From NCBI GenBank assembly GCA_047495785.1, contig JBLDXI010000042.1, positions 2,976,001 through 3,040,000 of the forward strand: a stretch of DNA of 64,000 nucleotides. The letters are read 5' to 3'. The translations under genes and the position numbers were made by a program. Shown in pieces: positions 1 to 64,000 of this stretch (positions within the stretch are counted from its first letter, which is position 1; each line of letters opens with the position of its first letter). The DNA is from Lepidodermella squamata. Lineage: Eukaryota; Animalia; Gastrotricha. The notes under the pieces are model-generated. The model saw nothing but the letters and a program-made list of their open reading frames with translations. It ran no database searches and had not been told where the DNA came from.

Positions 1-543
1 CTCAGGAATTCCAAAATTTACGGTTCGCGTATTAACCTTAATTCTCCTTATAGGTTGTCTTTAATTTCTCTTAAACTTGAAAACTCGAATCAATCGCCTC
101 TTAAAGCGAAACCTTGAATTGTCCAAAAGATTCCTTTTGAACGTGGGATCAAAGATCTTTGAGGAGTTGAAATGATTTATTGCTGAGAGATGTCGAAGTG
201 TTGCTTTATTCAGCACAAATACCTATTACCGGCTTTGATAGTAAGAAAATCAGCTATTGCTCGGTTTTTGGCTGCAACATCGGCTCTGAAACATCGGCTG
301 CAATAGCTTGATATCAGAGTTTTTAAATTATTCTCTTTATATAATTATTATTTGATATATTTCAAACGCGTTTGTGGTTTTTTATTTCTATTTCTGAATC
401 TGCGGTCATGCTCTTTCTAATTGTTGTTGAATGGCTCGCATTTCATGTAATTTCCTCTAAAATAAGCTTGTTTCTTGTTCATTTGACGGATTTTCTTTTT
501 TTCCGCTTAGACTCTGGTTCAGCTTTTCAGATGATGTGAAAAT

Positions 544-2187
544 ATGAATGAATGCTGGCGAGAAAATCGGAAATATCTCCAGTTGAAGCCCCGTGTTGCA
601 ACTATTTTGAATCGGTCGTCCAAGTACTTGAAAAGGAAGCAGAAAAAGGAAGTCATTTTCAACCGTCGACCGATCAGCCACTACCGGCCTCTAAATTTAC
701 GCCGAAACGGCAGTAATTTAAACACTGGGAGTACTGAAGACCCGAGTCTTAGTTTTCCTGGCTCCTTCGTTTCAACTTTGATCTACATCCCGCAGGTCCG
801 CCGCTTGATCGTTAGCAAACTAAATTCACTTGAAGATGGAGCAATGAAGTGTTTAATAGCTTACGTCGGAAGTTTGAGAAAAACTGACCTTGACTTGTTT
901 TTCCGAAATGTGAATTTTCCCCAAAAAGTTATGCTAGATTCTACCTCATTCGCCAGTCATTTTCTCGACTACCTCGAAAAGCTTCTGGGAAGCGAAATAT
1001 CTTCGCTATTTCTCGGCAAGTACTGCCGTCCTGGAGGACTGGAGTTCAATTTCACACAGCTCAATGTTGTTGTGCCTGATTTGAAGTTCAAAGCTGAAAT
1101 AAGTTTCCACTGGATCATTTCGGAAAACTTTCAAGGTGATGCGAAATTATCTGCTCTACCGAAAGTTTTATTGATCCAACTGACTCGGCTGGACTGCTGT
1201 TCAATATCGATCCATTTTCCGAACAAGCTTCTTTTCCCTCAATGTTTTTCGGGGTTAGCAAATATCCCTATCTACAATTTGATGACAATTTTTGAGTTGG
1301 ATGGTCAAGATGAAAACAGCTATCAGCACTCGGTCAAAATTCGAAATCTATTCAACAGCAGAATTTCGCCTTGGTTAGTTGGAGAAATGATTGGACCGGA
1401 TCAAAATGCGGCTTTTCTGGTTTCGAAAAACGCCTATGCAGTGTTATACGTCGCAGGAGATATTTTGCCACAAAATGCTAGACTAGCCCCAGGCCCTACA
1501 CCTACACCGACCCGATGTGAACGATCAGGTGCGAGAGAGATGGTTTTCAAGCTAGACCTATTCAATCTGAAGCCTGGTCGCCGCATGAGTCCGGCGGTAC
1601 TAGACAGTTATATCGACTTGATCATTCGTCACTCGAATAAGGAAATGTTCGCTTTTAGCTGGAAATTTATACTGAAATTCCTGGAGTGCGGAATTGACGC
1701 TGCTGCGAAAATTAGTGAACCAAGCGACATCAATACTTACGATTTCTTGATTATTCCTATTTTGACGCCTCGCACTAATCAATGGCTTGTTGCTGTTGTT
1801 TACCCGGCTAATCACCGGTTATTGTTCTACAACCCTGGCGTGGATACCGTCGGTCCAGTCGGCGAGGAATACTCGCCTATAATCGTCAAATGCCTCGCCT
1901 TACTTCGAGATCTCCGCTTCTGGCGTCGTAATTTAAAACCTCCTATTGTCGAGGAATTATGGACCTCCGACGAGTATCTTTCGGGTAGTTTCCCTCGCCA
2001 ATCGAGAGTTGAAGATAGCGGCGTTTTTGTTGCGAATTTCGTTCGGTGCCTGGTTGAACAACACGGCGACTACCTAGCTGAGATTCATTTCGATTTTTCG
2101 GCCGAGGGAATCGACTTGGCCAGAAATAAGATGCTTGATGATTTGATTAGTTTTCACTTTGCGCTCAATTCGAATTCAAATCGTTGA
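544..2187 (+). CDS. Pseudo-USP (C19) + pseudo-Ulp1/SENP (C48) fusion protein, paralog 1 (intronless)
   Basis: 547-aa ORF. USP-fold motifs: SEISSLFLGK, LPKVLLIQLTR, SIHFPNKL, YNLMTIF, AYAVLYV; the Cys box and His box are degenerate. C48 motifs: VLDSYIDLI, FAFS, DFLIIPI..NQW, LFYNP, PRQSRVEDSGVFV; the catalytic H/D/C positions are Q/N/S. Confidence 0.8.
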   Translation: MNECWRENRKYLQLKPRVATILNRSSKYLKRKQKKEVIFNRRPISHYRPLNLRRNGSNLNTGSTEDPSLSFPGSFVSTLIYIPQVRRLIVSKLNSLEDGAMKCLIAYVGSLRKTDLDLFFRNVNFPQKVMLDSTSFASHFLDYLEKLLGSEISSLFLGKYCRPGGLEFNFTQLNVVVPDLKFKAEISFHWIISENFQGDAKLSALPKVLLIQLTRLDCCSISIHFPNKLLFPQCFSGLANIPIYNLMTIFELDGQDENSYQHSVKIRNLFNSRISPWLVGEMIGPDQNAAFLVSKNAYAVLYVAGDILPQNARLAPGPTPTPTRCERSGAREMVFKLDLFNLKPGRRMSPAVLDSYIDLIIRHSNKEMFAFSWKFILKFLECGIDAAAKISEPSDINTYDFLIIPILTPRTNQWLVAVVYPANHRLLFYNPGVDTVGPVGEEYSPIIVKCLALLRDLRFWRRNLKPPIVEELWTSDEYLSGSFPRQSRVEDSGVFVANFVRCLVEQHGDYLAEIHFDFSAEGIDLARNKMLDDLISFHFALNSNSNR

Positions 2188-2278
2188 TTTTCTAATTTTG
2201 TTATAATTTTTCGTATTTTATGCATTTTTTGTACTTGGTGATGAAATTTGACTTGCTATTTAGGGATAATAGATTAAG

Positions 2279-3970
2279 ATGAAGCCGATAATTTTGTCGC
2301 GTGTCATTCGCTCAGTGGAGGTGCAAAATCCTGATGTGCTGCGGAGACCCGGCGAGTCATCTGAATTTCTGATTTCAAAAATGAGAACACCTTACCAGCT
2401 TCCTAAACCACGGAAGCTAACGCAAAGACCATTTGAATTGAAGCGGGCGAAGATACCTATTATTGTTGGCAGATCGCTTGATTTACAGGATGAAGTCCAA
2501 AATATCGGCGCTGAAATGAATGACGACCCGAGCCTCACTTTTCCTGGTTCATTCATTTCAGCTTTGATCAATATTCCGTATATTCGAAAATTGATCGTTA
2601 GTAAAACTAATTTACTTGAAGATGAGGCAATCAAATATTTGAAAGCCTATGCTGAAAGTTCGAAAAAAGCTGACCTTGACTTGTTTTTCCGAAAACTGAG
2701 TTTGCCGCGAAAAATTCTACTGGATTCTACCTCATTCGCCAGTCATATTATCGAATTTCTCGCAAAGCATTTTGGCGATGAAATTTCTTCGCTTTTTCTC
2801 GGCGAGTGTCGCAGACCTTCAAAGCAGAGGGGTTATTGGAGCGTGGCCAAATTTTCTCAGCTAAATTTCATTGTGCCAGACTCGAAATTCAATCAACAAC
2901 TCTCTTTTCAATCGATTAGTTTGGAAAACTTGAAAAATGATGCGGAAATAACCTGCCTGCCAAAAGTTTTGTTAATTCACTTGACTCGACTAGACCCGTG
3001 TTCAATGTCAATTCAATTTGCTAACAAGCTGCGATTTCCCGCGGGAATTTTCGCTGGATTGCCAAAAGTTCCTGTCTATAACTTGATGGCGATTTTCGAG
3101 CAAGAAATTATCGATGAAAACATCTATGAATATTCAATTAAAATTCGAAGTACACTCAATCAAGGTATTCCACAATGGTTGATCGGCGGAGCCCTCGGAC
3201 CCTGGCGATATGCGTCGCACTTTGAAGACCCGCTCGTGTCGAAAAACACTTACGCTGTGTTGTACGCTACGGAAGAAATTACCGGTTTCTTCCAAAATTA
3301 CGAAGCTAATATTGGACGATTAAATGACGCGCCCTTACAATACGATTTGTGGAAATTGGCAGCCGGGCGCGGCGTCACTTCGAGGGTCTTAGATGCCTAT
3401 CTCGACTTGATCACCCGTCGCTCAAATGGAAAATTATTCGCGTTCAGCTCGCATTTTTTCTCGACTTATTTGTCTCACGGTATCGAGGCAGCTGCAAAAA
3501 TCAGTAATCCGACTGGCTACCATTATAAAGATTTCTTGATCATTCCAATAACAGATTCAACTCGAAGTGATCAATGGCAAGTTTGTATCGCCTACCCGGC
3601 TTATAACCGGTTATTGTTCTACAACCCGGGCGTGGTTGCTCTCGGTCCAATTGGGGATAAATGTTCGCCTGAAATCGTCAAATGTCTCTTCTTACTTCGC
3701 GATCTGCAGGCCAGACAGTCTAACCAGGGTCCTCTTGACATTGAGGAATTATGGAACTCTGAAGAGTTTATAACAGGCAGTTTCCCTCGCCAATCGAGAG
3801 TTGAAGACAGCGGTGTTTTTGTTGCGAATTTCGTCCGATGCCTGGTTGAACAACACGGTCGCCTAGCGGAAATACATTTCGATTTTTCGGCCGAGGAAAT
3901 CGGCGAAGCAAGAAATCGGATGGTGTACGAATTGAAAACTTTATTGTTTCCGATTGTGAAACTGGGTTGA
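2279..3970 (+). CDS. Pseudo-USP + pseudo-Ulp1/SENP fusion protein, paralog 2
   Basis: 563-aa ORF colinear with paralog 1: DDPSLTFPGSF, LPKVLLIHLTR, DFLIIPI..DQW, LFYNP, PRQSRVEDSGVFV. Confidence 0.82.
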   Translation: MKPIILSRVIRSVEVQNPDVLRRPGESSEFLISKMRTPYQLPKPRKLTQRPFELKRAKIPIIVGRSLDLQDEVQNIGAEMNDDPSLTFPGSFISALINIPYIRKLIVSKTNLLEDEAIKYLKAYAESSKKADLDLFFRKLSLPRKILLDSTSFASHIIEFLAKHFGDEISSLFLGECRRPSKQRGYWSVAKFSQLNFIVPDSKFNQQLSFQSISLENLKNDAEITCLPKVLLIHLTRLDPCSMSIQFANKLRFPAGIFAGLPKVPVYNLMAIFEQEIIDENIYEYSIKIRSTLNQGIPQWLIGGALGPWRYASHFEDPLVSKNTYAVLYATEEITGFFQNYEANIGRLNDAPLQYDLWKLAAGRGVTSRVLDAYLDLITRRSNGKLFAFSSHFFSTYLSHGIEAAAKISNPTGYHYKDFLIIPITDSTRSDQWQVCIAYPAYNRLLFYNPGVVALGPIGDKCSPEIVKCLFLLRDLQARQSNQGPLDIEELWNSEEFITGSFPRQSRVEDSGVFVANFVRCLVEQHGRLAEIHFDFSAEEIGEARNRMVYELKTLLFPIVKLG

Positions 3971-4055
3971 TTTTTTATTCATTATATTTTGATATTTTCG
4001 ATATAAATTTTTGATAATTTTTATTAAATGTTGATACAATAGTGCATTTAAAAAC

Positions 4056-5573
4056 ATGAAGCCGACAATTCTGTCGCTTGTAATTCGTTCGGAAGAAAAG
4101 CAAAATTCGATTAGACTGAGAAAATCCGGCGAGACATCTGATGAGATGGTTTCGAAACTGAGCAAGATCACTAATTCGCCGGATTTTTCAAGCATTCCTG
4201 CCCTGAAACCTACCAAATTTGGCAGCGAAATCGTTGAAGATCCAAGTCTAGGCTTCCCAGGCGGTCTGATCTATGCCATCGTTCAAATACCGCCGATATT
4301 TCACATGTTGCAGAGCTGTTGGCCGCAAAGTGAATCGATGAATAAACTTTTTTCATACGCGACAGATTTTCGGAAATGTGACCTGGACGGCTTCTTGGAA
4401 AGTTTGAAATTCAGCAGGAAAACGATGCTGGACCCTGTTTTGTTCGCGAGCGAGTTGATGAAGCATCTCGGCGAGAAGTTCGCGACCCTTTTCTCCGGAA
4501 AATTCGCAAATTCCGCCCGTGGCATCAAGGCAGAGACTTTCAATCAGCTTAATCTCATTGTATCGCCTCAGAGTCATAATCTGACCATGTTGAAAATTTT
4601 ATTAGAAAATTTCCGTGAAAATGTGAAAATTGTTTGCTTTCCAGAGCTGCTACTGATGCATCTGACGCGATCAGATGATTGTTTGATGCAAATTTCCTTT
4701 GTTGACCATTTAACTTTTCCCGGGAAATTGATGTTGAGAAATGCGACTAGTCCTTCTTACAAGTTAGTAGCTGTTTTCGAGTTGAAACAATCAGGAGAAG
4801 AGGATTATCAGCACTTGGTGAAGATGCCTTTCCTACTTCATAGCAACCGTGTAAAAACTCGCCGCTTCACATCTAGTGATGCTTTTGCTGTCTTGTATGT
4901 TAAGGAGGAATTTTTATCATGTGAAGGCTTCAAAAATATTAAAGGTGACACTCGAATTTCTAAGCATGAATTTGCTAATTTCATTGCCGGCCTTGGTGTT
5001 TCGCCGTCTGTAATGGATGCTTACCTAGGAAAAATTATTTGTGCCTCAGCTAATCCGCGAATATTTTGTTTCGGCTCGGATTTCTATCCTAAATTCACTA
5101 ATCAAGGAATTTTCGCTGCTTTTAAGCTGGATAACTCTTTCAAAATGTCCCACTACGACTTCATGATCATTCCTATTTTTGACCCTCTAACGACGGTCTG
5201 GTACGTCGCAATTGCTCTCATGCGAAGTCGCGGCGTTCTTTTCTACAGCCCATTCGGATTAACTGGTGATCGAAAGTACGTTACAAATATTCTGAAATTC
5301 ATGCAACTTCTCGAGGAATGTGAAGCGTCTGTTTCAAGTAAAGTAGTTGGTAAAACTCCTCAGTGGTTTGAAATCGGTCCAGTTCTTGCGGAAGTTCCGA
5401 GCAACGTGCTGAAGGCTGATATTGGCCTTGTTATTGCGAAATTTGTGCGTCGTTTTGTTGAAAGTAGTACTGGCGACAATCCTCATGTCTACTTCAATTT
5501 TTTGATTGAAAATGTGAATGAAGAACGAAGTCGAATGATTGATGCGTTGAACGGCAGTTTTGATACTGAATAG
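4056..5573 (+). CDS. Pseudo-USP + pseudo-Ulp1/SENP fusion protein, paralog 3 (most divergent)
   Basis: 505-aa ORF. N-terminus MKPTILSLVIRS matches paralog 2 (MKPIILSRVIRS). Motifs: EDPSLGFPG, FPELLLMHLTR, YKLVAVF, DFMIIPI..TVW, LFYSP, DIGLVIAKF. Confidence 0.8.
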   Translation: MKPTILSLVIRSEEKQNSIRLRKSGETSDEMVSKLSKITNSPDFSSIPALKPTKFGSEIVEDPSLGFPGGLIYAIVQIPPIFHMLQSCWPQSESMNKLFSYATDFRKCDLDGFLESLKFSRKTMLDPVLFASELMKHLGEKFATLFSGKFANSARGIKAETFNQLNLIVSPQSHNLTMLKILLENFRENVKIVCFPELLLMHLTRSDDCLMQISFVDHLTFPGKLMLRNATSPSYKLVAVFELKQSGEEDYQHLVKMPFLLHSNRVKTRRFTSSDAFAVLYVKEEFLSCEGFKNIKGDTRISKHEFANFIAGLGVSPSVMDAYLGKIICASANPRIFCFGSDFYPKFTNQGIFAAFKLDNSFKMSHYDFMIIPIFDPLTTVWYVAIALMRSRGVLFYSPFGLTGDRKYVTNILKFMQLLEECEASVSSKVVGKTPQWFEIGPVLAEVPSNVLKADIGLVIAKFVRRFVESSTGDNPHVYFNFLIENVNEERSRMIDALNGSFDTE

Positions 5574-5676
5574 AAATTTGAAATTTCATGGACATTATTT
5601 TCTTACTGAGTTTTAAAAATTTGATCTACTTCGCTTTTATTTTCTGCCCTTTTAGAGGTTCTATTTTGATTTTATC

Positions 5677-7704
5677 ATGACCTCTTTGTCTACCTCACTG
5701 GAATCTCAAAGCGAAGACCAGGTTTGAAATTTTTTAAACGGGATACTTATTTTCAGCTCGAAATAATTGGAATATTTGATTGCTTCGGATTCTATTGTAA
5801 AGAAAATGAAATTAATTCATTTTATTTTTCACATTTTCAGCAGAACGCTTGTCCAGTTTGCATGCGGTACTACACCGATCCGCGAAGTCTCCCTGCCTGC
5901 GGGCATGTCATCTGCCTAACTTGCGCTTCAAAATTAGCTGGACCTCTAACTTACATTCACTGCCCTGTGTGCCAAGCTTACAACTACCTGGGCGATCAAG
6001 GTGTGAATGAGCTGAAAAGCGCACTCGTCGCTTATCGACCTAACGACTCGATAGCTAATCCGACTTTTTCGGGATCTAATGGCAGTTTGGATTTCGGTCC
6101 CGCTTCTGAGATTTCAGATGGCACAATTTGTCAACATCGTACCTCAAAATCTGGTTCAAGCTGCCAACACTGCAGTCAAAAATTCTGTCTGAGTTGTGAA
6201 ATTAATCACAAGGAAAGAATCAAACTTGAAATAATAGAAATGGCTATTCGGGTATTTTATTTTTCAATTCCTGATCTCTGAATTTGGATAATTATTTCAG
6301 GCTGGCTCAACTGTTGGAATCGAAGCTGGTATTCGCCTGAAATGTTCAAGAAATATCGAACAAGTGAAATCGGAAGTCCTGCAGTCATTTCAAGAAATCG
6401 AAGATGACTTTTTATGCAAACTTGAACAACGTAAAACTATCATACTCGAGCGGCTCGATCAATTGGGAGCGGAAAAAGCTGGAAAACTGGCGAAAATCGA
6501 CATCAAAGCCGACCCGGGTATGCTAGCCTTGGCCCAAGCCCTGCCCAGTCGATCTGTTCTAGCAATCAGTTTGAATGATCTCGCAGTTCTGCATCAAAAA
6601 ATTGCAAATCAGGTGTGGTTTTTTTGAAATCTTCTAATTTTAAGGTGGATTTTTGAATTTTTCTAGATACGCGAAAGTGAACACAAAGTGGCAGAAGAAA
6701 TGGGGAAGGAAAGCATAAACATAAATTTCGATGTTTTGCTGCCTGGAGTTAGCTTCAAACCTATGCCTGAAAGGCATTTCGAAGTTGCGAATTGGGTGGC
6801 GGAAAAGTCTCCCAAAACTGAGATAGCCGAGATCCCGCAGCCGAAACCAGAAATCTTGTCATCGCCTGCAAGTCCGACCAGCTCAAGTGGAAAGCTTGAA
6901 GAATCGGATCAACCACCTGTAAAGCGGTCTAAAAATGGGCAAAACGAGAAGGCGAAAACTCGTTTAGCCTGTTGTGAGCTCGTTCAAAAAATTCAAACTG
7001 GCAACCTAGATTTGGTGAAAAATTTCTTCGCAAAACACAGCGATTGGTCACCGTCATTCATCGGTTCGATGATTGAATCTCGCGAAAATGGCGAATTCAC
7101 TGCCCTCCACACCGCAGTTCGTAAGGGAAATCTCGAAATTGTCAAATTTTTGATCGAGGAATGCTTCGCGAATCCGCTGGCGTTGACAAATGACGTTAAA
7201 GCGAACTGCCTTCATGTTGCAGCTGCTCATAACCACCTTGAAGTTTTTCGCTATATCGCCCAGAGAAATCCGTCGCTTTTGACTAGCGTTAATAAATTCG
7301 GCGTAACAGCACTTCACACCGCGATTTCGCACAACGGGTTTGAAATTGTGAAGTTCCAACTTTTTGCCTTGCGTGTCGATCCGAACATAAAAACGGGCGG
7401 GGACGGGAAATCAGCTCTTCATTTCGCATCGGCTCATTCTTCGATTCAGATGGTTCAGTTGCTGATTTCAGCCGGTGCCCACATTTACGCGAAGGATAAT
7501 TACGGGAAGCTTCCGATTCATGCGGCGGCTCAAAGTGGCGCCGATGCGATTGTCAATTTTTTCCTGCAAATCGACCCGCGTCTAGCATTGGCTGTTACTA
7601 CGAAAAACTGGACCCCGGCGCAAGTCGCTCGAAACAAGGGCCATCAGAATCTGGCGAATGCTCTTCAACGATTCGAAGCCCGCATAACTGGATGTGGAAT
7701 TTAG
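5677..7704 (+). CDS. TRIM-like RING/B-box/coiled-coil protein with C-terminal ankyrin repeats, copy 1
   Basis: Exons 5677-5721, 5841-6251, 6301-6612, 6667-7704 join in frame across GT-AG introns. C3HC4 RING CPVC...CGHVICLTC...CPVC; B-box-like CQH...CQHC...CLSC...H; helical region; about 6 ankyrin repeats (TALHTAV, TALHTAI, SALHFAS, LPIHAAA). Confidence 0.88.
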
Positions 7705-7865
7705 CTTAGTTTCATCGAGGAGAAACGAGTGACTTTTTCTATATTTTTTCAATTGATTTGATATGAATTTTAGTTATTTTCTGTTTTTCTCAATTTCAAC
7801 CTGATTTTGTGCTTGACATTTTTTCATTTTTTTCAGTAAAATTAGCTATTTTCGTAGGTTTTACA

Positions 7866-8289
7866 ATGCCACAGATTAGGAAGCTTGACGAGTTTGACTC
7901 AGATTTCGAAAGTTCAGTCATCAATCATTTTCTCTTTGTTGGTTTGAAGGCGATCGCCCCCAGGTATGTTTCCTCGGAATCCGCTTCGGATAGTGTAAGT
8001 CCAGACCAATACGATTCGCCATATTTTATTCGAAATTTTTGTTCAGATTTCCGATGATCCGGCTCGCCATGTACGCGTAAAGACGCCGTTAGTTGGCAAA
8101 TCTGGCTTGTTGGTCCAGAGAAGGTGCCGTGACTGTGTGGCTATCTTGAAGGCTTTGGGTTTGAATGGTTACCTCGAAACTAGAAAATTCGCGATGGCTA
8201 CTTATCTCGTGTGCGACGGCTGCCCTTCGAAGCCCTACCTTTGCTTGCGTTGCTTCGAGCGCCACAAATCTCAGCTTAACTCTTCTTAG
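7866..8289 (+). CDS. Stand-alone piggyBac-type C-terminal cysteine-rich (zinc ribbon) domain protein A
   Basis: Exons 7866-7994 and 8047-8289. SDFESSVINHFL...ISDDPARH...RRCRDC...TYLVCDGCPSKPYLCLRCFERH. Confidence 0.78.
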
Positions 8290-8413
8290 TCGATAAAGTG
8301 GACTAATTTATATATTTCGCTATTTTTATACCCTTCGCATCACGGCTTGATTAATAATTTTATTGCTATTCGAATTTCATCGTTTTGTAATTTTAGTGGC
8401 GGATTTTGATTCG

Positions 8414-8828
8414 ATGGCTTTGACTAGAATTACTACCGAATCCGATTTTGAAGTGGTTTTGATTGACTACCTTTTGTTCACCGGCTTGAAGTCTTTAGGA
8501 AACAGGGTGCCTGCTAAAATTTTAGCCGCGGAAAAGGACAGCGTAATTTCGTTTAAAAATTCGCGATTTTATTTCTTGATGTTTTATTTTACAGAAAATT
8601 AAGGGTGACTCAGATCGGCACGTGCGCGTTAGGACGACTGTTCGAGACCAGAGTGGGCAGTATCAGAACAAAATATGCCGCAGCTGTTGTTTGCTTCTGA
8701 AATTACTCGGGATCACGTTTCAGATAGCCGCCAATCGTTTCGTTTACAAAACGACATTCGTTTGCAATGGGTGCCCTTCAAAGCCTCACATTTGCCCTCG
8801 CTGCTTTGAACGTCACTTGCAACATTGA
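8414..8828 (+). CDS. Stand-alone piggyBac-type CRD protein B
   Basis: Exons 8414-8542 and 8595-8828. SDFEVVLIDYLL...ICRSC...TTFVCNGCPSKPHICPRCFERH. Confidence 0.78.
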
Positions 8829-8983
8829 AATGATTTTCAAGTTCTATTTTTCATGTTTCATATTTACAGTTTTGCCTATTCAATTTTTTATTTAAGTCTC
8901 GGAAATTGATAATATTCGTAGCTCGTAGCGGTGTTTTTTCAATTATCGATTCTACCTTTTCATCCTTCGTAGCTCTCGTGTAA

Positions 8984-9409
8984 ATGACCGGAAATAGTTT
9001 TTCGTCTGATTTTGAACCGTTTTTCGTCGAATACCTCCTTCATGTTGGTATGGGCGCTGTTCCGCCGCATTACTTGCCTAGATCCACCATGGAACTTGTG
9101 GATAAAGTGAGCAAATCACGATTTTCCCTCCGAAACAGAAAACATTCTTTTTAGGTTGTCGATGATCCGGGCAACCACAAACTGGTGAGAACCGCCTCGC
9201 GGTTCAGCAATGGTCAACCTCAAAGGCTTGCGTGCCGTCATTGCCGCGCTCTCTTGTCCGCCCTGGGGTTTTCTTGCCATCAAATCAACAAATATGTGAA
9301 AACGGTCATTTATGTGTGCGATGGGTGCCCATCGAAGCCTGCCCTATGCGGAAGATGCTTCGAGCGCCACAAAATCGTGCGAGAAGAATCGCCGAACAGA
9401 AAAAATTGA
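8984..9409 (+). CDS. Stand-alone piggyBac-type CRD protein C
   Basis: Exons 8984-9106 and 9155-9409. SDFEPFFVEYLL...VVDDPGNH...ACRHC...YVCDGCPSKPALCGRCFERH. Confidence 0.78.
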
Positions 9410-9592
9410 TGACCCATTTTCATTCGCATTTTATTTTTTTATCAACTCGGCGACATTTCTTTTATATAATATGAAATTTCTGAGATCTGAGATTTTATCT
9501 AAATTTTATAAAATCATGTTTCAACGGTAATAAAATAGTAAAAATAGGGAATTTTCGATCACAGAAATACAATTTATATCGCTAACCTCTTA

Positions 9593-10012
9593 ATGAACCC
9601 GGAAGCGTTAAGTGTCGCTACGAAAAACGATTTTGAGTACGCGTTTATCGAATACTTGCTGCAAACTGGTTTCATCGCATTACCTCCCAATTTAAATCCG
9701 AAAAAATTAGTGGCCGAACTGGAATCGGTGAGTTTTCTCTCTCGTTTTCAACTAATTCTGATTTATACATTGTTTAAGATTTCTGATGACCCAGACAATC
9801 ATGTGCGAGTTAAAACAACTATTTTGGGTAGAACCGGGCGGCCAATTCAGCGATTTTGCCGGAACTGCTGCGCCCTCATCAGCGCTCTTGGATTAACTAG
9901 CAGAGACCACAAAAGAATGTACATTTGTTATACGCGTTACGAATGCAGTGGTTGCCCGTCGAAACCGCCCTATTGCCAGCCGTGCTTTGATCGCCACAAA
10001 TCTTCTAAATGA
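9593..10012 (+). CDS. Stand-alone piggyBac-type CRD protein D
   Basis: Exons 9593-9727 and 9779-10012; the 51-nt intron is in frame within the ORF. NDFEYAFIEYLL...FCRNC...TRYECSGCPSKPPYCQPCFDRH. Confidence 0.78.
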   Translation: MNPEALSVATKNDFEYAFIEYLLQTGFIALPPNLNPKKLVAELESVSFLSRFQLILIYTLFKISDDPDNHVRVKTTILGRTGRPIQRFCRNCCALISALGLTSRDHKRMYICYTRYECSGCPSKPPYCQPCFDRHKSSK

Positions 10013-10081
10013 AATATTTTCCACCTGAATTAGAGCATGATTTTGTTTGCTTTTAGCCCAGTTTTGTTGACAGGCTTCGAA

Positions 10082-10487
10082 ATGAAAAAATCTGACGATA
10101 AATCTGATTTCGAAGTTGCGTTTATTTATCACCTCCTTGATACTGGCTTGAGATCTCTATCACCTCGGCATATTCCAACTCGGCAAGTTCAGGAGCTAGA
10201 AACTGTGAGTAAATTTTTCCAACATTTCCTACCAAATATTTAGTTTTTTTCAGATTTCGGACGATCCTACAAAGCACATTCGCGTCAAGGTTAGTGGAGG
10301 CCCCGGCGGTAACCTTGATCCTGTGTATCGAATCTGTCGAAATTGCCGTGTTTTACTCATGACTTTTGGGCTTCCTTACAAAAAGATAGAACACTATGCT
10401 GGGAAAACTTTCTACGCTTGTGAAGGCTGCCCATCGAAGCCGCACTTGTGTCTAAAATGCTTCGAACGGCACAAGCAAACGAGCTAG
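10082..10487 (+). CDS. Stand-alone piggyBac-type CRD protein E
   Basis: Exons 10082-10204 and 10254-10487; exon 2 is absent from the ORF track. SDFEVAFIYHLL...ISDDPTKH...ICRNC...TFYACEGCPSKPHLCLKCFERH. Confidence 0.78.
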
Positions 10488-10551
10488 ATTTTCGTTAAAT
10501 ATTTTTCGTAATTTTATGGAATCTGATTTTTAGGAATAATTTTTATTACGA

Positions 10552-13500
10552 ATGTTTGATAATGAGGAATTTGTTGTGGTCGACGAAGATGAACCGTCAA
10601 GTAAGAAGCGAATGATTGATGTAAGTGAAATCAATTTTTTCTTTTATTTATTTTTAAAAGTATTTTTCTTCAGCCAACAATATGTCAAGTTTGTCGAACT
10701 ATTTTGAGGGTACCAAAAATCTTGCCGAATTGTGGCCATTGTTTCTGTTTGGAATGCTTGAATAAGTCGATCACGCCTAAAGCACCCCATGGAGAGATTG
10801 CCTGCCCGGAATGTTCGGTTGCTAGCAAACTCGGCTCAAGTGGTGTCTATGGTAATTAAGTCAATACTCTTTCATTTCATATTCATTCTTGCAAGTGAAA
10901 AGTGAGGTTTGGCGAAAACTTCGAATTTGTTGAGAAAATCGGAAGATTTTAAAGGCTTTAAAAAGGAGTCCTTCTACCAGAACCAAATTGACGGTGAGCG
11001 GAACCATATTTGCCCTCGAGCGAAGCCCGATTTCGGTATTTTTAATTGCCCGAGAACATATTTTACAGGGTGCCATGGTTGACCCATATAATTATAAATA
11101 AATTGACATTAAATTCAGCGTAAAATTCTACGTACGACTTAGTTTTCAATTCTGAAGTCATTTTTTGCCTCAAATTCTTGAAATTATTTGAAAAGGGACA
11201 CTTCATATTTTGGAAATTTTGAGTTTGGTTCCGCTAAATAATAGGTAATCTGCTTTGAAAAGGGCGATTCCCATCTTTCAATGTGGCACATTTTGAAATT
11301 TGTGTTCTCCTTAATCTCCGTAAAGTCTTCCCGTTTTGCCGGCTTAATTTTACGAATTTTTGACCACCCCTCACGATTCCTCACCTTTTTAAACCCATTA
11401 GAAAATTGATTGAGCAGAAGATGAGTACTTGTACATTTTCAGAAGAGGCGCCCGACCGCATCATAAACAGGCGCGTGTTTGACACGGCCATAGAAAAAAT
11501 TGGCTCGGATTCATAAGTTTTTTTTAGGATTTTTTTTTAAGAATGAACGCGTGTTTAACGGAACGTTCATTCTGGCGTTTTTTCTTGACGATCACGCCAA
11601 TCAATAATGACAGATAGCTAGAGCTTGCTGTAACCATTCGAATTTCGGTCCTAATTTACGACGGTTTCAAGTTTACCCACCGAAAAACAAATGGAGGAAA
11701 AAATACTGATCGTGATATGGACAGCCTTTCAGAATCACACTGTAGATGTCATTTTATCGTTTGAGTAATTTCTGGTATTTAATACAGGTCTCAAGACAAA
11801 TTTTCCTCTTCAAAAAGTGGCTGAGTTGTTTCGCGCCGAGGAGAGTGGTTTTGCCCCGATGGGACTCCCCGAAGCTTGCCGGCACGTTTACCAGTCTGAA
11901 TCAGCAAATTCTAGCTCGAAAATTTGTGAGCATTGCGTATTGCCGTTTTGTCAAACCTGCCTTCGGGGACACCACGAAATTGTAGCCAAACAGGCCATTG
12001 ATACGTACAAGGTCACAATGAGCCGGTTGAAGTACTGCTTCAATTCTGCGGATCCTAACGAAATTTCAGAATCCGTCGAGAAGGCAGTGATTTCCAAGGC
12101 GAATGCGGCTAAATTGATGGCTCAGCTTGAAATTGAACGGGTCAAGGAAATGATCAATGAAAAATTGCGGGAGAGATTGGCAAAAATGGAGTTCGAAATC
12201 GATACTGTTGCGAGTGGGAAATTGCAGGAGATTCGCAAGTCGTTTGGCAAACTCGGCGACTTGTACTCGTCTTTACAAGCCAAATCAAGCCTGCTGTCAA
12301 CGTCCCCCAGGGCTATGTCTCTTACTGAGCTAGCAACTATGCATAACGAAAACGCTTTTGTTGGCCAACAGGTATGTGCAGTTTTTATCTCGAAGATTTT
12401 TTAGATTTCTTAATTCTTTGATTAAATTATATTCACGATAAGACTTCATTGAAGTTGATTATCATCTAAAAATCGTGTGTAACCTTGCGTTCGGTCCTTG
12501 AGATATGCTTGCCGAAATTTTGAATTTTTTTCAAATTTCTGAAAAATTTAGGATTACTCGCTTATTATCGTAAGAATGAGCGTATTACGCTCAAGACAAG
12601 GGGCTTGATAAATAGCCTAGCAAAAAACCAGATCCAGAGGATCTCACTAGTGGGAAATTCGATAAACTGAGCCGCGTATCGATCCAATACAGAAATTTTT
12701 ATGGCAGACGAGTCACGTGTTTCGAAATTTTTCCAATAATAGATGGGAAATTAAAATCTCCAACCATGCAAAAGACACCAGAAAGATAATATTTAATATT
12801 TGGAGACCTTATATGGGTGAGATAGGTGATTGGTAACATCAAAGAAACAATAGAAGTGAAATCAATTTGAAGGAAAAACAGAAAGCGTTGACTACCGGCC
12901 CTAATATCACCGAAGCTTCTTGCTTCCAGCCTGAGTCAACACATCAGAGAAAAATCGACGTAGCCATAAAAGCAAGGCTCCGGGCCCATCGTAGTTCCGT
13001 CCAGCCCCAAGTGTCGGATGCGATAAACAGTAATTCAACAAGAATAGATCGATATGGTCGGTCCTAGGTCCTTGCTGTCGCCTGATGTCATGTTGCGGGA
13101 TGCCCACTAACCATTTCTATGTCGTCCTCGATTTTCTGAGCTGCGGTGTCCCAACTGAGCTTAGCAGCCGATCCTGGTGCTCGGATTCTCTGGCAAATGA
13201 CACGTATCACACCGAGACACAACCCGTGAAGGTAGCCGGGGACGGTTTCTTCTATTACATTGTAGAAAAGTAGGCGAAACAGTGGTCTCAAGTTGTAGGT
13301 ACCCTCCGTTTCAACATTGCCTTTATATGTGCCTCCGGATTCGTCGAAACGTTGCTTAGATAGTAGCATTGCTAGTTTTTCAGACTCGTAAGTTCGAAGG
13401 TCTAAAGGGGCTCGGAGCTTCGCCCTCTCCCGGAAAAATGACAGTACTATTGCAACCATATCTATAGGAAGTCGAATTAGAATATAAACTGGCAAATGTT

Positions 13501-16019
13501 TAGCCGTGGCAAGTCAGGCCTGGAATTCAAAATTGAAGCTAATTATTAAAATACCTATATATCAACAGTTATTAGCATAATTTACGAAGAATGGCTGGTG
13601 CAAGACTGGAAGAAGACCATTCATTAAACATCGCTGTCTTCAGTTAAACTGCTGCTTTCGTTTCCGCTGAGCTCCAGGTCGCCTTGAGCTTCTCCGTTGT
13701 TATTTTCTTCTTGACGCTGACTTTCTTCGTCTTCTTCGTTAGGTACCACCTCGGCTGTTGTGATCGGCAATTAGGGCCGAGTTGCCGGAGCATGCGCATC
13801 TTCTCTTGTTTTCTTGACGGCCGTGACGGCATGGCTGGGCTGCGGATGGTCAAGCAGCGGTTGGCCAGTCAGTTTGTGGTTGGCCGAGTTGCGATTTTCG
13901 CTGTTTAATCTTATGGTGTTATAAGCGGCTTTTGGAGTATGCAAGTTGTTTTTGGTTTCAGCTGTCACGGTTGGGTTTAGCCTTGATCCTTTGATCCTTC
14001 AAATGAAATCGCCGAATTGCAAGTAGTTGATTAAAATATTCGGCAGCAGCAGGGCGATTAAATCCTCCTCATGCTCGTCAGGTAGAAATTATATGGTGTT
14101 TAAATGTGGATTGCGACCGACCCTCAACTTCTGCATTGTATTTCACGAGATTAGCCGCATGACAACGTTTATCAGTTTTCTGGTAGTTTTTACAGCTGCG
14201 CATCATCAAAGCAAGAGGACAGGGATGGTGGGAATAAATTTAGTGCGATTCTCAGTGTTTCTCAATGGATAATGCCAACTTCTAGCTTTCATATTTTCAT
14301 CAAGCAGCTCCCACTTGCTACCAGTGGAAACCTCGGGAACGCGTCTCGCTAAGTTCAACTGTTTTAACACGGCATAGGCCTCGTCGCTCTAAATCCCACT
14401 GATTTCCTCGAATAACCTCGTTCAGTCGATGGATGGTCGCGAACCCGGCAAATAGGCTCACCGTCCTCGTTGGTTCGTTTTAGACACCTCTCCCCTGCTT
14501 TCAGACAATCATTCCTTGCTAGTTGTGGCATCAATTCATGTAAATGATCGAGGTCCTCAAGGTCGTCGGCTAAACCATCAGCAGCCTGAGCAAAAGATAC
14601 AACTGGGAAACTACTGATAATCTTCGTCACTTCATCGTGCTTATTGTTATCAAGTTTCTTCGTTGATGGGTATTGCCTAAAAGAATAAGCTGTAAACCGT
14701 TAACCGCAGAAAATTTAGTTGCTGAATTTCAGTAACTCGGTGCTAGAGATTTTCAGTGTTACATTGTTACAGATATTGAGTCATTGCGGTCGGTCGCTGT
14801 CGGGCCAGAAGTCCCGAGTAGGTTCAGTAGAGCAGAGAAAGTGCGAGAAGGTGCATTGTTATTCTGCCGTTTTGTAGCTCTATTCAGCGCCGTTTGGAGC
14901 GTTTAGAGCCTCTCACATCTCTCATAGCCAGGAACAACTGTTCCCCCGTCTCTTGTAGCTCGCCCGATAGGGTTAGCGTTCAGCCGATTTCGAAATTTGT
15001 TTGGTCCTAATATCCGTGTACTTATATAACATTTATTTTAGATTGAAGTGTGCCAAAAATTGAAATCTGAGATCGATAGCCATAGCATCGAACCAAGTAC
15101 GTGTGACCTCGTTCCGCCCGTCATTGTCAATGCCCTCGATTCGGCTCCTTTCAAACCCTCAGCTTCTTGGAAAGAGAGTTCGACCGATGAGGTAATTTGG
15201 TCAAATTGTTTAATCGCTAATTGTTTAATTCAATATTCATTTGTTAAACAGGTTCTATGCGCCTCGAGAGACGATTTAATTCGAGAAGCGACCAACGGGA
15301 ATGCTGAATTTTTCGAAAATCTCCTACCCAAAATTTGGTCGCTGCGGCAGAAAATCAGCCTCCGAAAATTGGCCGAGACGCGGGAGAAAAGTCGATCAGA
15401 CGAGCCCACCCTTCTGCACCTTGCTTGCATCTCCGGTAATTTTAAACTCGTAAAATGTCTGGTCGAGAAATTTTGCGCCGATATCGGGGTTAAAACCGCC
15501 GATCGGAAATTGACCCCATTCCACACGGCCTCGTTGCACGGCCATCTTGAAATCGTCGAGTATCTCACTCAATTAGACCCTGAACAGCCGTCGATTAGAG
15601 ACGAATTCAACACATCAGCTCTTCACATGGCTGCGACGCGAAACAAAGCTGAGGTAGTTGAGTTTTTAGTCGAGAAGGGCAACGCTGAGATTGAGGCTCG
15701 GGATTCATTCGGGCGAACTCCGATGCATTTAGCGGCGAAAAAGAACGCGATTCGCGCCTTCGAAACGCTGTGGCGACTCGGCGCTGACGTCACAGCGGTC
15801 GATGGGCAAAATCGCAGTCCATTGCATGTCGCATGTGCCGCGGCTAGCTCTGACATTGTCCGTTATTTGTTGGAAAAATGCTGTAAATCGCGGTTTTTCC
15901 ACGAGTTGTTGAATAAGCGGGACAGTGCCGGCCTGACTGCGGCTCGATTGGCACGGCGGAAAGGCCATGACCATATTGTTGCTCTATTTTCAAAATCGTC
16001 ATTGTCTCCAGATTCGTAA
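10552..16019 (+). CDS. TRIM-like RING/B-box/coiled-coil-ankyrin protein, copy 2 (with two large repeat-containing introns)
   Basis: Exons 10552-10620, 10674-10851 (RING CQVC...CGHCFCLEC...CPEC), 11788-12371 (GLKTNFPL, B-box, coiled coil), 15042-15191 and 15252-16019 (ankyrin repeats) join in frame. Same architecture as copy 1. Confidence 0.8.
11078..11240. repeat. Interspersed repeat, copy 1 (intronic)
   Basis: Shares attaaattcagcgtaaaattct, aattattt.aaaag and tttggttccgctaaa in the same order with 59693-59875. Confidence 0.65.
13088..14690 (-). mobile_element. Decayed, frameshifted Helitron-like Rep fragment inside intron 3 of TRIM-ANK copy 2
   Basis: Minus-strand pieces read NDCLKAGERCLKR..ICRVRDHP / WHYP..FIPTIPVL / RSCKNYQKTDKR..ANLVKY, resembling the region around Helitron Rep motif III (Y..KY). 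Frameshifts separate the pieces, and the intron is about 50 times the local norm. Confidence 0.4.
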
Positions 16020-16292
16020 TTTCTTACTCAATGAACTGCTTGTTGCGCTTATAATCTAATAAAATCGTGACTTTTACTCAAATAAATTGAATGCATACCC
16101 CCGATTGATGGACTTTTTCTTATCATTTTATTTTGCCTTGAGTTCAAAAAATGTACAACATTGTGACGTGGAATTCGTACTAAGAAGGCTGAAATTAACT
16201 GATCGTGGCATTTTTGTGTGGGGCCTTTCAAGCTGCAATCGAAGAATGCCGTCCTAATTTATTTTGACCACTGCTTCCAGCTTTTAGCTGTC

Positions 16293-17631
16293 TTAAGTTT
16301 GGACAGGGGGCTGGGGACAAAAGTGAACAACATTGACCTGGTAGCAAGAAATATCACATGAAGTCAGCAATATTGAGACTTGACTGATCGGCTGATTGCT
16401 ATGAATTCATTCAGAATAGCACTTGGTCTAGAATTCGGCAGATGTGGCTTATTTTCTGCAGTTGTAGTGATAGTTTGGCTGAAAGCTGCCCCGAATTCAT
16501 ACATAGTGGAAACCAAGTCGTTCAGTTGAGATTTTTCTGCCATTACCGCTTCAGGATCACGCATTCCAATCCCTTTCACAGCTATCAATGTCTGCAAATT
16601 GATGAGCTCGAATTCCGTCAGATTCCGCTGCCTGATGCTACTTATGAGCTGGAAAAATGTATTAAACACCATCTGATAAAAGTAATGGTTATAAAAAGGT
16701 TATATTGACAGTTCAAATGATCTGACTTGAAATTCAGGCAAGAAATCGGTAACCAGCTTGGCATTGGACAGAAAGCTCTCAGACTGACAATAGAGCTGTG
16801 AATTTGCGATGCCGGCAAAGGTCAACGGAAATTGAGACCTCGCGAAAGCTTGATGGCGCTCATTCATTAGCAAACGGTCGAATGCGACGAAAGATTTAAG
16901 ATAATGGGCTGTATGTCTTGCAGCTTGTTCGAAGCTGTCGACAAGTAGATTCCATGCTGACTGATCGTCAGTCATAGCGCGCTTTTCTTTGACAAGGGGT
17001 AACTAATGAAAACGAGCCTTTAGGTTCAGAAGCCCACCACACTCTAGGGATACACTCACCTGTTCAATCATTCTAAAAAACGTGCCCGTTGCAGCTGTTT
17101 GATCATCATTCCAGCCAAAAATTCCCGTATCTGTACGACCCACTATCATATCTGCAGCTTGTAGAAAACTCTCTAGGCAATAATACATAGACAGCTTTAG
17201 CGCCAGTTGGCTTTATATGAATTCATTATTTTACCGATGCCTTTCGATATGCATTTTTCGTATCGACATTTTCGGCAGGACATGCGCCAGACAACTCCAG
17301 AGCCGACGACAAGAGCTGTATTAGGTCCAACCAGGCAATTGTTGTTCCCTGATCTGCATTGAAATTGAAGGTTTTTAGCTGCCGACTGATTGTTACGCTG
17401 CAGCGAAGCTCGATAGCGACTGTAAAATTTCTGTTAATAAAGACCGCACATTCAAGGATATTTTTTAAATGAGCAAACTGATATTACTCGGCAAGCTTGA
17501 CAAAAGGGTCCCTTGGCAGGCTTTCGGTGGCAATCGATGGGAAATTCGCAAACCTGTAGCGGGTTATAAGAGAGGATTTTCAGTCATTTCGTCGGATGTT
17601 TCAGAATAAAAACTCTTACCACGCACTGCAT
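16293..17631 (-). CDS. Divergent nuclear hormone receptor (C4 DBD + LBD)
   Basis: Spliced: MQCV|VCEFPIDCHRKPAKGPFCQACR|KFYSR...FQCRSGNNNC...RMSCRKCRYEKCISKG. LBD-signature-like HYLKSFVAFDRL..ER and LTEFELINL. Seven exons; the first is 12 nt (17620-17631). Confidence 0.8.
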
Positions 17632-18256
17632 ATTTATCCTGCTGCAGCTGAGTCGATTTGCTGTTGTATTATATTACGTTGTGGGCGAAGCTTAAATTGG
17701 AAATGGATAGCCCTGCGTTTCGAGAGTTGCGAAAGTCCATTCATGTCATTTTTCCTATACACCGACGTACATTGTACAATGTCTGACGTACGTTCTCAAT
17801 TACATTAATCGATGCTTAATGGACAGGGGACAATTTAGCTGGGCAAAGCGTATTAAATCTTCATAGGTAGCCTTTTGGTCTGGTCTACTCTGCAGAAGGC
17901 ACGTCCGTTATGAATTGAACTGTTTCCACACTCACCGACGCTTTTCTGACTGTTTTTTTTCCGACCGGCAGACAAAACCTAATTGCTCGATGCTACAATT
18001 GATATTTCCAATAATTTCAAGTTATCTACGAGCTGCATGAACATTCCAAATTTAGATTGTCCAGTCCCGGGAAAGCACTCGGTAATGATAATATTCTGGG
18101 TAATCAGCAGCATTGCAAGAGTTGATCTAGTTAGCTAACGTCATATGATTATTTGAATGGCCTTGCAATCACCGTAAAAGATCACCTGCAAAATTCGTAA
18201 TTTCTACAAACTTTATTTCGACATGAGTAATGCCTGCATTGCTTTATGAGCTACAT

Positions 18257-19081
18257 TCACGTCATCTCAACAGAACCGTTGCTCGAACTCATCAGTGAAC
18301 TATTCCTTAGCCGGTTGACACTGGCCAGTCGCCTTACTTCCAGATCGCTATCTTCGCAATCACTCTCCTCGCCGCTAGATTGACTCGAGATTTGCCGAAC
18401 GCTCTGCGTTTTAGTAGCCACCCGACATACAGCAGTGGCGATAGCGCTCGGATCACTTTGATTAGAAGAAGAACTGTTAACATTGCCAAGACTGCGATAA
18501 TGCAAGTCGCCCGTGTATCGTTGAGTCTGCTGGCCAGTTTTCGTCTTTTTGTTGTAGTATCTGCTTGACTTATTCGAGCTCGCCGTCGTCGTAGAGTCGT
18601 TGCTGATCCGATTTTCAGGTGGCTGCTGCTCGCTAATCAAGTTTGTAATAACGAAAACCGAGGCGTAAAGCTGGCAGTTGTCGCACCGGCACATCCAATG
18701 AAACGCATGTAGACTATCGACGATTTGCCGCCCACCTGCTGTAACTTCGCTGCCAATGTCACTGATAGCAAAACTGTTACTGCTCATGTGATATCGATAG
18801 CTGTTCATATTGTTGCTTGCATCGTTGAAATAGTTGCCGTCTGTGCCTTCCCTTGCCGAATCGTTTTGGTTCGTGTCGTCAATGTCTTGCAGATTTCGCC
18901 GGCGTTTTTTGTGATATTTCTCGACGGCAACAATGAGGCGCCTGCTTAGAATGCGCATAGCTATCAAACGCCATCGAATGGACTTGATTTGAACGATAAC
19001 ATCGACCAGCCATTCGACAAATCGGCCGTTACGGCGTCGAGTGGCTGCGCCTTTACGATTATTCCTCACCTCCGAGTTCAT
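18257..19081 (-). CDS. Intronless Ser/Arg/Asn-rich disordered protein, WxVD-motif family member 1
   Basis: 274-aa ORF with RFVEWLVDVIVQIKSIRW and CRCDNC, shared with the neighbouring ORF. Confidence 0.65.
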   Translation of the reverse strand: MNSEVRNNRKGAATRRRNGRFVEWLVDVIVQIKSIRWRLIAMRILSRRLIVAVEKYHKKRRRNLQDIDDTNQNDSAREGTDGNYFNDASNNMNSYRYHMSSNSFAISDIGSEVTAGGRQIVDSLHAFHWMCRCDNCQLYASVFVITNLISEQQPPENRISNDSTTTASSNKSSRYYNKKTKTGQQTQRYTGDLHYRSLGNVNSSSSNQSDPSAIATAVCRVATKTQSVRQISSQSSGEESDCEDSDLEVRRLASVNRLRNSSLMSSSNGSVEMT

Positions 19082-19817
19082 TATGTGCGCATAACTGAAA
19101 GAAGCCTCTGAAGTCGATTAGGTGAATATTTTAATGCATTTTCATGTGAGGGATACATCGCTAAAATCCTTTCTAATTAATTTTGATCGTAATGCTCTTC
19201 GACGTCATGTGCAAAATATAGTGGGATTTGGGTAGTAGCAGTAGGCACATGATAGCTACAGTTAAATTTTATAATCCCAACAATAGCCAGAGCATCGTCG
19301 ATGCACGAGCTGACATCAATTGAATCCTCAGCAATGAGCGAAAACGTGGGCAGGTTAGGAACAAAAGGCGGGTTAGCATTAATTGATGAAAATATGGGAC
19401 TTGATAATACTAAAAAGTATATTGCGCGAAAAATACCCGCTGCTAATCGAATTGATCATTTTTTGGTCACTTTGTTCGAAATTCGCAAGCTGATTTCGGC
19501 ACATTTTTTCTTGACGAATACACGCGAAGAAGTGTCACGGTGTCTCAAGGGTAAATTTGACCGCAATTGATACGCAAATAAACTGAATACTGTCCGGAAT
19601 TAATTTTCGCAGTCTAGACGATATGGATGAGTGAGTTGCAGACAATTATTTGCAGTTTATATTCTGGCAAAAAACGATTGAAATAATAAACATTTTTATT
19701 TTGAAAAATTTCAAAAGATAATAGAAAAGAAGCTTTGAAAGCTTCAAGCAGAGTTGGAGTTCATTATCATTATAACCAGTGTTGCAGACCTCGTTTGATG
19801 AGCAGAAGAGATCAATT

Positions 19818-20447
19818 TCAGGCTTGGCAGTCGGAAACCTGACGACGTCGTCCTCCATTGCTGGACTCGTAAGATCTCCGATGGTTCGCCACATTATCCG
19901 AGCGTGAGACGTCTCTCTCTGACCGCCATCGCTTTTTGTGTTCGCGTTCCTCGCAGATGCTCATGCGGCTCAATTTGTAAATAGGTGCAACGTTAACAGG
20001 CGAGGTAGATGCAAAGCTTTCTCGAGACATTCGAGGGCTCCGAGCGGAATATCGTCGCCCATTTGCGTTGTTACTGCTGTTGCTAGCGTAATCTCTCCTC
20101 ATCTGCTGCGGTGAGACAGTCCTTGTCGTGTAAACTTGAGAATTGTAGCCCGACGACGACCATGATCCCGACAACTGCATGCACTCGTCGCATTGGCAGT
20201 CGACATCGGACCCGGACGATGGAGCCATGTCATCGAGCCGAGTTGACGAGTATGCTCGATCTTTAGATCGCAAGTTGGAAGATGACTGCCGCCTTAAATG
20301 CCGGCTGCATCGCCACTTGAGTGATTTGATCGTAACAATGGCGTTCACCATCCAATCCAACACGCTACTGCTTTGTCCGGAGGATGAACTTGGGGCTGAC
20401 AACTTGCGAGACATCTTTATTTTCGCTGATGTTTTTACGCTCTTCAA
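19818..20447 (-). CDS. WxVD-motif family member 2
   Basis: ORF (first ATG probably at MSRKL) with VLDWMVNAIVTIKSLKW and CQCDEC; Ser/Arg-rich. Confidence 0.65.
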   Translation of the reverse strand: MKSVKTSAKIKMSRKLSAPSSSSGQSSSVLDWMVNAIVTIKSLKWRCSRHLRRQSSSNLRSKDRAYSSTRLDDMAPSSGSDVDCQCDECMQLSGSWSSSGYNSQVYTTRTVSPQQMRRDYASNSSNNANGRRYSARSPRMSRESFASTSPVNVAPIYKLSRMSICEEREHKKRWRSERDVSRSDNVANHRRSYESSNGGRRRQVSDCQA

Positions 20448-21424
20448 ACGACGTAATGTCTAATTCAGTGTAAAGCAGTGATGAGTGTTGCTTTTAATTT
20501 TGAAGATGTGTCTAATTTTTACTTGCGGTAGCGCAAATCCCGGGGGTGAAGTCGTTGGAGGTGTTCTTAGTGGATTGAAGACGGAGACATATAGTTTCAA
20601 TCAAGTCCTAAAAGGGTCTGCGAGCTGAACATTCAAACCTCAAGTTCTTGGCGTGGTTAGCTGTAATTGGAAGCAAAATGTCTATCCGACGAGAACAAAT
20701 TTAGCCTCAGTGGTCACTAAAATTTGGCTCCCATTATTTTTGCTCGTATCTACACAGTAAGTCTTCAGTGGATAATAAACATTAATGCATGTGAAATTTT
20801 CGTTTTTTGGTGATATTTTCATGGAAAACCTGTCAAAAGTGGCTTAGAAAAAAGATAATATCGGCGAAAGACTGTCAGTCTAAATTTGGGAGATAATTTC
20901 TGACATATTGGTGACATTTTTCGCAACACTACTATCGAGTTCTGTCAGGATTCATTATCTCATTTGCCAAGCAGCCGACAAAAATCTGCGAGGGTGGGCC
21001 TACGAGAAGATTTTAGCGATATATTTAGAATACAGGGTAATGCTCGTGTAATTTGCGTATATCAATATATACGTAATCTGATTATTTTAGGTGTTGTGAC
21101 GGAATATATCGAGAGCCCTTGTAAGCTCTATGATCGAGGAAGCGTAATGATGAATGAATTCGGAGATATCAATTGCTCAATTATGGAATCGTCCTCCTTT
21201 TCTTATTTGTCTAATGCGAACGCGAGGGATGACATTTAAATTCCAATCTATTTTGAATAAAGTACTTTCTGGTTTCCAATGTTGTTTACTACGGCAGCGC
21301 TGACGTACACATGGCGGATAAAATAGGTGAAACCAGGCATAGTATGTACCGCGTGAGAATGACATAGTTATCATCCGGCTTCGCTCCTAGCAAAACATCC
21401 ACTCTGTTGTAGCTTCATGAAATA

Positions 21425-23283
21425 ATGTATCGTTGTCAAGATTGGAGAACATGCCTGGACGAAACAGACATAGAAATGGCGCGATCGACAAAGGTAAGAA
21501 TTAATACGGGCCCTCAGGATAAAATTAAAATGTTTGGCACAGTGCCATGGATTACTAAGGATGTACATTATTGGAGGGGTTATTCGCAGAACTGCATGGT
21601 GTTTGCTAGTAGCTGGATCTCTGTCCTTATTTTTCTACTTGGTGAGTGACCGCGTGCAGACTTTCGCGGCTTTTCAGTTGAAGACCGACGTTTCGACTGT
21701 TTACGAACACAAAATGCGATTCCCTGCAGTCACTATCTGCAACTTCAACATGTTCTCCTCGAACCTGATGAACAGTTTCGACTATCAATTGGTCGAGAAT
21801 GTTTCCCTAGGGCTAGCCATTGAAGTTAAAATGCTGAATGCATCAGCTATTAATTTAAATGGGAGCTTGGACTCTTTACTTGAAAAATACAACACTGTCG
21901 AAAGGGATCTCCGCAAGAGATATAACGGTTAGCTAACTTGAAAAATGTATTCCTAACGCAATGCTAATGACTTCATTCAGTCACATCATTCAATACAAGC
22001 GCTTGGATGGATCGAAAAAGTTGGCAACTGAAACCGGAAGTTTTTGAGTGCAAATTCGGGGAACAACCATGTGGCATTGAGGTACCCACAATTAATACGA
22101 AGCTTTCTTCAATTTCTAAAATTCAATGAATTCCAGAACTTTACGACGACGCTCACTCGATATGGGAAATGCTACGCATTTAATTGGGAGCCAGATATCG
22201 ATAGATTCCAAGTTTGGCCCGGTTCGAGTGGCGGTTTGTCGTTGCATATAAACATAAATCAGGTAGTTTCGGGGTTTACATGGCAATCTGTAACACTGTA
22301 AATGTCCCAGGATAATTATACACCTTACCGATTGTTTGGGGAGCTGCAGACAGCGGTATGTAGACGCAAGTGTGTTGGGGTTCGACGTACAAAATGTCCT
22401 TCTCTAGGCTGGGATAAAAGTTATTCTTCACGAGCCCTCAGAACCGGCTGACTCCGCTTTTGGAATTGCTGCTATGCCTGGTTTTACTTTGCACTTACCC
22501 CTTCGTACGCAGATATTCGAGACAGTGAACAACGCGCCGTGGAATGTTTGCGGGGACAGGTCTCTATTTAAAGGGCAATTCAAGTTTTACAGCCTGAAGG
22601 GCTGTTTCGCTCTGTGCGCAGCTACACTTTACCTTGTTAAATGCAACTGCACTCCGTGGTTTCTGCCCCAACTGGATGAGCAACTAGGCTTCGATAAACC
22701 CAATCAGCCTGTGTGTTCCATTGCAGAAACTACTTTCTGCGAGCAGGTCAAAATATCAGAAGATGACCGGTTGAAGTGTGTCAATGATTGTGCGGAGGCT
22801 TGTAAGAGCTACGAATATGAATATAGCCCATCTTATTCTCAATATCCTATACTTACTAAAAGTGCTTTGAATTCATCTCAGCTGAGCTCGGGCAACGGGA
22901 CCTCAGATCTGAAAGGTAGTCGCTTTCGAAATGACTGGTTGAGGGTCAAAGTTTACTACGAGCAGTTCCGAACAGTCTCTCGGCGAAGTTATGAAGCCTA
23001 CACATTCAGTCAATTCCTGGGTGAGATCTACAGCACTTCTTCGTTATTTGCTGGCTTCAGCGTGATAACGTTTTTCGAATTGCTGGAATATCCTTTCCTG
23101 AAAGTTTATCGCCGATGGCTTTGGCCTATATGGATAAAGCGACAAATGAGGCTGCAACAAAGTAGGCGAAGAGATCCTGTAGCCACAGTCAGCGATAATG
23201 TTGACAAAAAAGAAAGACATGGTATGGATTCCCTAGTAAAAATTTTCGTAATTTCTGCTGCGGCGCGTAACACAGCAGCGTGA
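21425..23283 (+). CDS. DEG/ENaC (ASIC-like) amiloride-sensitive channel subunit
   Basis: Spliced: STK|CHG pre-TM1 motif, TM1, FPAVTICNFN, YGKCYAFN, GLSLHININQ, GIKVILH, Cys-rich thumb, TM2 LFAGFSVITFFELLE. At least 6 exons. The 3' end may splice at 23222 to a short last exon near 23328-23420. Confidence 0.9.
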
Positions 23284-24253
23284 GTCCGAGTCAAAATGCG
23301 TAATATTGCTGTTCCTTCAACTTTTAGAGCCTCGATCATGGGAAATTCTTTTCAAAATGAAAGATAGCTCCAGTCTTCATTCGAGCAAATCGAAAATGGC
23401 TCAAAATGAAAAATCCTGATAAAGATCGATTAGCTAAACTTCGTTATTTTGATAATAAGAAGACGTCATTTCGCCCGCTTTTTCACAAAGGCCTAATATT
23501 ATACTGTGTGGTGATTTTAGGAGCTCAGGTTTATTCAACTAACTCGGATGGTCTTTTACAGCCCGGATCGCCCGGAATTGACCGCAATCAGATGAAAGGT
23601 TCTGATTCACAGCAATTAAATTCTACAACCGGAAATTAAAAAAAATGGCGATTACCAATTTTTATTTCTTCCTAACTCCTAACCCATCAACTTTCTTCCT
23701 TGAGTCCTGTTCTAATGAGGCTTGCAGAAAAGGTTAGCGCTGGCTAGATCTATCTACTGGTGAAAACCGCATCTCAAAATTATTGTTGACGAAATATTGT
23801 GTTATTTTCAGTCGGTATTTTATGACATCGGGCATCGGCGACATCGTGGCAACGGTGTTCGTTTAAAATCAGTTCGAATTGCAAGGTTACGCCTAATTAA
23901 AAGTGCTTTTATCAGAACAGTTGGAATTTTTTGAAATCCAATTTAACAACCCATTAAATTTTTTATTAGGACATTGAAAATTGACGACTTGAGTCGCGTA
24001 ATCGGAGTCCACTCGATTACGCAGTGGCGTTGCGCAATCACTGCTCCCCTCATTTCCATTCGCAAAATTTAAGAGCAATTTTTCTTATGAGTTTATTAGG
24101 CAGACAATTAATTCGAATAAATGGGTTTATTTATAATTTATAGTGCGACGGCTCGCGGCGGTCATGTCCCTACCATAACCGTGCCATATTTCCTGGCCCG
24201 CGGAGGCTGTCCACGATTTCCTCTTATTCCTATTTTTTGTATTTTGATTTTCG

Positions 24254-24755
24254 ATGGAAACATTGAAAAATTGTAAGTTTTTTCTGAAGTAATTAAAAAC
24301 TCGTCTTTGCTGTTTATCTGAAAATTTCTCTACTATCCAGGCAGCTCAAAAACCAAAGGGCCCTGATTTTAGTCTTTTAGAACAAACGACGGGACAAAAT
24401 ATTGCATCGACACTCGCCGTTTTTCAAAATCCTGAAAGAAAATCAAAATCTGGCGAGTTGCAGGGCGTTCAGGTAACTTGGACATTTTATATATGCGAGG
24501 TATTAAATTTCTTGAATTTTCGAACAATAGATGGTGCTTCATTTGGCCGATATCGGACTGATTTCGGACAACGGAGGCAAAGGCGGTGGGGACGAATACG
24601 CCGCCGAGGGTAAATTGTCATCGAATTCAACTTCTCGCTGCTTAGAATCAATCGCAATTCAAAGAAACGCAAATCAGACGGATCCTCACAGGCTTTGGGA
24701 AAGAAGAAGCCTAAACCGGAAAACTCTGTCAAGCCAAAGAAAATTCTGTCTCTAA
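24254..24755 (+). CDS. Possible small spliced gene of unknown function
   Basis: ATG at 24254, donors at about 24273 and 24473, and acceptors at about 24344 and 24530 give an open frame. No recognisable domain. Confidence 0.25.
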
Positions 24756-25868
24756 CTTGCGGCCTTGCTGGCGCTGAATTGTTGTGAACAAGCTGGCTAA
24801 ACACAGTATATGCTATTGACTCAAACTTTTTCGCGCTCATCATCACATTGTGAAACTGCTATCTTGCTGATTTTCCGACGTTTTACTGTGCTTTTTGCGA
24901 ATATAATCAAGATTAACATTAAATTTGAACCAATTAAACTTTCCAAAATAAACTGCATATGTTAACTAATGAGAATGGCGTTGGTCTTCTTAACGTTGAA
25001 TGCAGATTCTATCAGAAAATAAACTCATGGAAATTTTCATTTTGATGCAGAATAAGAAGTTGATCATATTCTTCATAATGGGCCATTTTGATTAATCAAA
25101 CTTTGCCTCAGAACTCAAAATGCGCCACATTGATGGTCCGATAAGGCTATTGATTATGGTGCATTACGATGCTCCAAAATTTACGAAAATCGTGTCATTT
25201 TGGGCCTTTGTATACGTCTTTTTTGCACTAGGGTTTCAATCGAGTCCATACATTCCATCTGTCCCAAAATGAACCACTCAGCTTTAAAAAACGGCCGGCA
25301 ATGCTAAGGAAAGCAGCCATCGAGATGACGCATTTTCGACGAATGGCTCACCCGCAAATTTTTCATCCTATGCACAACACAAGGAGAGATTCTCATGCTG
25401 AAATAGAACAAGCTTCTTCTCCGAACTTGGATCGGCCTATTGCGCGACGGCAAACGTTGGCTGACATCTTTCATGATATCGGAATGACCATGCGCAGCGA
25501 ATTGAGCTGATTCTGTTATGCTTCTGTTTAGCTAAGATAAGGCATTTCTAATACTTTAATCATCCTCGAACTTTGAAGCTATTAATTAATCAATTAATCA
25601 TCCAGTTTACAGTATGACTTGCAAATCAGCGTCTCGTGGCTTCTAAAATGATGGCCAATAAATATAATGCATTTAAAATTTATTCACAATTTTTATGAAT
25701 CGATTGAGGGTAGGTTTTTTTACCTTGAAGCCTCCAAAAATCTGCTTTCAAGTGCCCACGCTCATTTTTTCAGTACTTCCGTCTTCACGATATCATCACG
25801 AGCGACAACGATGCAACAAACAAGTAAACACGGGACGGAAGTATATACAGTCGATTTTTCAGCGATGT

Positions 25869-26296
25869 CTATCCAGTATCGTCGAACTTTCCATCCATAA
25901 TATCCTGAGCGTGCATTTGAGCCCAAATATAAAACGGAACGCCTTTATTTTCGCAGATGGCTCTCGATCTAAACTTCTCTAAGCATTTTTCCATTCTTTG
26001 ATCCTGAATCTTGGTCTTGACTCGCTGTAATAGGTCTAGCACCTTCCTTTTAGTAGCTTGATCTTTGCCGGCAACCTTGATGATTTTATCGGCGTTTTCT
26101 ACAAACCAAGCGGAAATTTTCAAGTAAAAAATCAATGGGCGGACTTTTTACCTTCAACTTTGCTTGCCAGATGATTCGCAAGCATTCTCTGCACATCGTT
26201 GATTGAACTTGCCGAAGCAAGGACGAAGAATATCGAGGAAAGCACAAATGCAGTCTTGAAAAAATGTGCTATTCGAGTTTCCGGCTGCAGTGTCAT
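25869..26296 (-). CDS. Secreted C-x9-C/WAQ family protein 1
   Basis: Signal peptide; phase-1 intron 26099-26151; QRMEKCLEKFRSRAICENKGVPFYIWAQMHAQDIMDGKFD. Confidence 0.8.
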
Positions 26297-27432
26297 CGTA
26301 TAATATCACGGACCTCTATAAAATTGAAAATACGAAGTGGGGAGCTAATGCATGAGACAGGTTAGGTTTGACATCAGAGACTACACGCATTTTCCAGTTC
26401 CATTTTCTGCTGTGATCCGTCATCCGTCGAAAGTATGCACCCATTTTGAGTGCCTTTCGCCGAAGGATAAACAACCTCAGACTGATTAAAAAATGCCCAC
26501 GATGAGTGGGAAGTTGCAAGAAAACGATCGGAATCATTTTTGTCCCATGCCCTACATGAGATTTACTATAAGACACAGAAAATCAGACATGTCATTTTTC
26601 ATTTTCCATTTTTTTTAATGAGAGGCGAAGTCCAACTTGCTGCTGTTTTACTATGTATAAAGGGTGAAAATTCACAGTTCGGACGCGCTATGTTTTCGAG
26701 AAATATCATGGAAGCTTCGAAGCCGTGTGCGCTTTAGAAGGGACCATATATTTCTCATTTTAATAACTGCACCAAAACAGCTAAAGACCGAAAACCCCCT
26801 CTTATTGCTGGTCACCGCAGTGACAGGTGACAGCCTGCCCTAAAACTAGAAAATGAAATAGATAGGTCCGCCGTTAACAATGTTGTATTCAGGTAACTCA
26901 TCGGAAAATTCCTCAAGTAAGAAAGCACCATTGAAAAGGGTTATAACTTTTGGTTGAAAATGATGCGGCCGACGCTACACTCGACCATGGCTATTGCCTC
27001 TAGGACGAAAGAGTTGCATGAAAGGAGTCATGATTAGAAAAGCAATCGAAACTATATGCCTACGAAATATTTTCATAATGTCGATCAACTCCGGGCGTAG
27101 ATTGCCGCTCCTGCGTGCGAATGAATGAGCGAACTAGCTCTAGTTTAAGAATCAATGTCCAAGCTGTGGTTTTTCAATGAATGAAATATTTGTATGACGC
27201 AATTTTCACGTTCACACCCGCGCGCTTCCAATTAGTGATATTAGTTTTATTATTAACAGGTCTAATAATTTCTTAAGTGATTTTCCTAATCCGACATAAA
27301 TACTATCATTGACGCCTTCGGCATTATCAAAATTACTCACAGAAAGAACAGGAATAACTTTATTGATTCTCGAAAAGTCGCGACAGTAAAATTTACAGCT
27401 GCTACGTTTGGACAACGCTTGGCCTATTCCAT

Positions 27433-27955
27433 TTAGGTCCTCGCCGCTATCACTTCCTCGGGCGTAAAGCCATCGTATTTACCCGACATGATGTCCTTGG
27501 CTTGAGACTGAGCCCACATGAAGAAAGATGCCTTGTTCTCGCAAATCGCTCTAGATTTGAAAACCGACAAGCACAGCTCGAATCGCTGCTTCTTTTTGTT
27601 CCGCTCAGACATAACTTCCAGGGCTTTGAGAACCGCGGATGCCTCGCCAGTTACCGCTCCTTTCTTTTTCGAAGCCTCGGCTGCTTTCGTAAACTTTATG
27701 AGACTGTTCAAAATTTTAAAAATGTTATTTACCTTTAACCATAGCTGCAAATTTGTTGAGGCGTTGTAGGGATCGAACTGTATCTTCCCATTGGGAAGCT
27801 TTAGTTTTCAGAAAATTGAAAGGCATGATCGCGGGTTTTTCAGGCATTTCGTCCATCGAGTCGATCTCCATAGACAAATCCTGTGCAACAATCAGCCTCT
27901 CGCTGATAAGAACCGATAGCACTCCAAAAACGATAAATTGGAAATAGTAGTTCAT
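27433..27955 (-). CDS. Secreted C-x9-C/WAQ family protein 2
   Basis: Signal MNYYFQFIVFGVLSVLIS; one intron; QRFELCLSVFKSRAICENKASFFMWAQSQAKDIMSGKYD. Confidence 0.82.
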
Positions 27956-28599
27956 TTTTAATCGAAATCTATGGTAAAGAATGAATAGCTTTGAAAGTAT
28001 TTGCTCTGCTTAAGAAGTATTCTAATTGAAATTAGCACGCGTCACTCTTTTTTCGGCTGAATGAACTCTGAAAGCTCAGCCTATCTTATTAAATTATACT
28101 AAATGAAGTATGGAAGTAATGGGGTATGACTGTTAAATATGCCAAAGTTTGCCGTTTGAAAAATATGCGTGAGGGGGTCGCGTTTCATGTTGCTGAAATC
28201 GTGGGCAGGCGCATATTTTTCGCCCTTATACTTTAAAAGAAATCATACATTAAATATCTGCAAAGTAGTTCCTGCGCGGCCGCGACTTCCGCGCTCAAAT
28301 GGCGCGTGCCAAACCCTATCGTACTGACAGGCTGGGTGAAAATATTAAGCAAAACGGAAACTGACTCACGAGCATCACTCTGCCTACTAGATCACGATCC
28401 AAACAGAGCAAGCGGAAGGATTGAATGTCGAACGGACCTTCTCGATGAAACTTCATTCACGGGCAAGATAATCAATCAAACACCTCTAACATCGATGTTT
28501 ATTAAAATTTTTGTCGACGAAAGTTGCATGGCCGCTAAAGTAATTAAATTTTTATTAATCGTGGCGATTATTACATTTTTGTTTGGGTTAGGCACATAA

Positions 28600-29070
28600 T
28601 CAATGTAGGTATTGACGTAAAAGCCTGTCGTATTTTCCGGCTAGTATATCCTTGGCTTGCGACTGCGCCCAAACGAAGAAGGGCGCTTTGTTTTCGCAAA
28701 CAGCTCGTGAAAAAACTGATATGCATAACTCGATTCGCTGCTTTTTTATATTACGTCCTGACACGATTCTAAGGTTCCTCAAAATTGCCGCCTCCTGCTT
28801 TGAACCAGGCGCGGCTGAAAGAGATTAAAAAGGTCAACGTCCATTCTGGGGTCAAATTTCCCAGCAAAGTTTACCTTTCAGTAGGGCGGAAAATCGGGTC
28901 ATTGATATCATTGAAATCGCAGCCTTCTTCCAATCATGTCTGCTAGCTTTTTGAGAGCTGTTTCCAACAGCAACCGTGGCATTGAAGGTGACGCCAATGC
29001 TTTCGCTTGTTGCTACTTCATATGCGAGATAAATCAGCAACCAGCTGCAGGTTATTGTTGAAAGATACAT
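28600..29070 (-). CDS. Secreted C-x9-C/WAQ family protein 3
   Basis: Signal peptide; one intron; QRIELCISVFSRAVCENKAPFFVWAQSQAKDILAGKYD (C-x8-C in this copy). Confidence 0.8.
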
Positions 29071-29445
29071 GGAAAATACTGCTAAAGCATTGCTGTCCTC
29101 TCGTAAATTCGAAAGTGATGCTGTCTGTTGGTTCTTGTAACCTCGTGTTTACCGATACTTACTCGCAGACGATCAACAGGAAAATATTCGTGAGCTTGAT
29201 GCGAATTAACCGACATGTGCGAGGATGAGAACGTGATATATTCTCGAACTTGACACTTTGGACAATTTGGAGAGCACGAATATCGGACGGTGTCTAAGTG
29301 TATACGCCACCCGGTGGAACATCCAGAATTAGTACACTCATTCAATAAATTTACGAGAAAAACCATGTTGTGTTACTTTCAATTTTATTTTTTACAATAG
29401 AATAGGCATATCGAAGGAAATCTTTTAACTTTCACCCGTTCCAAG

Positions 29446-29855
29446 CTAGCGCTTCCCAGGAACACTTGCTTTGCCTGACATAATGTCTTGCGCGTGCATT
29501 TGTGCCCATACGAAAAATGAAGACTTGTTCTCGCAGATTATCCGCGAGTTGAAAACTGCTAAGCATTGTTCCATTCGCTGCTTCAGCTTTTGCTTCTCGA
29601 TAATTTTCTTCCAAACTAGAGCGGCAACTAATGCATCTGGGTCGTTTGCCTGATCAGATTTAGGTTGGCTACTTTTAGCTACAAAAAAATGAATATTTCC
29701 AATGTTCAGATTTCTCATTGATTCTCAAACCAACCTTTTATCAAATCAGCTAACTTCTGAAGTTTCGAGAATTTATCACCTTCAATAGCTGCCACGAAAA
29801 CGTTAATGAAAATAATCGTTATTAGCACTAATGCGGATAAAATTTGATTTGCCAT
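29446..29855 (-). CDS. Secreted C-x9-C/WAQ family protein 4
   Basis: Signal MANQILSALVLITIIFINVFVAA; one intron; QRMEQCLAVFNSRIICENKSSFFVWAQMHAQDIMSGK. Confidence 0.8.
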
Positions 29856-30159
29856 TGGCCAAAAAATAACAATGAAACATAGAAAGGCTTCGTAACAGTT
29901 ATGAGGCATTCTAAATTTCATAAGGCGCGTCATCCTTCCGCAGAGACGCATATTAGTCCTCGGGCGGGGCATGCAGGATGTATTCGTAGCAAATTGCTTT
30001 CGTGGAAGCTAATCGCCGACAAAAAAACAGCGTAACTTTCCAACAGTATCATGAGCTGATAAATCCCACGCCGCATTTTTCATTCTTAATATTTATCCAG
30101 GCTGAAATTCTTTCTGAATAAATAAGCGGAAGAATAAATTGTGTCATTTCTTTTATTAA

Positions 30160-30694
30160 TCAATTTGATCCTAAATAGTCGTATTTTCCAGACAGAATGT
30201 CGCGAGCTTTTTTCTTTGCCCAGATGAAGAAAGGTATTCGGTTCTCACAAATCGCCCGCGAGTTGAATGTAGCTAGACATTTAGCCATTCTTTGCTCCTG
30301 AATCCGTTTCTTGAGGAGTCGCTGAACGTAGCTAGTTAGCCATTTCCAATGTTTGTGAGCTGCTAAGACTTCTTGAAGACCAGCTTCATCCACGACTGCT
30401 ACTTGCTCTATATATCCTTTGAAGGCATATACATATAAGGTTTAAAGAACTAATCACCGCGTTCGAAATTTTACCTTGCAATCCCGTTTGGAGGAGATCG
30501 ATCTTTTTCCGAAAAACATCGGCTTTTTTCGGTAGGTTTTGGTGCTGGAAGGAATTCAGGTGGGAGATTTTAGTAGCCTGCCCGAAAGCACGGCTTCCGA
30601 CAGCTTTTTTGAAGTCAGCAGTAGAACAGTAGGCTATTTCGACTGAATGGAGAATGCAGACAAATATTGTTAATGTCGAATCGAACCTCCACAT
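30160..30694 (-). CDS. Secreted C-x9-C/WAQ family protein 5
   Basis: Signal MWRFDSTLTIFVCILHS; one intron; QRMAKCLATFNSRAICENRIPFFIWAKKKARDILSGKYD. Confidence 0.8.
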
Positions 30695-31130
30695 GTTGAA
30701 TTGATCCAGATAGACGAACTTCGCCACAATTCAGAATCCGTGTTAATTAAAAGGTGGCTATCAATTAGTAATCACCAGGACGTGACACTGATTGAAGGCA
30801 GCGTTCGCCCTTGAACTAATTCCAGCTTCTAGCCTTTTGTTACGAATCACGGGACTCCGTATCCTAATATAGTCTACCCTGTAATGAGAAATGTCTGTGG
30901 ATTAATCATGGATTGACGGTTTGTGATTATCGATAACGCGTAGTTTGTTTTTTCTGAGACCAAATCGAACAATTTTTTCAGGGCATATAACAGCAAACAA
31001 AGTGAGGCTGCTTCCCGCTTTCGTCACCTTTCGAGAGGTGGCCAATTTTAATCATGATAGCAAACAATTTCCGTATAAGGATCAGGTTGAAACGAAATTC
31101 CCACATATTATTCAGAAGTAATCACGGTTT

Positions 31131-31549
31131 TTATAGAGCAAAGCGCTGAAGGGCAAGAGCCACAACTGCAGCCATGAAGATTCCTAACCGAGGGGCACTG
31201 GTTAGAGGCAAAGCGGCATTGCAGTAATCTGTCGAACAGCAAAATATGTCGTACCTGGTTCGGAAGGCATAAATTGCATTGCGAAAACTAAGGCCGATTA
31301 TTATTCTTACGCTAGATTGCTTGTTGCTGAGCAACCGCTAGTCATGCAGGTCTTGAGGATTTGGTAGTCGAACAAGTGGTAGTAAATAGTCATGCATGTT
31401 GAGTTCTGATTCGTTGGGCACAGGGAGTCTGTTCCCCTGCCCGTGCCCGTGATCGATCCGCAATTCGCACATTGGTAGCAGCGCAAGCAATAAACAGCAC
31501 TTGCGAAGAACGACATCACCAGTAGTATGGGCGTGAGATTCCTATGCAT
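31131..31549 (-). CDS. Ly6/uPAR (LU, three-finger) GPI-anchored protein, canonical type
   Basis: Signal peptide; LRCYQCANC...CP...TC...KTC..GC; second exon CCSTDYCN followed by a hydrophobic GPI-signal tail. Confidence 0.88.
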
Positions 31550-31678
31550 TTCGATTTATAAATCTAATAGTGAAAAAAATGTAACCGAATTGAAAATCTC
31601 TTGATATCATGTATGCAGCTATTGGCAACCAATGCTCTCATATAAGCTCATTGTGTTCAAAATTTAGGTGGAATGAAA

Positions 31679-32279
31679 TCAGAAGATTCGATGCAGCCGT
31701 GAAAATAGAGCTGCTGCAAGAATAGAGGCCGTTCCGAGGATAGCTGCTGGTTCCAATCGGCCCGCGAAATTACAGTTGTTCGTATCGCAGCAATAGACCT
31801 GTGCAATTAGTGTAGCGGTCGTAGCTGTGCACTGAAAAAACGGAGCAATTGTTAGCATTCAGCCTTCTCTAAAGTCAAATTCTCACCTCCGGTGTGCAGC
31901 CTGAAGACAATACGTTGATTTAGAATGTAGAAATTATACAGTAGAAAATATGAAAACAATTGCTGGAACCAACCTTTATTCACTATAGTATAACCAGCCT
32001 GTGGGGAAAATAATTATGAGTAAAATAACCAGTGCCGCTGTCTCAACTTACGATGGAAATGTAACTCTTGAAGCAATACTTAGCATCCGTTCCGTTGAAT
32101 GCGTTGCAAGGCGCAGGAGATCCTGTACCCGAACAAGATGCGCATACTGTGCAGTTGGTTACGATAGCCGAAACGGAGCTCGGACCAAACTGGCCGCCCC
32201 ATGATCCTGCTAACACCATGAGAACAGCTGCTGAAGCGATGTGCATTGCAAGAGTCGTGAAGATCGAGCTATTCGTCAT
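31679..32279 (-). CDS. Ly6/uPAR GPI-anchored protein with two micro-exons
   Basis: TNCTVCASC...PC...YCFK | AGYTIVNKG (31974-31998) | CTPE (31887-31900) | CTATT...YCCDTNNCN, then a hydrophobic tail. Confidence 0.82.
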
Positions 32280-33145
32280 TTTGCGGAAGTAAACTTTCCT
32301 AGAATGGGGCGATTGAGGTTTATATCTTGATTAAAATGCGGCTCGCGTTCCGCCTCTACGACAAGCGTCAGAGTTTGCTCAAGCTGTAAATGGTGTTACG
32401 GATCAAGACACTTGAGAAGCAATTTCTCCATCAAGGTGATTCTTTCACAATCTCAGAAAGAGCATAGATCATAGATCATAGATTATATAGAGGAAGATCA
32501 TGTTTCCTGTAGAACTTGGCGCTAGTAAAACAGGATTGTGAAAGCTGATTTTGGTAGCATATCGAAGAATCTCGAAACGCTGCTCATCTGGTAATGCCTC
32601 AGTAAAGATTCTGTACTGGGCCCCTGGCTGATGAAACTGGTGTGCAAGCTTCACGATCTTCGCGTCAATATACTAAAGGTACCGCAGGATAATCTAGTGA
32701 ATTAGTGACGCGCATAGTTGTAATTAGTTTTTCATATCTAAACATCATTTACAACAGCGTGGTGAGAGGCGACGTAGTATTCCCCGTTACGCCACCATTT
32801 ATGGAGACCTGCCAGTGGGCGCAACGAATAAAATGACAACAATGCGCCGGGCGCTTGTGACGTTTTAATATACTGCTACCTTGAACATTTCAACCCACGA
32901 TTTTTTAATTGCGCTCATATAATGTTGCGTCGGCGGGTAAAAACAAGCTCGGTATATAGTTGACTCCAAGATGCACTCTTTATTGAAATATACAAAAAAC
33001 GAGTATTCACCTGCTTCCTGTTTCTTTCATGATGCTACAACTCAAATATTTTCATTTTGTGGTAGTTTTTCAAAATTTAGTCGTATTCACTGTATAGTTT
33101 TGCGCTGATTTGACGTTAAAAAGGGAAGGCTATAAAACTGACATC

Positions 33146-33621
33146 AATTCGTCGTGTACGCGGAAAAGTGCTATCTCCGCAAAACGACTTATCGAGATAA
33201 ATCGAGAAAATGTATTTTTCCAACTTTGAGAATCTCGCAACATCGAAATTACATGTTTAACTTGTCGCCGATGTCATTGGGGTAATCGACCCCGCACTTC
33301 GAATGGCGCAATCCTTGTCCTTATAGAATTCGTACTTTTTGCTCTACAGGTAAAAATGGAGACACCTTTTTCACGTAATAACATAGTTTGCGGGCGCCTC
33401 ATGGCTTCATGGCTCCCACATTTTCAATGTTCGCATTTTCAATTTTCTTTTTTTATTTAATCATTGGGTATTCTGATTCGGTGGATATACCTCTTTTGAT
33501 CCCGGAGGAATTTAGATACCGGGTTTTCAAATTATTGTAGAACGCGATGAGTAGATTACGAATCCGTCAAAAAGTCATTTTCGGTCGGGTATGGCACTTT
33601 TTTCCGCGCGCACGACGAATT
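33146..33621. mobile_element. MITE / non-autonomous TIR element
   Basis: Left end aattcgtcgtgtacgcggaaaagtgc matches the reverse complement of the right end, aattcgtcgtgcgcgcggaaaaaagtgc. Imperfect inverted similarity extends about 50 nt; there is no ORF. Confidence 0.7.
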
Positions 33622-34192
33622 ACTTTATTATCCGTTGCAGCATCCGATACATAACATGTAGCGCTCACGTTTAGCAAAGGCGAGTTTAAAATCTGAGCGT
33701 TTGAGGTCTGAGGTGGAGCAACATTTTGATCGTGTATCATTAATTGAGCAAAGGTGAAACTTTAGTAGTCATTTCGCTCTGCGACTAATGATTTCTCCCG
33801 TTTGAGTGAGAAGTGGTCGTAAGGAAATTATCTCAGGGAAATCTGCGCTATGTCGGCAACGGCCGACTGGCGTTGTGTTTTATTGTTTGGTTTTAATACA
33901 TGAAAATCGAACCAGGGCTACTTTCCGGTTTCTAGTTTGCCTGCCCTACCGCCAATGTATCGATCAATATCTACATTGTTGTCACTATAATGCCCTTATG
34001 AATTCAATGTTTTTTTTAGAATGCACACACTCATCGGTCACTGGATGAGCCAATGCTCCCCAAGCGATGTTTACTCCCACACTGAATATTCAAATTATAA
34101 ATGTCGACTCGGGGCGCTGTCCACCGGTCGGCGCTTTGTCAACACTTTCCTGATTTTCATCAACACCTGTCATATTAATACCTGGATTTCGC

Positions 34193-34607
34193 ATGTCATC
34201 ATTGCTTTGTTATCTGGTCACATTTGTTGTTGTAATCCATTGGATTCAAGCAGAAAATGATGACTCCTCACCAGAGCCTCAACTTCCTCAGCTACTAAGA
34301 TCAGCGCCATGGCTACCCGTACAAGGTATTCATATTAATTCACAGCATGAAAATCGTTTATGTGCAAATCATTGGGATGCCTCTAGATAGGATAGCTAAT
34401 CGGATAGCCTACCTAAAAGAAGTAGCCCCTGAGCTGTGGAAAAAAGTACCTGACGAAATAAAGCATCGTCTATTGCAGCAATCGCGGATGAGAAAATGTT
34501 TGGCACTGCTCGGCTCACGGCGAGTTTGTCAAAACAACGTTACTTTTTATCTATGGGCTCAAATGGTCGCCAAAGACATAATGGCAGGCAAGTATGACGA
34601 TCAATGA
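34193..34607 (+). CDS. Secreted C-x9-C/WAQ family protein 6
   Basis: Signal peptide; phase-1 intron 34326-34386; SRMRKCLALLGSRRVCQNNVTFYLWAQMVAKDIMAGKYD. Confidence 0.8.
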
Positions 34608-34877
34608 TCCTATATGCAGTGTTTCTTTCGTGTGCTGTGTTGCTGTTTTAAAATTTGCTGAATAAATCGCATTTTTTTAATTTGCCTAATCAGCTATCTC
34701 AAACAATCGATTGACATAGACAATTATATATCGGTATTAGGGTGTCCACAAACAATAACAAGTAAATACTTTTTTGGATGAAATTCTCGGAAGTGTAAAA
34801 TATCACACTCCATACCTGGATTTGCCTTATCTCCATGAGAAACCATTCGAACAGCGTCAATTCTTCATTTCATTTAA

Positions 34878-35280
34878 ATGCAGTTATTTAATAATTTCCT
34901 AATCGTTTCCGCCGTATCATTGATCATAGGCGAGGCTTCAAAATTATTCGGCTATCCGATAAAAATTCAGAGACTTAAGCTAGATAAAATTGAAGGTATG
35001 ATATAAGTAGGCTATAACCTTTTGTTATTTCAGTCTTATTGCGTTGACAGATCTGGTCGCCGCGAAAATCCTAAAATTCAAGGTAATTGATGCGGAACTT
35101 CTGCTAAAGCTCCCTCAACGGCTGCGGAGGCGTTTGGTTCGCGAGCTGCGAATAAAGAGGTGTATTTCAATTCTGATGTCCAGAAGGATATGCCGCAACT
35201 ATGCGAGTTTCCACCTTTGGGCACAACTGTTAACAAGAGACATACTTTCAGGAAGATATGACAACCTGCGTCGTTTCTGA
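34878..35280 (+). CDS. Secreted C-x9-C/WAQ family protein 7
   Basis: Signal MQLFIIISLIVSAVSLIIG; phase-1 intron ending at 35049; LRIKRCISILMSRRICRNYASFHLWAQLLTRDILSGRYD. Confidence 0.8.
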
Positions 35281-35550
35281 AATGATTAAAAAATTCTTGA
35301 TCACGCTTAATTACGGCTATTAAAAGATTTAAAAAACAAGACGTTTGAACAAGTCGATGAGCTCGGTATGTTCAAAAACTGGATTAATTTGAAACCACAG
35401 TATTATATTATTGTTTTGAGCGCAATTAATGGGATTAATCTGGTCATATTTTGCCATATGTTGGGTATTTGATCACGAAAATCACTTGAAAGGTCTTCGC
35501 TTGATCTGCGCTCTCTTGCATTCTTCATTCATTTTCTCGATCACGAACAT

Positions 35551-36074
35551 ATGTTGTCATCCCCAATAGCTCTGCTTTTCATATTCTCAGCAGCGGAGGT
35601 CGCGCACGCATCAGAACAGGAAGACTATAATTCAGTTACACATGGATATGGCGGCATACTAAAGGAGGAAGTTAGCAATCAAGTAGTTGGTAGGCAACTA
35701 CCACCTATGTTTGCGGATGAAAAAGCTGCATCGAATTCAGGACTTCTTGCTGGACAATTTAAGAAGCTGGATTGTAAGGAATCGAACAATATTTGCTTAT
35801 ATATAAGTACATATTCGCTTGTTTTTCAGCTCGAATTTCAGATCAAATCACGCGATTAAAATCAAATCCCAAGTGGAACAACTTGCCACATCAAGTTCAA
35901 GAACAGCTATTGCACGTGCTTCGACTGAAACGATGCGTCGCAGTTATTGGATCACGTGAAGTTTGCGAACACAATGTGGCGTTTTATTTATGGGCTCAAA
36001 TGCTGGCTCGTGACATCATGTCCGGTCGACTCGATCATGAATCCGCCACTTCAGATGCTTATGAAACGACATAG
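35551..36074 (+). CDS. Secreted C-x9-C/WAQ family protein 8
   Basis: Signal peptide; phase-1 intron 35774-35829; LRLKRCVAVIGSREVCEHNVAFYLWAQMLARDIMSGRLD. Confidence 0.8.
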
Positions 36075-37568
36075 CACAAAACGGTTATAGCAACGGCTGT
36101 CATCCGTCTTAAATCTGTCGAGCGAGACTCCAGATTATGAAATAAAGATTTTAGTTTTTCCTTGAAAAACATTAGAGAGAAAGCTATATTAATTGATTTT
36201 AATTGGCTCATCTTTCGCGCTAACCGTTGATTTTTCATAGCAATCCTCTTTCAAATGATATAAACGAGTTTATTGGGGCGATCTGCAATTGGGTCAATAG
36301 TAATTTGTAATATGATATATGATATACAAAAACACATAACGCATGCATGAAACATATTTTCATGGTTCAATATAGGCTAATTATGAATCCTTCGATCGCA
36401 CCCATATGACGGACTTGACCAGTTATAAAATGTTTGCCATTACCTCTTGTCTCACCAATTTTTAGAATATAAATGATCAATTTTTAAACATTTCGAGCTA
36501 TAATCTCAGCTCGCTCTTTCATCTGTCTTCACTAGATAAAGAAAAACTGTTGATATATTACGATAAGTTCAATTTTAGTTCGGCCGTACCTATGAGTATT
36601 TGTTCCTGCAACTTCAATTACTTTTCCTGCAGACCAATTAGTATCATTGCAGCTGTCAAGTGCGGGACATGCGGATTGAAAGCAGACGTTACATATTAGA
36701 CGATTCAAATCATAAGAAGACATGAGATAAGAGCGTCTTTTGCTTGAGAGAGAACCTCCCATCCGACTGAAGATTGCATGAGATATGAGGCCTCCATGCT
36801 CGAACCTGTCAGAGTACGCACCCGGCGTAGTGCGAGGTGTCTGATAATAAGACGTCACTCTAAAAATAACATGATTTTAGTCACTTCTAATTTGGTAGAG
36901 TTCAACGAGTTCTCGTGATCATTACTGCATGGCTTTCTTTTAACAAATTTCGCGTTGGAGAAATTAGTGGTTCCAGCGAGTAACTGTTCAAATGAAAATC
37001 AAATCGGTAGCTCGGGTAAATTGCCCTATTCAGCACCTCAGAATCAGTCAATGCTTGCTTTCTTCTTCCTAGGTTTATCCCTGGTAAATCGCGCCAATAC
37101 TCTTTTTGTGCCGTGGATCTAAACAGCGTCTTCAGGGTCTTCAGCTACCATTTTCTAATGAAGCCAAAGCGAGCTGTTTTTCACATATCTAGTCAGCTGG
37201 TCCGGTAGCAGCACCATAGTTGTTCATACATCGACATTGTCAAATCGCACTCTTATTACATTTCGCATATTTTGTTACCAATAAATTTCTGAGCGACAAT
37301 TTAGTTCCGTATGCTTTGACTTTAATATTGCTCAGCTAATTTTGCACCCATATAATTCATCGCGGTGCGCTGACGGGACAAACAAATGGCTGAAATCAAT
37401 CAATTATTGAGAAGAGTCGCGAGCGCTTTACAATGTCTACTAAAATAAAGCAAATATTTACCTACCTCCAGATCATTAAAACCAAAAGCTAATATTTTCC
37501 TGACTCCCTAGATTGTTGATAATTCTAGATGCTGAGCCAGATCATGCCGCTGTAAATATCAACACAAA

Positions 37569-38176
37569 ATGGAATTCTTAACAAAATTGATATGCCTCAT
37601 TTTCATCCATATTGGATCCAGTACTGCGAAAGGCATTCTTTTTTTAAATTAATTAATCATTAAATCCTAATTTTGTTTTGTAAGATTTCAAATGCTACGA
37701 AGGATGGACCAGAGATGCCAATGTTATCTTAGCAGAAATCGTCTCTGGCTGCAAATGGTGCGCGGTAAATAGAAAATTCGGCAGAATGCAAGTCAAAATT
37801 ATCGCATTTTTTTTTATAGAAAATGGTGCTGGTTACGAATGATACTATTGCCGAGGTGGCTTATCAATGCCTTCGCGTTCCACTTTCAGGCGAGAGTGAC
37901 CGCTTTGAAGCCTGTTCATCGAGCAGAAGCGTCAGGCTAACCGAGATCAACGGAACGCCGTATAAACAAGAGGTAATACTTTTTAATCTCGGCCTGCTTT
38001 TAGAATTAAACTTCATGATTATTCAGGGCTGCACATGCTGTGGAAATTTGTGCAATGACCAGGAGTTTTGCATCGACCAAGACGGCCTGGCGCAGTGCCT
38101 TGGTTTGGAGCAGCGTAAGCTGAGTGCTGAGATGCGCAAAGACCCGCCGTTGCTCAGCACTATTGACCTGCCTTAA
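37569..38176 (+). CDS. Variant three-finger/LU protein (secreted, no GPI tail)
   Basis: Signal peptide; FKCYEG...GCKWCA|KM...YQC...EAC...GCTCCGNLCN..FC; hydrophilic C-terminus. Confidence 0.78.
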
Positions 38177-38364
38177 TTGCTGCATACTCTCAAAGAATGA
38201 CGCCTTTAAAAAACTGCCTGAAAAACATATTTCATCCAAGTTTCTGTGAAAGAGAGAATTTCAGAAGCGCCGCTGTACGCTTTGACATTCTCTGAATAAA
38301 GACACATAAAACGCGTTAGAAAAGCGCGCATATTTAGGGGATTTGGAAAATTTAACATCACACG

Positions 38365-39571
38365 ATGCTATTGCAGATCTTAACAATACTCAGCTTCGGC
38401 AAGCTGGTTTCCGGCTATGGTATGAGCTGAATTTTTCCAACAGTGCAGTCCTGTATGAAATTAATTGTAGGAACTCTGACTTGCTACAACGGCACCTCGT
38501 ACGATGGAACATTTTCAGATTTTGTTGTTACTGGATGTCAAGCTTGCACCGTAAGAGCCTCAAAACATAATCGATTGTTTCATCACCATTATTCACTCTA
38601 GAAAACTGTCGCTAGTTACCAACTCGGTGGCCAAGTTTATAGCTACCACAGTTGGTCTGGCATCGGCTGCGCTGAGCGTACCGCGAACTGGACTTCGACT
38701 CTGATGAATCCGAAAGACCCAAGCGAGTGTGGAATCGCGAATTCGATAACGAATAACGGCATTCGAGCCAGTCTCTTGAATGACACCTTCAACTGCTCGA
38801 ACATCCATACTGTCAGCGTTAGTGCTCAGGAAGATAGGTTGACGTGGAAGAGCTCTTGCTTCTGTGAGTTTTAGCCTTCAAAGCCAAAGTTTCGCTATTT
38901 TATTGCCGTTTCAGGCTGCACGTCGAGATGCAATTCAGCAGACTTTGTTTGCAACAATAATAAGACTATGGATGACGCAAGAATTCCTAGCACTTTCCTT
39001 GACAAGGACACCTTGATAGACACGACGTCGGTTAAAAAGTCCGAAACTGACGATGACTATGTGATAGGAATAAGATGCTACACTGGTGTAACAGCGGGAT
39101 CTGGGTTTCCAAGCGAAGTGGCAAGGAATTGCACTGCATGCACGGTAAAATTGAACAATTGGTCTAAATCTTTCATCATTGCTGATTGCCTTTCAGAAAC
39201 ATCTTGTCAACTACCAATTCATGGGTGTCTCATCGACCTACGCCATCTGGGGCGGCGTTGGTTGCACCAAGAAATCTCCCCTGGAGCAGAAACCAGAATT
39301 TACTAGCAAATGCTTCATCAACGCATTCGGGACTAGTTTATCTACGAATTTGGCAGAATTGGACGCAGCTGTAGCTATGGTCTTTGAGAGTGAGAGCGGG
39401 GCTGACTATCAGGCCACTACAACGGTATGCTCGCCTGCCGTCACTCTCGGCCGCACTTACGATCCAAGCGGTTCAAAAGTCACTGCTGTTACCTGTTCTT
39501 GCTGCCGAAATTCATGCAATTTCCAGGGCTGGAAATGCGGAGACGACTACGATAGCTACGTTAAGGAATAG
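38365..39571 (+). CDS. Two-domain variant three-finger/LU protein (secreted)
   Basis: Domain 1: LTCYNGT...GCQACT|K...WSGIGC...CFCCTSRCNSADFVC. An acidic linker follows. Domain 2: IRCYTG...NCTACT|K...WGGVGC...CSCCRNSCN...WKC. Confidence 0.78.
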
Positions 39572-39634
39572 TAAAATCCTCACGCCAAGTTGGCATGGGT
39601 AATATTAAGAAGATAACAGTACGACATGTTTATT

Positions 39635-40293
39635 TTAGCTTGAAAGAAGCGTCTTGATAGTTAACAAAGTAAACGTAATTAAACTGAATAAATTCAATGT
39701 CGGTTTGTGAGAAGTCGAGCCTCCACAAACGAAGGAAGCAGAGTTACACAAGTTACCAGAACAGCAAACACAATAAGCTTGATAATTTGAATCGTCGGGA
39801 GAAGAACACGATTTGTAAGATTGGGTGGGCAAACAGGTTTGCACCGTGCCAACGCCGTAGGATGCTGCAGCGCCTGCAACGATGAAGGGCGAGCCAAACA
39901 AATCAACTGAAGTGTCGCAGCCATAGAAGGGACCATCGTAGCCTGAATTCCAATAACCGTAAGTTGTGCACATGAATCCGCCATAGCCATAAATCGCATA
40001 TTCCGTCGTACCTTTTCGATACTTGGTTACGGATTTCTGAAGTTCAAAATTAAATCAGATATGTTCTCGCCATAACTTAACTTACCCAACACCCTGAACA
40101 GCCGAGGAGTATTGCCTCTGGAACTCGCCCATCTTGGGTGGTACCATTGAAGCAATTAATCCCTGAAATGCAAAATTTGAGGAGGGAAATGTATGGGCTA
40201 AAACCTACCTTCTACTTGCGAGACAAACTTAATGAACGATAAATAAGTGGCGAGCAAGAAATTTAACAGGACGTTGTAGGTCTTGATATTCAT
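39635..40293 (-). CDS. Variant three-finger/LU protein, GPI-anchored
   Basis: Signal peptide; INCFNGTTQDG...GCSGCW|K...YGYGGFMC...CVCCSGNLCNSASFVC; hydrophobic tail. Confidence 0.82.
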
Positions 40294-41168
40294 TGGCGAA
40301 GCCCTAGCCACCTATCATTCAAAAACATTCGTGATGGAATAGTTATCATTTTAACCCTTTCGCTTATCGGTTGCAAGCTTGTTTCTTACGGTTAGGAACG
40401 AACAAAGACTTCATGAATTATTCATTCACTCGATATTCTCTCGGCTCGTCTGCATGTTAAGGTGGCGCTTGAAAATATCTCGAAAGGTGAGTCATAAAAC
40501 GAACTGCTCAATATATTGTTCAGCGAAGTGTTTGGAAAGTGGAAATCATTTCAACGTCAAACTTCGAAAGATTTGGCATTGATGTTCATGTCCGCACATC
40601 CCTATCCAATCCGAAGACAGTGATGACCGTTAATGACGGCATTTGTAATGGAAATATTTGGAAATGGAAATGGTGTATTCAGGCGCAAAATCAAATTCAG
40701 GTGCTTGGTTTGTAAATGATGAACCTTTTGCAATCTTAATGTTTCCTGTCAGTTATCTTCATCGGGCAAAAGAATATTTCGTATGGGATGAGCTTTGAAA
40801 CGCTAATCCAATCGATAGCGCCATCCGTCATATTATACCAGTTGGCAGACAAGTTGTAAACATGCACCCGTAGCTGAAGTTTGATCGAAGCGCTATTAGG
40901 TTGCCTGGTAACCATCAAACTAGATGTTACATCACGTTACCGATCGATGGGAAATCTTCGAGATGGAGTTTTAGCTGCCACGGGGTCGCTAAGGACACCG
41001 TGGCAACAAAAGACACATTGCGCATTGCCACGGCTTTGTTTACGCCTGGGCATCTAGGCGACAGCGCTCAGATATAAGCCGGTGCAAACGCAATATAGGC
41101 TAACATTTCGCAACTAGAACATTCACTGGGCAATAAATCTTACAGTTCGCCAAAAGAAATCCGGGACA

Positions 41169-41777
41169 ATGATCGCTTCAACCCTCGCTGTTATCGCCTT
41201 GTTTTCAGCCAGCGCCAACGCCATTTCATGCCAATATGGCAATGACGCTGGCACTGTGACGTTCAACGGTTGCACGACCTGTGTGGTAAGCTTACGTGAT
41301 ATCTACCGCATATATTGTTCTCAAGTTCCTCTTTTACTCGCCTAGAAAACTGTTTCAACCTACAAGTCCGGTAGCTACTCTTATACCATCACAAGCTACT
41401 ACGGTGTTGGAGTCGGCTGCACCGCTGCTCCTATTTCAACTACAACCGCAGTGACCCCTACTACCACGGTAGCCACCACTACTGCAGGCCCTACTCCATC
41501 TTACTCTATCGGGCTTTGCTCCCCACTAGTCGCGATCGGAACTGGAAGTTCGAACCTTGGAAGCGCTATTGTTGGCTCTGCGACCTGCTTCAACTGGAAG
41601 CAGACCACCACATGCTCATCAACTGATGGCGGCAGCTTGGCGACGTGCACTTGCTGCTCGGACAACTGCAACTCAAATCTCGCGTGTGCGCCACCAAGCG
41701 CTGCCTCGAGCGTCGTTTCGCTGTCCGCCTTCAGCCTGCTGCTCGTCGCCTTCGTCGCGATGGTTATCCGGCAGTGA
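41169..41777 (+). CDS. Variant three-finger/LU protein with Thr-rich insert, GPI-anchored
   Basis: ISCQYG...GCTTCV|K...GVGC, then TTTAVTPTTTVATTT, then CTCCSDNCN; hydrophobic tail. Confidence 0.85.
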
Positions 41778-42650
41778 AGTACATAGCTTCATCGTCTCGA
41801 GTCCCCAGCTCACAGCTAATGTTCAAAATGACCGTAATACAACTGACAATGCTTCCGCTGTTGCTGTTGTTGGATGTATCTCGCGAATTTCATCAAGTTA
41901 TGACTTAACATTAGAAATATCTTCAAATTGCCGCCTTTTTTCAAGAATAAATGTTTCCCTGTTTCCTAACTTTGGCTTCAATTTTTATCGAACCCTCGTA
42001 GTTTTGAATAAAATCGATGATGAATTCAGCATTTATTTGTTAAATTTTGTCAAAAATTGCTGGAACAAAGAGCCGCACATGAGCAAGTTTTGAAAAATGG
42101 TGATTTTCCAAGGAGAAGCGCTTGAATTTCAACTTCAGAAATTAAGTGAGAAATAGGGTTGATGTAACTTGCAACTTTAAGCTTCGATAAGAGTTTCAAT
42201 CTATGATCGTGCAAATACTGAAATCACTCCCAAGGATAAACGTGTTCCATTTATATCTGAAATAGTACACGTGTCTCTATAAATTTCTGATTTTCAATAA
42301 ATTACAAGTTTTTAATTGGACTTCGTAGCAATATTAATGGTAACAATATGATCGAGAATATTGATCTGGATTGGATTCTCGAATCATCAAATCAAAAGCA
42401 CAAACTCATCGATCGGCAACGATTCGCTGTTGCTATGTTGCGAGGACAAGACACAACTGTAACCGTGTTTCTTAGGATTCAAAACGAATCGATATCCTCA
42501 TAGCAACGCGTTGCCTAACACCAACGTCTCAAAAGATAGTTCACACCCGGCATCTTCTTAATCTTCTACCTAAGCTGTACATTTGCAAAAGGTTGAATTC
42601 AAGTCTGATATTCAAGTCTACATATTCATACATTCTTACTCAAGAGAATC

Positions 42651-43291
42651 ATGTCTTCAAAATCTGCGATCCTATTCATCTTCACGAGCCTCGTCCACCT
42701 TAGCATTGCACTTGATTGCTACAGCGGCATTGTTTACGATGAATCTACGGCTGGGCCACTAACTTACACAAATTGCGCTGCGTGCACGGTGAGAAAAAGA
42801 AAATTGCTTCAATTTTCTCATTCAATGTGTTTTTTTTATAGAAAATGACCGAGAGCTACACCTCCAGATCTGGAAAGAAAGGCGTGCGAGTTACGTATGG
42901 CTACACCGGACTGGGCATCATTAAAACTACAAGTGCTGCAAATGCTGCCAGTAATCTTGGCAATTTGATAAATCAGGGCGTTGGTGCCCTTGCCAACACA
43001 GTAAATCAGGCCTTCACCTTCGCCGGCGATTCTGGTGTCTGCTACGCGAGCTACTACACCGCGGGTTTGACCAACTCAGTGCTCATTGGCGCAGCGAAAT
43101 TCACATCTTGCTCGGCGTCATCTGTTGTTCAAACTTGCTCGGCTGACGACTCAGGCACCACTAAATCCTGTGTTTGCTGCTCGGATATGTGCAACAGCGT
43201 AAGCTACACCTGCTCAGTCGCTAATAGCCTCCGTTTCTCAGTGGTTTCGGCTATTTTGATCGCATTTGTTGGCTATATCGTCCGCGCGTGA
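42651..43291 (+). CDS. Variant three-finger/LU protein, GPI-anchored
   Basis: LDCYSG...NCAACT|KM...CVCCSDMCNSVSYTC; hydrophobic tail. Confidence 0.85.
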
Positions 43292-43627
43292 TCGATCATC
43301 AACATCAACATAAAAAGTGTGAAATTCTGTCGTTATATAGTTTCTTGATTTTCATGTTTCTTACAATTTCCTACTCCTTTGATAATTAGTAATAATTTTA
43401 ACCTCCCATGATTGTAGGCACTATAATGCCTTTCTCAACATAGAAAATTGATGAATAAATAATTGAAACAAGTATATTATGTGTTTACCAAAAAGAAAAA
43501 GGTTGCCTAGCAACGGAGACAAAAACAGTGAAGGACCTAACGAAAGGGCTGAGTTATCGATTGCTAGCAGAACCTCTTCTCACCTTGAGTGATAGAACGG
43601 TAGAATAGCATAAATCAACCACTTCAA

Positions 43628-44252
43628 ATGAGAATAGTCGAGAAATTGCTGTTTGCTGTAGCGTCTTTTTACGCCCCATGCGTCTCCGCCATCACCTGTT
43701 ACAACGGAACGACAAGTGATGGCAGCTTCCCTGGTGGGCAATTAAACGGATGTTACGGTTGTACCAAGACTATAACGCGATGGACTAGTGGAACTACTTC
43801 CTACGCCGCTTATGTTTGGGGCGGTTTCGGTTGCACTTGGGCTAATTACAATCAAATTTACACGAATGGCGACCAATATGTTGCTTCATCCGCAAATACC
43901 ATATACGGGACTTGCCAGGTGCCGTATTCGACATTCACGGGCTATTCAAGCGGGCCGACCGTGAATCTTCCGGCGTATCAAAGCGTCAGCAATCAGGTTG
44001 GGTCGAGTACGGTATGTACAGCTACGCAAACTGTCAGCTACTGTAGCAGTACTGATACAAATTACTACGCCAAATGCATATGGTAAAGCAGTTTTTAAAC
44101 CTAAATTTTCCTTAATAAAACTTAATTTTTACAGCTGTACGGATAACTGTAACTCGGCATCGTTTAGATGCAGCGCGACTCGAACAGTTAAATTTGAACT
44201 GGCTCTGTTAACGTTAGCTTTTGGCTTGATTTTCGCAAAGCTAGTCATTTGA
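43628..44252 (+). CDS. Variant three-finger/LU protein, GPI-anchored
   Basis: ITCYNGTTSDGSF..GCYGCTK..WGGFGC...KCI(C|)CTDNCNSASFRC; intron at about 44083-44134; hydrophobic tail. Confidence 0.85.
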
Positions 44253-45285
44253 GCTTGCAATATTTCCCGATTCTATTCTGCTTTCATTGTGCATACACCG
44301 AGTGGTTTGCAAATAAAGAGTCTCGACATTTGAAGCAAAAAAATGCTGGGAAATGAGAAGCTAATAATAAAACAAACGCCTTGGAGCTATGTTGGGGAAA
44401 CGCGCTGGTCATTAGCGTGTCAATTGTTTTAAGGTGGCGATGGTGACCTGCATATTCTGCATGAGCGGTCATCGCACGATATTGGGAGTGGCGCGCGGCA
44501 AGTGAAGCACTAGTAAAGCCGCTGCAAACAACTCCGGGACACGCGTGTTTGTTTACACCAATAATATATTGCCGGATGCTAATAAAGCTAATAGTGCACA
44601 TGGCTTGTCCACAATTGGTAATTTTTCGTTCGATTTTCTTATCCTTAGAGTAAACTGTGGCCCAAAACAAGTATAACTCATTTTTAGTGTGTATAAACAA
44701 CTAAATACCAGCGACACCTTATAGTTTATATGAATTCATTTCCCTACATTTTTGAAAAATACGTTAAGGAAGAATTAGTCTTTGTTCACATGGCTCGCGA
44801 ACAGTTGATATTTTACATCTGTTGTATTTGTGTAAAGATGCCACGTGCCAGACAGGCGCGTCAACTCGAGTCGGCCGCGCGGTGTTTACCCGCTGCCTTA
44901 GGCCGAATAGCCCCGAAAATAGTCGCGCACTTAGGCAGTAATCATTATATTACAGCGCGCGGAACCGCAAAACACTCAACAAGCGGGAAGACAACTGGGC
45001 GCAAACACAAACAACGAAATTTACGCGACGATCAATAATAAGCGGCTCAATTACAACTGCGGACTAATGGATAATATGATAACTTTATTGTTGAAGGTAT
45101 AACACAGTGTTGTTAGCCGCCCGCGCCTATATAGTTTGCTGATGAGCTCGATCTTGTGAGGCGTCGCTTCGCTACCAGGCATTAGCAGCTGTTACATAGG
45201 CAAATAAGGCTATATCATGTCCTCAATGTCGACCAGTCTTCTTAAAATTAGGTTGCATCGCAATAGGTGATATTTTATTCAAAAG

Positions 45286-45984
45286 ATGGTTTTTGGCCGA
45301 TGGCCAAATGGAGAGGGATTGATTGCTAGCTTGATTGCGATTTTCTTATCATCGATTCTTCCCTGTGTGAGAGGTAATATTCCTTAATTTCGGATCCTGA
45401 ATCAAAATTAACGGTTTTTATAGCAATTACCTGCTACAACTTCACTTCAGCCGATGGACTTTTCTCTTCAACTGCAACTGCCGGCGGATGTCTGGCTTGC
45501 ATGGTTAGTCTTTCGGAATCAGCTTTCAGCTTTTTCGATAGTTATTGCCCTTTTAGAGGTATACGACTATTTACACGACCATACAGCCCTCGACGCGCTA
45601 TACAATGTACCAATGGGCGTGCAGCTTACAACCGTCGACCTCTGTAATGGCACCTGGGACATCTAATGTACCCAAATGCATTGATTCGACTACAACAATT
45701 ACCTACGCCGATGGATCCCTGTACAACAAAGTCTGCACATGCTGCTCGAATTTGTTAGAAATCTCTTTATTCAATCATACCGCGACTGAAATTTATTTTC
45801 TTTTAGATGTAATTCTGATGATTTTTGCAAGCCAAATCCTAACGAGAATCCCGATACTGCCGGTATGGCTGATGTGAAATGTCTCGTTGGAAAGGCATAT
45901 TCTAACATTCCTGCCCGTGGCCTAAACTTTTTTCACTGCATGATGAGCTTATCTGCAGTTTCTTTACTTGCTCGGATATTATAG
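45286..45984 (+). CDS. Variant three-finger/LU protein (DGS subfamily)
   Basis: ITCYNFTSADG..GCLACM|R..MYQWAC..YADGSLYNKVCTCCSNL|CNSDDFC; hydrophobic tail. Confidence 0.8.
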
Positions 45985-46587
45985 ATCTACTTTCGACCTA
46001 CATCCTCCTGTCTCCACATTTTCGACACAGTTAATACCTAATGAATTACGAGACAATAAATAAATTCTTCTTCTCGAAAATGTTGTTTTCATTATAGTGC
46101 AGAGTAACATTGGCGAAAGTGACATTGATGTATATTGGCTAGCATCACGTATCACGTATCTATTGTATTTCTTCAATTAAAGATCTCAGACGTGGCCCCC
46201 TTCGACGTCTCGCTGCAAGCTGTCTCGTGACATTTGTTCAATTATATAACCTAGACATGGTCCCCTTTGAAGTAAACAACCTGATTTTGCATCCCCCTGT
46301 AGCCTATAGATTACCCAGTGAACCTCCCGGGTGTCTAAATCGAAGTCGATTTTAGCCATGTCTGATAAAAAAACAGACACTGATAATGAGTTCTTGATAA
46401 AATAATTGAACTCAAAACCATAAACTCGAATCTGACATAAATCATAATATTCCGTGGCTAGCGTGCCTGTAACAAATTTTGCATGACTCGTCCAGCAAGG
46501 AGACATGATTAACTTGCTTATAAAGGGGCGCAATTTTGAGACCAAGCGTTAATTCTTGACGATTTCAATCTTGATATTTCCTATAAA

Positions 46588-46866
46588 ATGCCTAAATTAT
46601 TTCGCATTTTCTCCGAATGGGTGATTGATGTTACTGTGAAAATCAAATCGCCAACCAAGTGTCGAGGCTACGACTACGATCGACGACGTTTGCCAATCCA
46701 AACCCCAGCATCGGCTTATGATTTGCACTATAGGAGAGCCGTTCGCCGTAAATCGGACTCCCTGGGTTGCGATGACGCGACAACGTATCATTCGTCAAAT
46801 GGTGACAAATCATCACAGTTCAATTTCACGTCCCGGCGACATTCTTACAAACAATGGTCCTTGTAA
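46588..46866 (+). CDS. WxVD-motif family member 3
   Basis: MPKLFRIFSEWVIDVTVKIKSP; Arg/Ser-rich; TATAAA about 65 nt upstream. Confidence 0.6.
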   Translation: MPKLFRIFSEWVIDVTVKIKSPTKCRGYDYDRRRLPIQTPASAYDLHYRRAVRRKSDSLGCDDATTYHSSNGDKSSQFNFTSRRHSYKQWSL

Positions 46867-47672
46867 ACGGTATAGCATAATAATCTATTGTTTTTTAATG
46901 TTTTTGATGACAATTATTCATGATTCGGCAATATTAAAATCCAATCGCTATTATTCAATTTCTCTTGTATTGTTCTCGGTATGTCTCTCGGTGCGAAAAA
47001 TTACGGTCAGCATCATCCGAAGTCCGTGATCGGGGCCGGCTAATTTTGACTTAGGTCATCAAAGTTTGGTAATCGCATATTACTGCAGCCTTAACAGCTC
47101 CATCAAAGTTTTCAAAATAGCCCCTTAATCTCCCTTAATTTTCAGCAGTGTTACCCGTCAGCTGAAGAGTCGACCTTCAGAATGTTGAGTGCGTTGATCT
47201 ATCATAGATCAAGTCCGTGATCGAAAATATTGGGGTCTCGGAATAACTATGTCCTTGAAGTCACTGGTGTCGATGTCTGCATTATTTACCATCATTTTAC
47301 GAGTTTGCCAAAGTAAATAGGAATCTTCAAAAATATCACGATTTGAAAGCCTTGAAAGCAACTATACTGTCTCTATGATACACTCAACACATTTAGTTAA
47401 CCTCCTTTTACGAAAAAAATTGAAAATTCCAACAATCATCCTTTTACTGAAGCATCAACATTGAGATAGATTGAAACAAGTTTCACCAGATAACAGCATT
47501 CAAATAAGAGGTAGCTGCAGCTTCCTCAACCCATCTCCGCGAAACTGATTGCCAGAAATAAATGCACTCATAGCATCATTTAACATCATTGGCGGGATTT
47601 TATGCTTTAACAGGTTTTAAGAGTTGAGACCATGTTATCAGTAGCAGCCTTAATATTATATGGTATTGGCAA

Positions 47673-48332
47673 TCAATCAGCCCGCTCTTCCAGCTCTGAA
47701 ATGGTTGCAAGCTGTCGAAGCACTGAAACCTGGACGTAGAGGACGCCGTGGAGACGGCTGCCAGTCGAAGCGATGACATCATCAGGAGTCGCGACATAGA
47801 CCAGTTCGTCGGGAGATCGGCTTGAGGCTGATTCTCCAGTGATGAGGCGAAGGCTTTCTTTCAGCTTCCGACGCATGTCGCTTTTGCCGATGTCGTCGAC
47901 GAGGTTCGGCCGCAGCATGGCCGATTCTTGAGCAACTGCCGCCACAACAGCAGCCGCGTTGTAGCCACTCACGCGGTCGCACCGAGGCGATGAAAGCGCT
48001 TGGAGTTGTTGCGAGGTAAAGCCAGCTTGCCTTGTCTGCTGACCAGGAGTTCTCTGTTGCTTTTCCGATTCTTGCTGTTGAGCCCGTGCTTGTTCGGCTT
48101 TGTTCTTCTGGTTGTTATTACAGGCCTTGCGGAAGAGGCGGAAACTGGAGAGGCTCCATGGTTTCGGGTTTTCACCGTCGCACGGTGGGATGGTACTTGG
48201 CGAGATTACCGCTGTCTTTTTCACGTTTTCAACGTTCCTTTTCGCAGATCTAGCTTCGAATGAGTAAATGAGCCATTTGACAAAACGGCGCATGATTTGC
48301 TTCTTCACAGATCCGTGCAGCGACAAATCCAT
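47673..48332 (-). CDS. Intronless low-complexity protein, probable divergent WxVD-family member
   Basis: 219-aa ORF with RRFVKWLIYSF near the N-terminus; Gln/Ser/Arg-rich. Confidence 0.55.
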   Translation of the reverse strand: MDLSLHGSVKKQIMRRFVKWLIYSFEARSAKRNVENVKKTAVISPSTIPPCDGENPKPWSLSSFRLFRKACNNNQKNKAEQARAQQQESEKQQRTPGQQTRQAGFTSQQLQALSSPRCDRVSGYNAAAVVAAVAQESAMLRPNLVDDIGKSDMRRKLKESLRLITGESASSRSPDELVYVATPDDVIASTGSRLHGVLYVQVSVLRQLATISELEERAD

Positions 48333-51300
48333 TTATGCAGTTTTCAAACTTATAAGCGATCTACGTGAGAAAAATAGCGCAATGATTAAAGAGGGTGGGG
48401 ATTGTTGAAGAGTGAAGTTTCACACCTATCATCGTAATAGAAAACTAAGGTCTGGCACAATCAAGAGTTGGTGAACTCTCTAGAAGAGACATTTTCTTAT
48501 CACCGTGATACTGCCGTAAACTGTTTGCAGAGGGGGTGATGTTATGCACTTATCGCGTAACCTTTGTTAGCTTAGCGCAACGGCGGTAGGCCCAATTATT
48601 AGTTATATCAGTAAACTTGTTATTTCTGAGTTATATCAGAATCCTTGAAAATTAGGTGTTCCGTGGTTTCCGGAAGAAGGTTAAAATATTGTCATCGAAA
48701 AAGGTTAAAAGACAAAAAGCTGCATCGAAATTAAAAAAGCATCAGCGAATTGTTTATCAGTTATTTTACGGTACGAAGAATTACAGTTGTGTTATCCGGC
48801 TGGCTCAGAAACTACAATTGCTGGTCACCGTACTAGCGAAGACGAAAAAGGGAGAAAACAATTAGCCTGTTTTGGCTCAATAACACTATGAGCATGTCTG
48901 TAGTATAAAATGCAAAAATTCGATAAGATTTAGCGCTCACGAATTTCAAAAAACATCTCACTGATTAGATAAGGCTTCGCGCAACAGAAAAGGATAAAGG
49001 ATTGAAAAAGCGATCAATGCGCGCGCTCATATGCAGGCAACTGCCGTCTGTACGACATTAAGGTAAAAAAAGTACTCGGGCGAACTATACAATGGCTGGG
49101 TACAGCAGTACTCAGAAGGCGGGGTCACAATGGCCGCGACTGAATTCTGTGAAAAGAAAAACTCGGCTATTCTCATGCCTTCTTGACGAAACGAGTGGCA
49201 AAAAATCTGGGCAAATAAGCGCTCGCGAACAGTAGCTATGCATTGTCTACAACTTGAGAGTTGTGCATTAGCGTCACTGCGTCAAGTTAGCCTGTTACAC
49301 AATGGCGCTTACATTTTTTCATATAGTGTCAATATCATGAGCCAAAGGCGTATGCCGTATGTGTATAACGCAGATTCAAATCGCTAAGCAAACGTTGCGG
49401 TTCAGCGATACATTGAGATGAGCGGATTTTAGGTGGGTTTTTTTCAGAAGTGAACCTGAAGCGAAATCCTGAGTTTAAATACGTGCTCTTCGCACTTAGA
49501 AAGAACTCTTGGCGCGCAGCTGTGTAAACGTGGCGCCATTGTAAATGATACTTGTAGAAAATGCTGGAAATCTTAAATGATCTGGGGTGGAGAGGGCCCA
49601 CGAAATGTTGATTCGCGAAGTGTCACGCATGCGTCATTTTTATGAAATTCTGCCAAAACGCGTGTTTTCCCGGATTTTTATTATCTTAAAAGTTTTGTGA
49701 CGCAGGCCATCAAGAAAATTATAGCTCCTGATTCGAGGTATTCATTTCCCAGATTCGACTGCGCATAGGGGAAAATATAGGCCCCAGAATTGCCCACTGG
49801 GAAATATATTGAGATATAGAATTTTCAAGACAAATTCGCAATCAGACAATCAGTAATTTTAGCTTTCACTAAAACTCTGCAGGATAGATGATTTAATATA
49901 GGCCTATAAGACTCCGTGAAAATTGACATTTCGCCGTAATTCAATGTGCTCGGATTCACCTAACGAACCGTGAACGAGTGTCGGCGGGGTCTCAGTCGAT
50001 CCACATTTTGTCGCAATCTTTAAAAATTAGTTTACTGAGCGCGCAAATGCTGTCATATAGTTCAAAATTTAGGACCACGCGTCCTGTTGACGCTGGTTAC
50101 ATTGAATAAACATGGGATAGATTCTGAGAAGTGAAATATCACGTTAATCATAATAGACAGAAGTGGTATGAATTGGTCACGAGGAATTGTCTAAAATTGA
50201 GAACCCCAGAGGCTTTAGAGTGGCACTTAAGACGAAGTACAAGTTATATCGCAAGATTATTTTTAGCGCAAGTGACAGCCTAATCAATAAAACGCGATAA
50301 TGTGCTGATATGCCAATTTTATTAGACCCGCGCTTTGTCGCAAGGCAAAATAATGGCCTATGGCCAACAAAACATGTTTATAAGAAAATGCGAGTAAACA
50401 AAGAATTTCGTCGGTTCGCAGACTTATAATACATGATGATTGCTATTAGCAATAATATGGCGCGTATAGGTGTGTCTGAAATTCGAAACTTGATCACGCG
50501 GCACTCATGTCACTCGTACAATTAATCTCGGTGCGAATCGTGCTCAATTCGCCATGATGATGATGATGAGCTGTTAGGAACAACTTTTAGCGAGTTTATG
50601 ATGATGACAAAAACGGATATCGACTAGCCGGCAATATGTTATTCTTCTGACTGTAAAATTTCACAGAGAGAAGCACAGCCGGTGTGAGACGTATAGGTTT
50701 TTTTGTAGTTTGTTATTATTTTTCCTCATGATCGGCGACGAGTGCAAGTTTCGCTGTCCATCAGTTTAGCGTTTTTTCCGATAAAATAATAATAATATAT
50801 TATTATGCGCGAGCGCTCGCGCATCTTTTTAAGCTTGTTCCTTTCTCGGTGCAAAGTTTTCAGCGCGTGCTGGTCGCTGCGTCCGTCATCCACCCTAATA
50901 TTAGTATTCACAAAAGCGCGTCGATATTTTACGCGCGCCGCGGGCATGCAAAAATAAAGAGCCTTCTCTCCCTCATTTTGCATGCCGCTCGCGTTTCCGA
51001 TGTGGACAGAAGGAACGACCTAGTCGCTAGACGGTCAAATCTTTTGCGAGGAAAACAAATCCATCACCTTATCTCTAATTTGCGACAATTTGGTGTGAGA
51101 TTTGTCTAATAACTCACGGTTCAAATTAACGCTAGAAAAACATGCGGATGATCGAAGTATAAGATTTCCTGACGTAAAGTGTAAAACTAATAAACAACTA
51201 AATATCGTGTTTAATATTTCGCCTGCCTGCGCACCGAGTGTTTACATTCCGCCCAGCTGAAAACACACCTTATCGAAGTGAAAAAAAATCATCGACCGGT

Positions 51301-51417
51301 TGCTAAAATGCACGTGTTTATTATTTGTAAAACCTGTATACAAATGCAATTATAAACGAATAAAAAACCGGCTAAAATTGGTATGATGTATCTATCAGAT
51401 TTGTTTAGGATCAAAGT

Positions 51418-52149
51418 TCAGCCAAACAGCTTGCTCGGTCTTGAACTAACAGCGGCACCTGGATCTGAGAAACGGCTTTTCAGCTTTTCCAAACTGGCTT
51501 TCGCAACGAATGCAGTTTTCAGCAGGATACCGCCTTTAAGTCTCGTAATCACTACCGTCGTGTCCTTCCATTCTCGCGGCATTTTCTCCGTGCTGATGAA
51601 CGGCATGGAAACAGTCCGTGTTAGGGGGTTGCTCTTTGTTGAAGTTCGTTTACTTTCGACTTTTGCCACCGGGGCCTTTGAGGTAGAATCGTCAATAGCT
51701 TGCTGGTACCGAGCTTTGCTTTGTTTCCGACTTCCCTGTCCGCAGCACTTCTTGCTACAGTTACATAAAGGATAGCTGTTCATGGTGTTGACGTCACCGG
51801 CAGTGCTGGCTCGTTTCCATTTCTTGACTCCATCCTTGACAGAACAGGACAAAATCGCCGGTGTTGACGATTTCTTGTAACAATTGCTTTGCTGGAGAAG
51901 GTAGCGCTTGAGTATGAAGACGTAAGTCTCAATCTCCTTCTCAACTGCTTTCCTCGCTTCGACGTCGTCGAGTGAACTAGAACGTATTTCCGAGGCGATC
52001 ATGATATTTAGTGTTAAAAATATTCCTATGAAAAATATGGAAAATCCTTTATCAGTGAATGTTCTAAAACTAGACAAAATAGAAGCTTCGTTTGATGAAC
52101 TGGAGGTACAGCGCGGTACGTTCGAAGCAATTATGTCAAAGAGATGCAT
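51418..52149 (-). CDS. Intronless Lys/Ser-rich protein of unknown function
   Basis: 243-aa ORF; the true start may be MIASE at about 52001. Contains CNCSKKC, reminiscent of the CxCxxC motif in WxVD members 1 and 2. Confidence 0.45.
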   Translation of the reverse strand: MHLFDIIASNVPRCTSSSSNEASILSSFRTFTDKGFSIFFIGIFLTLNIMIASEIRSSSLDDVEARKAVEKEIETYVFILKRYLLQQSNCYKKSSTPAILSCSVKDGVKKWKRASTAGDVNTMNSYPLCNCSKKCCGQGSRKQSKARYQQAIDDSTSKAPVAKVESKRTSTKSNPLTRTVSMPFISTEKMPREWKDTTVVITRLKGGILLKTAFVAKASLEKLKSRFSDPGAAVSSRPSKLFG

Positions 52150-53367
52150 GGCTGAAAATTATTTCGGGAAAACCATTATAATGGTAACCAGGAATAGCTT
52201 ATTAGATCATCACGCTCATTAAACCTAATTTTATGCCAGGGTCTAGCCGGTGATTTCATGTAGGATGTTCCAAGTATGGATGGGATGTCAGTTCGATAAT
52301 TGACATCGAGTGAGTGTCTATTTGACAGTTACATTATAACCTTCATAATCGAATGAAACATCGAAAACAGAAAAAATATGAGAATTGATGCGAGTAAGCT
52401 TGAAAATTCGGAGGCGAGGTTTTTGCAAATGGCAGACAGCTAGCTGAAACGACACATTTTATTCGCTGAAAATTTCATCGTCCTCGAAAATGAGGTACAC
52501 ATTCTTGCTGTATTATGACGTTTTCGAACTCATATAAAGCGTCATCAAAACACAGGTGCAGTGAATCATCTCAAGTGATTGGATATACAGCTCCCGTATA
52601 CTCCGCAATCGCCAGGTTTCCGCCCGTTCCATTAATCAAGCTGGATTTACTAAAAACCTTCCACACATCCTTACTTGCCGCTTAATTAATTAGCGGCGGG
52701 TAATGAGTAATGTACCATGAATGCGGCGAGAAATATAGGACATATGATATAAGATATTTTGTCCCAGCAATCAGAACATCTCCCGGCAAGTTAAGGATTC
52801 GTGGTAAGGATTTGACACTAGGAATTGCTTAAGGCCTCGGGTCATTCGTATGGACAAATTAGCATCTTCCTTAAGGCGTGAAGTATATTTTGTGACGCGT
52901 AGGAATGGAACAACAGGCTAATAGAATCGGATTAGAAGGCCTATTTATAGTTTATTTTTTACATTTTGTCTATTATTTTTAATCAAAAGCACGTGATGGC
53001 AGCCGCCATGTTAATACCCAGATTTCAGGAATACTTTTATCCATGGTGCTTAATTTAGTTAGCTATTATATTATTCATAGCACAACTTATTGTGTCACAG
53101 TCATGTGAGAGACGGCTTGCCGTTGTGAGACTGAGCTAACAATAATGCGGCTGCTACTAACTAAACGTAGGCAGAATGCATTTCCTGATTAATGGGCTAA
53201 TGACCATCAAACACTTCCCTGGTCGCACGGGCGTGGCATTAAACAATGTCCCATCATTTGCGCGTATACCTATATTAGGAAATAGATAAGTTGTGGTAAA
53301 ATATGGGTGGCATAACCTTGACATGCTTAGCGATGCGAGAACGGCGTTATTCCCGCAGGCCACAACA

Positions 53368-54028
53368 ATGCCTCGAGTAACAACGATGATTTTTGCTTTT
53401 CTGTATTTCGCCTTATTTAGCTCCTTTAGGGTAGCTTCCGCGTTGAATTGTTACATTTACTACTCCCTTGATGGAAGTTTTTCTGCTGAGAAGGCAAAGA
53501 ATGCGACTGGCTGTACCTCATGCACGGTAAGCTTCATAATGTCATGAAATTGACCGCTAATGAATCAATATTTTTCAAGAAATTAACTGCGAAATACCTC
53601 AATAAAAATGGGCTAACCTACAACATGTACCAATGGTCCTGTGGGGCATCGATGGCTGTTGACCTGAATGCGGCTCCTGGACCAACTCAAATCGTAGATT
53701 TGGAAACAAATTCAACCAGTACCAATAAAACCGTGGTGGTCGTTGCGCCATGCGTACCTGTAACGACAATTTCACATTACCAGGACGGTAGCATGTACTC
53801 TGCGATGTGCGCCTGCTGCAAAGGTAAGACTTCGCTCATTTGCTCAACCTGAAACGAGGAATTTTGATCACAGACTTATGCAATGGTCCGGAGTTCGAGT
53901 GCCAATGTGCAAAAAACGATGCTGGCATGTCAACTCAGCGGAAGAAAAACGGCTTCTGGGGCTACGCAATATTATACCTATCGACCTGGTGTTTCACAGC
54001 ACTGGCAGTCGCCGTCACTATCTTGTAG
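53368..54028 (+). CDS. Variant three-finger/LU protein (DGS subfamily)
   Basis: LNCYIY..GCTSCT|K..MYQWSC..YQDGSMYSAMCACCK|DLCNGPEFEC; hydrophobic tail. Confidence 0.83.
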
Positions 54029-54130
54029 CGATTAAGCCAACCTGCTGCCAAAAAAAAAGAATTCAACGCATTGAAAAAGGATGAGACCGAAATTAACCTT
54101 TTTTGATCCGTAATAATAAAATGGAGAAAC

Positions 54131-54909
54131 ATGACGTCGTTTTATTTGCTTTTTTGGCTTCCTGTACGATCCTGGCGATTCGCATAGGTATCTATAGATT
54201 TAGCCGAAAACTTAGAGTTCAAGTGTAAATATAGTTAGCGCTATTGATTGCCATGATGCGACATCGATGGGTGGGAGCATGTCCCGGGCTGTGATGGCGA
54301 CTAACTGCACCAGCTGCTTGGTATACTTTCTATGCATTCATTATCGCTAAATTATTCCGTTATCATTCCATACTCAGAAAATGGTTACATCCTCCCTGCC
54401 AACCGGAGCCAATGGAGCTAGACTTACCGTTTACAATTGGGCTTGTCTAACTGAACTCTCGGGGCCACCAAACCCGCGTGAAATCGCCTCAGTTTTGATT
54501 TTAGCCGCGAGTGTTAACAAAACAAATGCATTGCCTGTCATTGGAGTTTCAAACAACGCTACTGGTAAATGCTTCCCGACTGTTGTAAGCAGTACAATAT
54601 CCGATGGAACATTCATGATGGCTTGTACCTGCTGTGAGGTTAGCATCAATCCAGTCCCTTTTTCCATTCAGGGTATTTTTTTTATAATTTTTTCAGGACA
54701 ATTGCAATGGGAGGCCGACATTTTGTGCCTCTCAAAATGGTATAACTGGCTGCACGTTCGATCAGCTGTATCAAAACGCAACCAACACAACTAGGAGTTC
54801 GAATGCTAGTACGATACGTTGGCTTTCAGTTTCACCAGCTGCAAATCCTAACAACGCAAGAGCCTTGTTTGCGAAAGTTCCCCTATCCGAAGTTACGATG
54901 AAGCCTTGA
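54131..54909 (+). CDS. Variant three-finger/LU protein (DGS subfamily, probably secreted)
   Basis: IDCHDAT..NCTSCL|KM..YNWAC..SDGTFMMACTCCE|DNCNGRPTFC; no clear hydrophobic tail. Confidence 0.8.
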
Positions 54910-55436
54910 TTTTCGGTTATTTACGCAAATAAATTCCTACGACTAATATTGTTTTTTATTGTGCGTCAAAAATGCCTGATGTAATTGCTTATTCATCCGT
55001 GTTTAGGACCGGAAGTGATTATCCTGTCCTTTCCAGTTCTCGAAGTTGTCGCGGTGATTAAGCTGACCTGGAAGAAAATGGCGAGAAAAAACATCACGCA
55101 AAGCTGAATTTTGGCATCGCACATATGCGTCACCACTTAGCGCAGCGGATATTGATCTGACGCTCTTTAGCCGTCTATTACTACATGATCCTCATCATGA
55201 TGGTTAAATACTACGCGATAAATGTTTGCACTTCGTAGGATGCTGATTATTGTTTTCATTTCCCTTTACTACCAATAAGCAATGATTATTCCATGTCGAC
55301 CAGTTATAAGTATAATCAATTTTCAGGTTAATAGTTTGTTGTTTTGCCCCAAGTTCTTTCGGACTAAAAAATGACCCGAGATAAAACTATTCGAATTTTA
55401 ACTAGCGTTCTAATTTTCAAGGTTTCCAGTACTTCA

Positions 55437-56251
55437 ATGATTTTAAGAGCATCCGCTTTCCTCTTTATTTTATTCTCTATTGACAAATGCGTAAATGGAT
55501 GTAAGTTTCCGTATTCTTTCAATTAAAGCTATCTTTCAATCTCTTTTTTGCAGTAACTTCGTGCTTCAATTATACGTGGATTGAAGGGCAACAAACACCT
55601 CCAGGCAGTCTGGCAAAAACATGCACGAGCTGCTCGGTAAGTCATGAACACCTAGAATTTTCCTATGTTAATTGATTCTCCATTGAAGAAAATGGTCATG
55701 ATTTACAACGCTCCAGGCATGCAATACAAGCTCTATCAATGGACTTGCAATAATGACACCTCTGTTGGAAATTTTCCGTTAACTCCGGCACCTACAATCG
55801 CCGCAAGTTCGGGGGCCGGTACTGCTGCTCCGGGGACTTGCCTACCAGCTTCAACTGCGGTAACTTACAACGATGGCTCAATGTTTTCTATGGTACGGAA
55901 AAATGAAATGTCCGAATTATGAATAATTACTCCCGATTTTAGGCTTGCACTTGCTGTGGCGATGGTTGTAATGGTCTGCCTCAATTTTGTGCAGCTCAGG
56001 GCAGTCTAGCAAGCTGTGTCGGTATCACGATCCCCCAAGCAGTTTTCGACCAGCCGAGCATTCGTTTGGCCAGTTTCCGAAACGGAACCGTTCAAATGAC
56101 AATAATTTCCGGCAATGCAACAGCCACAAGCAGCCAGCAACGGAACGCTGATTGCAAGTGTGGGGCGACTTCTCTTTCGCACGGATTCCACTTATTTTCT
56201 ACAATTCTATTCATGTTACTCGTTGGCGGTGCATCTTCTGATCTGTTGTGA
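55437..56251 (+). CDS. Variant three-finger/LU protein (DGS subfamily), GPI-anchored
   Basis: TSCFNYT..TCTSCS|KM..LYQWTC..YNDGSMFSM|ACTCCGDGCNGLPQFC; hydrophobic tail. Confidence 0.82.
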
Positions 56252-56877
56252 CACAGAATTTCGTCTCTTAAAGCAGTCCGAAATCTGCTGGCCTCATTCG
56301 TTTCGTATAGCGTAGTGCTGTAAACTCTGTAAAATAGACACTGTCTTCGGTAAAAAGCCGAATAAATAGAAAACCGGAAATAAATCGAACCGCCGACTTT
56401 ATATAATTCTGCGCAATTATATAAACATTAGTAACGGTATTTGACAACCACAGGTGCAGCGGCTTTTTTATTCGGCAAATAATGAATAACCGGGTGCATG
56501 TGATACCCGAGTAGCAAAAATTAAAGATTTGTCCCGGTGCAGCGGAGGAAGTCGCATCGCGAGACGTTTGCGGGCCCTGGCCTCGCCTTGTTTACTGAAC
56601 CTGGCTTGGCTCACGGCTAAGTAAAAATGACTTGCAACACCTAAGCTCGGTAAACAACGACAATACGTTGTAGCTACTTTACAAGAGCGTAGTAATGCGC
56701 CAGAAATTACACGCGGAAGTGCGCACCCCCTCAAAGCAGAAGCGCATGCAGTTATCTCTTAAAGAATAGCATTTCTGCAAGAGACCAGTTATGTCTTTAG
56801 CAACAAATTACGCTCCCAGTACGCAGTGAACATCGCCTGCTACAACTATCACTTGCTTTTTAGGTGTTTAAAATAAC

Positions 56878-57449
56878 ATGGAAGAAGCATCGCTATCTCT
56901 TCAAATCGCTTCGTTGTTCGTGCTTTTCGCAACTTTCCTACAACCTGCACAGGCAATAGTTTGCTACAACTTCACGACATCGGAGGACAATTTCATCTCG
57001 AATCCGCCGTCAATTCAGGGCTGTAATGCCTGCATCGTAAGCCCTTCTCGATGAATTATTTGTCAATATTTTGGCTTTGCGGCTTTTTAGAGAACAATTA
57101 CGATATTAAGCCAGCCCAATAGTGGTCAGAAGACCAGTACCTACGCTTGGGGTTGCGCCCGGGCTGGTCCTATCGCTCCTGGAGCACCAGGAAGTCCAGA
57201 ATACCTGCAGTGCATAGGCTCAACAATGGTCGCATTCTTCTCAGATAACAGCATGTATACCGCAAGCTGCGGATGCTGCACTGGTGAGAGTTGGCAATTT
57301 GCCAAAAAGTTGAAAATTTCACGTTTTTCCTAGATAACTGCAACAATGCCTCGTTTAAATGTGGAATAAGCGCTGCCACGTCACTTTCTGCCAGTTTCAC
57401 CGGGGTGATTCTCTCTATGGCTTTTTGGCTGTTCAACCGATGGCATTAG
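56878..57449 (+). CDS. Variant three-finger/LU protein, GPI-anchored
   Basis: IVCYNFTT..GCNACI|R..YAWGC..FSDNSMYTASCGCCT|DNCNNASFKC; hydrophobic tail. Absent from the ORF track. Confidence 0.82.
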
Positions 57450-58226
57450 CAATAAGTTACTCCTACTAGCATGCAAGATGGGAGCCTACATATGAATTTA
57501 TCTATTCATGCTTACCACGACCGCTGCTTTTAACCTGTTTGTTCTATCTTGGCGATATTCACATTTTTTCATGAATTATTTTGTTAAGTATTAAGTTGGA
57601 AGTCGAGATGAGTAAAGACAATTCAGTTATGACAGCTAAGTTTTCTTCGGCTTATTGAGCTTACTCGAAGCAGTATATTCAGCTGCTCTTCAATTTTAAC
57701 GGCCTTATAGCATACTCGCGGTTCAATGAGTGAATTGTTCACGGGGAGATAGCTATGTAAACCACGAGGCCCACGCAAAATGAAGACCAAAATATTGGAA
57801 GGTAGATTTATGGTTTCATCACAAGTCGACAAGTTCCGAAGATCAACGTTGATGCTCCTGTTGGTTGGCCATTAATAGTTCAACTTTGATTTGGATTCAG
57901 TAGTTCTTGAATTTGTCCAAACGTTGGTTATCATGACATATGGAGAAGCTCGTCACGTCTTGCGTTGGCAGATCTTGAATGCATGACCTCGAGCTCCTCA
58001 TAACATGTGATATACAGGGAACAAATTACAAAATCCAACCCAAAGTCCCCAGCATTTGAAAAAGGCTTCTCCAACCGCAAAGCTTCAGTTTATTTGTCCA
58101 TTTACGAATTCCAGATTCATTAATCCCTAACAAGGCTGATAAAACGGTTCCGGATTTTTATTAATGCCATCAGGCAAAATAACCAAAAAGTGAGTATAAC
58201 AAGATTAATACCAATTGACCATAATA

Positions 58227-58950
58227 TCAGTTGGTGCAGCCATGGCGCAACCGTTCATGGCGCCGCTTCTCGCCCATTTGTCGAAAATGGGTGTCGCAGT
58301 AATCACAGGAGAATCTGTAGATACCCTCATGAATCAGCCGATGCATTGTCAGACTATATGAAAATACACGAATCATGTAAAGAAAATCAAGGTTAAACAA
58401 GGTGGGATACTTACCCGAATTTACGAGCGAAGGCACGGTCGCAACGATCGCATTTGAACGGGCGATTGCCTGGGTCATGCGTCATCAGATGGTAATTGAG
58501 ATGTGTCTCCTGTTTGAAAGCTGCACGGCAAATAGTACAGCGGAACGGCTTCTCGCCAGTGTGAATTCGGCGATGATTCTTCAGCATGTGACTCTTTTTG
58601 AACCGCTTCGGGCAGTATTCGCATTGAAACGGCCGCGAAGCTTTGTACTCTTCTGAGTTGAAATCAACAAGACCATTGCGGTTGTTGGGCCCTGGTTGCC
58701 GTATCACGTCAGGATCGATGATTACTGGCCCCTTATGCGACGAGTGGCTGCTTGTTGACGTCGAGCTTGGTGATGAACAATTAGATTCAGACCGAATTTC
58801 CGAAACATCAAGCTCTGTCGCCACGAATATCGAACCACAGTAACCGGCAGGTTGGGACACGTCTACAACCGTATCGCATAGCGAGGCAATGTGGTAGATG
58901 GCCGGATTTGCCAGAAGTCGTGTTTCAGGCAAGCTGAAAAAGCGCTGCAT
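58227..58950 (-). CDS. C2H2 zinc-finger transcription factor (4 fingers)
   Basis: FQCEYCPKRF..H...HTGEKPFRCTIC..H...H..FKCDRC..FG|LTMHRLIH..FSCDYC..H....H. One intron at about 58355-58414. Confidence 0.88.
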
Positions 58951-59692
58951 TTTGTTGTTAAATCTTGTCTTGTCCAGAAAAGCGCAGTTTTTAAGTGTAT
59001 AATATAGTCAGATTAAAAATAACAGCAAAAAAATGGTTGTGGTGTTAAAATAAGATTTTTCATCAATTAAGGAGTTATTTTTAACCCGTCCAACAATAGG
59101 CTCGAGCTAAATTTAAGAATTTTCAGCTAAAAATAACTTCAAACATTGGAGTACTACAGCCGGCAGATGAGTAAACTATAGAATGGCACCTATAACGTGA
59201 TGGCACTTAATATTAACGCGTGATGGAGGGGCCATGCGTGAATTGATGTATGAAGTTCGTTTGCTCATGCTTACTCATATAATAAACTTCTTGTAGTTCA
59301 AAACGACACCCACAATCGGCATTGATATTGCCCAAATGTCGACCTGAATGTTGACAAAATATTCGGAGAGGTCTTCTCTGGTATTATAAGATGACTGGAT
59401 GTTAAAATAATATTTACAATTTTCAAAAATTCCGATCAACCTTTTCAACTTTCTCGCCAATAATTTTTCGATCGTCGTGAAAAGCTTTTTGTAAAATAGC
59501 CAGTTATTATTGCAAATTCCACATCTTATATCTCCTGATGCTGGAGGGATATTTTCGCTTGCTCCCTCATCAAGCTTTTTGCAATAATAAATTTGCGGGT
59601 CGTTTACCGGAACCTAATTTGCTGTAGCGGAACCAATGTTGGAATTTTCTAGTGGCCTGAAATGACTTTTTGGTTATTTCTTGCGTGTCAAG

Positions 59693-59875
59693 ATTGACCG
59701 CAATAATTTAAAATAAACCACCATTAAATTCAGCGTAAAATTCTCTATAAGATAGATGTTTCAACTCAAAATTCATGCATCGCCCCGAATTCGAGGAATT
59801 ATTTAAAAAGTTACTCTTGGCATATTTCGACTTGGGATCCGCTATATACACTGCGTAAATTTGGTTCCGCTAAAA
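59693..59875. repeat. Interspersed repeat, copy 2
   Basis: Homologous to 11078-11240. Confidence 0.65.
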
Positions 59876-60079
59876 GATATTACATATTTTTCAAAATGAT
59901 TCCTGCTTGCCCAGTAGCAAAGTCCGCGGTAGAAAGTCATTGTTGGTTATGTCTTCCGAAGTTCAAGAACTCAAGACCATCAACTCAGAAACCTGAATTT
60001 AATAAAACTACCAAGAGCCCAGTTTAAACTAAAATAAACGAAAAATACCGAATGCTGGTTAAAACGATTTTGCAGGTTG

Positions 60080-60463
60080 CAGCGTGTCCCATAAAATACA
60101 TGGAAAAGGGTTCAGAAACTCCAAAATGAGAGGAGGCGTAAAATCTCATGGCCAGGCGAATTTCTTAAAAATTCAAAATATTACGAGAATAGTAATAAAT
60201 CATGTTAACTTGTCAATGGAATTAAATAAAATCCGGAGAAATTTGTCTAACCGCTATAGCGTATAGTATAACCGGGTAAAATAGCGAAAACTAGTTATTA
60301 TAGTCGGGGTTGTCGGTTTTCTCCGGTAAATTTTTTTATCGGTTAAATCGCTGGTAAACGATAGAATATTATCTCGGTAGTAGGTTTAATTTAAAAAATA
60401 GTTACATTTCTCGCAAAAAGTTGCCAAATTAAAAAATAGTTGCGCATTTTCTGGGACACCCTG
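60080..60463. mobile_element. Tc1/mariner-type MITE
   Basis: Left end cagcgtgtcccataaaat matches the reverse complement of the right end, cagggtgtcccagaaaat. The right end abuts TA. Confidence 0.6.
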
Positions 60464-60511
60464 TATATAGCATAAATTAATTTCGACTCAAAATCAACGG
60501 TTATAACACAA

Positions 60512-60994
60512 TTTAGCCCAAGACAAAATAGCCCCGACAACTCAGCCCCGACGGGCTATCCCAATGACAAAATATCCCAAGACAAATGAGCCCAAATAAA
60601 ATTATCATTTTCGATGTTGGGTGTAACAGAATAATTAAGGCTGGGGTGCATCGGGTTCCGGGGCAGTGGGCATGTCGGCGTCTGGGTTTCATCAGATTCG
60701 GGGGCGCTGATGGATCCAGATTCGTCAACAGCTGCGAGGCTTCCAGGCACCTCGATACCGAATGGAACCAATTCTATCGCGTGCGTCAGCGGTTGCCTCG
60801 ACCAAAAATCAGCAATAGTTTCAAATGAAACACAAGAATTTGCGCTGATTTGTCTTGTGATTTTTGTCGTTGCTATTTCGTCGGGCAATTTGGGCTCATT
60901 TGGCAGGGGCTGAATTGTCGCGTAAAGAAATTTTTGTTTTCTTGTGATATAACATCGCGGTGCAATATTGTCGGGGCTATTTTGCCTTGGGCTA
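60512..60994. mobile_element. Foldback-like MITE with subterminal repeats
   Basis: Left ttagcccaagacaaaatagccccgacaa matches the reverse complement of the right end, ttagcccaaggcaaaatagccccgacaa. Internal agcccc/gacaaa units are mirrored at 60873-60921. Confidence 0.7.
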
Positions 60995-62203
60995 ACTTCA
61001 ACATGTGGCGACGAAAAAATCATAGGAAATTTTCCATAGTTTTAGGGTGGAAGATTGATCGAAAGGAAAAATTCAATTAGGAAAAAGCACCGAATACCGA
61101 ATTTCCAGGCGTTGGCCATGGCAGCAGAGCTAAAAATAGTGACGAATCCAGAAAATATAACCCCTAATAGTTATATGAGGATCGCTGCCCGTAAATTAGG
61201 CGGGTGCCAATAAAAATCAAGAATTTTTGAAAAATCAAAATCATTGCGAAAAATCAAATTTCAACCTAGTAATTTTTGGAAATTTTTGAAATAATCGCAA
61301 TACCGTGTATTTGGCTACCAAAATGCATAACAAGAAGCACGCGCGAGTTTAGTACTTATTTTCGAAATTTTTCAATTATGGGTCTATGTCATTTGCTCGC
61401 GGAACATTGCGCGTTTTCATTGCGAAATTCCTTGATTTTATTTTATTTTAAATAAAAAATCATGGAATTCCACAATGAAAAATAAATGTTTCGGGAGTGA
61501 ATTCCATTTGTGATACTTTCAATCCTAACCCTAGCAAAATCGATTGAAACCTTGATATTGATTTAACTTATTCGATTATATAAATCAGCCGGCGATAGAT
61601 GACGTAGAGATACTACTTTGGAGACCTGTAATTCTCCCTATGAGTTGGAATATGACGCAATACCATATGATAGATGGCGTAAAAAAATATCAGGCAAGAG
61701 TACTAATCATATAGCTAAAGAATGCACCTTGAAACTAACCCAATTAAACAATCGCTCACCGAGTACAGAGTACATTATGCGACGATGACGTCAAAATGCG
61801 CGCTGTGAGTCAAGTAACTGCGACAGGTGCAAAACAAATTTCAATTTCTTGCGCGTTTCTGTATTTCTCTATCTGTCATCTTTTAAAGCTTCATCATGAT
61901 GGTGGCTACGAATTTCTTCCTCGCTCTTCAATAATCTTCAACGCGATGTATAATCTCGCAAAGTCACAGTCGAAAATCGAACCATGTTGAGACTCAGTTT
62001 TATTCAACACATAAAATGATCTGGATTCATAATACCAACTGGCTAAAATCGTTTTTCTTAACCCGACATCCAGCTGTCAGGAAAGTTTTCCGAGTAGCCA
62101 TATGAGGCGATAGCAGCGCTGCTGTTAGGCTGCACTTCTTATTCGGCGCCTTAATTTGACTCGGAATCGTTCTGTTCTTGCGAAACCTATCGAAAGAAAT
62201 CAG

Positions 62204-62437
62204 TTATTTATTGGAAAAAATTACAAAATTTTTATTATACCGTCGCCTTCGGTCGTTAGCTGACGCTGGAGGTCCGTTGTCCATGGGCGTTACAATATTC
62301 ACAATATGGCATGGCATAGATTGGCGTCTGGTGAACGAATTGCGGCCATCGATGCTGCTGGCAGAGCCCGATGAATGAAGCTTGGCGAAAACGACAGCGT
62401 CAATCACCCATTCGACCATCCGATTAAATAGAGGCAT
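62204..62437 (-). CDS. WxVD-motif family member 4
   Basis: MPLFNRMVEWVIDAVVFAKL; Ser/Arg-rich; resembles the N-terminus of the 46588 ORF. Confidence 0.55.
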   Translation of the reverse strand: MPLFNRMVEWVIDAVVFAKLHSSGSASSIDGRNSFTRRQSMPCHIVNIVTPMDNGPPASANDRRRRYNKNFVIFSNK

Positions 62438-63579
62438 AATACTTTTTCAAAATGAAATAAAATCTAATGAATGGCTGAGAATTACGATGAGCGTGTATTC
62501 ACGCGCAATCTCGGGATAAAGTTTGATGGTAATTGACAAAAACAGGGCGCTGAACAAAATAAACCAAACATGACATATACGAGGGTCCGCGATGCGAGGA
62601 TAACGCCCTGATATTGCATTTAGCCATGTACACTTAATGATCCACTTAGATGCACGTGAATGCAGGTTGGCTTGATAGTGAATTATGCCAAAAAATTAAT
62701 ATGTACGCTCGAAAAGATATGTGCCGCAAAACAGGAAATAATTAAAGCTTCTCCTGAGGAAATTCGATGCTTGAGACGTTAGACACCTGTCCATAAAAAA
62801 TACTATTTAGGGTACGGGCTTAGCAATAAAGGTACATGCCACGACGATGAGCCATAGCCATGCGATACGCATGTTGTTTTCAATAAGTATAACCAAGGCG
62901 AAAAAACGCACGTGATTCTGCGATGTTGTATAGTGCCTCGTTTTAGCGTAAAACCGCTAGAAAATACTATGCGCTAATTTCTTTTTGGGTGCTGTCAAAA
63001 ACCACGCGGGTTTTTTTATTATAGTGACCTATATAAAGTACGAGGAAAAAATTAACTTTAATTATAGCGTGAGAAAATTAGTTGCAAATTTGACCGTTAA
63101 CAAGTGAAAAGTGGGGCTTGGCGAAAGTTTTAACATCGTGAGATATTGATGCCGCTTTGAAGATCAAAGAACATATCAAAGAGAAGCTCATCAGAGTTTC
63201 AGAGAAAATGGGCTTAAAAGTTTGCTAATTTAAAAAAAAATTGCGCTTGAAAAATCAAGTTTGTTTATTGCATCAATTAATAATTCGTCGCGCAATTAAT
63301 TCGGATGTTTTTTTCTTAATGCGCAGTCGAGATTTGTTGGGGTAATCTGAGGTGAGGAATCTAGGTAGATATTCCACAATTTTGATGGAATCACGCTAAT
63401 GCTTCTGCGTCAACCTGAACCGATAAGCCTTTTAGGCGAAACTTTGGGGTCTTCCAACTTTTGAGGTGGATGGGAGCTTCCCAGAGGTCTGAATTTTCGA
63501 AAATTCAAATTTCTCAAGTAAAGCTGTTTAATAACATCTAGGATTCCAAGAATCGTCCCTTATTCAAGTCAGGATACGG

Positions 63580-63680
63580 CGACAAAACAGCTGTTTCTGC
63601 TGTTATGTCGCGTTTGCTGTTTTGGGCATTTGCTGTTATGACGGTCTGCCCAAGTCAGTACACCTTTTGCCATTTGCTGA
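63580..63680. repeat. Short degenerate tandem repeat (tgctgtt units)
   Basis: Four to five gctgtt/ttgctg units; possibly a transposon subterminal repeat. Confidence 0.35.
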
Positions 63681-64000
63681 AAAATACAGAAAATACTCCA
63701 AACCCAACTTTTCACTTGGTAACGGTCATTTCGATTTTCCTTAACTGACGCATTCTGTGAATTTCGAATCCAATTTGCCGTGTGATTTTCAATTTAATAT
63801 ATAAATAACCAAGCTCAATCGATAAGTATGTGCGCTGTTCGCGATATCGGCTGGCAATATTCGAAGCCTGAAGAACCGAGAGACAATATCGATTTCGATT
63901 ATCGATTATTAGTGATTTTTCCGATATCCACAGTCTCGAAGCAAGCTTTTTCTTCACCTCTGAGGGTACCAGATTGCTTAGTAAGAATGTCCACAGATGG

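Follow-up and report, generated by a model that had tools for sequence, protein, structure and literature searches.

A same-strand block of fused pseudoproteases, RING-ankyrin genes and piggyBac-CRD-like mini-genes in Lepidodermella squamata

Organisation of the gene block

The window analysed here, a stretch of 64,000 nt, corresponds to positions 2,976,001-3,040,000 of the forward strand of Lepidodermella squamata contig JBLDXI010000042.1 (GCA_047495785.1). A block of ten genes occupies positions 544-16019 of its + strand, beginning with three pseudoprotease genes (US1-US3) and continuing with a RING-ankyrin gene (TA1), five mini-genes (m1-m5) and a second RING-ankyrin gene (TA2). The coordinates and order that the first-pass annotation had assigned to these ten genes were all confirmed from open reading frames (ORFs) and gene models, as follows:

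US1, 544-2187, + strand: intronless ORF of 547 aa, with a pseudo-USP region at about residues 60-330 and a pseudo-Ulp1/SENP region at about 335-545
US2, 2279-3970, + strand: uninterrupted ORF of 563 aa, paralog of US1 (53% identity)
US3, 4056-5573, + strand: uninterrupted ORF of 505 aa, divergent paralog (32-36% identity)
TA1, 5677-7704, + strand: gene model of 601 aa, exons 5677-5721, 5841-6251, 6301-6612 and 6667-7704
m1, 7866-8289, + strand: 123 aa, exons 7866-7994 and 8047-8289, zf-Tnp_2 match (E 7.3e-5)
m2, 8414-8828, + strand: 120 aa, exons 8414-8542 and 8595-8828
m3, 8984-9409, + strand: 125 aa, exons 8984-9106 and 9155-9409, zf-Tnp_2 match (E 0.005)
m4, 9593-10012, + strand: 122 aa, exons 9593-9727 and 9779-10012, 51-nt intron in frame
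m5, 10082-10487, + strand: 118 aa, exons 10082-10204 and 10254-10487
TA2, 10552-16019, + strand: gene model of 602 aa, exons 10552-10620, 10674-10851, 11788-12371 and 15042-16019
Long TA2 intron, 12372-15041: G+C-richer insert with minus-strand ORFs

Within the block, stop codons and the following ATGs are separated by 63-183 nt, the spacers among US1, US2, US3 and TA1 measuring 85-103 nt. Spacer composition is intron-like (47% T), and TTTYAG lies immediately 5' of most ATGs. Spacers this short and T-rich suggest an operon-like arrangement, in which several genes would be transcribed together; no leader sequence was found in one mapping of assembled RNA contigs to the block. The G+C content of the block matches that of its flanks, no terminal repeats were found flanking it, and a search of the remaining 16-64 kb of the window returned no further copies of its gene families.

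Fused pseudoproteases

The three US genes are intronless paralogs encoding a USP fold followed by an Ulp1/SENP (Peptidase_C48) domain, and their earlier reading as fusions of a dead USP and a dead SENP proved correct. The N-terminal half aligned with a UCH protein over 159 columns (hhalign probability 96.5%, E 9e-10), and all 50 PDB matches listed by Foldseek for an AF2 model of US1, itself of low confidence (pLDDT 43), were USP catalytic domains. Direct Pfam searches gave an E of only 0.23 for UCH in this half, an E of 0.005, below the cut-off, for C48 in US1, and weak UCH and C48 matches in US2. A profile built from US1-US3 retrieved 213 proteins at E<=0.001 (best 6e-15), matching over about 200 residues of the C-terminal half. 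Peptidase_C48 was present in 28 of the 29 profile matches scanned with Pfam, the exception (P0100) being a UCH protein that matched the N-terminal half; the C48 matches included MULE+C48, DDE_3+C48+herpes-type DUB and C48+OTU fusions.

All catalytic residues are replaced in both halves, as judged from the alignments. The catalytic cysteine is absent from the USP Cys box, comprising the motif DPSL-FPG-(S/G)(F/L)(V/I) and the next helix, in all three paralogs; USP53 and USP54, by comparison, are believed to retain theirs. The catalytic histidine of the USP His box (GHY) lies opposite Gln in US1 in the hhalign alignment, and the same position holds Glu in US2 and Gln in US3 by paralog alignment. 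In the C48 half, the triad residues of US1, US2 and US3 are, respectively, Gln, Gln and Val for His, Asn, Asn and Ser for Asp, and Ser, Ser and Ile for Cys. The corresponding motifs HW, YDS and DCG are changed to QW, YNP and DSG in US1, while the dead site of US3 carries different substitutions (VW, YSP and DIG). The oxyanion Gln survives in US1 and US2 and is missing from US3, and one of the two tryptophans of the SENP substrate tunnel, that of the WLND motif, is lost in the US proteins.

Since neither half has a nucleophile or a general base, US1-US3 would be non-catalytic and would most likely serve as scaffolds or binders of ubiquitin or ubiquitin-like proteins. This role is proposed by analogy with known pseudo-DUBs, which work as scaffolds or activators in ubiquitin complexes (PMC10919355).

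RING-ankyrin genes

TA1 and TA2, both of four exons, encode a RING, a B-box-like motif, a helical region and an ankyrin array, in this order. Their previous designation as TRIM-ANK genes was upheld for the RING and ankyrin parts, which score above the Pfam cut-offs: zf-RING_UBOX reached 36.1 bits in TA1 and 29.1 bits in TA2 against a cut-off of 25.2 (E 6.5e-9 and 1e-6), and Ank_2 gave E-values of 2.8e-32 and 2e-33, respectively. The B-box is sub-threshold, with an ANCHR-like_BBOX match in TA2 (E 0.087) and none in TA1; both proteins carry the pattern C-x-H...C-x2-C-x4-C-x2-C-x3-H, followed by a region with only weak Pfam matches to helical families. From this domain content, TA1 and TA2 would be RING E3 ligases with the ankyrin repeats as substrate-recognition module.

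The architecture recalls TRIM/RBCC E3 ligases, which likewise combine an N-terminal RING, a Cys/His B-box-like motif, a helical region and a variable C-terminal recognition domain, and which form a tandemly expanded family, as the TA genes do. The C-terminal module of TA1 and TA2 is an ankyrin array, unlike the SPRY/B30.2 or NHL domains of TRIM/RBCC proteins, and their B-box does not reach the threshold.

CRD-like mini-genes

The mini-genes (7866-10487) are all intact, encode 118-125 aa and are each interrupted by a single phase-0 GT-AG intron of 48-52 nt at a homologous position. They had been described as piggyBac-CRD genes, a reading that is retained here as CRD-like: zf-Tnp_2 (PF13842) matched three of the five, over profile positions 7-57 of 60 in the best case, whose score of 23.7 bits falls just under the cut-off of 24. 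Across all five proteins, C-x2-C ... C-x2-C-x5-C-x2-C-F-x-R-H, the ligand set of a Cys/His cross-brace, is invariant. The C-terminal domain is thus a probable piggyBac-type zinc finger, formally sub-threshold by 0.3 bits; a PDB profile search, a fold search and the Atlas gave no support to the CRD assignment, and exon 1 had no Pfam match. The DDE_Tnp_1_7 transposase core is absent, leaving stand-alone tails.

As putative domesticated transposase tails, m1-m5 would in all likelihood be DNA- or chromatin-binding proteins. A role as competitive repressors of piggyBac elements is also plausible, by analogy with truncated-transposase repressors of the P-element KP type. CRDs are involved in the processing of transposon DNA (PMC5861402), and a domesticated transposase interacts with heterochromatin, according to the title of one report (PMC3861120).

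Expression, paralogy and constraint

Splicing of m1, m2, m3 and the 2.67-kb intron of TA2 was seen in RNA contigs. A contig joins approximately position 7988 to 8047 in m1, a 496-nt contig joins 8366-8540 to 8595-8846 in m2, and in m3 the sequence beyond a loose end at 9108 is that of the beginning of exon 2. A loose RNA end at 12371, whose sequence runs on into the exon at 15042 for 30 nt, confirms the 2670-nt TA2 intron. Coverage was uneven in the single RNA library (run X1), extending over m1-m3, TA2 and, in TA1, positions 7000-7599, with almost no depth on m4 and none on m5.

The paralogs share 28-53% amino acid identity (28% for TA1 and TA2, 37-45% for the mini-genes). Members of the US and mini-gene families found one another by tblastn at E-values of 1e-15 to 1e-156, and the ankyrin parts of TA1 and TA2 did so at 4e-22. 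The dN/dS comparison among paralogs, proposed in the first-pass annotation, gave a dN/dS of 0.32 for US1-US2 (dS 1.17); all other pairs are saturated in dS. Synonymous and nonsynonymous allelic variants numbered 12 and 6 in the mini-genes and 13 and 0 in the TRIM-ANK genes. Since most of these variants are synonymous and saturated dS marks the duplications as old, the genes are being maintained. No homologues of the block genes that could be used for synteny were found outside the locus in the collections searched.

Discussion

The block is best explained, with a probability that we place somewhat above even, as three adjacent lineage-specific tandem arrays, each derived from old local duplications and kept by purifying selection, and we think a joint function of the three families less likely than independent ones. 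Pure coincidence is not a comfortable explanation for their proximity, given the single strand, the tiny spacers and the connection of two families with the ubiquitin/SUMO pathway. It is conceivable, if unlikely, that all or part of the block is a true operon in which only the US and TRIM-ANK proteins cooperate, for instance if a pseudo-DUB served the E3 as an allosteric partner or as an adaptor for its substrates, and in which the mini-genes simply multiplied between the two ligase genes. Consistent with this are the 85-103 nt spacers connecting the US genes to TA1, the scaffold and activator roles of known pseudo-DUBs, and the far greater divergence of TA1 and TA2 in comparison with the mini-genes, on account of which the latter may have arisen after the two ligase genes.

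A more ambitious proposal had been made for this locus: the CRD mini-proteins would recognise piggyBac ends or transposase, the TRIM-ANK proteins would attach ubiquitin or SUMO to the target, and the mark would be read or shielded by the dead USP/SENP proteins. In its favour are the packing on one strand with intron-like spacers, the constraint on all families and a common theme, in that an E3 ligase stands beside pseudoproteases of Ub/SUMO-protease fold and a zinc finger derived from a transposase. The scheme was, however, drawn solely from linkage, the co-expression it supposed was not borne out by a library that covers m1-m3 and TA2 but hardly m4 and m5, and the loss of the tunnel tryptophan weakens a role of the US proteins as SUMO readers. 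We consider it improbable that the ten genes are expressed together as a single system of transposon control, analogous to KRAB-ZFP/TRIM28 and made from other parts; that they form one co-transcribed unit for transposon surveillance, built largely from transposon-derived parts and equivalent in an invertebrate to KRAB-ZFP/TRIM28 without having any component in common with it, seems very doubtful. The likeness to KRAB-ZFP/TRIM28 is conceptual only, residing in the shared logic of diversified DNA-binding zinc fingers and a TRIM-type ligase or scaffold, whereas the block has no KRAB domain, C2H2 array or TRIM28-type PHD-bromo modules. Should the three families cooperate after all, they would represent an independently evolved transposon-control pathway.

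Mobile elements offer another possible source, since Ulp1, OTU and C19 domains are known cargo of DNA transposons (PMC2836005). A USP+Ulp1 protease linked to a transposase could be the ancestor of the US genes, which have no introns and whose C48 matches include transposase and DUB fusions; for the mini-genes, the ancestor would be a piggyBac tail. Both US domains may indeed descend from transposon-borne proteases; it is nonetheless distinctly unlikely that the block as a whole was left behind or carried by a large mobile element, or that it serves as a breeding ground for genes of transposon origin, with perhaps little host function. No terminal repeats surround it and no transposase lies inside, its duplicates are old yet intact, their variants are mostly synonymous, introns are spliced in the mini-genes and TRIM-ANK genes, and G+C does not differ from that of the flanks. 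USP, Ulp1-like, RING and ankyrin proteins are also encoded by Nucleocytoviricota, and the nearest Atlas clusters of US2, based on language-model features, were giant-virus UCH families, although their scores (0.79-0.81) are at chance level by the calibration of the tool. With spliceosomal introns confirmed in RNA, the composition of the flanks and no viral hallmark genes, an endogenised giant-virus segment is scarcely credible.

When the block is read as three separate arrays, two of its families, the double pseudoproteases and the mini-genes reduced to a CRD, are novel forms of kinds already known. Similarly to USP39/Sad1 and PAN2/USP52, for which a role as scaffolds or binding modules is expected (PMC10919355), US1-US3 keep the USP fold and have lost the catalytic Cys and His. 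Unlike these proteins, US1-US3 combine the dead USP with an inactive protease of another clan (Ulp1/SENP), and the family is intronless, tandemly triplicated and without an orthologue detectable in the protein collections searched. The pseudo-USP label has been wrong before, USP53 and USP54 having proved active (PMC12037411). Homology with Ulp1/SENP SUMO proteases, including transposon-borne ones (Ginger1, Mutator-like elements), is clear, and C48 commonly occurs in fusions, as it does in the US proteins, with partners that include DUBs and transposases. The US proteins differ from these proteases in the replacement of the entire His, Asp and Cys triad and in the missing WLND tryptophan, and from transposon-borne Ulp1 in that neither transposase nor terminal repeats accompany them. 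Two different dead Ub/UBL proteases, fused and kept in three old copies, would constitute a new type of pseudoenzyme, which could serve as a natural probe of non-catalytic Ub/SUMO recognition.

Domesticated piggyBac transposases (PGBD1-5, PiggyMac, Tpb2p) resemble m1-m5 in that a C-terminal cross-brace CRD, in m1-m5 a probable one, is kept under selection in host genes. The known genes keep the transposase core, whereas m1-m5 consist of the tail only, at about 120 aa with one intron and in a five-copy array. A gene family made of piggyBac tails alone would provide a clear-cut example of transposase domestication at the level of a single domain. The mini-genes may specify repressors of piggyBac, belonging either to the host or to an element; piggyBac is also in wide use for engineering.

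An insert in the long TA2 intron

The ORFs of the insert in the long TA2 intron had no family match, and a DNA-like run (X2) showed zero depth at 12600-12999, inside the intron. The insert is probably a degraded mobile-element insertion.

Organisation of the ten-gene block

The ten same-strand genes proposed by the first-pass annotation are all present, within the first 16 kb of the window:

544-2187, + strand: US1, single uninterrupted ORF, 547 aa, with a USP-like N-terminal half and an Ulp1/SENP (Peptidase_C48) C-terminal half
2279-3970, + strand: US2, paralogue of US1, single uninterrupted ORF, 563 aa
4056-5573, + strand: US3, third paralogue, single uninterrupted ORF, 505 aa
5677-7704, + strand: TA1, 601 aa, four exons, RING/B-box-like/helical/ankyrin (TRIM-ANK) gene
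7866-10487, + strand: m1 to m5, five mini-genes of 118-125 aa with a candidate piggyBac-type Cys-rich domain (CRD)
10552-16019, + strand: TA2, 602 aa, four exons, second TRIM-ANK gene

Coding sequence occupies ~85% of 544-10552, compared with ~20% long-ORF content across the other 48 kb. No coding frame was seen in the 543 nt 5' of the first gene, tblastn found no extra members of any of the three families in 16-64 kb, and Rfam and tRNA scans returned no matches. The stop-to-ATG spacers, measuring in order 91, 85, 103, 161, 124, 155, 183, 69 and 63 nt, have the composition of introns (T 47%, A 26%), with TTTYAG immediately 5' of the ATG in six of nine. Short spacing of this sort resembles the intercistronic gaps of operons resolved by trans-splicing, and on spacer length and composition some of the block genes may be co-transcribed; no polycistronic RNA or leader was seen in the assembled contigs of the RNA-derived run on 7000-12999.

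Two inactivated protease domains in US1-3

The three US proteins share 32-53% pairwise identity. Their profile, searched against 1.84 billion representative proteins, gave 213 matches at E<=0.001 (best 6e-15), nearly all on profile positions 340-550, and Peptidase_C48 was found in 28 of the 29 matches scanned with Pfam. The exception, P0100, is a UCH/USP protein aligned to profile positions 165-328, and its comparison with the US N-terminal halves gave an hhalign probability of 96.5% (E 9e-10). P0100 was rejected as an orthologue of the fusion, being an ordinary USP; its contig is compact, eukaryotic and unrelated. Modelling of US1 with AF2 gave a poor result (pLDDT 43); Foldseek with this model returned USP catalytic domains in all 50 PDB matches listed, namely USP28, 7, 30, 9X, 47, 18, 46, 12 and Ubp8 (E 6.5e-5 to 1.2e-3, 170-230 columns), and a PDB profile search with the USP-like half gave no match.

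Catalytic positions of the C48 half were read by aligning that half of each US protein to six active members of the Ulp1 family.

Residues of US1-3 at C48 catalytic positions
His (active motif HW): Gln in US1, Gln in US2, Val in US3
Asp (active motif YDS): Asn in US1, Asn in US2, Ser in US3
Cys (active motif DCG): Ser in US1, Ser in US2, Ile in US3
Trp (active motif WLND): gone in US1, US2 and US3

On the USP side, no Cys occurs in the Cys-box region, and the His-box position that is the catalytic His in the UCH protein (GHY) is occupied by Gln in US1 and US3 and by Glu in US2. The earlier reading of these genes as pseudo-USP::pseudo-SENP fusions is thus correct, because catalytic residues are replaced in both halves of all three proteins.

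None of the 150 best matches carries both a USP and a C48 half, and the US fusion therefore has no known orthologue. A word-based homologue search with US2 found nothing, an exact look-up of US2 gave no record, and metagenome scans for the US and mini-gene families confirmed no relative. A control exon from the DEG/ENaC channel gene of the same window came back equally empty in the word-based search, so these blanks show only that the lineage is poorly sampled and are uninformative on novelty.

The dN/dS check suggested earlier for the paralogues was informative in US1/US2, with a value of 0.32 at dS 1.17, and uninformative in every other pair, where synonymous sites are saturated. Judging from sequence, the paralogues in the block are ancient duplicates that are still intact. 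Near the dead active-site motif (PRQSRVEDSGVFVANFVRCLVEQHG), a 116-nt stretch (window positions 1951-2066 in US1 and 3743-3858 in US2) is 89% identical in DNA between the two genes, compared with ~77% elsewhere; the cause is either gene conversion or strong constraint on what was once the catalytic cleft.

TRIM-ANK genes and CRD mini-genes

TA1 and TA2 are just 28% identical, and both have GT-AG introns. RING lies above the Pfam cut-off in both proteins and their ankyrin repeats reach E 1e-32, while the B-box is a Cys/His pattern with a sub-threshold match only (E 0.087). RNA confirms the 2670-nt intron of TA2, as the sequence that follows 12371 at the end of one contig is that of the exon at 15042 (its first 30 nt). 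This intron (12372-15041) holds a G+C-richer insert with minus-strand ORFs at 13088-13495, 13644-13853 and 14364-14630, which matched no Pfam family; the insert is probably a degraded mobile element. It may also be a presence/absence polymorphism, since depth in the DNA-like run X2 is zero at 12600-12999. Portions of TA2 intron 2, at 10800-11200 and 11400-11600, show X2 word depths of 530-870x compared with ~72x around them, and are high-copy repeats.

A single phase-0 intron, 48-52 nt long, interrupts each mini-gene at the homologous position, and the pattern C-x2-C ... C-x2-C-P-S-K-P-x2-C-x2-C-F-[ED]-R-H is kept in all five. The Pfam family zf-Tnp_2 is the zinc finger that ends piggyBac transposases. 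It matches three of the five (best E 7.3e-5, scoring 23.7 bits where the cut-off is 24, over profile positions 7-57 of 60), and the mini-gene finger is probably a piggyBac-type CRD. A word-based homologue search with the mini-gene profile found nothing, the PDB profile search with the CRD gave nothing above chance level, and exon 1 matched no family. An AF2 model built for the mini-gene tail reached pLDDT 66; a fold search with it gave no meaningful match, and the Atlas yielded nothing. The finger was rejected as a copy of the neighbouring TRIM RING or B-box (hhalign probability 0.5%). The 51-nt intron of m4 (9728-9778) is in frame and without a stop; translation of the unspliced m4 transcript would thus yield 139 aa, 17 of them contributed by the intron, and such a retained-intron isoform is possible.

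Expression and constraint

X1 was counted as an RNA-derived run because it carries the SMART cDNA oligo, and 21-30% of the words sampled from the block occur in it; a second run, X2, behaves like two-haplotype genomic DNA. RNA contigs on 7000-12999 show the splices predicted for m1, m2 and m3 and also cover exons of TA1 and TA2; X1 depth over m4 and m5 is close to nil. Among the 40 best-supported of 77 differences between runs and window, which were classified, the mini-genes had 12 synonymous and 6 nonsynonymous variants and the TRIM-ANK genes 13 and 0, a synonymous excess that indicates purifying selection on both.

X1 contigs on 7000-11000 contain many joints between opposite strands near gene ends (e.g. 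8182/8295 and 8282/8366), and one loose end at 11011 carries the SMART cDNA oligo. Both probably stem from chimeras formed in the library or during assembly, but they may mark transcript ends a few nucleotides beyond stop codons.

One system or separate arrays

A three-family transposon-silencing module, likened to KRAB-ZFP/TRIM28, had been proposed for the block and gained no further support: the tie among the US, TRIM-ANK and mini-gene families is linkage alone. On balance, we lean towards three independent arrays, possibly co-transcribed. By analogy with pseudo-deubiquitinases, described as scaffolds or binders (PMC10919355), the US proteins would probably have no catalytic role and serve as scaffolds, or else bind ubiquitin or ubiquitin-like proteins. 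The TRIM-ANK products would probably be RING E3 ligases with the ankyrin repeats as substrate adaptor, and the mini proteins would probably bind DNA or chromatin via the CRD. One domesticated piggyBac transposase is reported to interact with heterochromatin (PMC3861120); the mini proteins could therefore compete with piggyBac transposase. Coupling of the US and TRIM-ANK families only, adjacent as they are, is unlikely.

Ulp1, OTU and C19 (USP) protease domains are recurring cargo of DNA transposons (PMC2836005), transposon-type fusions occur among the C48 matches (MULE+C48, DDE_3+C48+herpes-type DUB and C48+OTU), and US1-3 are intronless, so their descent from a transposon is plausible. Terminal inverted repeats bracketing the block were searched for and none was found, and all three families bear signs of constraint; that the block as a whole is transposon-derived with little host function seems distinctly improbable. 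The full three-part silencing module, with linkage to recommend it, is very improbable. The G+C of the block is the same as that of its flanks, and a viral origin is scarcely credible.

Other genes in the window

A DEG/ENaC (ASC family) channel gene with at least two exons lies at 21534-23283 (+ strand), and its word-based homologue search was empty despite an Atlas score of 0.97 to ASC clusters. In its best Atlas cluster Nematoda is the phylum most often represented, a faint pointer at most to the affinity of the lineage. Two adjoining Ser-rich ORFs on the - strand (18257-19081 and 19818-20447) have in common an N-terminal W-[LM]-V-x-x-I-V-x-I-K-S-[IL]-[RK]-W-R and a C-x-C-D-x-C, and are on these motifs a paralogue pair; their sole Pfam match is a sub-threshold Pex16 (E 0.027), with no significant family. 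Several small Cys-rich ORFs at 38968-44086 and 53520-54794, with C-x-C-C-x(3-4)-C-N near the C-terminus and hydrophobic tails, look like a Ly6/uPAR-type secreted or GPI-anchored family.

Follow-up and report, generated by a model that had tools for sequence, protein, structure and literature searches.

Five tandem genes of the gastrotrich Lepidodermella squamata are predicted to encode only the zinc-binding tail of a piggyBac-superfamily transposase

Gene models and transcripts

The window, a stretch of 64,000 nucleotides, carries at positions 7866-10487 five genes in tandem on the + strand, each consisting of two exons and encoding a protein of 118-125 aa. The gene models are as follows.

g1 exon 1: 7866-7994, + strand, 43 aa; N-terminal, acidic, carries the amphipathic D-F-E helix motif (ATG-to-donor model)
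g1 exon 2: 8047-8289, + strand, 80 aa and stop; predicted piggyBat-type CRD with ligands H, CxxC, CxxC, CxxC, H (g1 protein, 123 aa)
g2 exon 1: 8414-8542, + strand, 43 aa
g2 exon 2: 8595-8828, + strand, 77 aa and stop; CRD (g2 protein, 120 aa)
g3 exon 1: 8984-9106, + strand, 41 aa
g3 exon 2: 9155-9409, + strand, 84 aa and stop; CRD (g3 protein, 125 aa)
g4 exon 1: 9593-9727, + strand, 45 aa; GTGAGT donor, TTTAAG acceptor
g4 exon 2: 9779-10012, + strand, 77 aa and stop; CRD (g4 protein, 122 aa)
g5 exon 1: 10082-10204, + strand, 41 aa; GTGAGT donor, TTTTTTTCAG acceptor
g5 exon 2: 10254-10487, + strand, 77 aa and stop; CRD (g5 protein, 118 aa)

All five genes have their own ATG and stop and, as an earlier note on this DNA had claimed, an intact frame. 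The introns (52, 52, 48, 51 and 49 nt in g1 to g5) are all in phase 0 and fall at one column of the protein alignment, again in agreement with that note. Donors read GT[AG]A and acceptors (T)nCAG, TAG or AAG; the g4 intron is in frame and contains no stop. Upstream of the ATG, an in-frame stop is found within 3-102 nt in each of the five genes. The number of copies in the 64 kb is exactly five, on which tblastn, a six-frame motif scan and an HMM scan agree. DNA similarity between the copies (60-80%) is restricted to the coding sequence, the introns and spacers being unrelated. The five units are a real gene family, neither a chance pattern nor a recent repeat. Two paralogous RING...ankyrin genes lie either side of the five genes, and three Ulp1-like ORFs are located upstream of them. 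All are on the + strand, in a cluster of ten genes with gaps of 64-183 nt and an acceptor-like site 11-29 nt before each ATG. Rfam and tRNA scans and an Atlas query with a DEG/ENaC exon pointed no further than to an animal, possibly nematode-like.

Expression was assessed with the Logan contigs of one RNA run. For g1, a contig joins 7994 to 8047 and another, 8133-8295, passes the stop codon; the g1 allele in this run has an in-frame 6-nt insertion just before 7989. For g2, a 496-nt contig made up of 8366-8540 and 8595-8846 lacks the intron (8543-8594) and continues past the stop into the 3' UTR. Contigs cover g3 at 9155-9254 and 9306-9486, and a loose end at 9108 continues as the first bases of exon 2, giving a junction between 9106 and 9155. 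RNA depth is 2-3 over g4 and about 2 over g5 exon 1; in this run g5 exon 2 has no coverage and neither gene shows a splice junction. The expectation that the genes are expressed was borne out for g1, g2 and g3 by correctly spliced junctions, and is barely supported for g4 and g5, which have low depth only. The spacers between the genes are also covered by RNA contigs. Since the RNA runs through the g1 and g2 stop codons with only the predicted intron removed, the exons are not joined into one long protein, an alternative that the earlier note had raised.

The CRD and the exon-1 helix

Exon 2 contains 19 residues that are invariant across the five paralogs, including H8, C27, C30, C56, G58-C-P-S-K-P63, C66, C69, F70, R72 and H73. 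Eight zinc ligands are predicted from the sequence (H8, C27, C30, C56, C59, C66, C69 and H73) and are invariant in all five. Seven of them, H8 to C69, align by column with the ligands of the transposases P0005-P0007, and the last His occupies the same column or lies one residue further on. Twenty-five residues separate the first CxxC pair from the second, 1-2 more than the 23-24 in these transposases. An upstream His followed by seven Cys/His, with the spacing of piggyBat, PLE-wu, Pgm and PGBD2-4, is the ligand pattern described previously (PMC8086355).

The earlier note took this domain for the C-terminal tail of piggyBac transposases and proposed a search with PF13842 (zf-Tnp_2). The search placed g1, the best paralog, at 23.7 bits (E 7.3e-5), 0.3 bits below the gathering score of 24 bits, with g3 at 17.6 and g2 at 15.7 bits (E from 7e-5 to 0.02 for g1-g3); g4 and g5 did not match PF13842. 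Alignment of the CRDs to transposase CRDs with hhalign, the latter having been retrieved with the same profile, gave a probability of 99% and an E of 4e-18. A profile search of 1.84 billion (1.84e9) proteins returned only 8 matches, of which three fall at the very C-terminal end of PF13843 piggyBac transposases and four in short CRD-bearing proteins. P0002, one of these four, was rejected as an independent mini-gene, being the tail of a decayed full-length piggyBac, and the short match P0003 sits on a 927-bp contig and is uninformative. The best-scoring match, P0001, proved to be a low-complexity repeat artefact. Among the 1.84 billion representatives there was no relative closer than the transposase CRDs, and a word-indexed search of a 5.8-billion-cluster collection with g1 exon 2 and the five-paralog profile yielded no relatives of 44-140 aa. 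In a phylogenetic tree the five genes group together, separate from the transposases, with support of 99/100, except that the very long-branched fragment P0008 is drawn into their clade. The assignment to the piggyBac tail held, with an alignment to transposase CRDs and with profile matches to piggyBac transposase C-termini and fragments of them. The five genes very probably derive from a piggyBac-superfamily transposase with a CRD of the piggyBat/PGBD2-4/PiggyMac type.

The AF2 model of g1 exon 2 (pLDDT 91.4) has the DNA-bound piggyBat CRD, 9c0f, as its top structural match, and not an unrelated zinc finger, which the earlier note had considered. The g4 model represents the intron-retained in-frame translation, not the spliced protein; its CRD part (pLDDT 88-96) has the same order of secondary structure as g1. 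The small beta-sheet and cross-brace binuclear site of the piggyBat CRD are present in the predicted structure. Searches of AlphaFold DB and ESM Atlas return predominantly entries for PGBD4/2/3 and for the 'PGBD4 C-terminal zinc-finger'. An ESM Atlas search by features gave only uninformative matches (scores < 0.8), the T. ni piggyBac CRD is not among the structural matches of the mini-gene CRD, and a PDB sequence search with the family profiles gave chance-level matches only (AVRA6, uS19 and the PRT6 UBR box). According to these models the domain adopts a treble-clef fold with a binuclear cross-brace, as in piggyBat and PiggyMac, so that the earlier description as a zinc-ribbon CRD was correct in naming a piggyBac CRD but not in naming a simple zinc ribbon.

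Variation among the paralogs is concentrated in two loops, exon-2 residues 11-26 and 39-53, where identity is 15-28% compared with 70% in the scaffold, which confirms that the segment between CxxC pairs is variable. The CRDs are strongly basic (pI 9.3-9.8) and exon 1 is acidic. piggyBat, whose DNA contacts include R543, E545 and loop 495-502, is too divergent from the paralogs for HMMER.

The alignment of exon 1 from the five paralogs shows an invariant D-F-E followed by the hydrophobic pattern x2-[FLV]-[IV]-x-[YH]-[LF]-L. The proposed likeness of the DFExxFIxYLL helix noted earlier to the FRxxLxxxL helix of transposases is positional only, as comparison of exon 1 with the pre-CRD regions of transposases by hmmsearch and hhalign found nothing significant (hhalign E 0.19). 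Exon 1 had no matches in Pfam. In g4 a helix is predicted for residues 11-27 at low confidence (pLDDT ~61-65), and this N-terminal part of the read-through model is to be read cautiously.

Domestication and possible DNA binding

Between paralogs pS is 0.73-0.86, that is, saturated, pN is 0.40-0.45, and the zinc scaffold is invariant. Owing to the saturation of dS, the dN/dS analysis that had been proposed only bounds omega between paralogs. Saturated dS also implies that the paralogs are ancient, which would accord with stable host functions no less than with an arms race. Allelic variants comprise 14 synonymous and 12 non-synonymous changes (pN/pS ~0.25) and no stops. The only coding indel, of 6 nt, preserves the frame, and the non-coding indels are of 1-2 nt. 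The DDE_Tnp_1_7 (PF13843) core is absent throughout the 64 kb in tblastn searches with three piggyBac transposases, the matches being to their last 20-87 residues and only in the five genes. No TIRs or TTAA-flanked ends were found around any unit or the cluster, where the inverted-repeat search gave only chance-level pairs of 14-31 nt. Both absences had been claimed in the earlier note, and its view of the units as domesticated rather than decayed is supported by saturated pS, intact frames under purifying selection and spliced RNA from g1-g3. The host appears to have recycled a transposase tail as genes of its own, and the five units have the character of host genes rather than of elements in decay.

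The best explanation of the locus as a whole, to which we give a probability of roughly 0.6, is a domesticated CRD-only family whose products would bind DNA and might, less probably, inhibit piggyBac. The source would be the 3' end of a piggyBac-superfamily transposase gene, subsequently duplicated in tandem. The C-terminal CRD, preceded by an acidic amphipathic helix and a linker of ~25 residues, would have been retained, and the catalytic DDE core and transposon ends lost. The CRD of piggyBat binds DNA site-specifically, as a dimer on a palindrome (PMC11707139), and an isolated CRD fragment of T. ni PB binds specifically to transposon ends (PMC5861402). In PiggyMac the related CRD has no DNA-binding activity and shows weak binding to the histone H3 tail (PMC8086355); possession of the fold is thus no guarantee of DNA binding. 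By analogy with the first two, DNA binding by the mini-gene CRDs is the likelier outcome; it would be sequence-specific and probably involve a dimer on palindrome-like sites, as with piggyBat. The fixed zinc scaffold, combined with the diverged loops, could give each paralog a separate target, the likeliest being the subterminal sites that CRDs bind in the piggyBac families of the same genome. There the mini-proteins would compete with transposase for binding, as KP-repressor-like inhibitors. This repressor role is a tentative suggestion made by analogy. Still more doubtful, and argued in the same way, is a host battery of CRD-only decoys in which the loops of each paralog would be adapted to the end motifs of one particular resident piggyBac family, different from paralog to paralog.

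The KP repressor of P elements and the THAP-domain proteins offer a parallel. KP is a truncated transposase derivative in which a site-specific DNA-binding domain (THAP) is combined with a short helical segment; it is catalytically inactive and can sit on the binding sites of the transposase. Its likeness to the mini-genes is limited to this presumed mode of action. KP belongs to a different superfamily, has a THAP fold and represents the N-terminal part of the transposase, whereas here it is the C-terminal part. KP also arises by internal deletion in elements that have ends, while the mini-genes contain introns, lack ends and form a tandem array.

Other known systems are related in structure or origin. 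piggyBat (Myotis lucifugus; PDB 9c0f) and human PGBD2, PGBD3 and PGBD4 have the same type of CRD, which here stands alone in proteins of 118-125 aa without the DDE_Tnp_1_7 core. Paramecium PiggyMac and PgmL (PMC8086355) are likewise domesticated piggyBac derivatives with a His + 7 Cys/His binuclear cross-brace, and form paralog families with divergent CRD sequence on a fixed zinc scaffold. However, Pgm and the PgmLs retain the whole transposase body, and Pgm has an acidic CRD that fails to bind DNA, in contrast to the basic, CRD-only proteins described here. Capture of a transposase DNA-binding domain by the host is also seen in host-transposase fusions (Cosby et al., bioRxiv 10.1101/2020.05.07.082677). 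In these fusions and in arthropod BTB (lola-like) proteins, which carry PF13842 in an ESM Atlas cluster and place the CRD fold outside transposases, the captured domain is joined to KRAB, SCAN or BTB; here there is no recognisable host domain and a tandem expansion instead. The CRD of T. ni piggyBac (PHD-like cross-brace; PDB 6x67/6x68) is similar in its position in the transposase and its role in subterminal repeat binding (PMC5861402), but differs in Cys/His order and topological fold (PMC11707139).

Alternative explanations and significance

The piggyBac origin could be correct and the domain nevertheless be a protein- or histone-binding module, as in PiggyMac. The five genes would then act together with the RING-ankyrin and USP/Ulp1-like genes beside them, co-transcribed from one operon-like cluster, perhaps as adaptors in a ubiquitin- or SUMO-related pathway. 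A precedent is the Pgm-type CRD, which shares the ligand pattern and attaches to the H3 tail rather than to DNA. The position of the five genes between the RING...ankyrin genes and downstream of the Ulp1-like ORFs, the single strand, the short gaps with acceptor-like sites and the RNA coverage of the spacers would all suit an operon. We consider this explanation unlikely, as the mini-gene CRDs are basic (pI 9.3-9.8) while the non-binding Pgm CRD has a pI of 5.48 (PMC8086355), and among solved structures the nearest is that of the piggyBat CRD in complex with DNA. In trans-splicing animals, genes that share an operon often have unrelated functions.

The units could also be remnants or cargo of piggyBac, either 3' fragments of decayed transposases or accessory genes in a large element. 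Short 'CRD-only' proteins are common in the databases, and at least one of them (P0002) is the C-terminal piece of a decayed transposase. At this locus, however, no DDE remnant lies beside any unit and no TIRs surround the units or the cluster. All five genes have kept an ATG, the common intron and intact frames despite saturated synonymous divergence, allelic differences are skewed towards synonymous sites with the sole coding indel in frame, and spliced transcripts are present. The remnant or cargo explanation is largely refuted by these observations and very improbable.

Convergence of an unrelated finger (UBR-box, ZZ, LITAF or B-box like) on the CxxC...CxxC pattern would account for sub-threshold Pfam matches to zf-UBR, ZZ_ADA2 and zf-LITAF-like (E 0.0035-0.03), which cover a partial domain of ~20-60 residues, and for a profile match to the PRT6 UBR box (E 0.31). 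Against the hhalign alignment to transposase CRDs, the 9c0f match and the PGBD4-type database matches it is hardly credible, and is refuted unless the AF2 model is wrong. Finally, the single strand, the close spacing and the stop-free g4 intron might suggest that the ten exons make one long multi-CRD protein, or the units might be unexpressed pseudogenes, but we dismiss both, as a stop codon ends every unit, the g1 and g2 stops are kept in RNA (8133-8295 and 8366-8846) from which only internal introns are removed, and in-frame stops precede each ATG.

To our knowledge, the piggyBac genes domesticated to date (PGBD1-5, PiggyMac/PgmL, Tpb) still carry the greater part of the transposase. The literature that we could search describes no gene family formed by capture of just the CRD; such capture is visible only in automatic annotation, in short proteins labelled 'PGBD4 C-terminal zinc-finger', of which many are probably fragments, and in arthropod BTB fusions. 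At this locus a CRD-only family has a gene structure of its own, is expressed (g1-g3) and has been under long-term constraint. If its products do not bind DNA, it would still be a clear case of a small, new zinc-finger family made from a transposase tail. The piggyBac element is widely used in genome engineering. Should the proteins bind piggyBac ends, they would constitute a natural protein inhibitor of piggyBac, and would supply five naturally diversified piggyBat-type variants from which to learn how the loops read DNA. The decoy battery, if true, would be the first natural protein-based, sequence-specific piggyBac repressor system, comparable to KP for P elements but in the form of a fixed, expanded multigene family. 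Binding to piggyBac ends would also make the family a testable case of a host that turns a transposon's DNA-recognition module against the transposon.

Gene structure and transcripts of the CRD genes

We inspected window positions 7500-11000 and enumerated GT...AG introns that preserve an open frame. This gave five tandem genes, g1-g5, with a common two-exon plan:

g1: exon 1 7866-7994, exon 2 8047-8289; + strand; 123 aa
g2: exon 1 8414-8542, exon 2 8595-8828; + strand; 120 aa
g3: exon 1 8984-9106, exon 2 9155-9409; + strand; 125 aa
g4: exon 1 9593-9727, exon 2 9779-10012; + strand; 122 aa
g5: exon 1 10082-10204, exon 2 10254-10487; + strand; 118 aa

The introns (48-52 nt, phase 0) occupy an identical column of the protein alignment, bearing out the earlier note's description of five mini-genes (here 118-125 aa) with a common phase-0 intron and intact frames. 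Exactly five copies were found in the 64 kb by tblastn, six-frame motif scan and HMM scan, and their DNA similarity (60-80%) is confined to coding sequence. Exon 1 encodes 41-45 aa (pI 4.4-6.0) with an invariant D-F-E, after which comes a heptad-like hydrophobic stretch. Exon 2 encodes the cysteine-rich domain (CRD; 77-84 aa, pI 9.3-9.8), in which 19 positions are invariant among g1-g5, including H8, C27, C30, C56, C59, C66, C69, H73 and a G-C-P-S-K-P block. The g4 intron (51 nt; gene at 9593-10012) is in frame and stop-free, probably by chance; its retention would lengthen the protein to 139 aa, adding a hydrophobic stretch of 17 residues to the linker.

Transcript evidence came from a single RNA run (X1), as Logan contigs, mapped together with a DNA-like run (X2) on 7700-10600. 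A 496-nt X1 contig spanning 8366-8540 and 8595-8846 represents the g2 mRNA from 5' UTR to 3' UTR; it lacks exactly the predicted intron and keeps the stop codon. The g1 junction (7994 to 8047) is seen in X1 on an allele whose linker has an in-frame insertion of 6 nt, and another contig (8133-8295) crosses the g1 stop codon. At the g3 junction (9106|9155), a loose X1 end at 9108 reads into the first bases of exon 2. Coverage in X2 is even across the introns of the locus. Since the RNA contigs keep the g1 and g2 stop codons and lack only the predicted introns, the exons do not make up one long protein, an alternative raised in the earlier note. Expression is thus documented by spliced junctions for g1-g3; for g4 and g5 no junction was seen in X1 and depth is 2-3 or none, so that their expression is weakly supported.

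At seven "opposite strands" contig joints in X1, between 7900 and 10187 (e.g. 7900/8049, 8282/8366 and 10082/10187), every mini-gene transcript is folded back upon itself, over 70-150 nt. The cause could be artefactual hairpins in the cDNA or unitigs, or genuine antisense or foldback RNA.

Identity of the encoded domains

Exon 2 had been assigned to the piggyBac-type zinc-ribbon CRD, with PF13842 (zf-Tnp_2, the piggyBac-type finger) as the proposed check. In Pfam, g1 reached 23.7 bits (cut-off 24; E 7.3e-5), g3 and g2 matched more weakly, and g4 and g5 had no match. Partial, sub-threshold Pfam matches to UBR, ZZ and LITAF fingers were also found on exon-2 sequences. A profile built from the five exon-2 sequences matched only eight of 1.84 billion representative proteins at E ≤1e-3, and these matches support the assignment: three are genuine piggyBac transposases (PF13843), aligned at their last ~60-70 residues, and four are short proteins carrying the same tail, one demonstrably the end of a decayed transposase. 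The eighth, a low-complexity artefact, was rejected. No relatives of 44-140 aa were found in a 5.8-billion-cluster collection. When aligned jointly with the matched proteins, the ligands H8 to C69 and the CP-x-KP...C-x2-CF knuckle share columns, the last His falling in the same column or one residue later. Comparison of the paralogs with the transposase tails by hhalign gave a probability of 99% (E 4e-18, 65 columns), the tails having been retrieved with the same profile.

An unrelated zinc finger as best structural match, another alternative from the note, is contradicted by modeling. The AlphaFold2 model of g1 exon 2 (12-row alignment) has a mean pLDDT of 91.4, and its top Foldseek match in the PDB is the piggyBat transposase-DNA complex 9c0f (probability 0.97-0.99), no other match exceeding 0.03. 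In the AlphaFold DB Swiss-Prot set PGBD4 ranked first (residues 522-577 of 585), followed by PGBD2 and PGBD3; among the 30 best fold clusters, at least 25 are PGBD or DDE_Tnp_1_7 proteins, with the match at the C-terminus. An ESM Atlas shape search returned PGBD4-like transposases and BTB (lola-like) proteins bearing PF13842. The Pfam-negative g4 CRD is predicted to fold with the same element order (pLDDT 88-96). The g1-g5 CRDs share the upstream His plus seven Cys/His ligands with the variant found in PiggyMac, piggyBat, PLE-wu and PGBD2-4; the PHD-like CRD of T. ni piggyBac is of another kind (PMC8086355, PMC11707139).

For exon 1, the invariant D-F-E helix motif stood, while its likeness to a transposase helix did not gain statistical support. 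MAFFT places the F of D-F-E on that of the transposase F-R-x-x-L-x-x-x-L helix, 17-18 residues past the end of PF13843, and hhalign finds the same register, but at E 0.19 and a probability under 1%. The linker to the first CxxC is ~14 residues longer in g1-g5 than in transposases, and the AlphaFold2 helix at g4 residues 11-27 has a pLDDT of only 61-65 in a model that includes the 17 intron-encoded residues. From sequence, exon 1 could plausibly derive from the last core helix of a transposase.

Duplication, constraint and surroundings

As the earlier note had claimed, catalytic domain and TIRs are absent: tblastn with three transposases found no DDE core anywhere in the 64-kb window, and no TIRs were found around the units or the cluster. 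Paralog pairs have saturated pS (0.73-0.86; pN 0.40-0.45), so the duplications are old, yet all reading frames and zinc ligands are intact. Mapping of X1 and X2 gave 14 synonymous and 12 non-synonymous allelic coding differences (pN/pS ~0.25 at ~3.4 non-synonymous sites per synonymous site); the variants listed include no stop codon and no ligand change, which is consistent with purifying selection. Allelic indels of 1-2 nt are confined to introns and spacers, and the sole coding indel is 6 nt. In a small tree g1-g5 group in a single clade, separate from the transposase CRDs (support 99/100); P0008, a very long-branched fragment, is pulled into it. This clade, like the common intron, fits a single capture followed by tandem duplication.

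Two haplotypes are present in X2. At 8419-8641 they have equal depth; 15 substitutions and 3 small gaps separate them over 223 nt, which points either to high heterozygosity of the organism or to diverged alleles at this locus.

At least 10 + strand genes follow one another over 544-16019, with gaps of only 64-183 nt: three paralogous ORFs of ~500-560 aa with a weak Ulp1/Peptidase_C48 match, a RING...ankyrin gene, g1-g5 and another RING...ankyrin gene. Six ATGs were inspected, those of g1-g5 and of the downstream RING gene, and each has an acceptor-like (T)nAG 11-29 nt upstream. To judge from the sequence, these gaps and sites are an operon and spliced-leader signature. Elsewhere in the window, an exon at 22474-23283 encodes the C-terminal part of a DEG/ENaC channel (PF00858 ASC; nearest Atlas clusters in nematodes, arthropods and chordates), which marks the window as animal DNA, and an ORF at 58411-58950 (- strand) encodes tandem C2H2 zinc fingers (PF00096/PF13465).

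Possible function

In piggyBat the CRD is a site-specific DNA-binding domain, two copies of which bind an imperfect palindrome close to the left end, mostly via loops (PMC11707139), and a T. ni CRD fragment on its own binds transposon ends specifically (PMC5861402). The PiggyMac CRD is acidic and does not bind DNA (PMC8086355), whereas those of g1-g5 are basic. The segment between the CxxC pairs had been described as variable; paralog variation is concentrated in two exon-2 loop segments (mean pairwise identity 28% at residues 11-26 and 15% at 39-53, versus 57-70% in the zinc knuckles). By analogy, these observations suggest that the proteins bind DNA sequence-specifically, with targets that differ between paralogs (probability roughly 0.6). 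Their most economical target would be the CRD-binding motif of resident piggyBac families, which would make them competitive repressors of the type of KP, the truncated P-element transposase that keeps its DNA-binding domain; we regard this extension as rather doubtful. The main rival is a non-DNA role, which might be tied to that of the flanking RING-ankyrin and Ulp1-like genes, with which g1-g5 appear to form one operon-like + strand cluster.

The CRD itself is already known, and captured CRDs occur in arthropod BTB proteins (ESM Atlas shape search). CRD-only proteins are plentiful in automatic annotation, many of them probably transposon fragments. That such proteins arise as annotation fragments is shown by P0002, one of the short profile matches (98-aa called gene on a public 53-Mb scaffold, GCA_008802855.1; L001 region 4790-6297), which is the C-terminal end of a piggyBac transposase that has decayed, with the DDE core immediately upstream in different frames. 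Our literature search found no description of a stand-alone, expanded and constrained CRD gene family or of a CRD-based piggyBac inhibitor. Evidence that the proteins bind piggyBac ends or inhibit transposition would make g1-g5 far more interesting.
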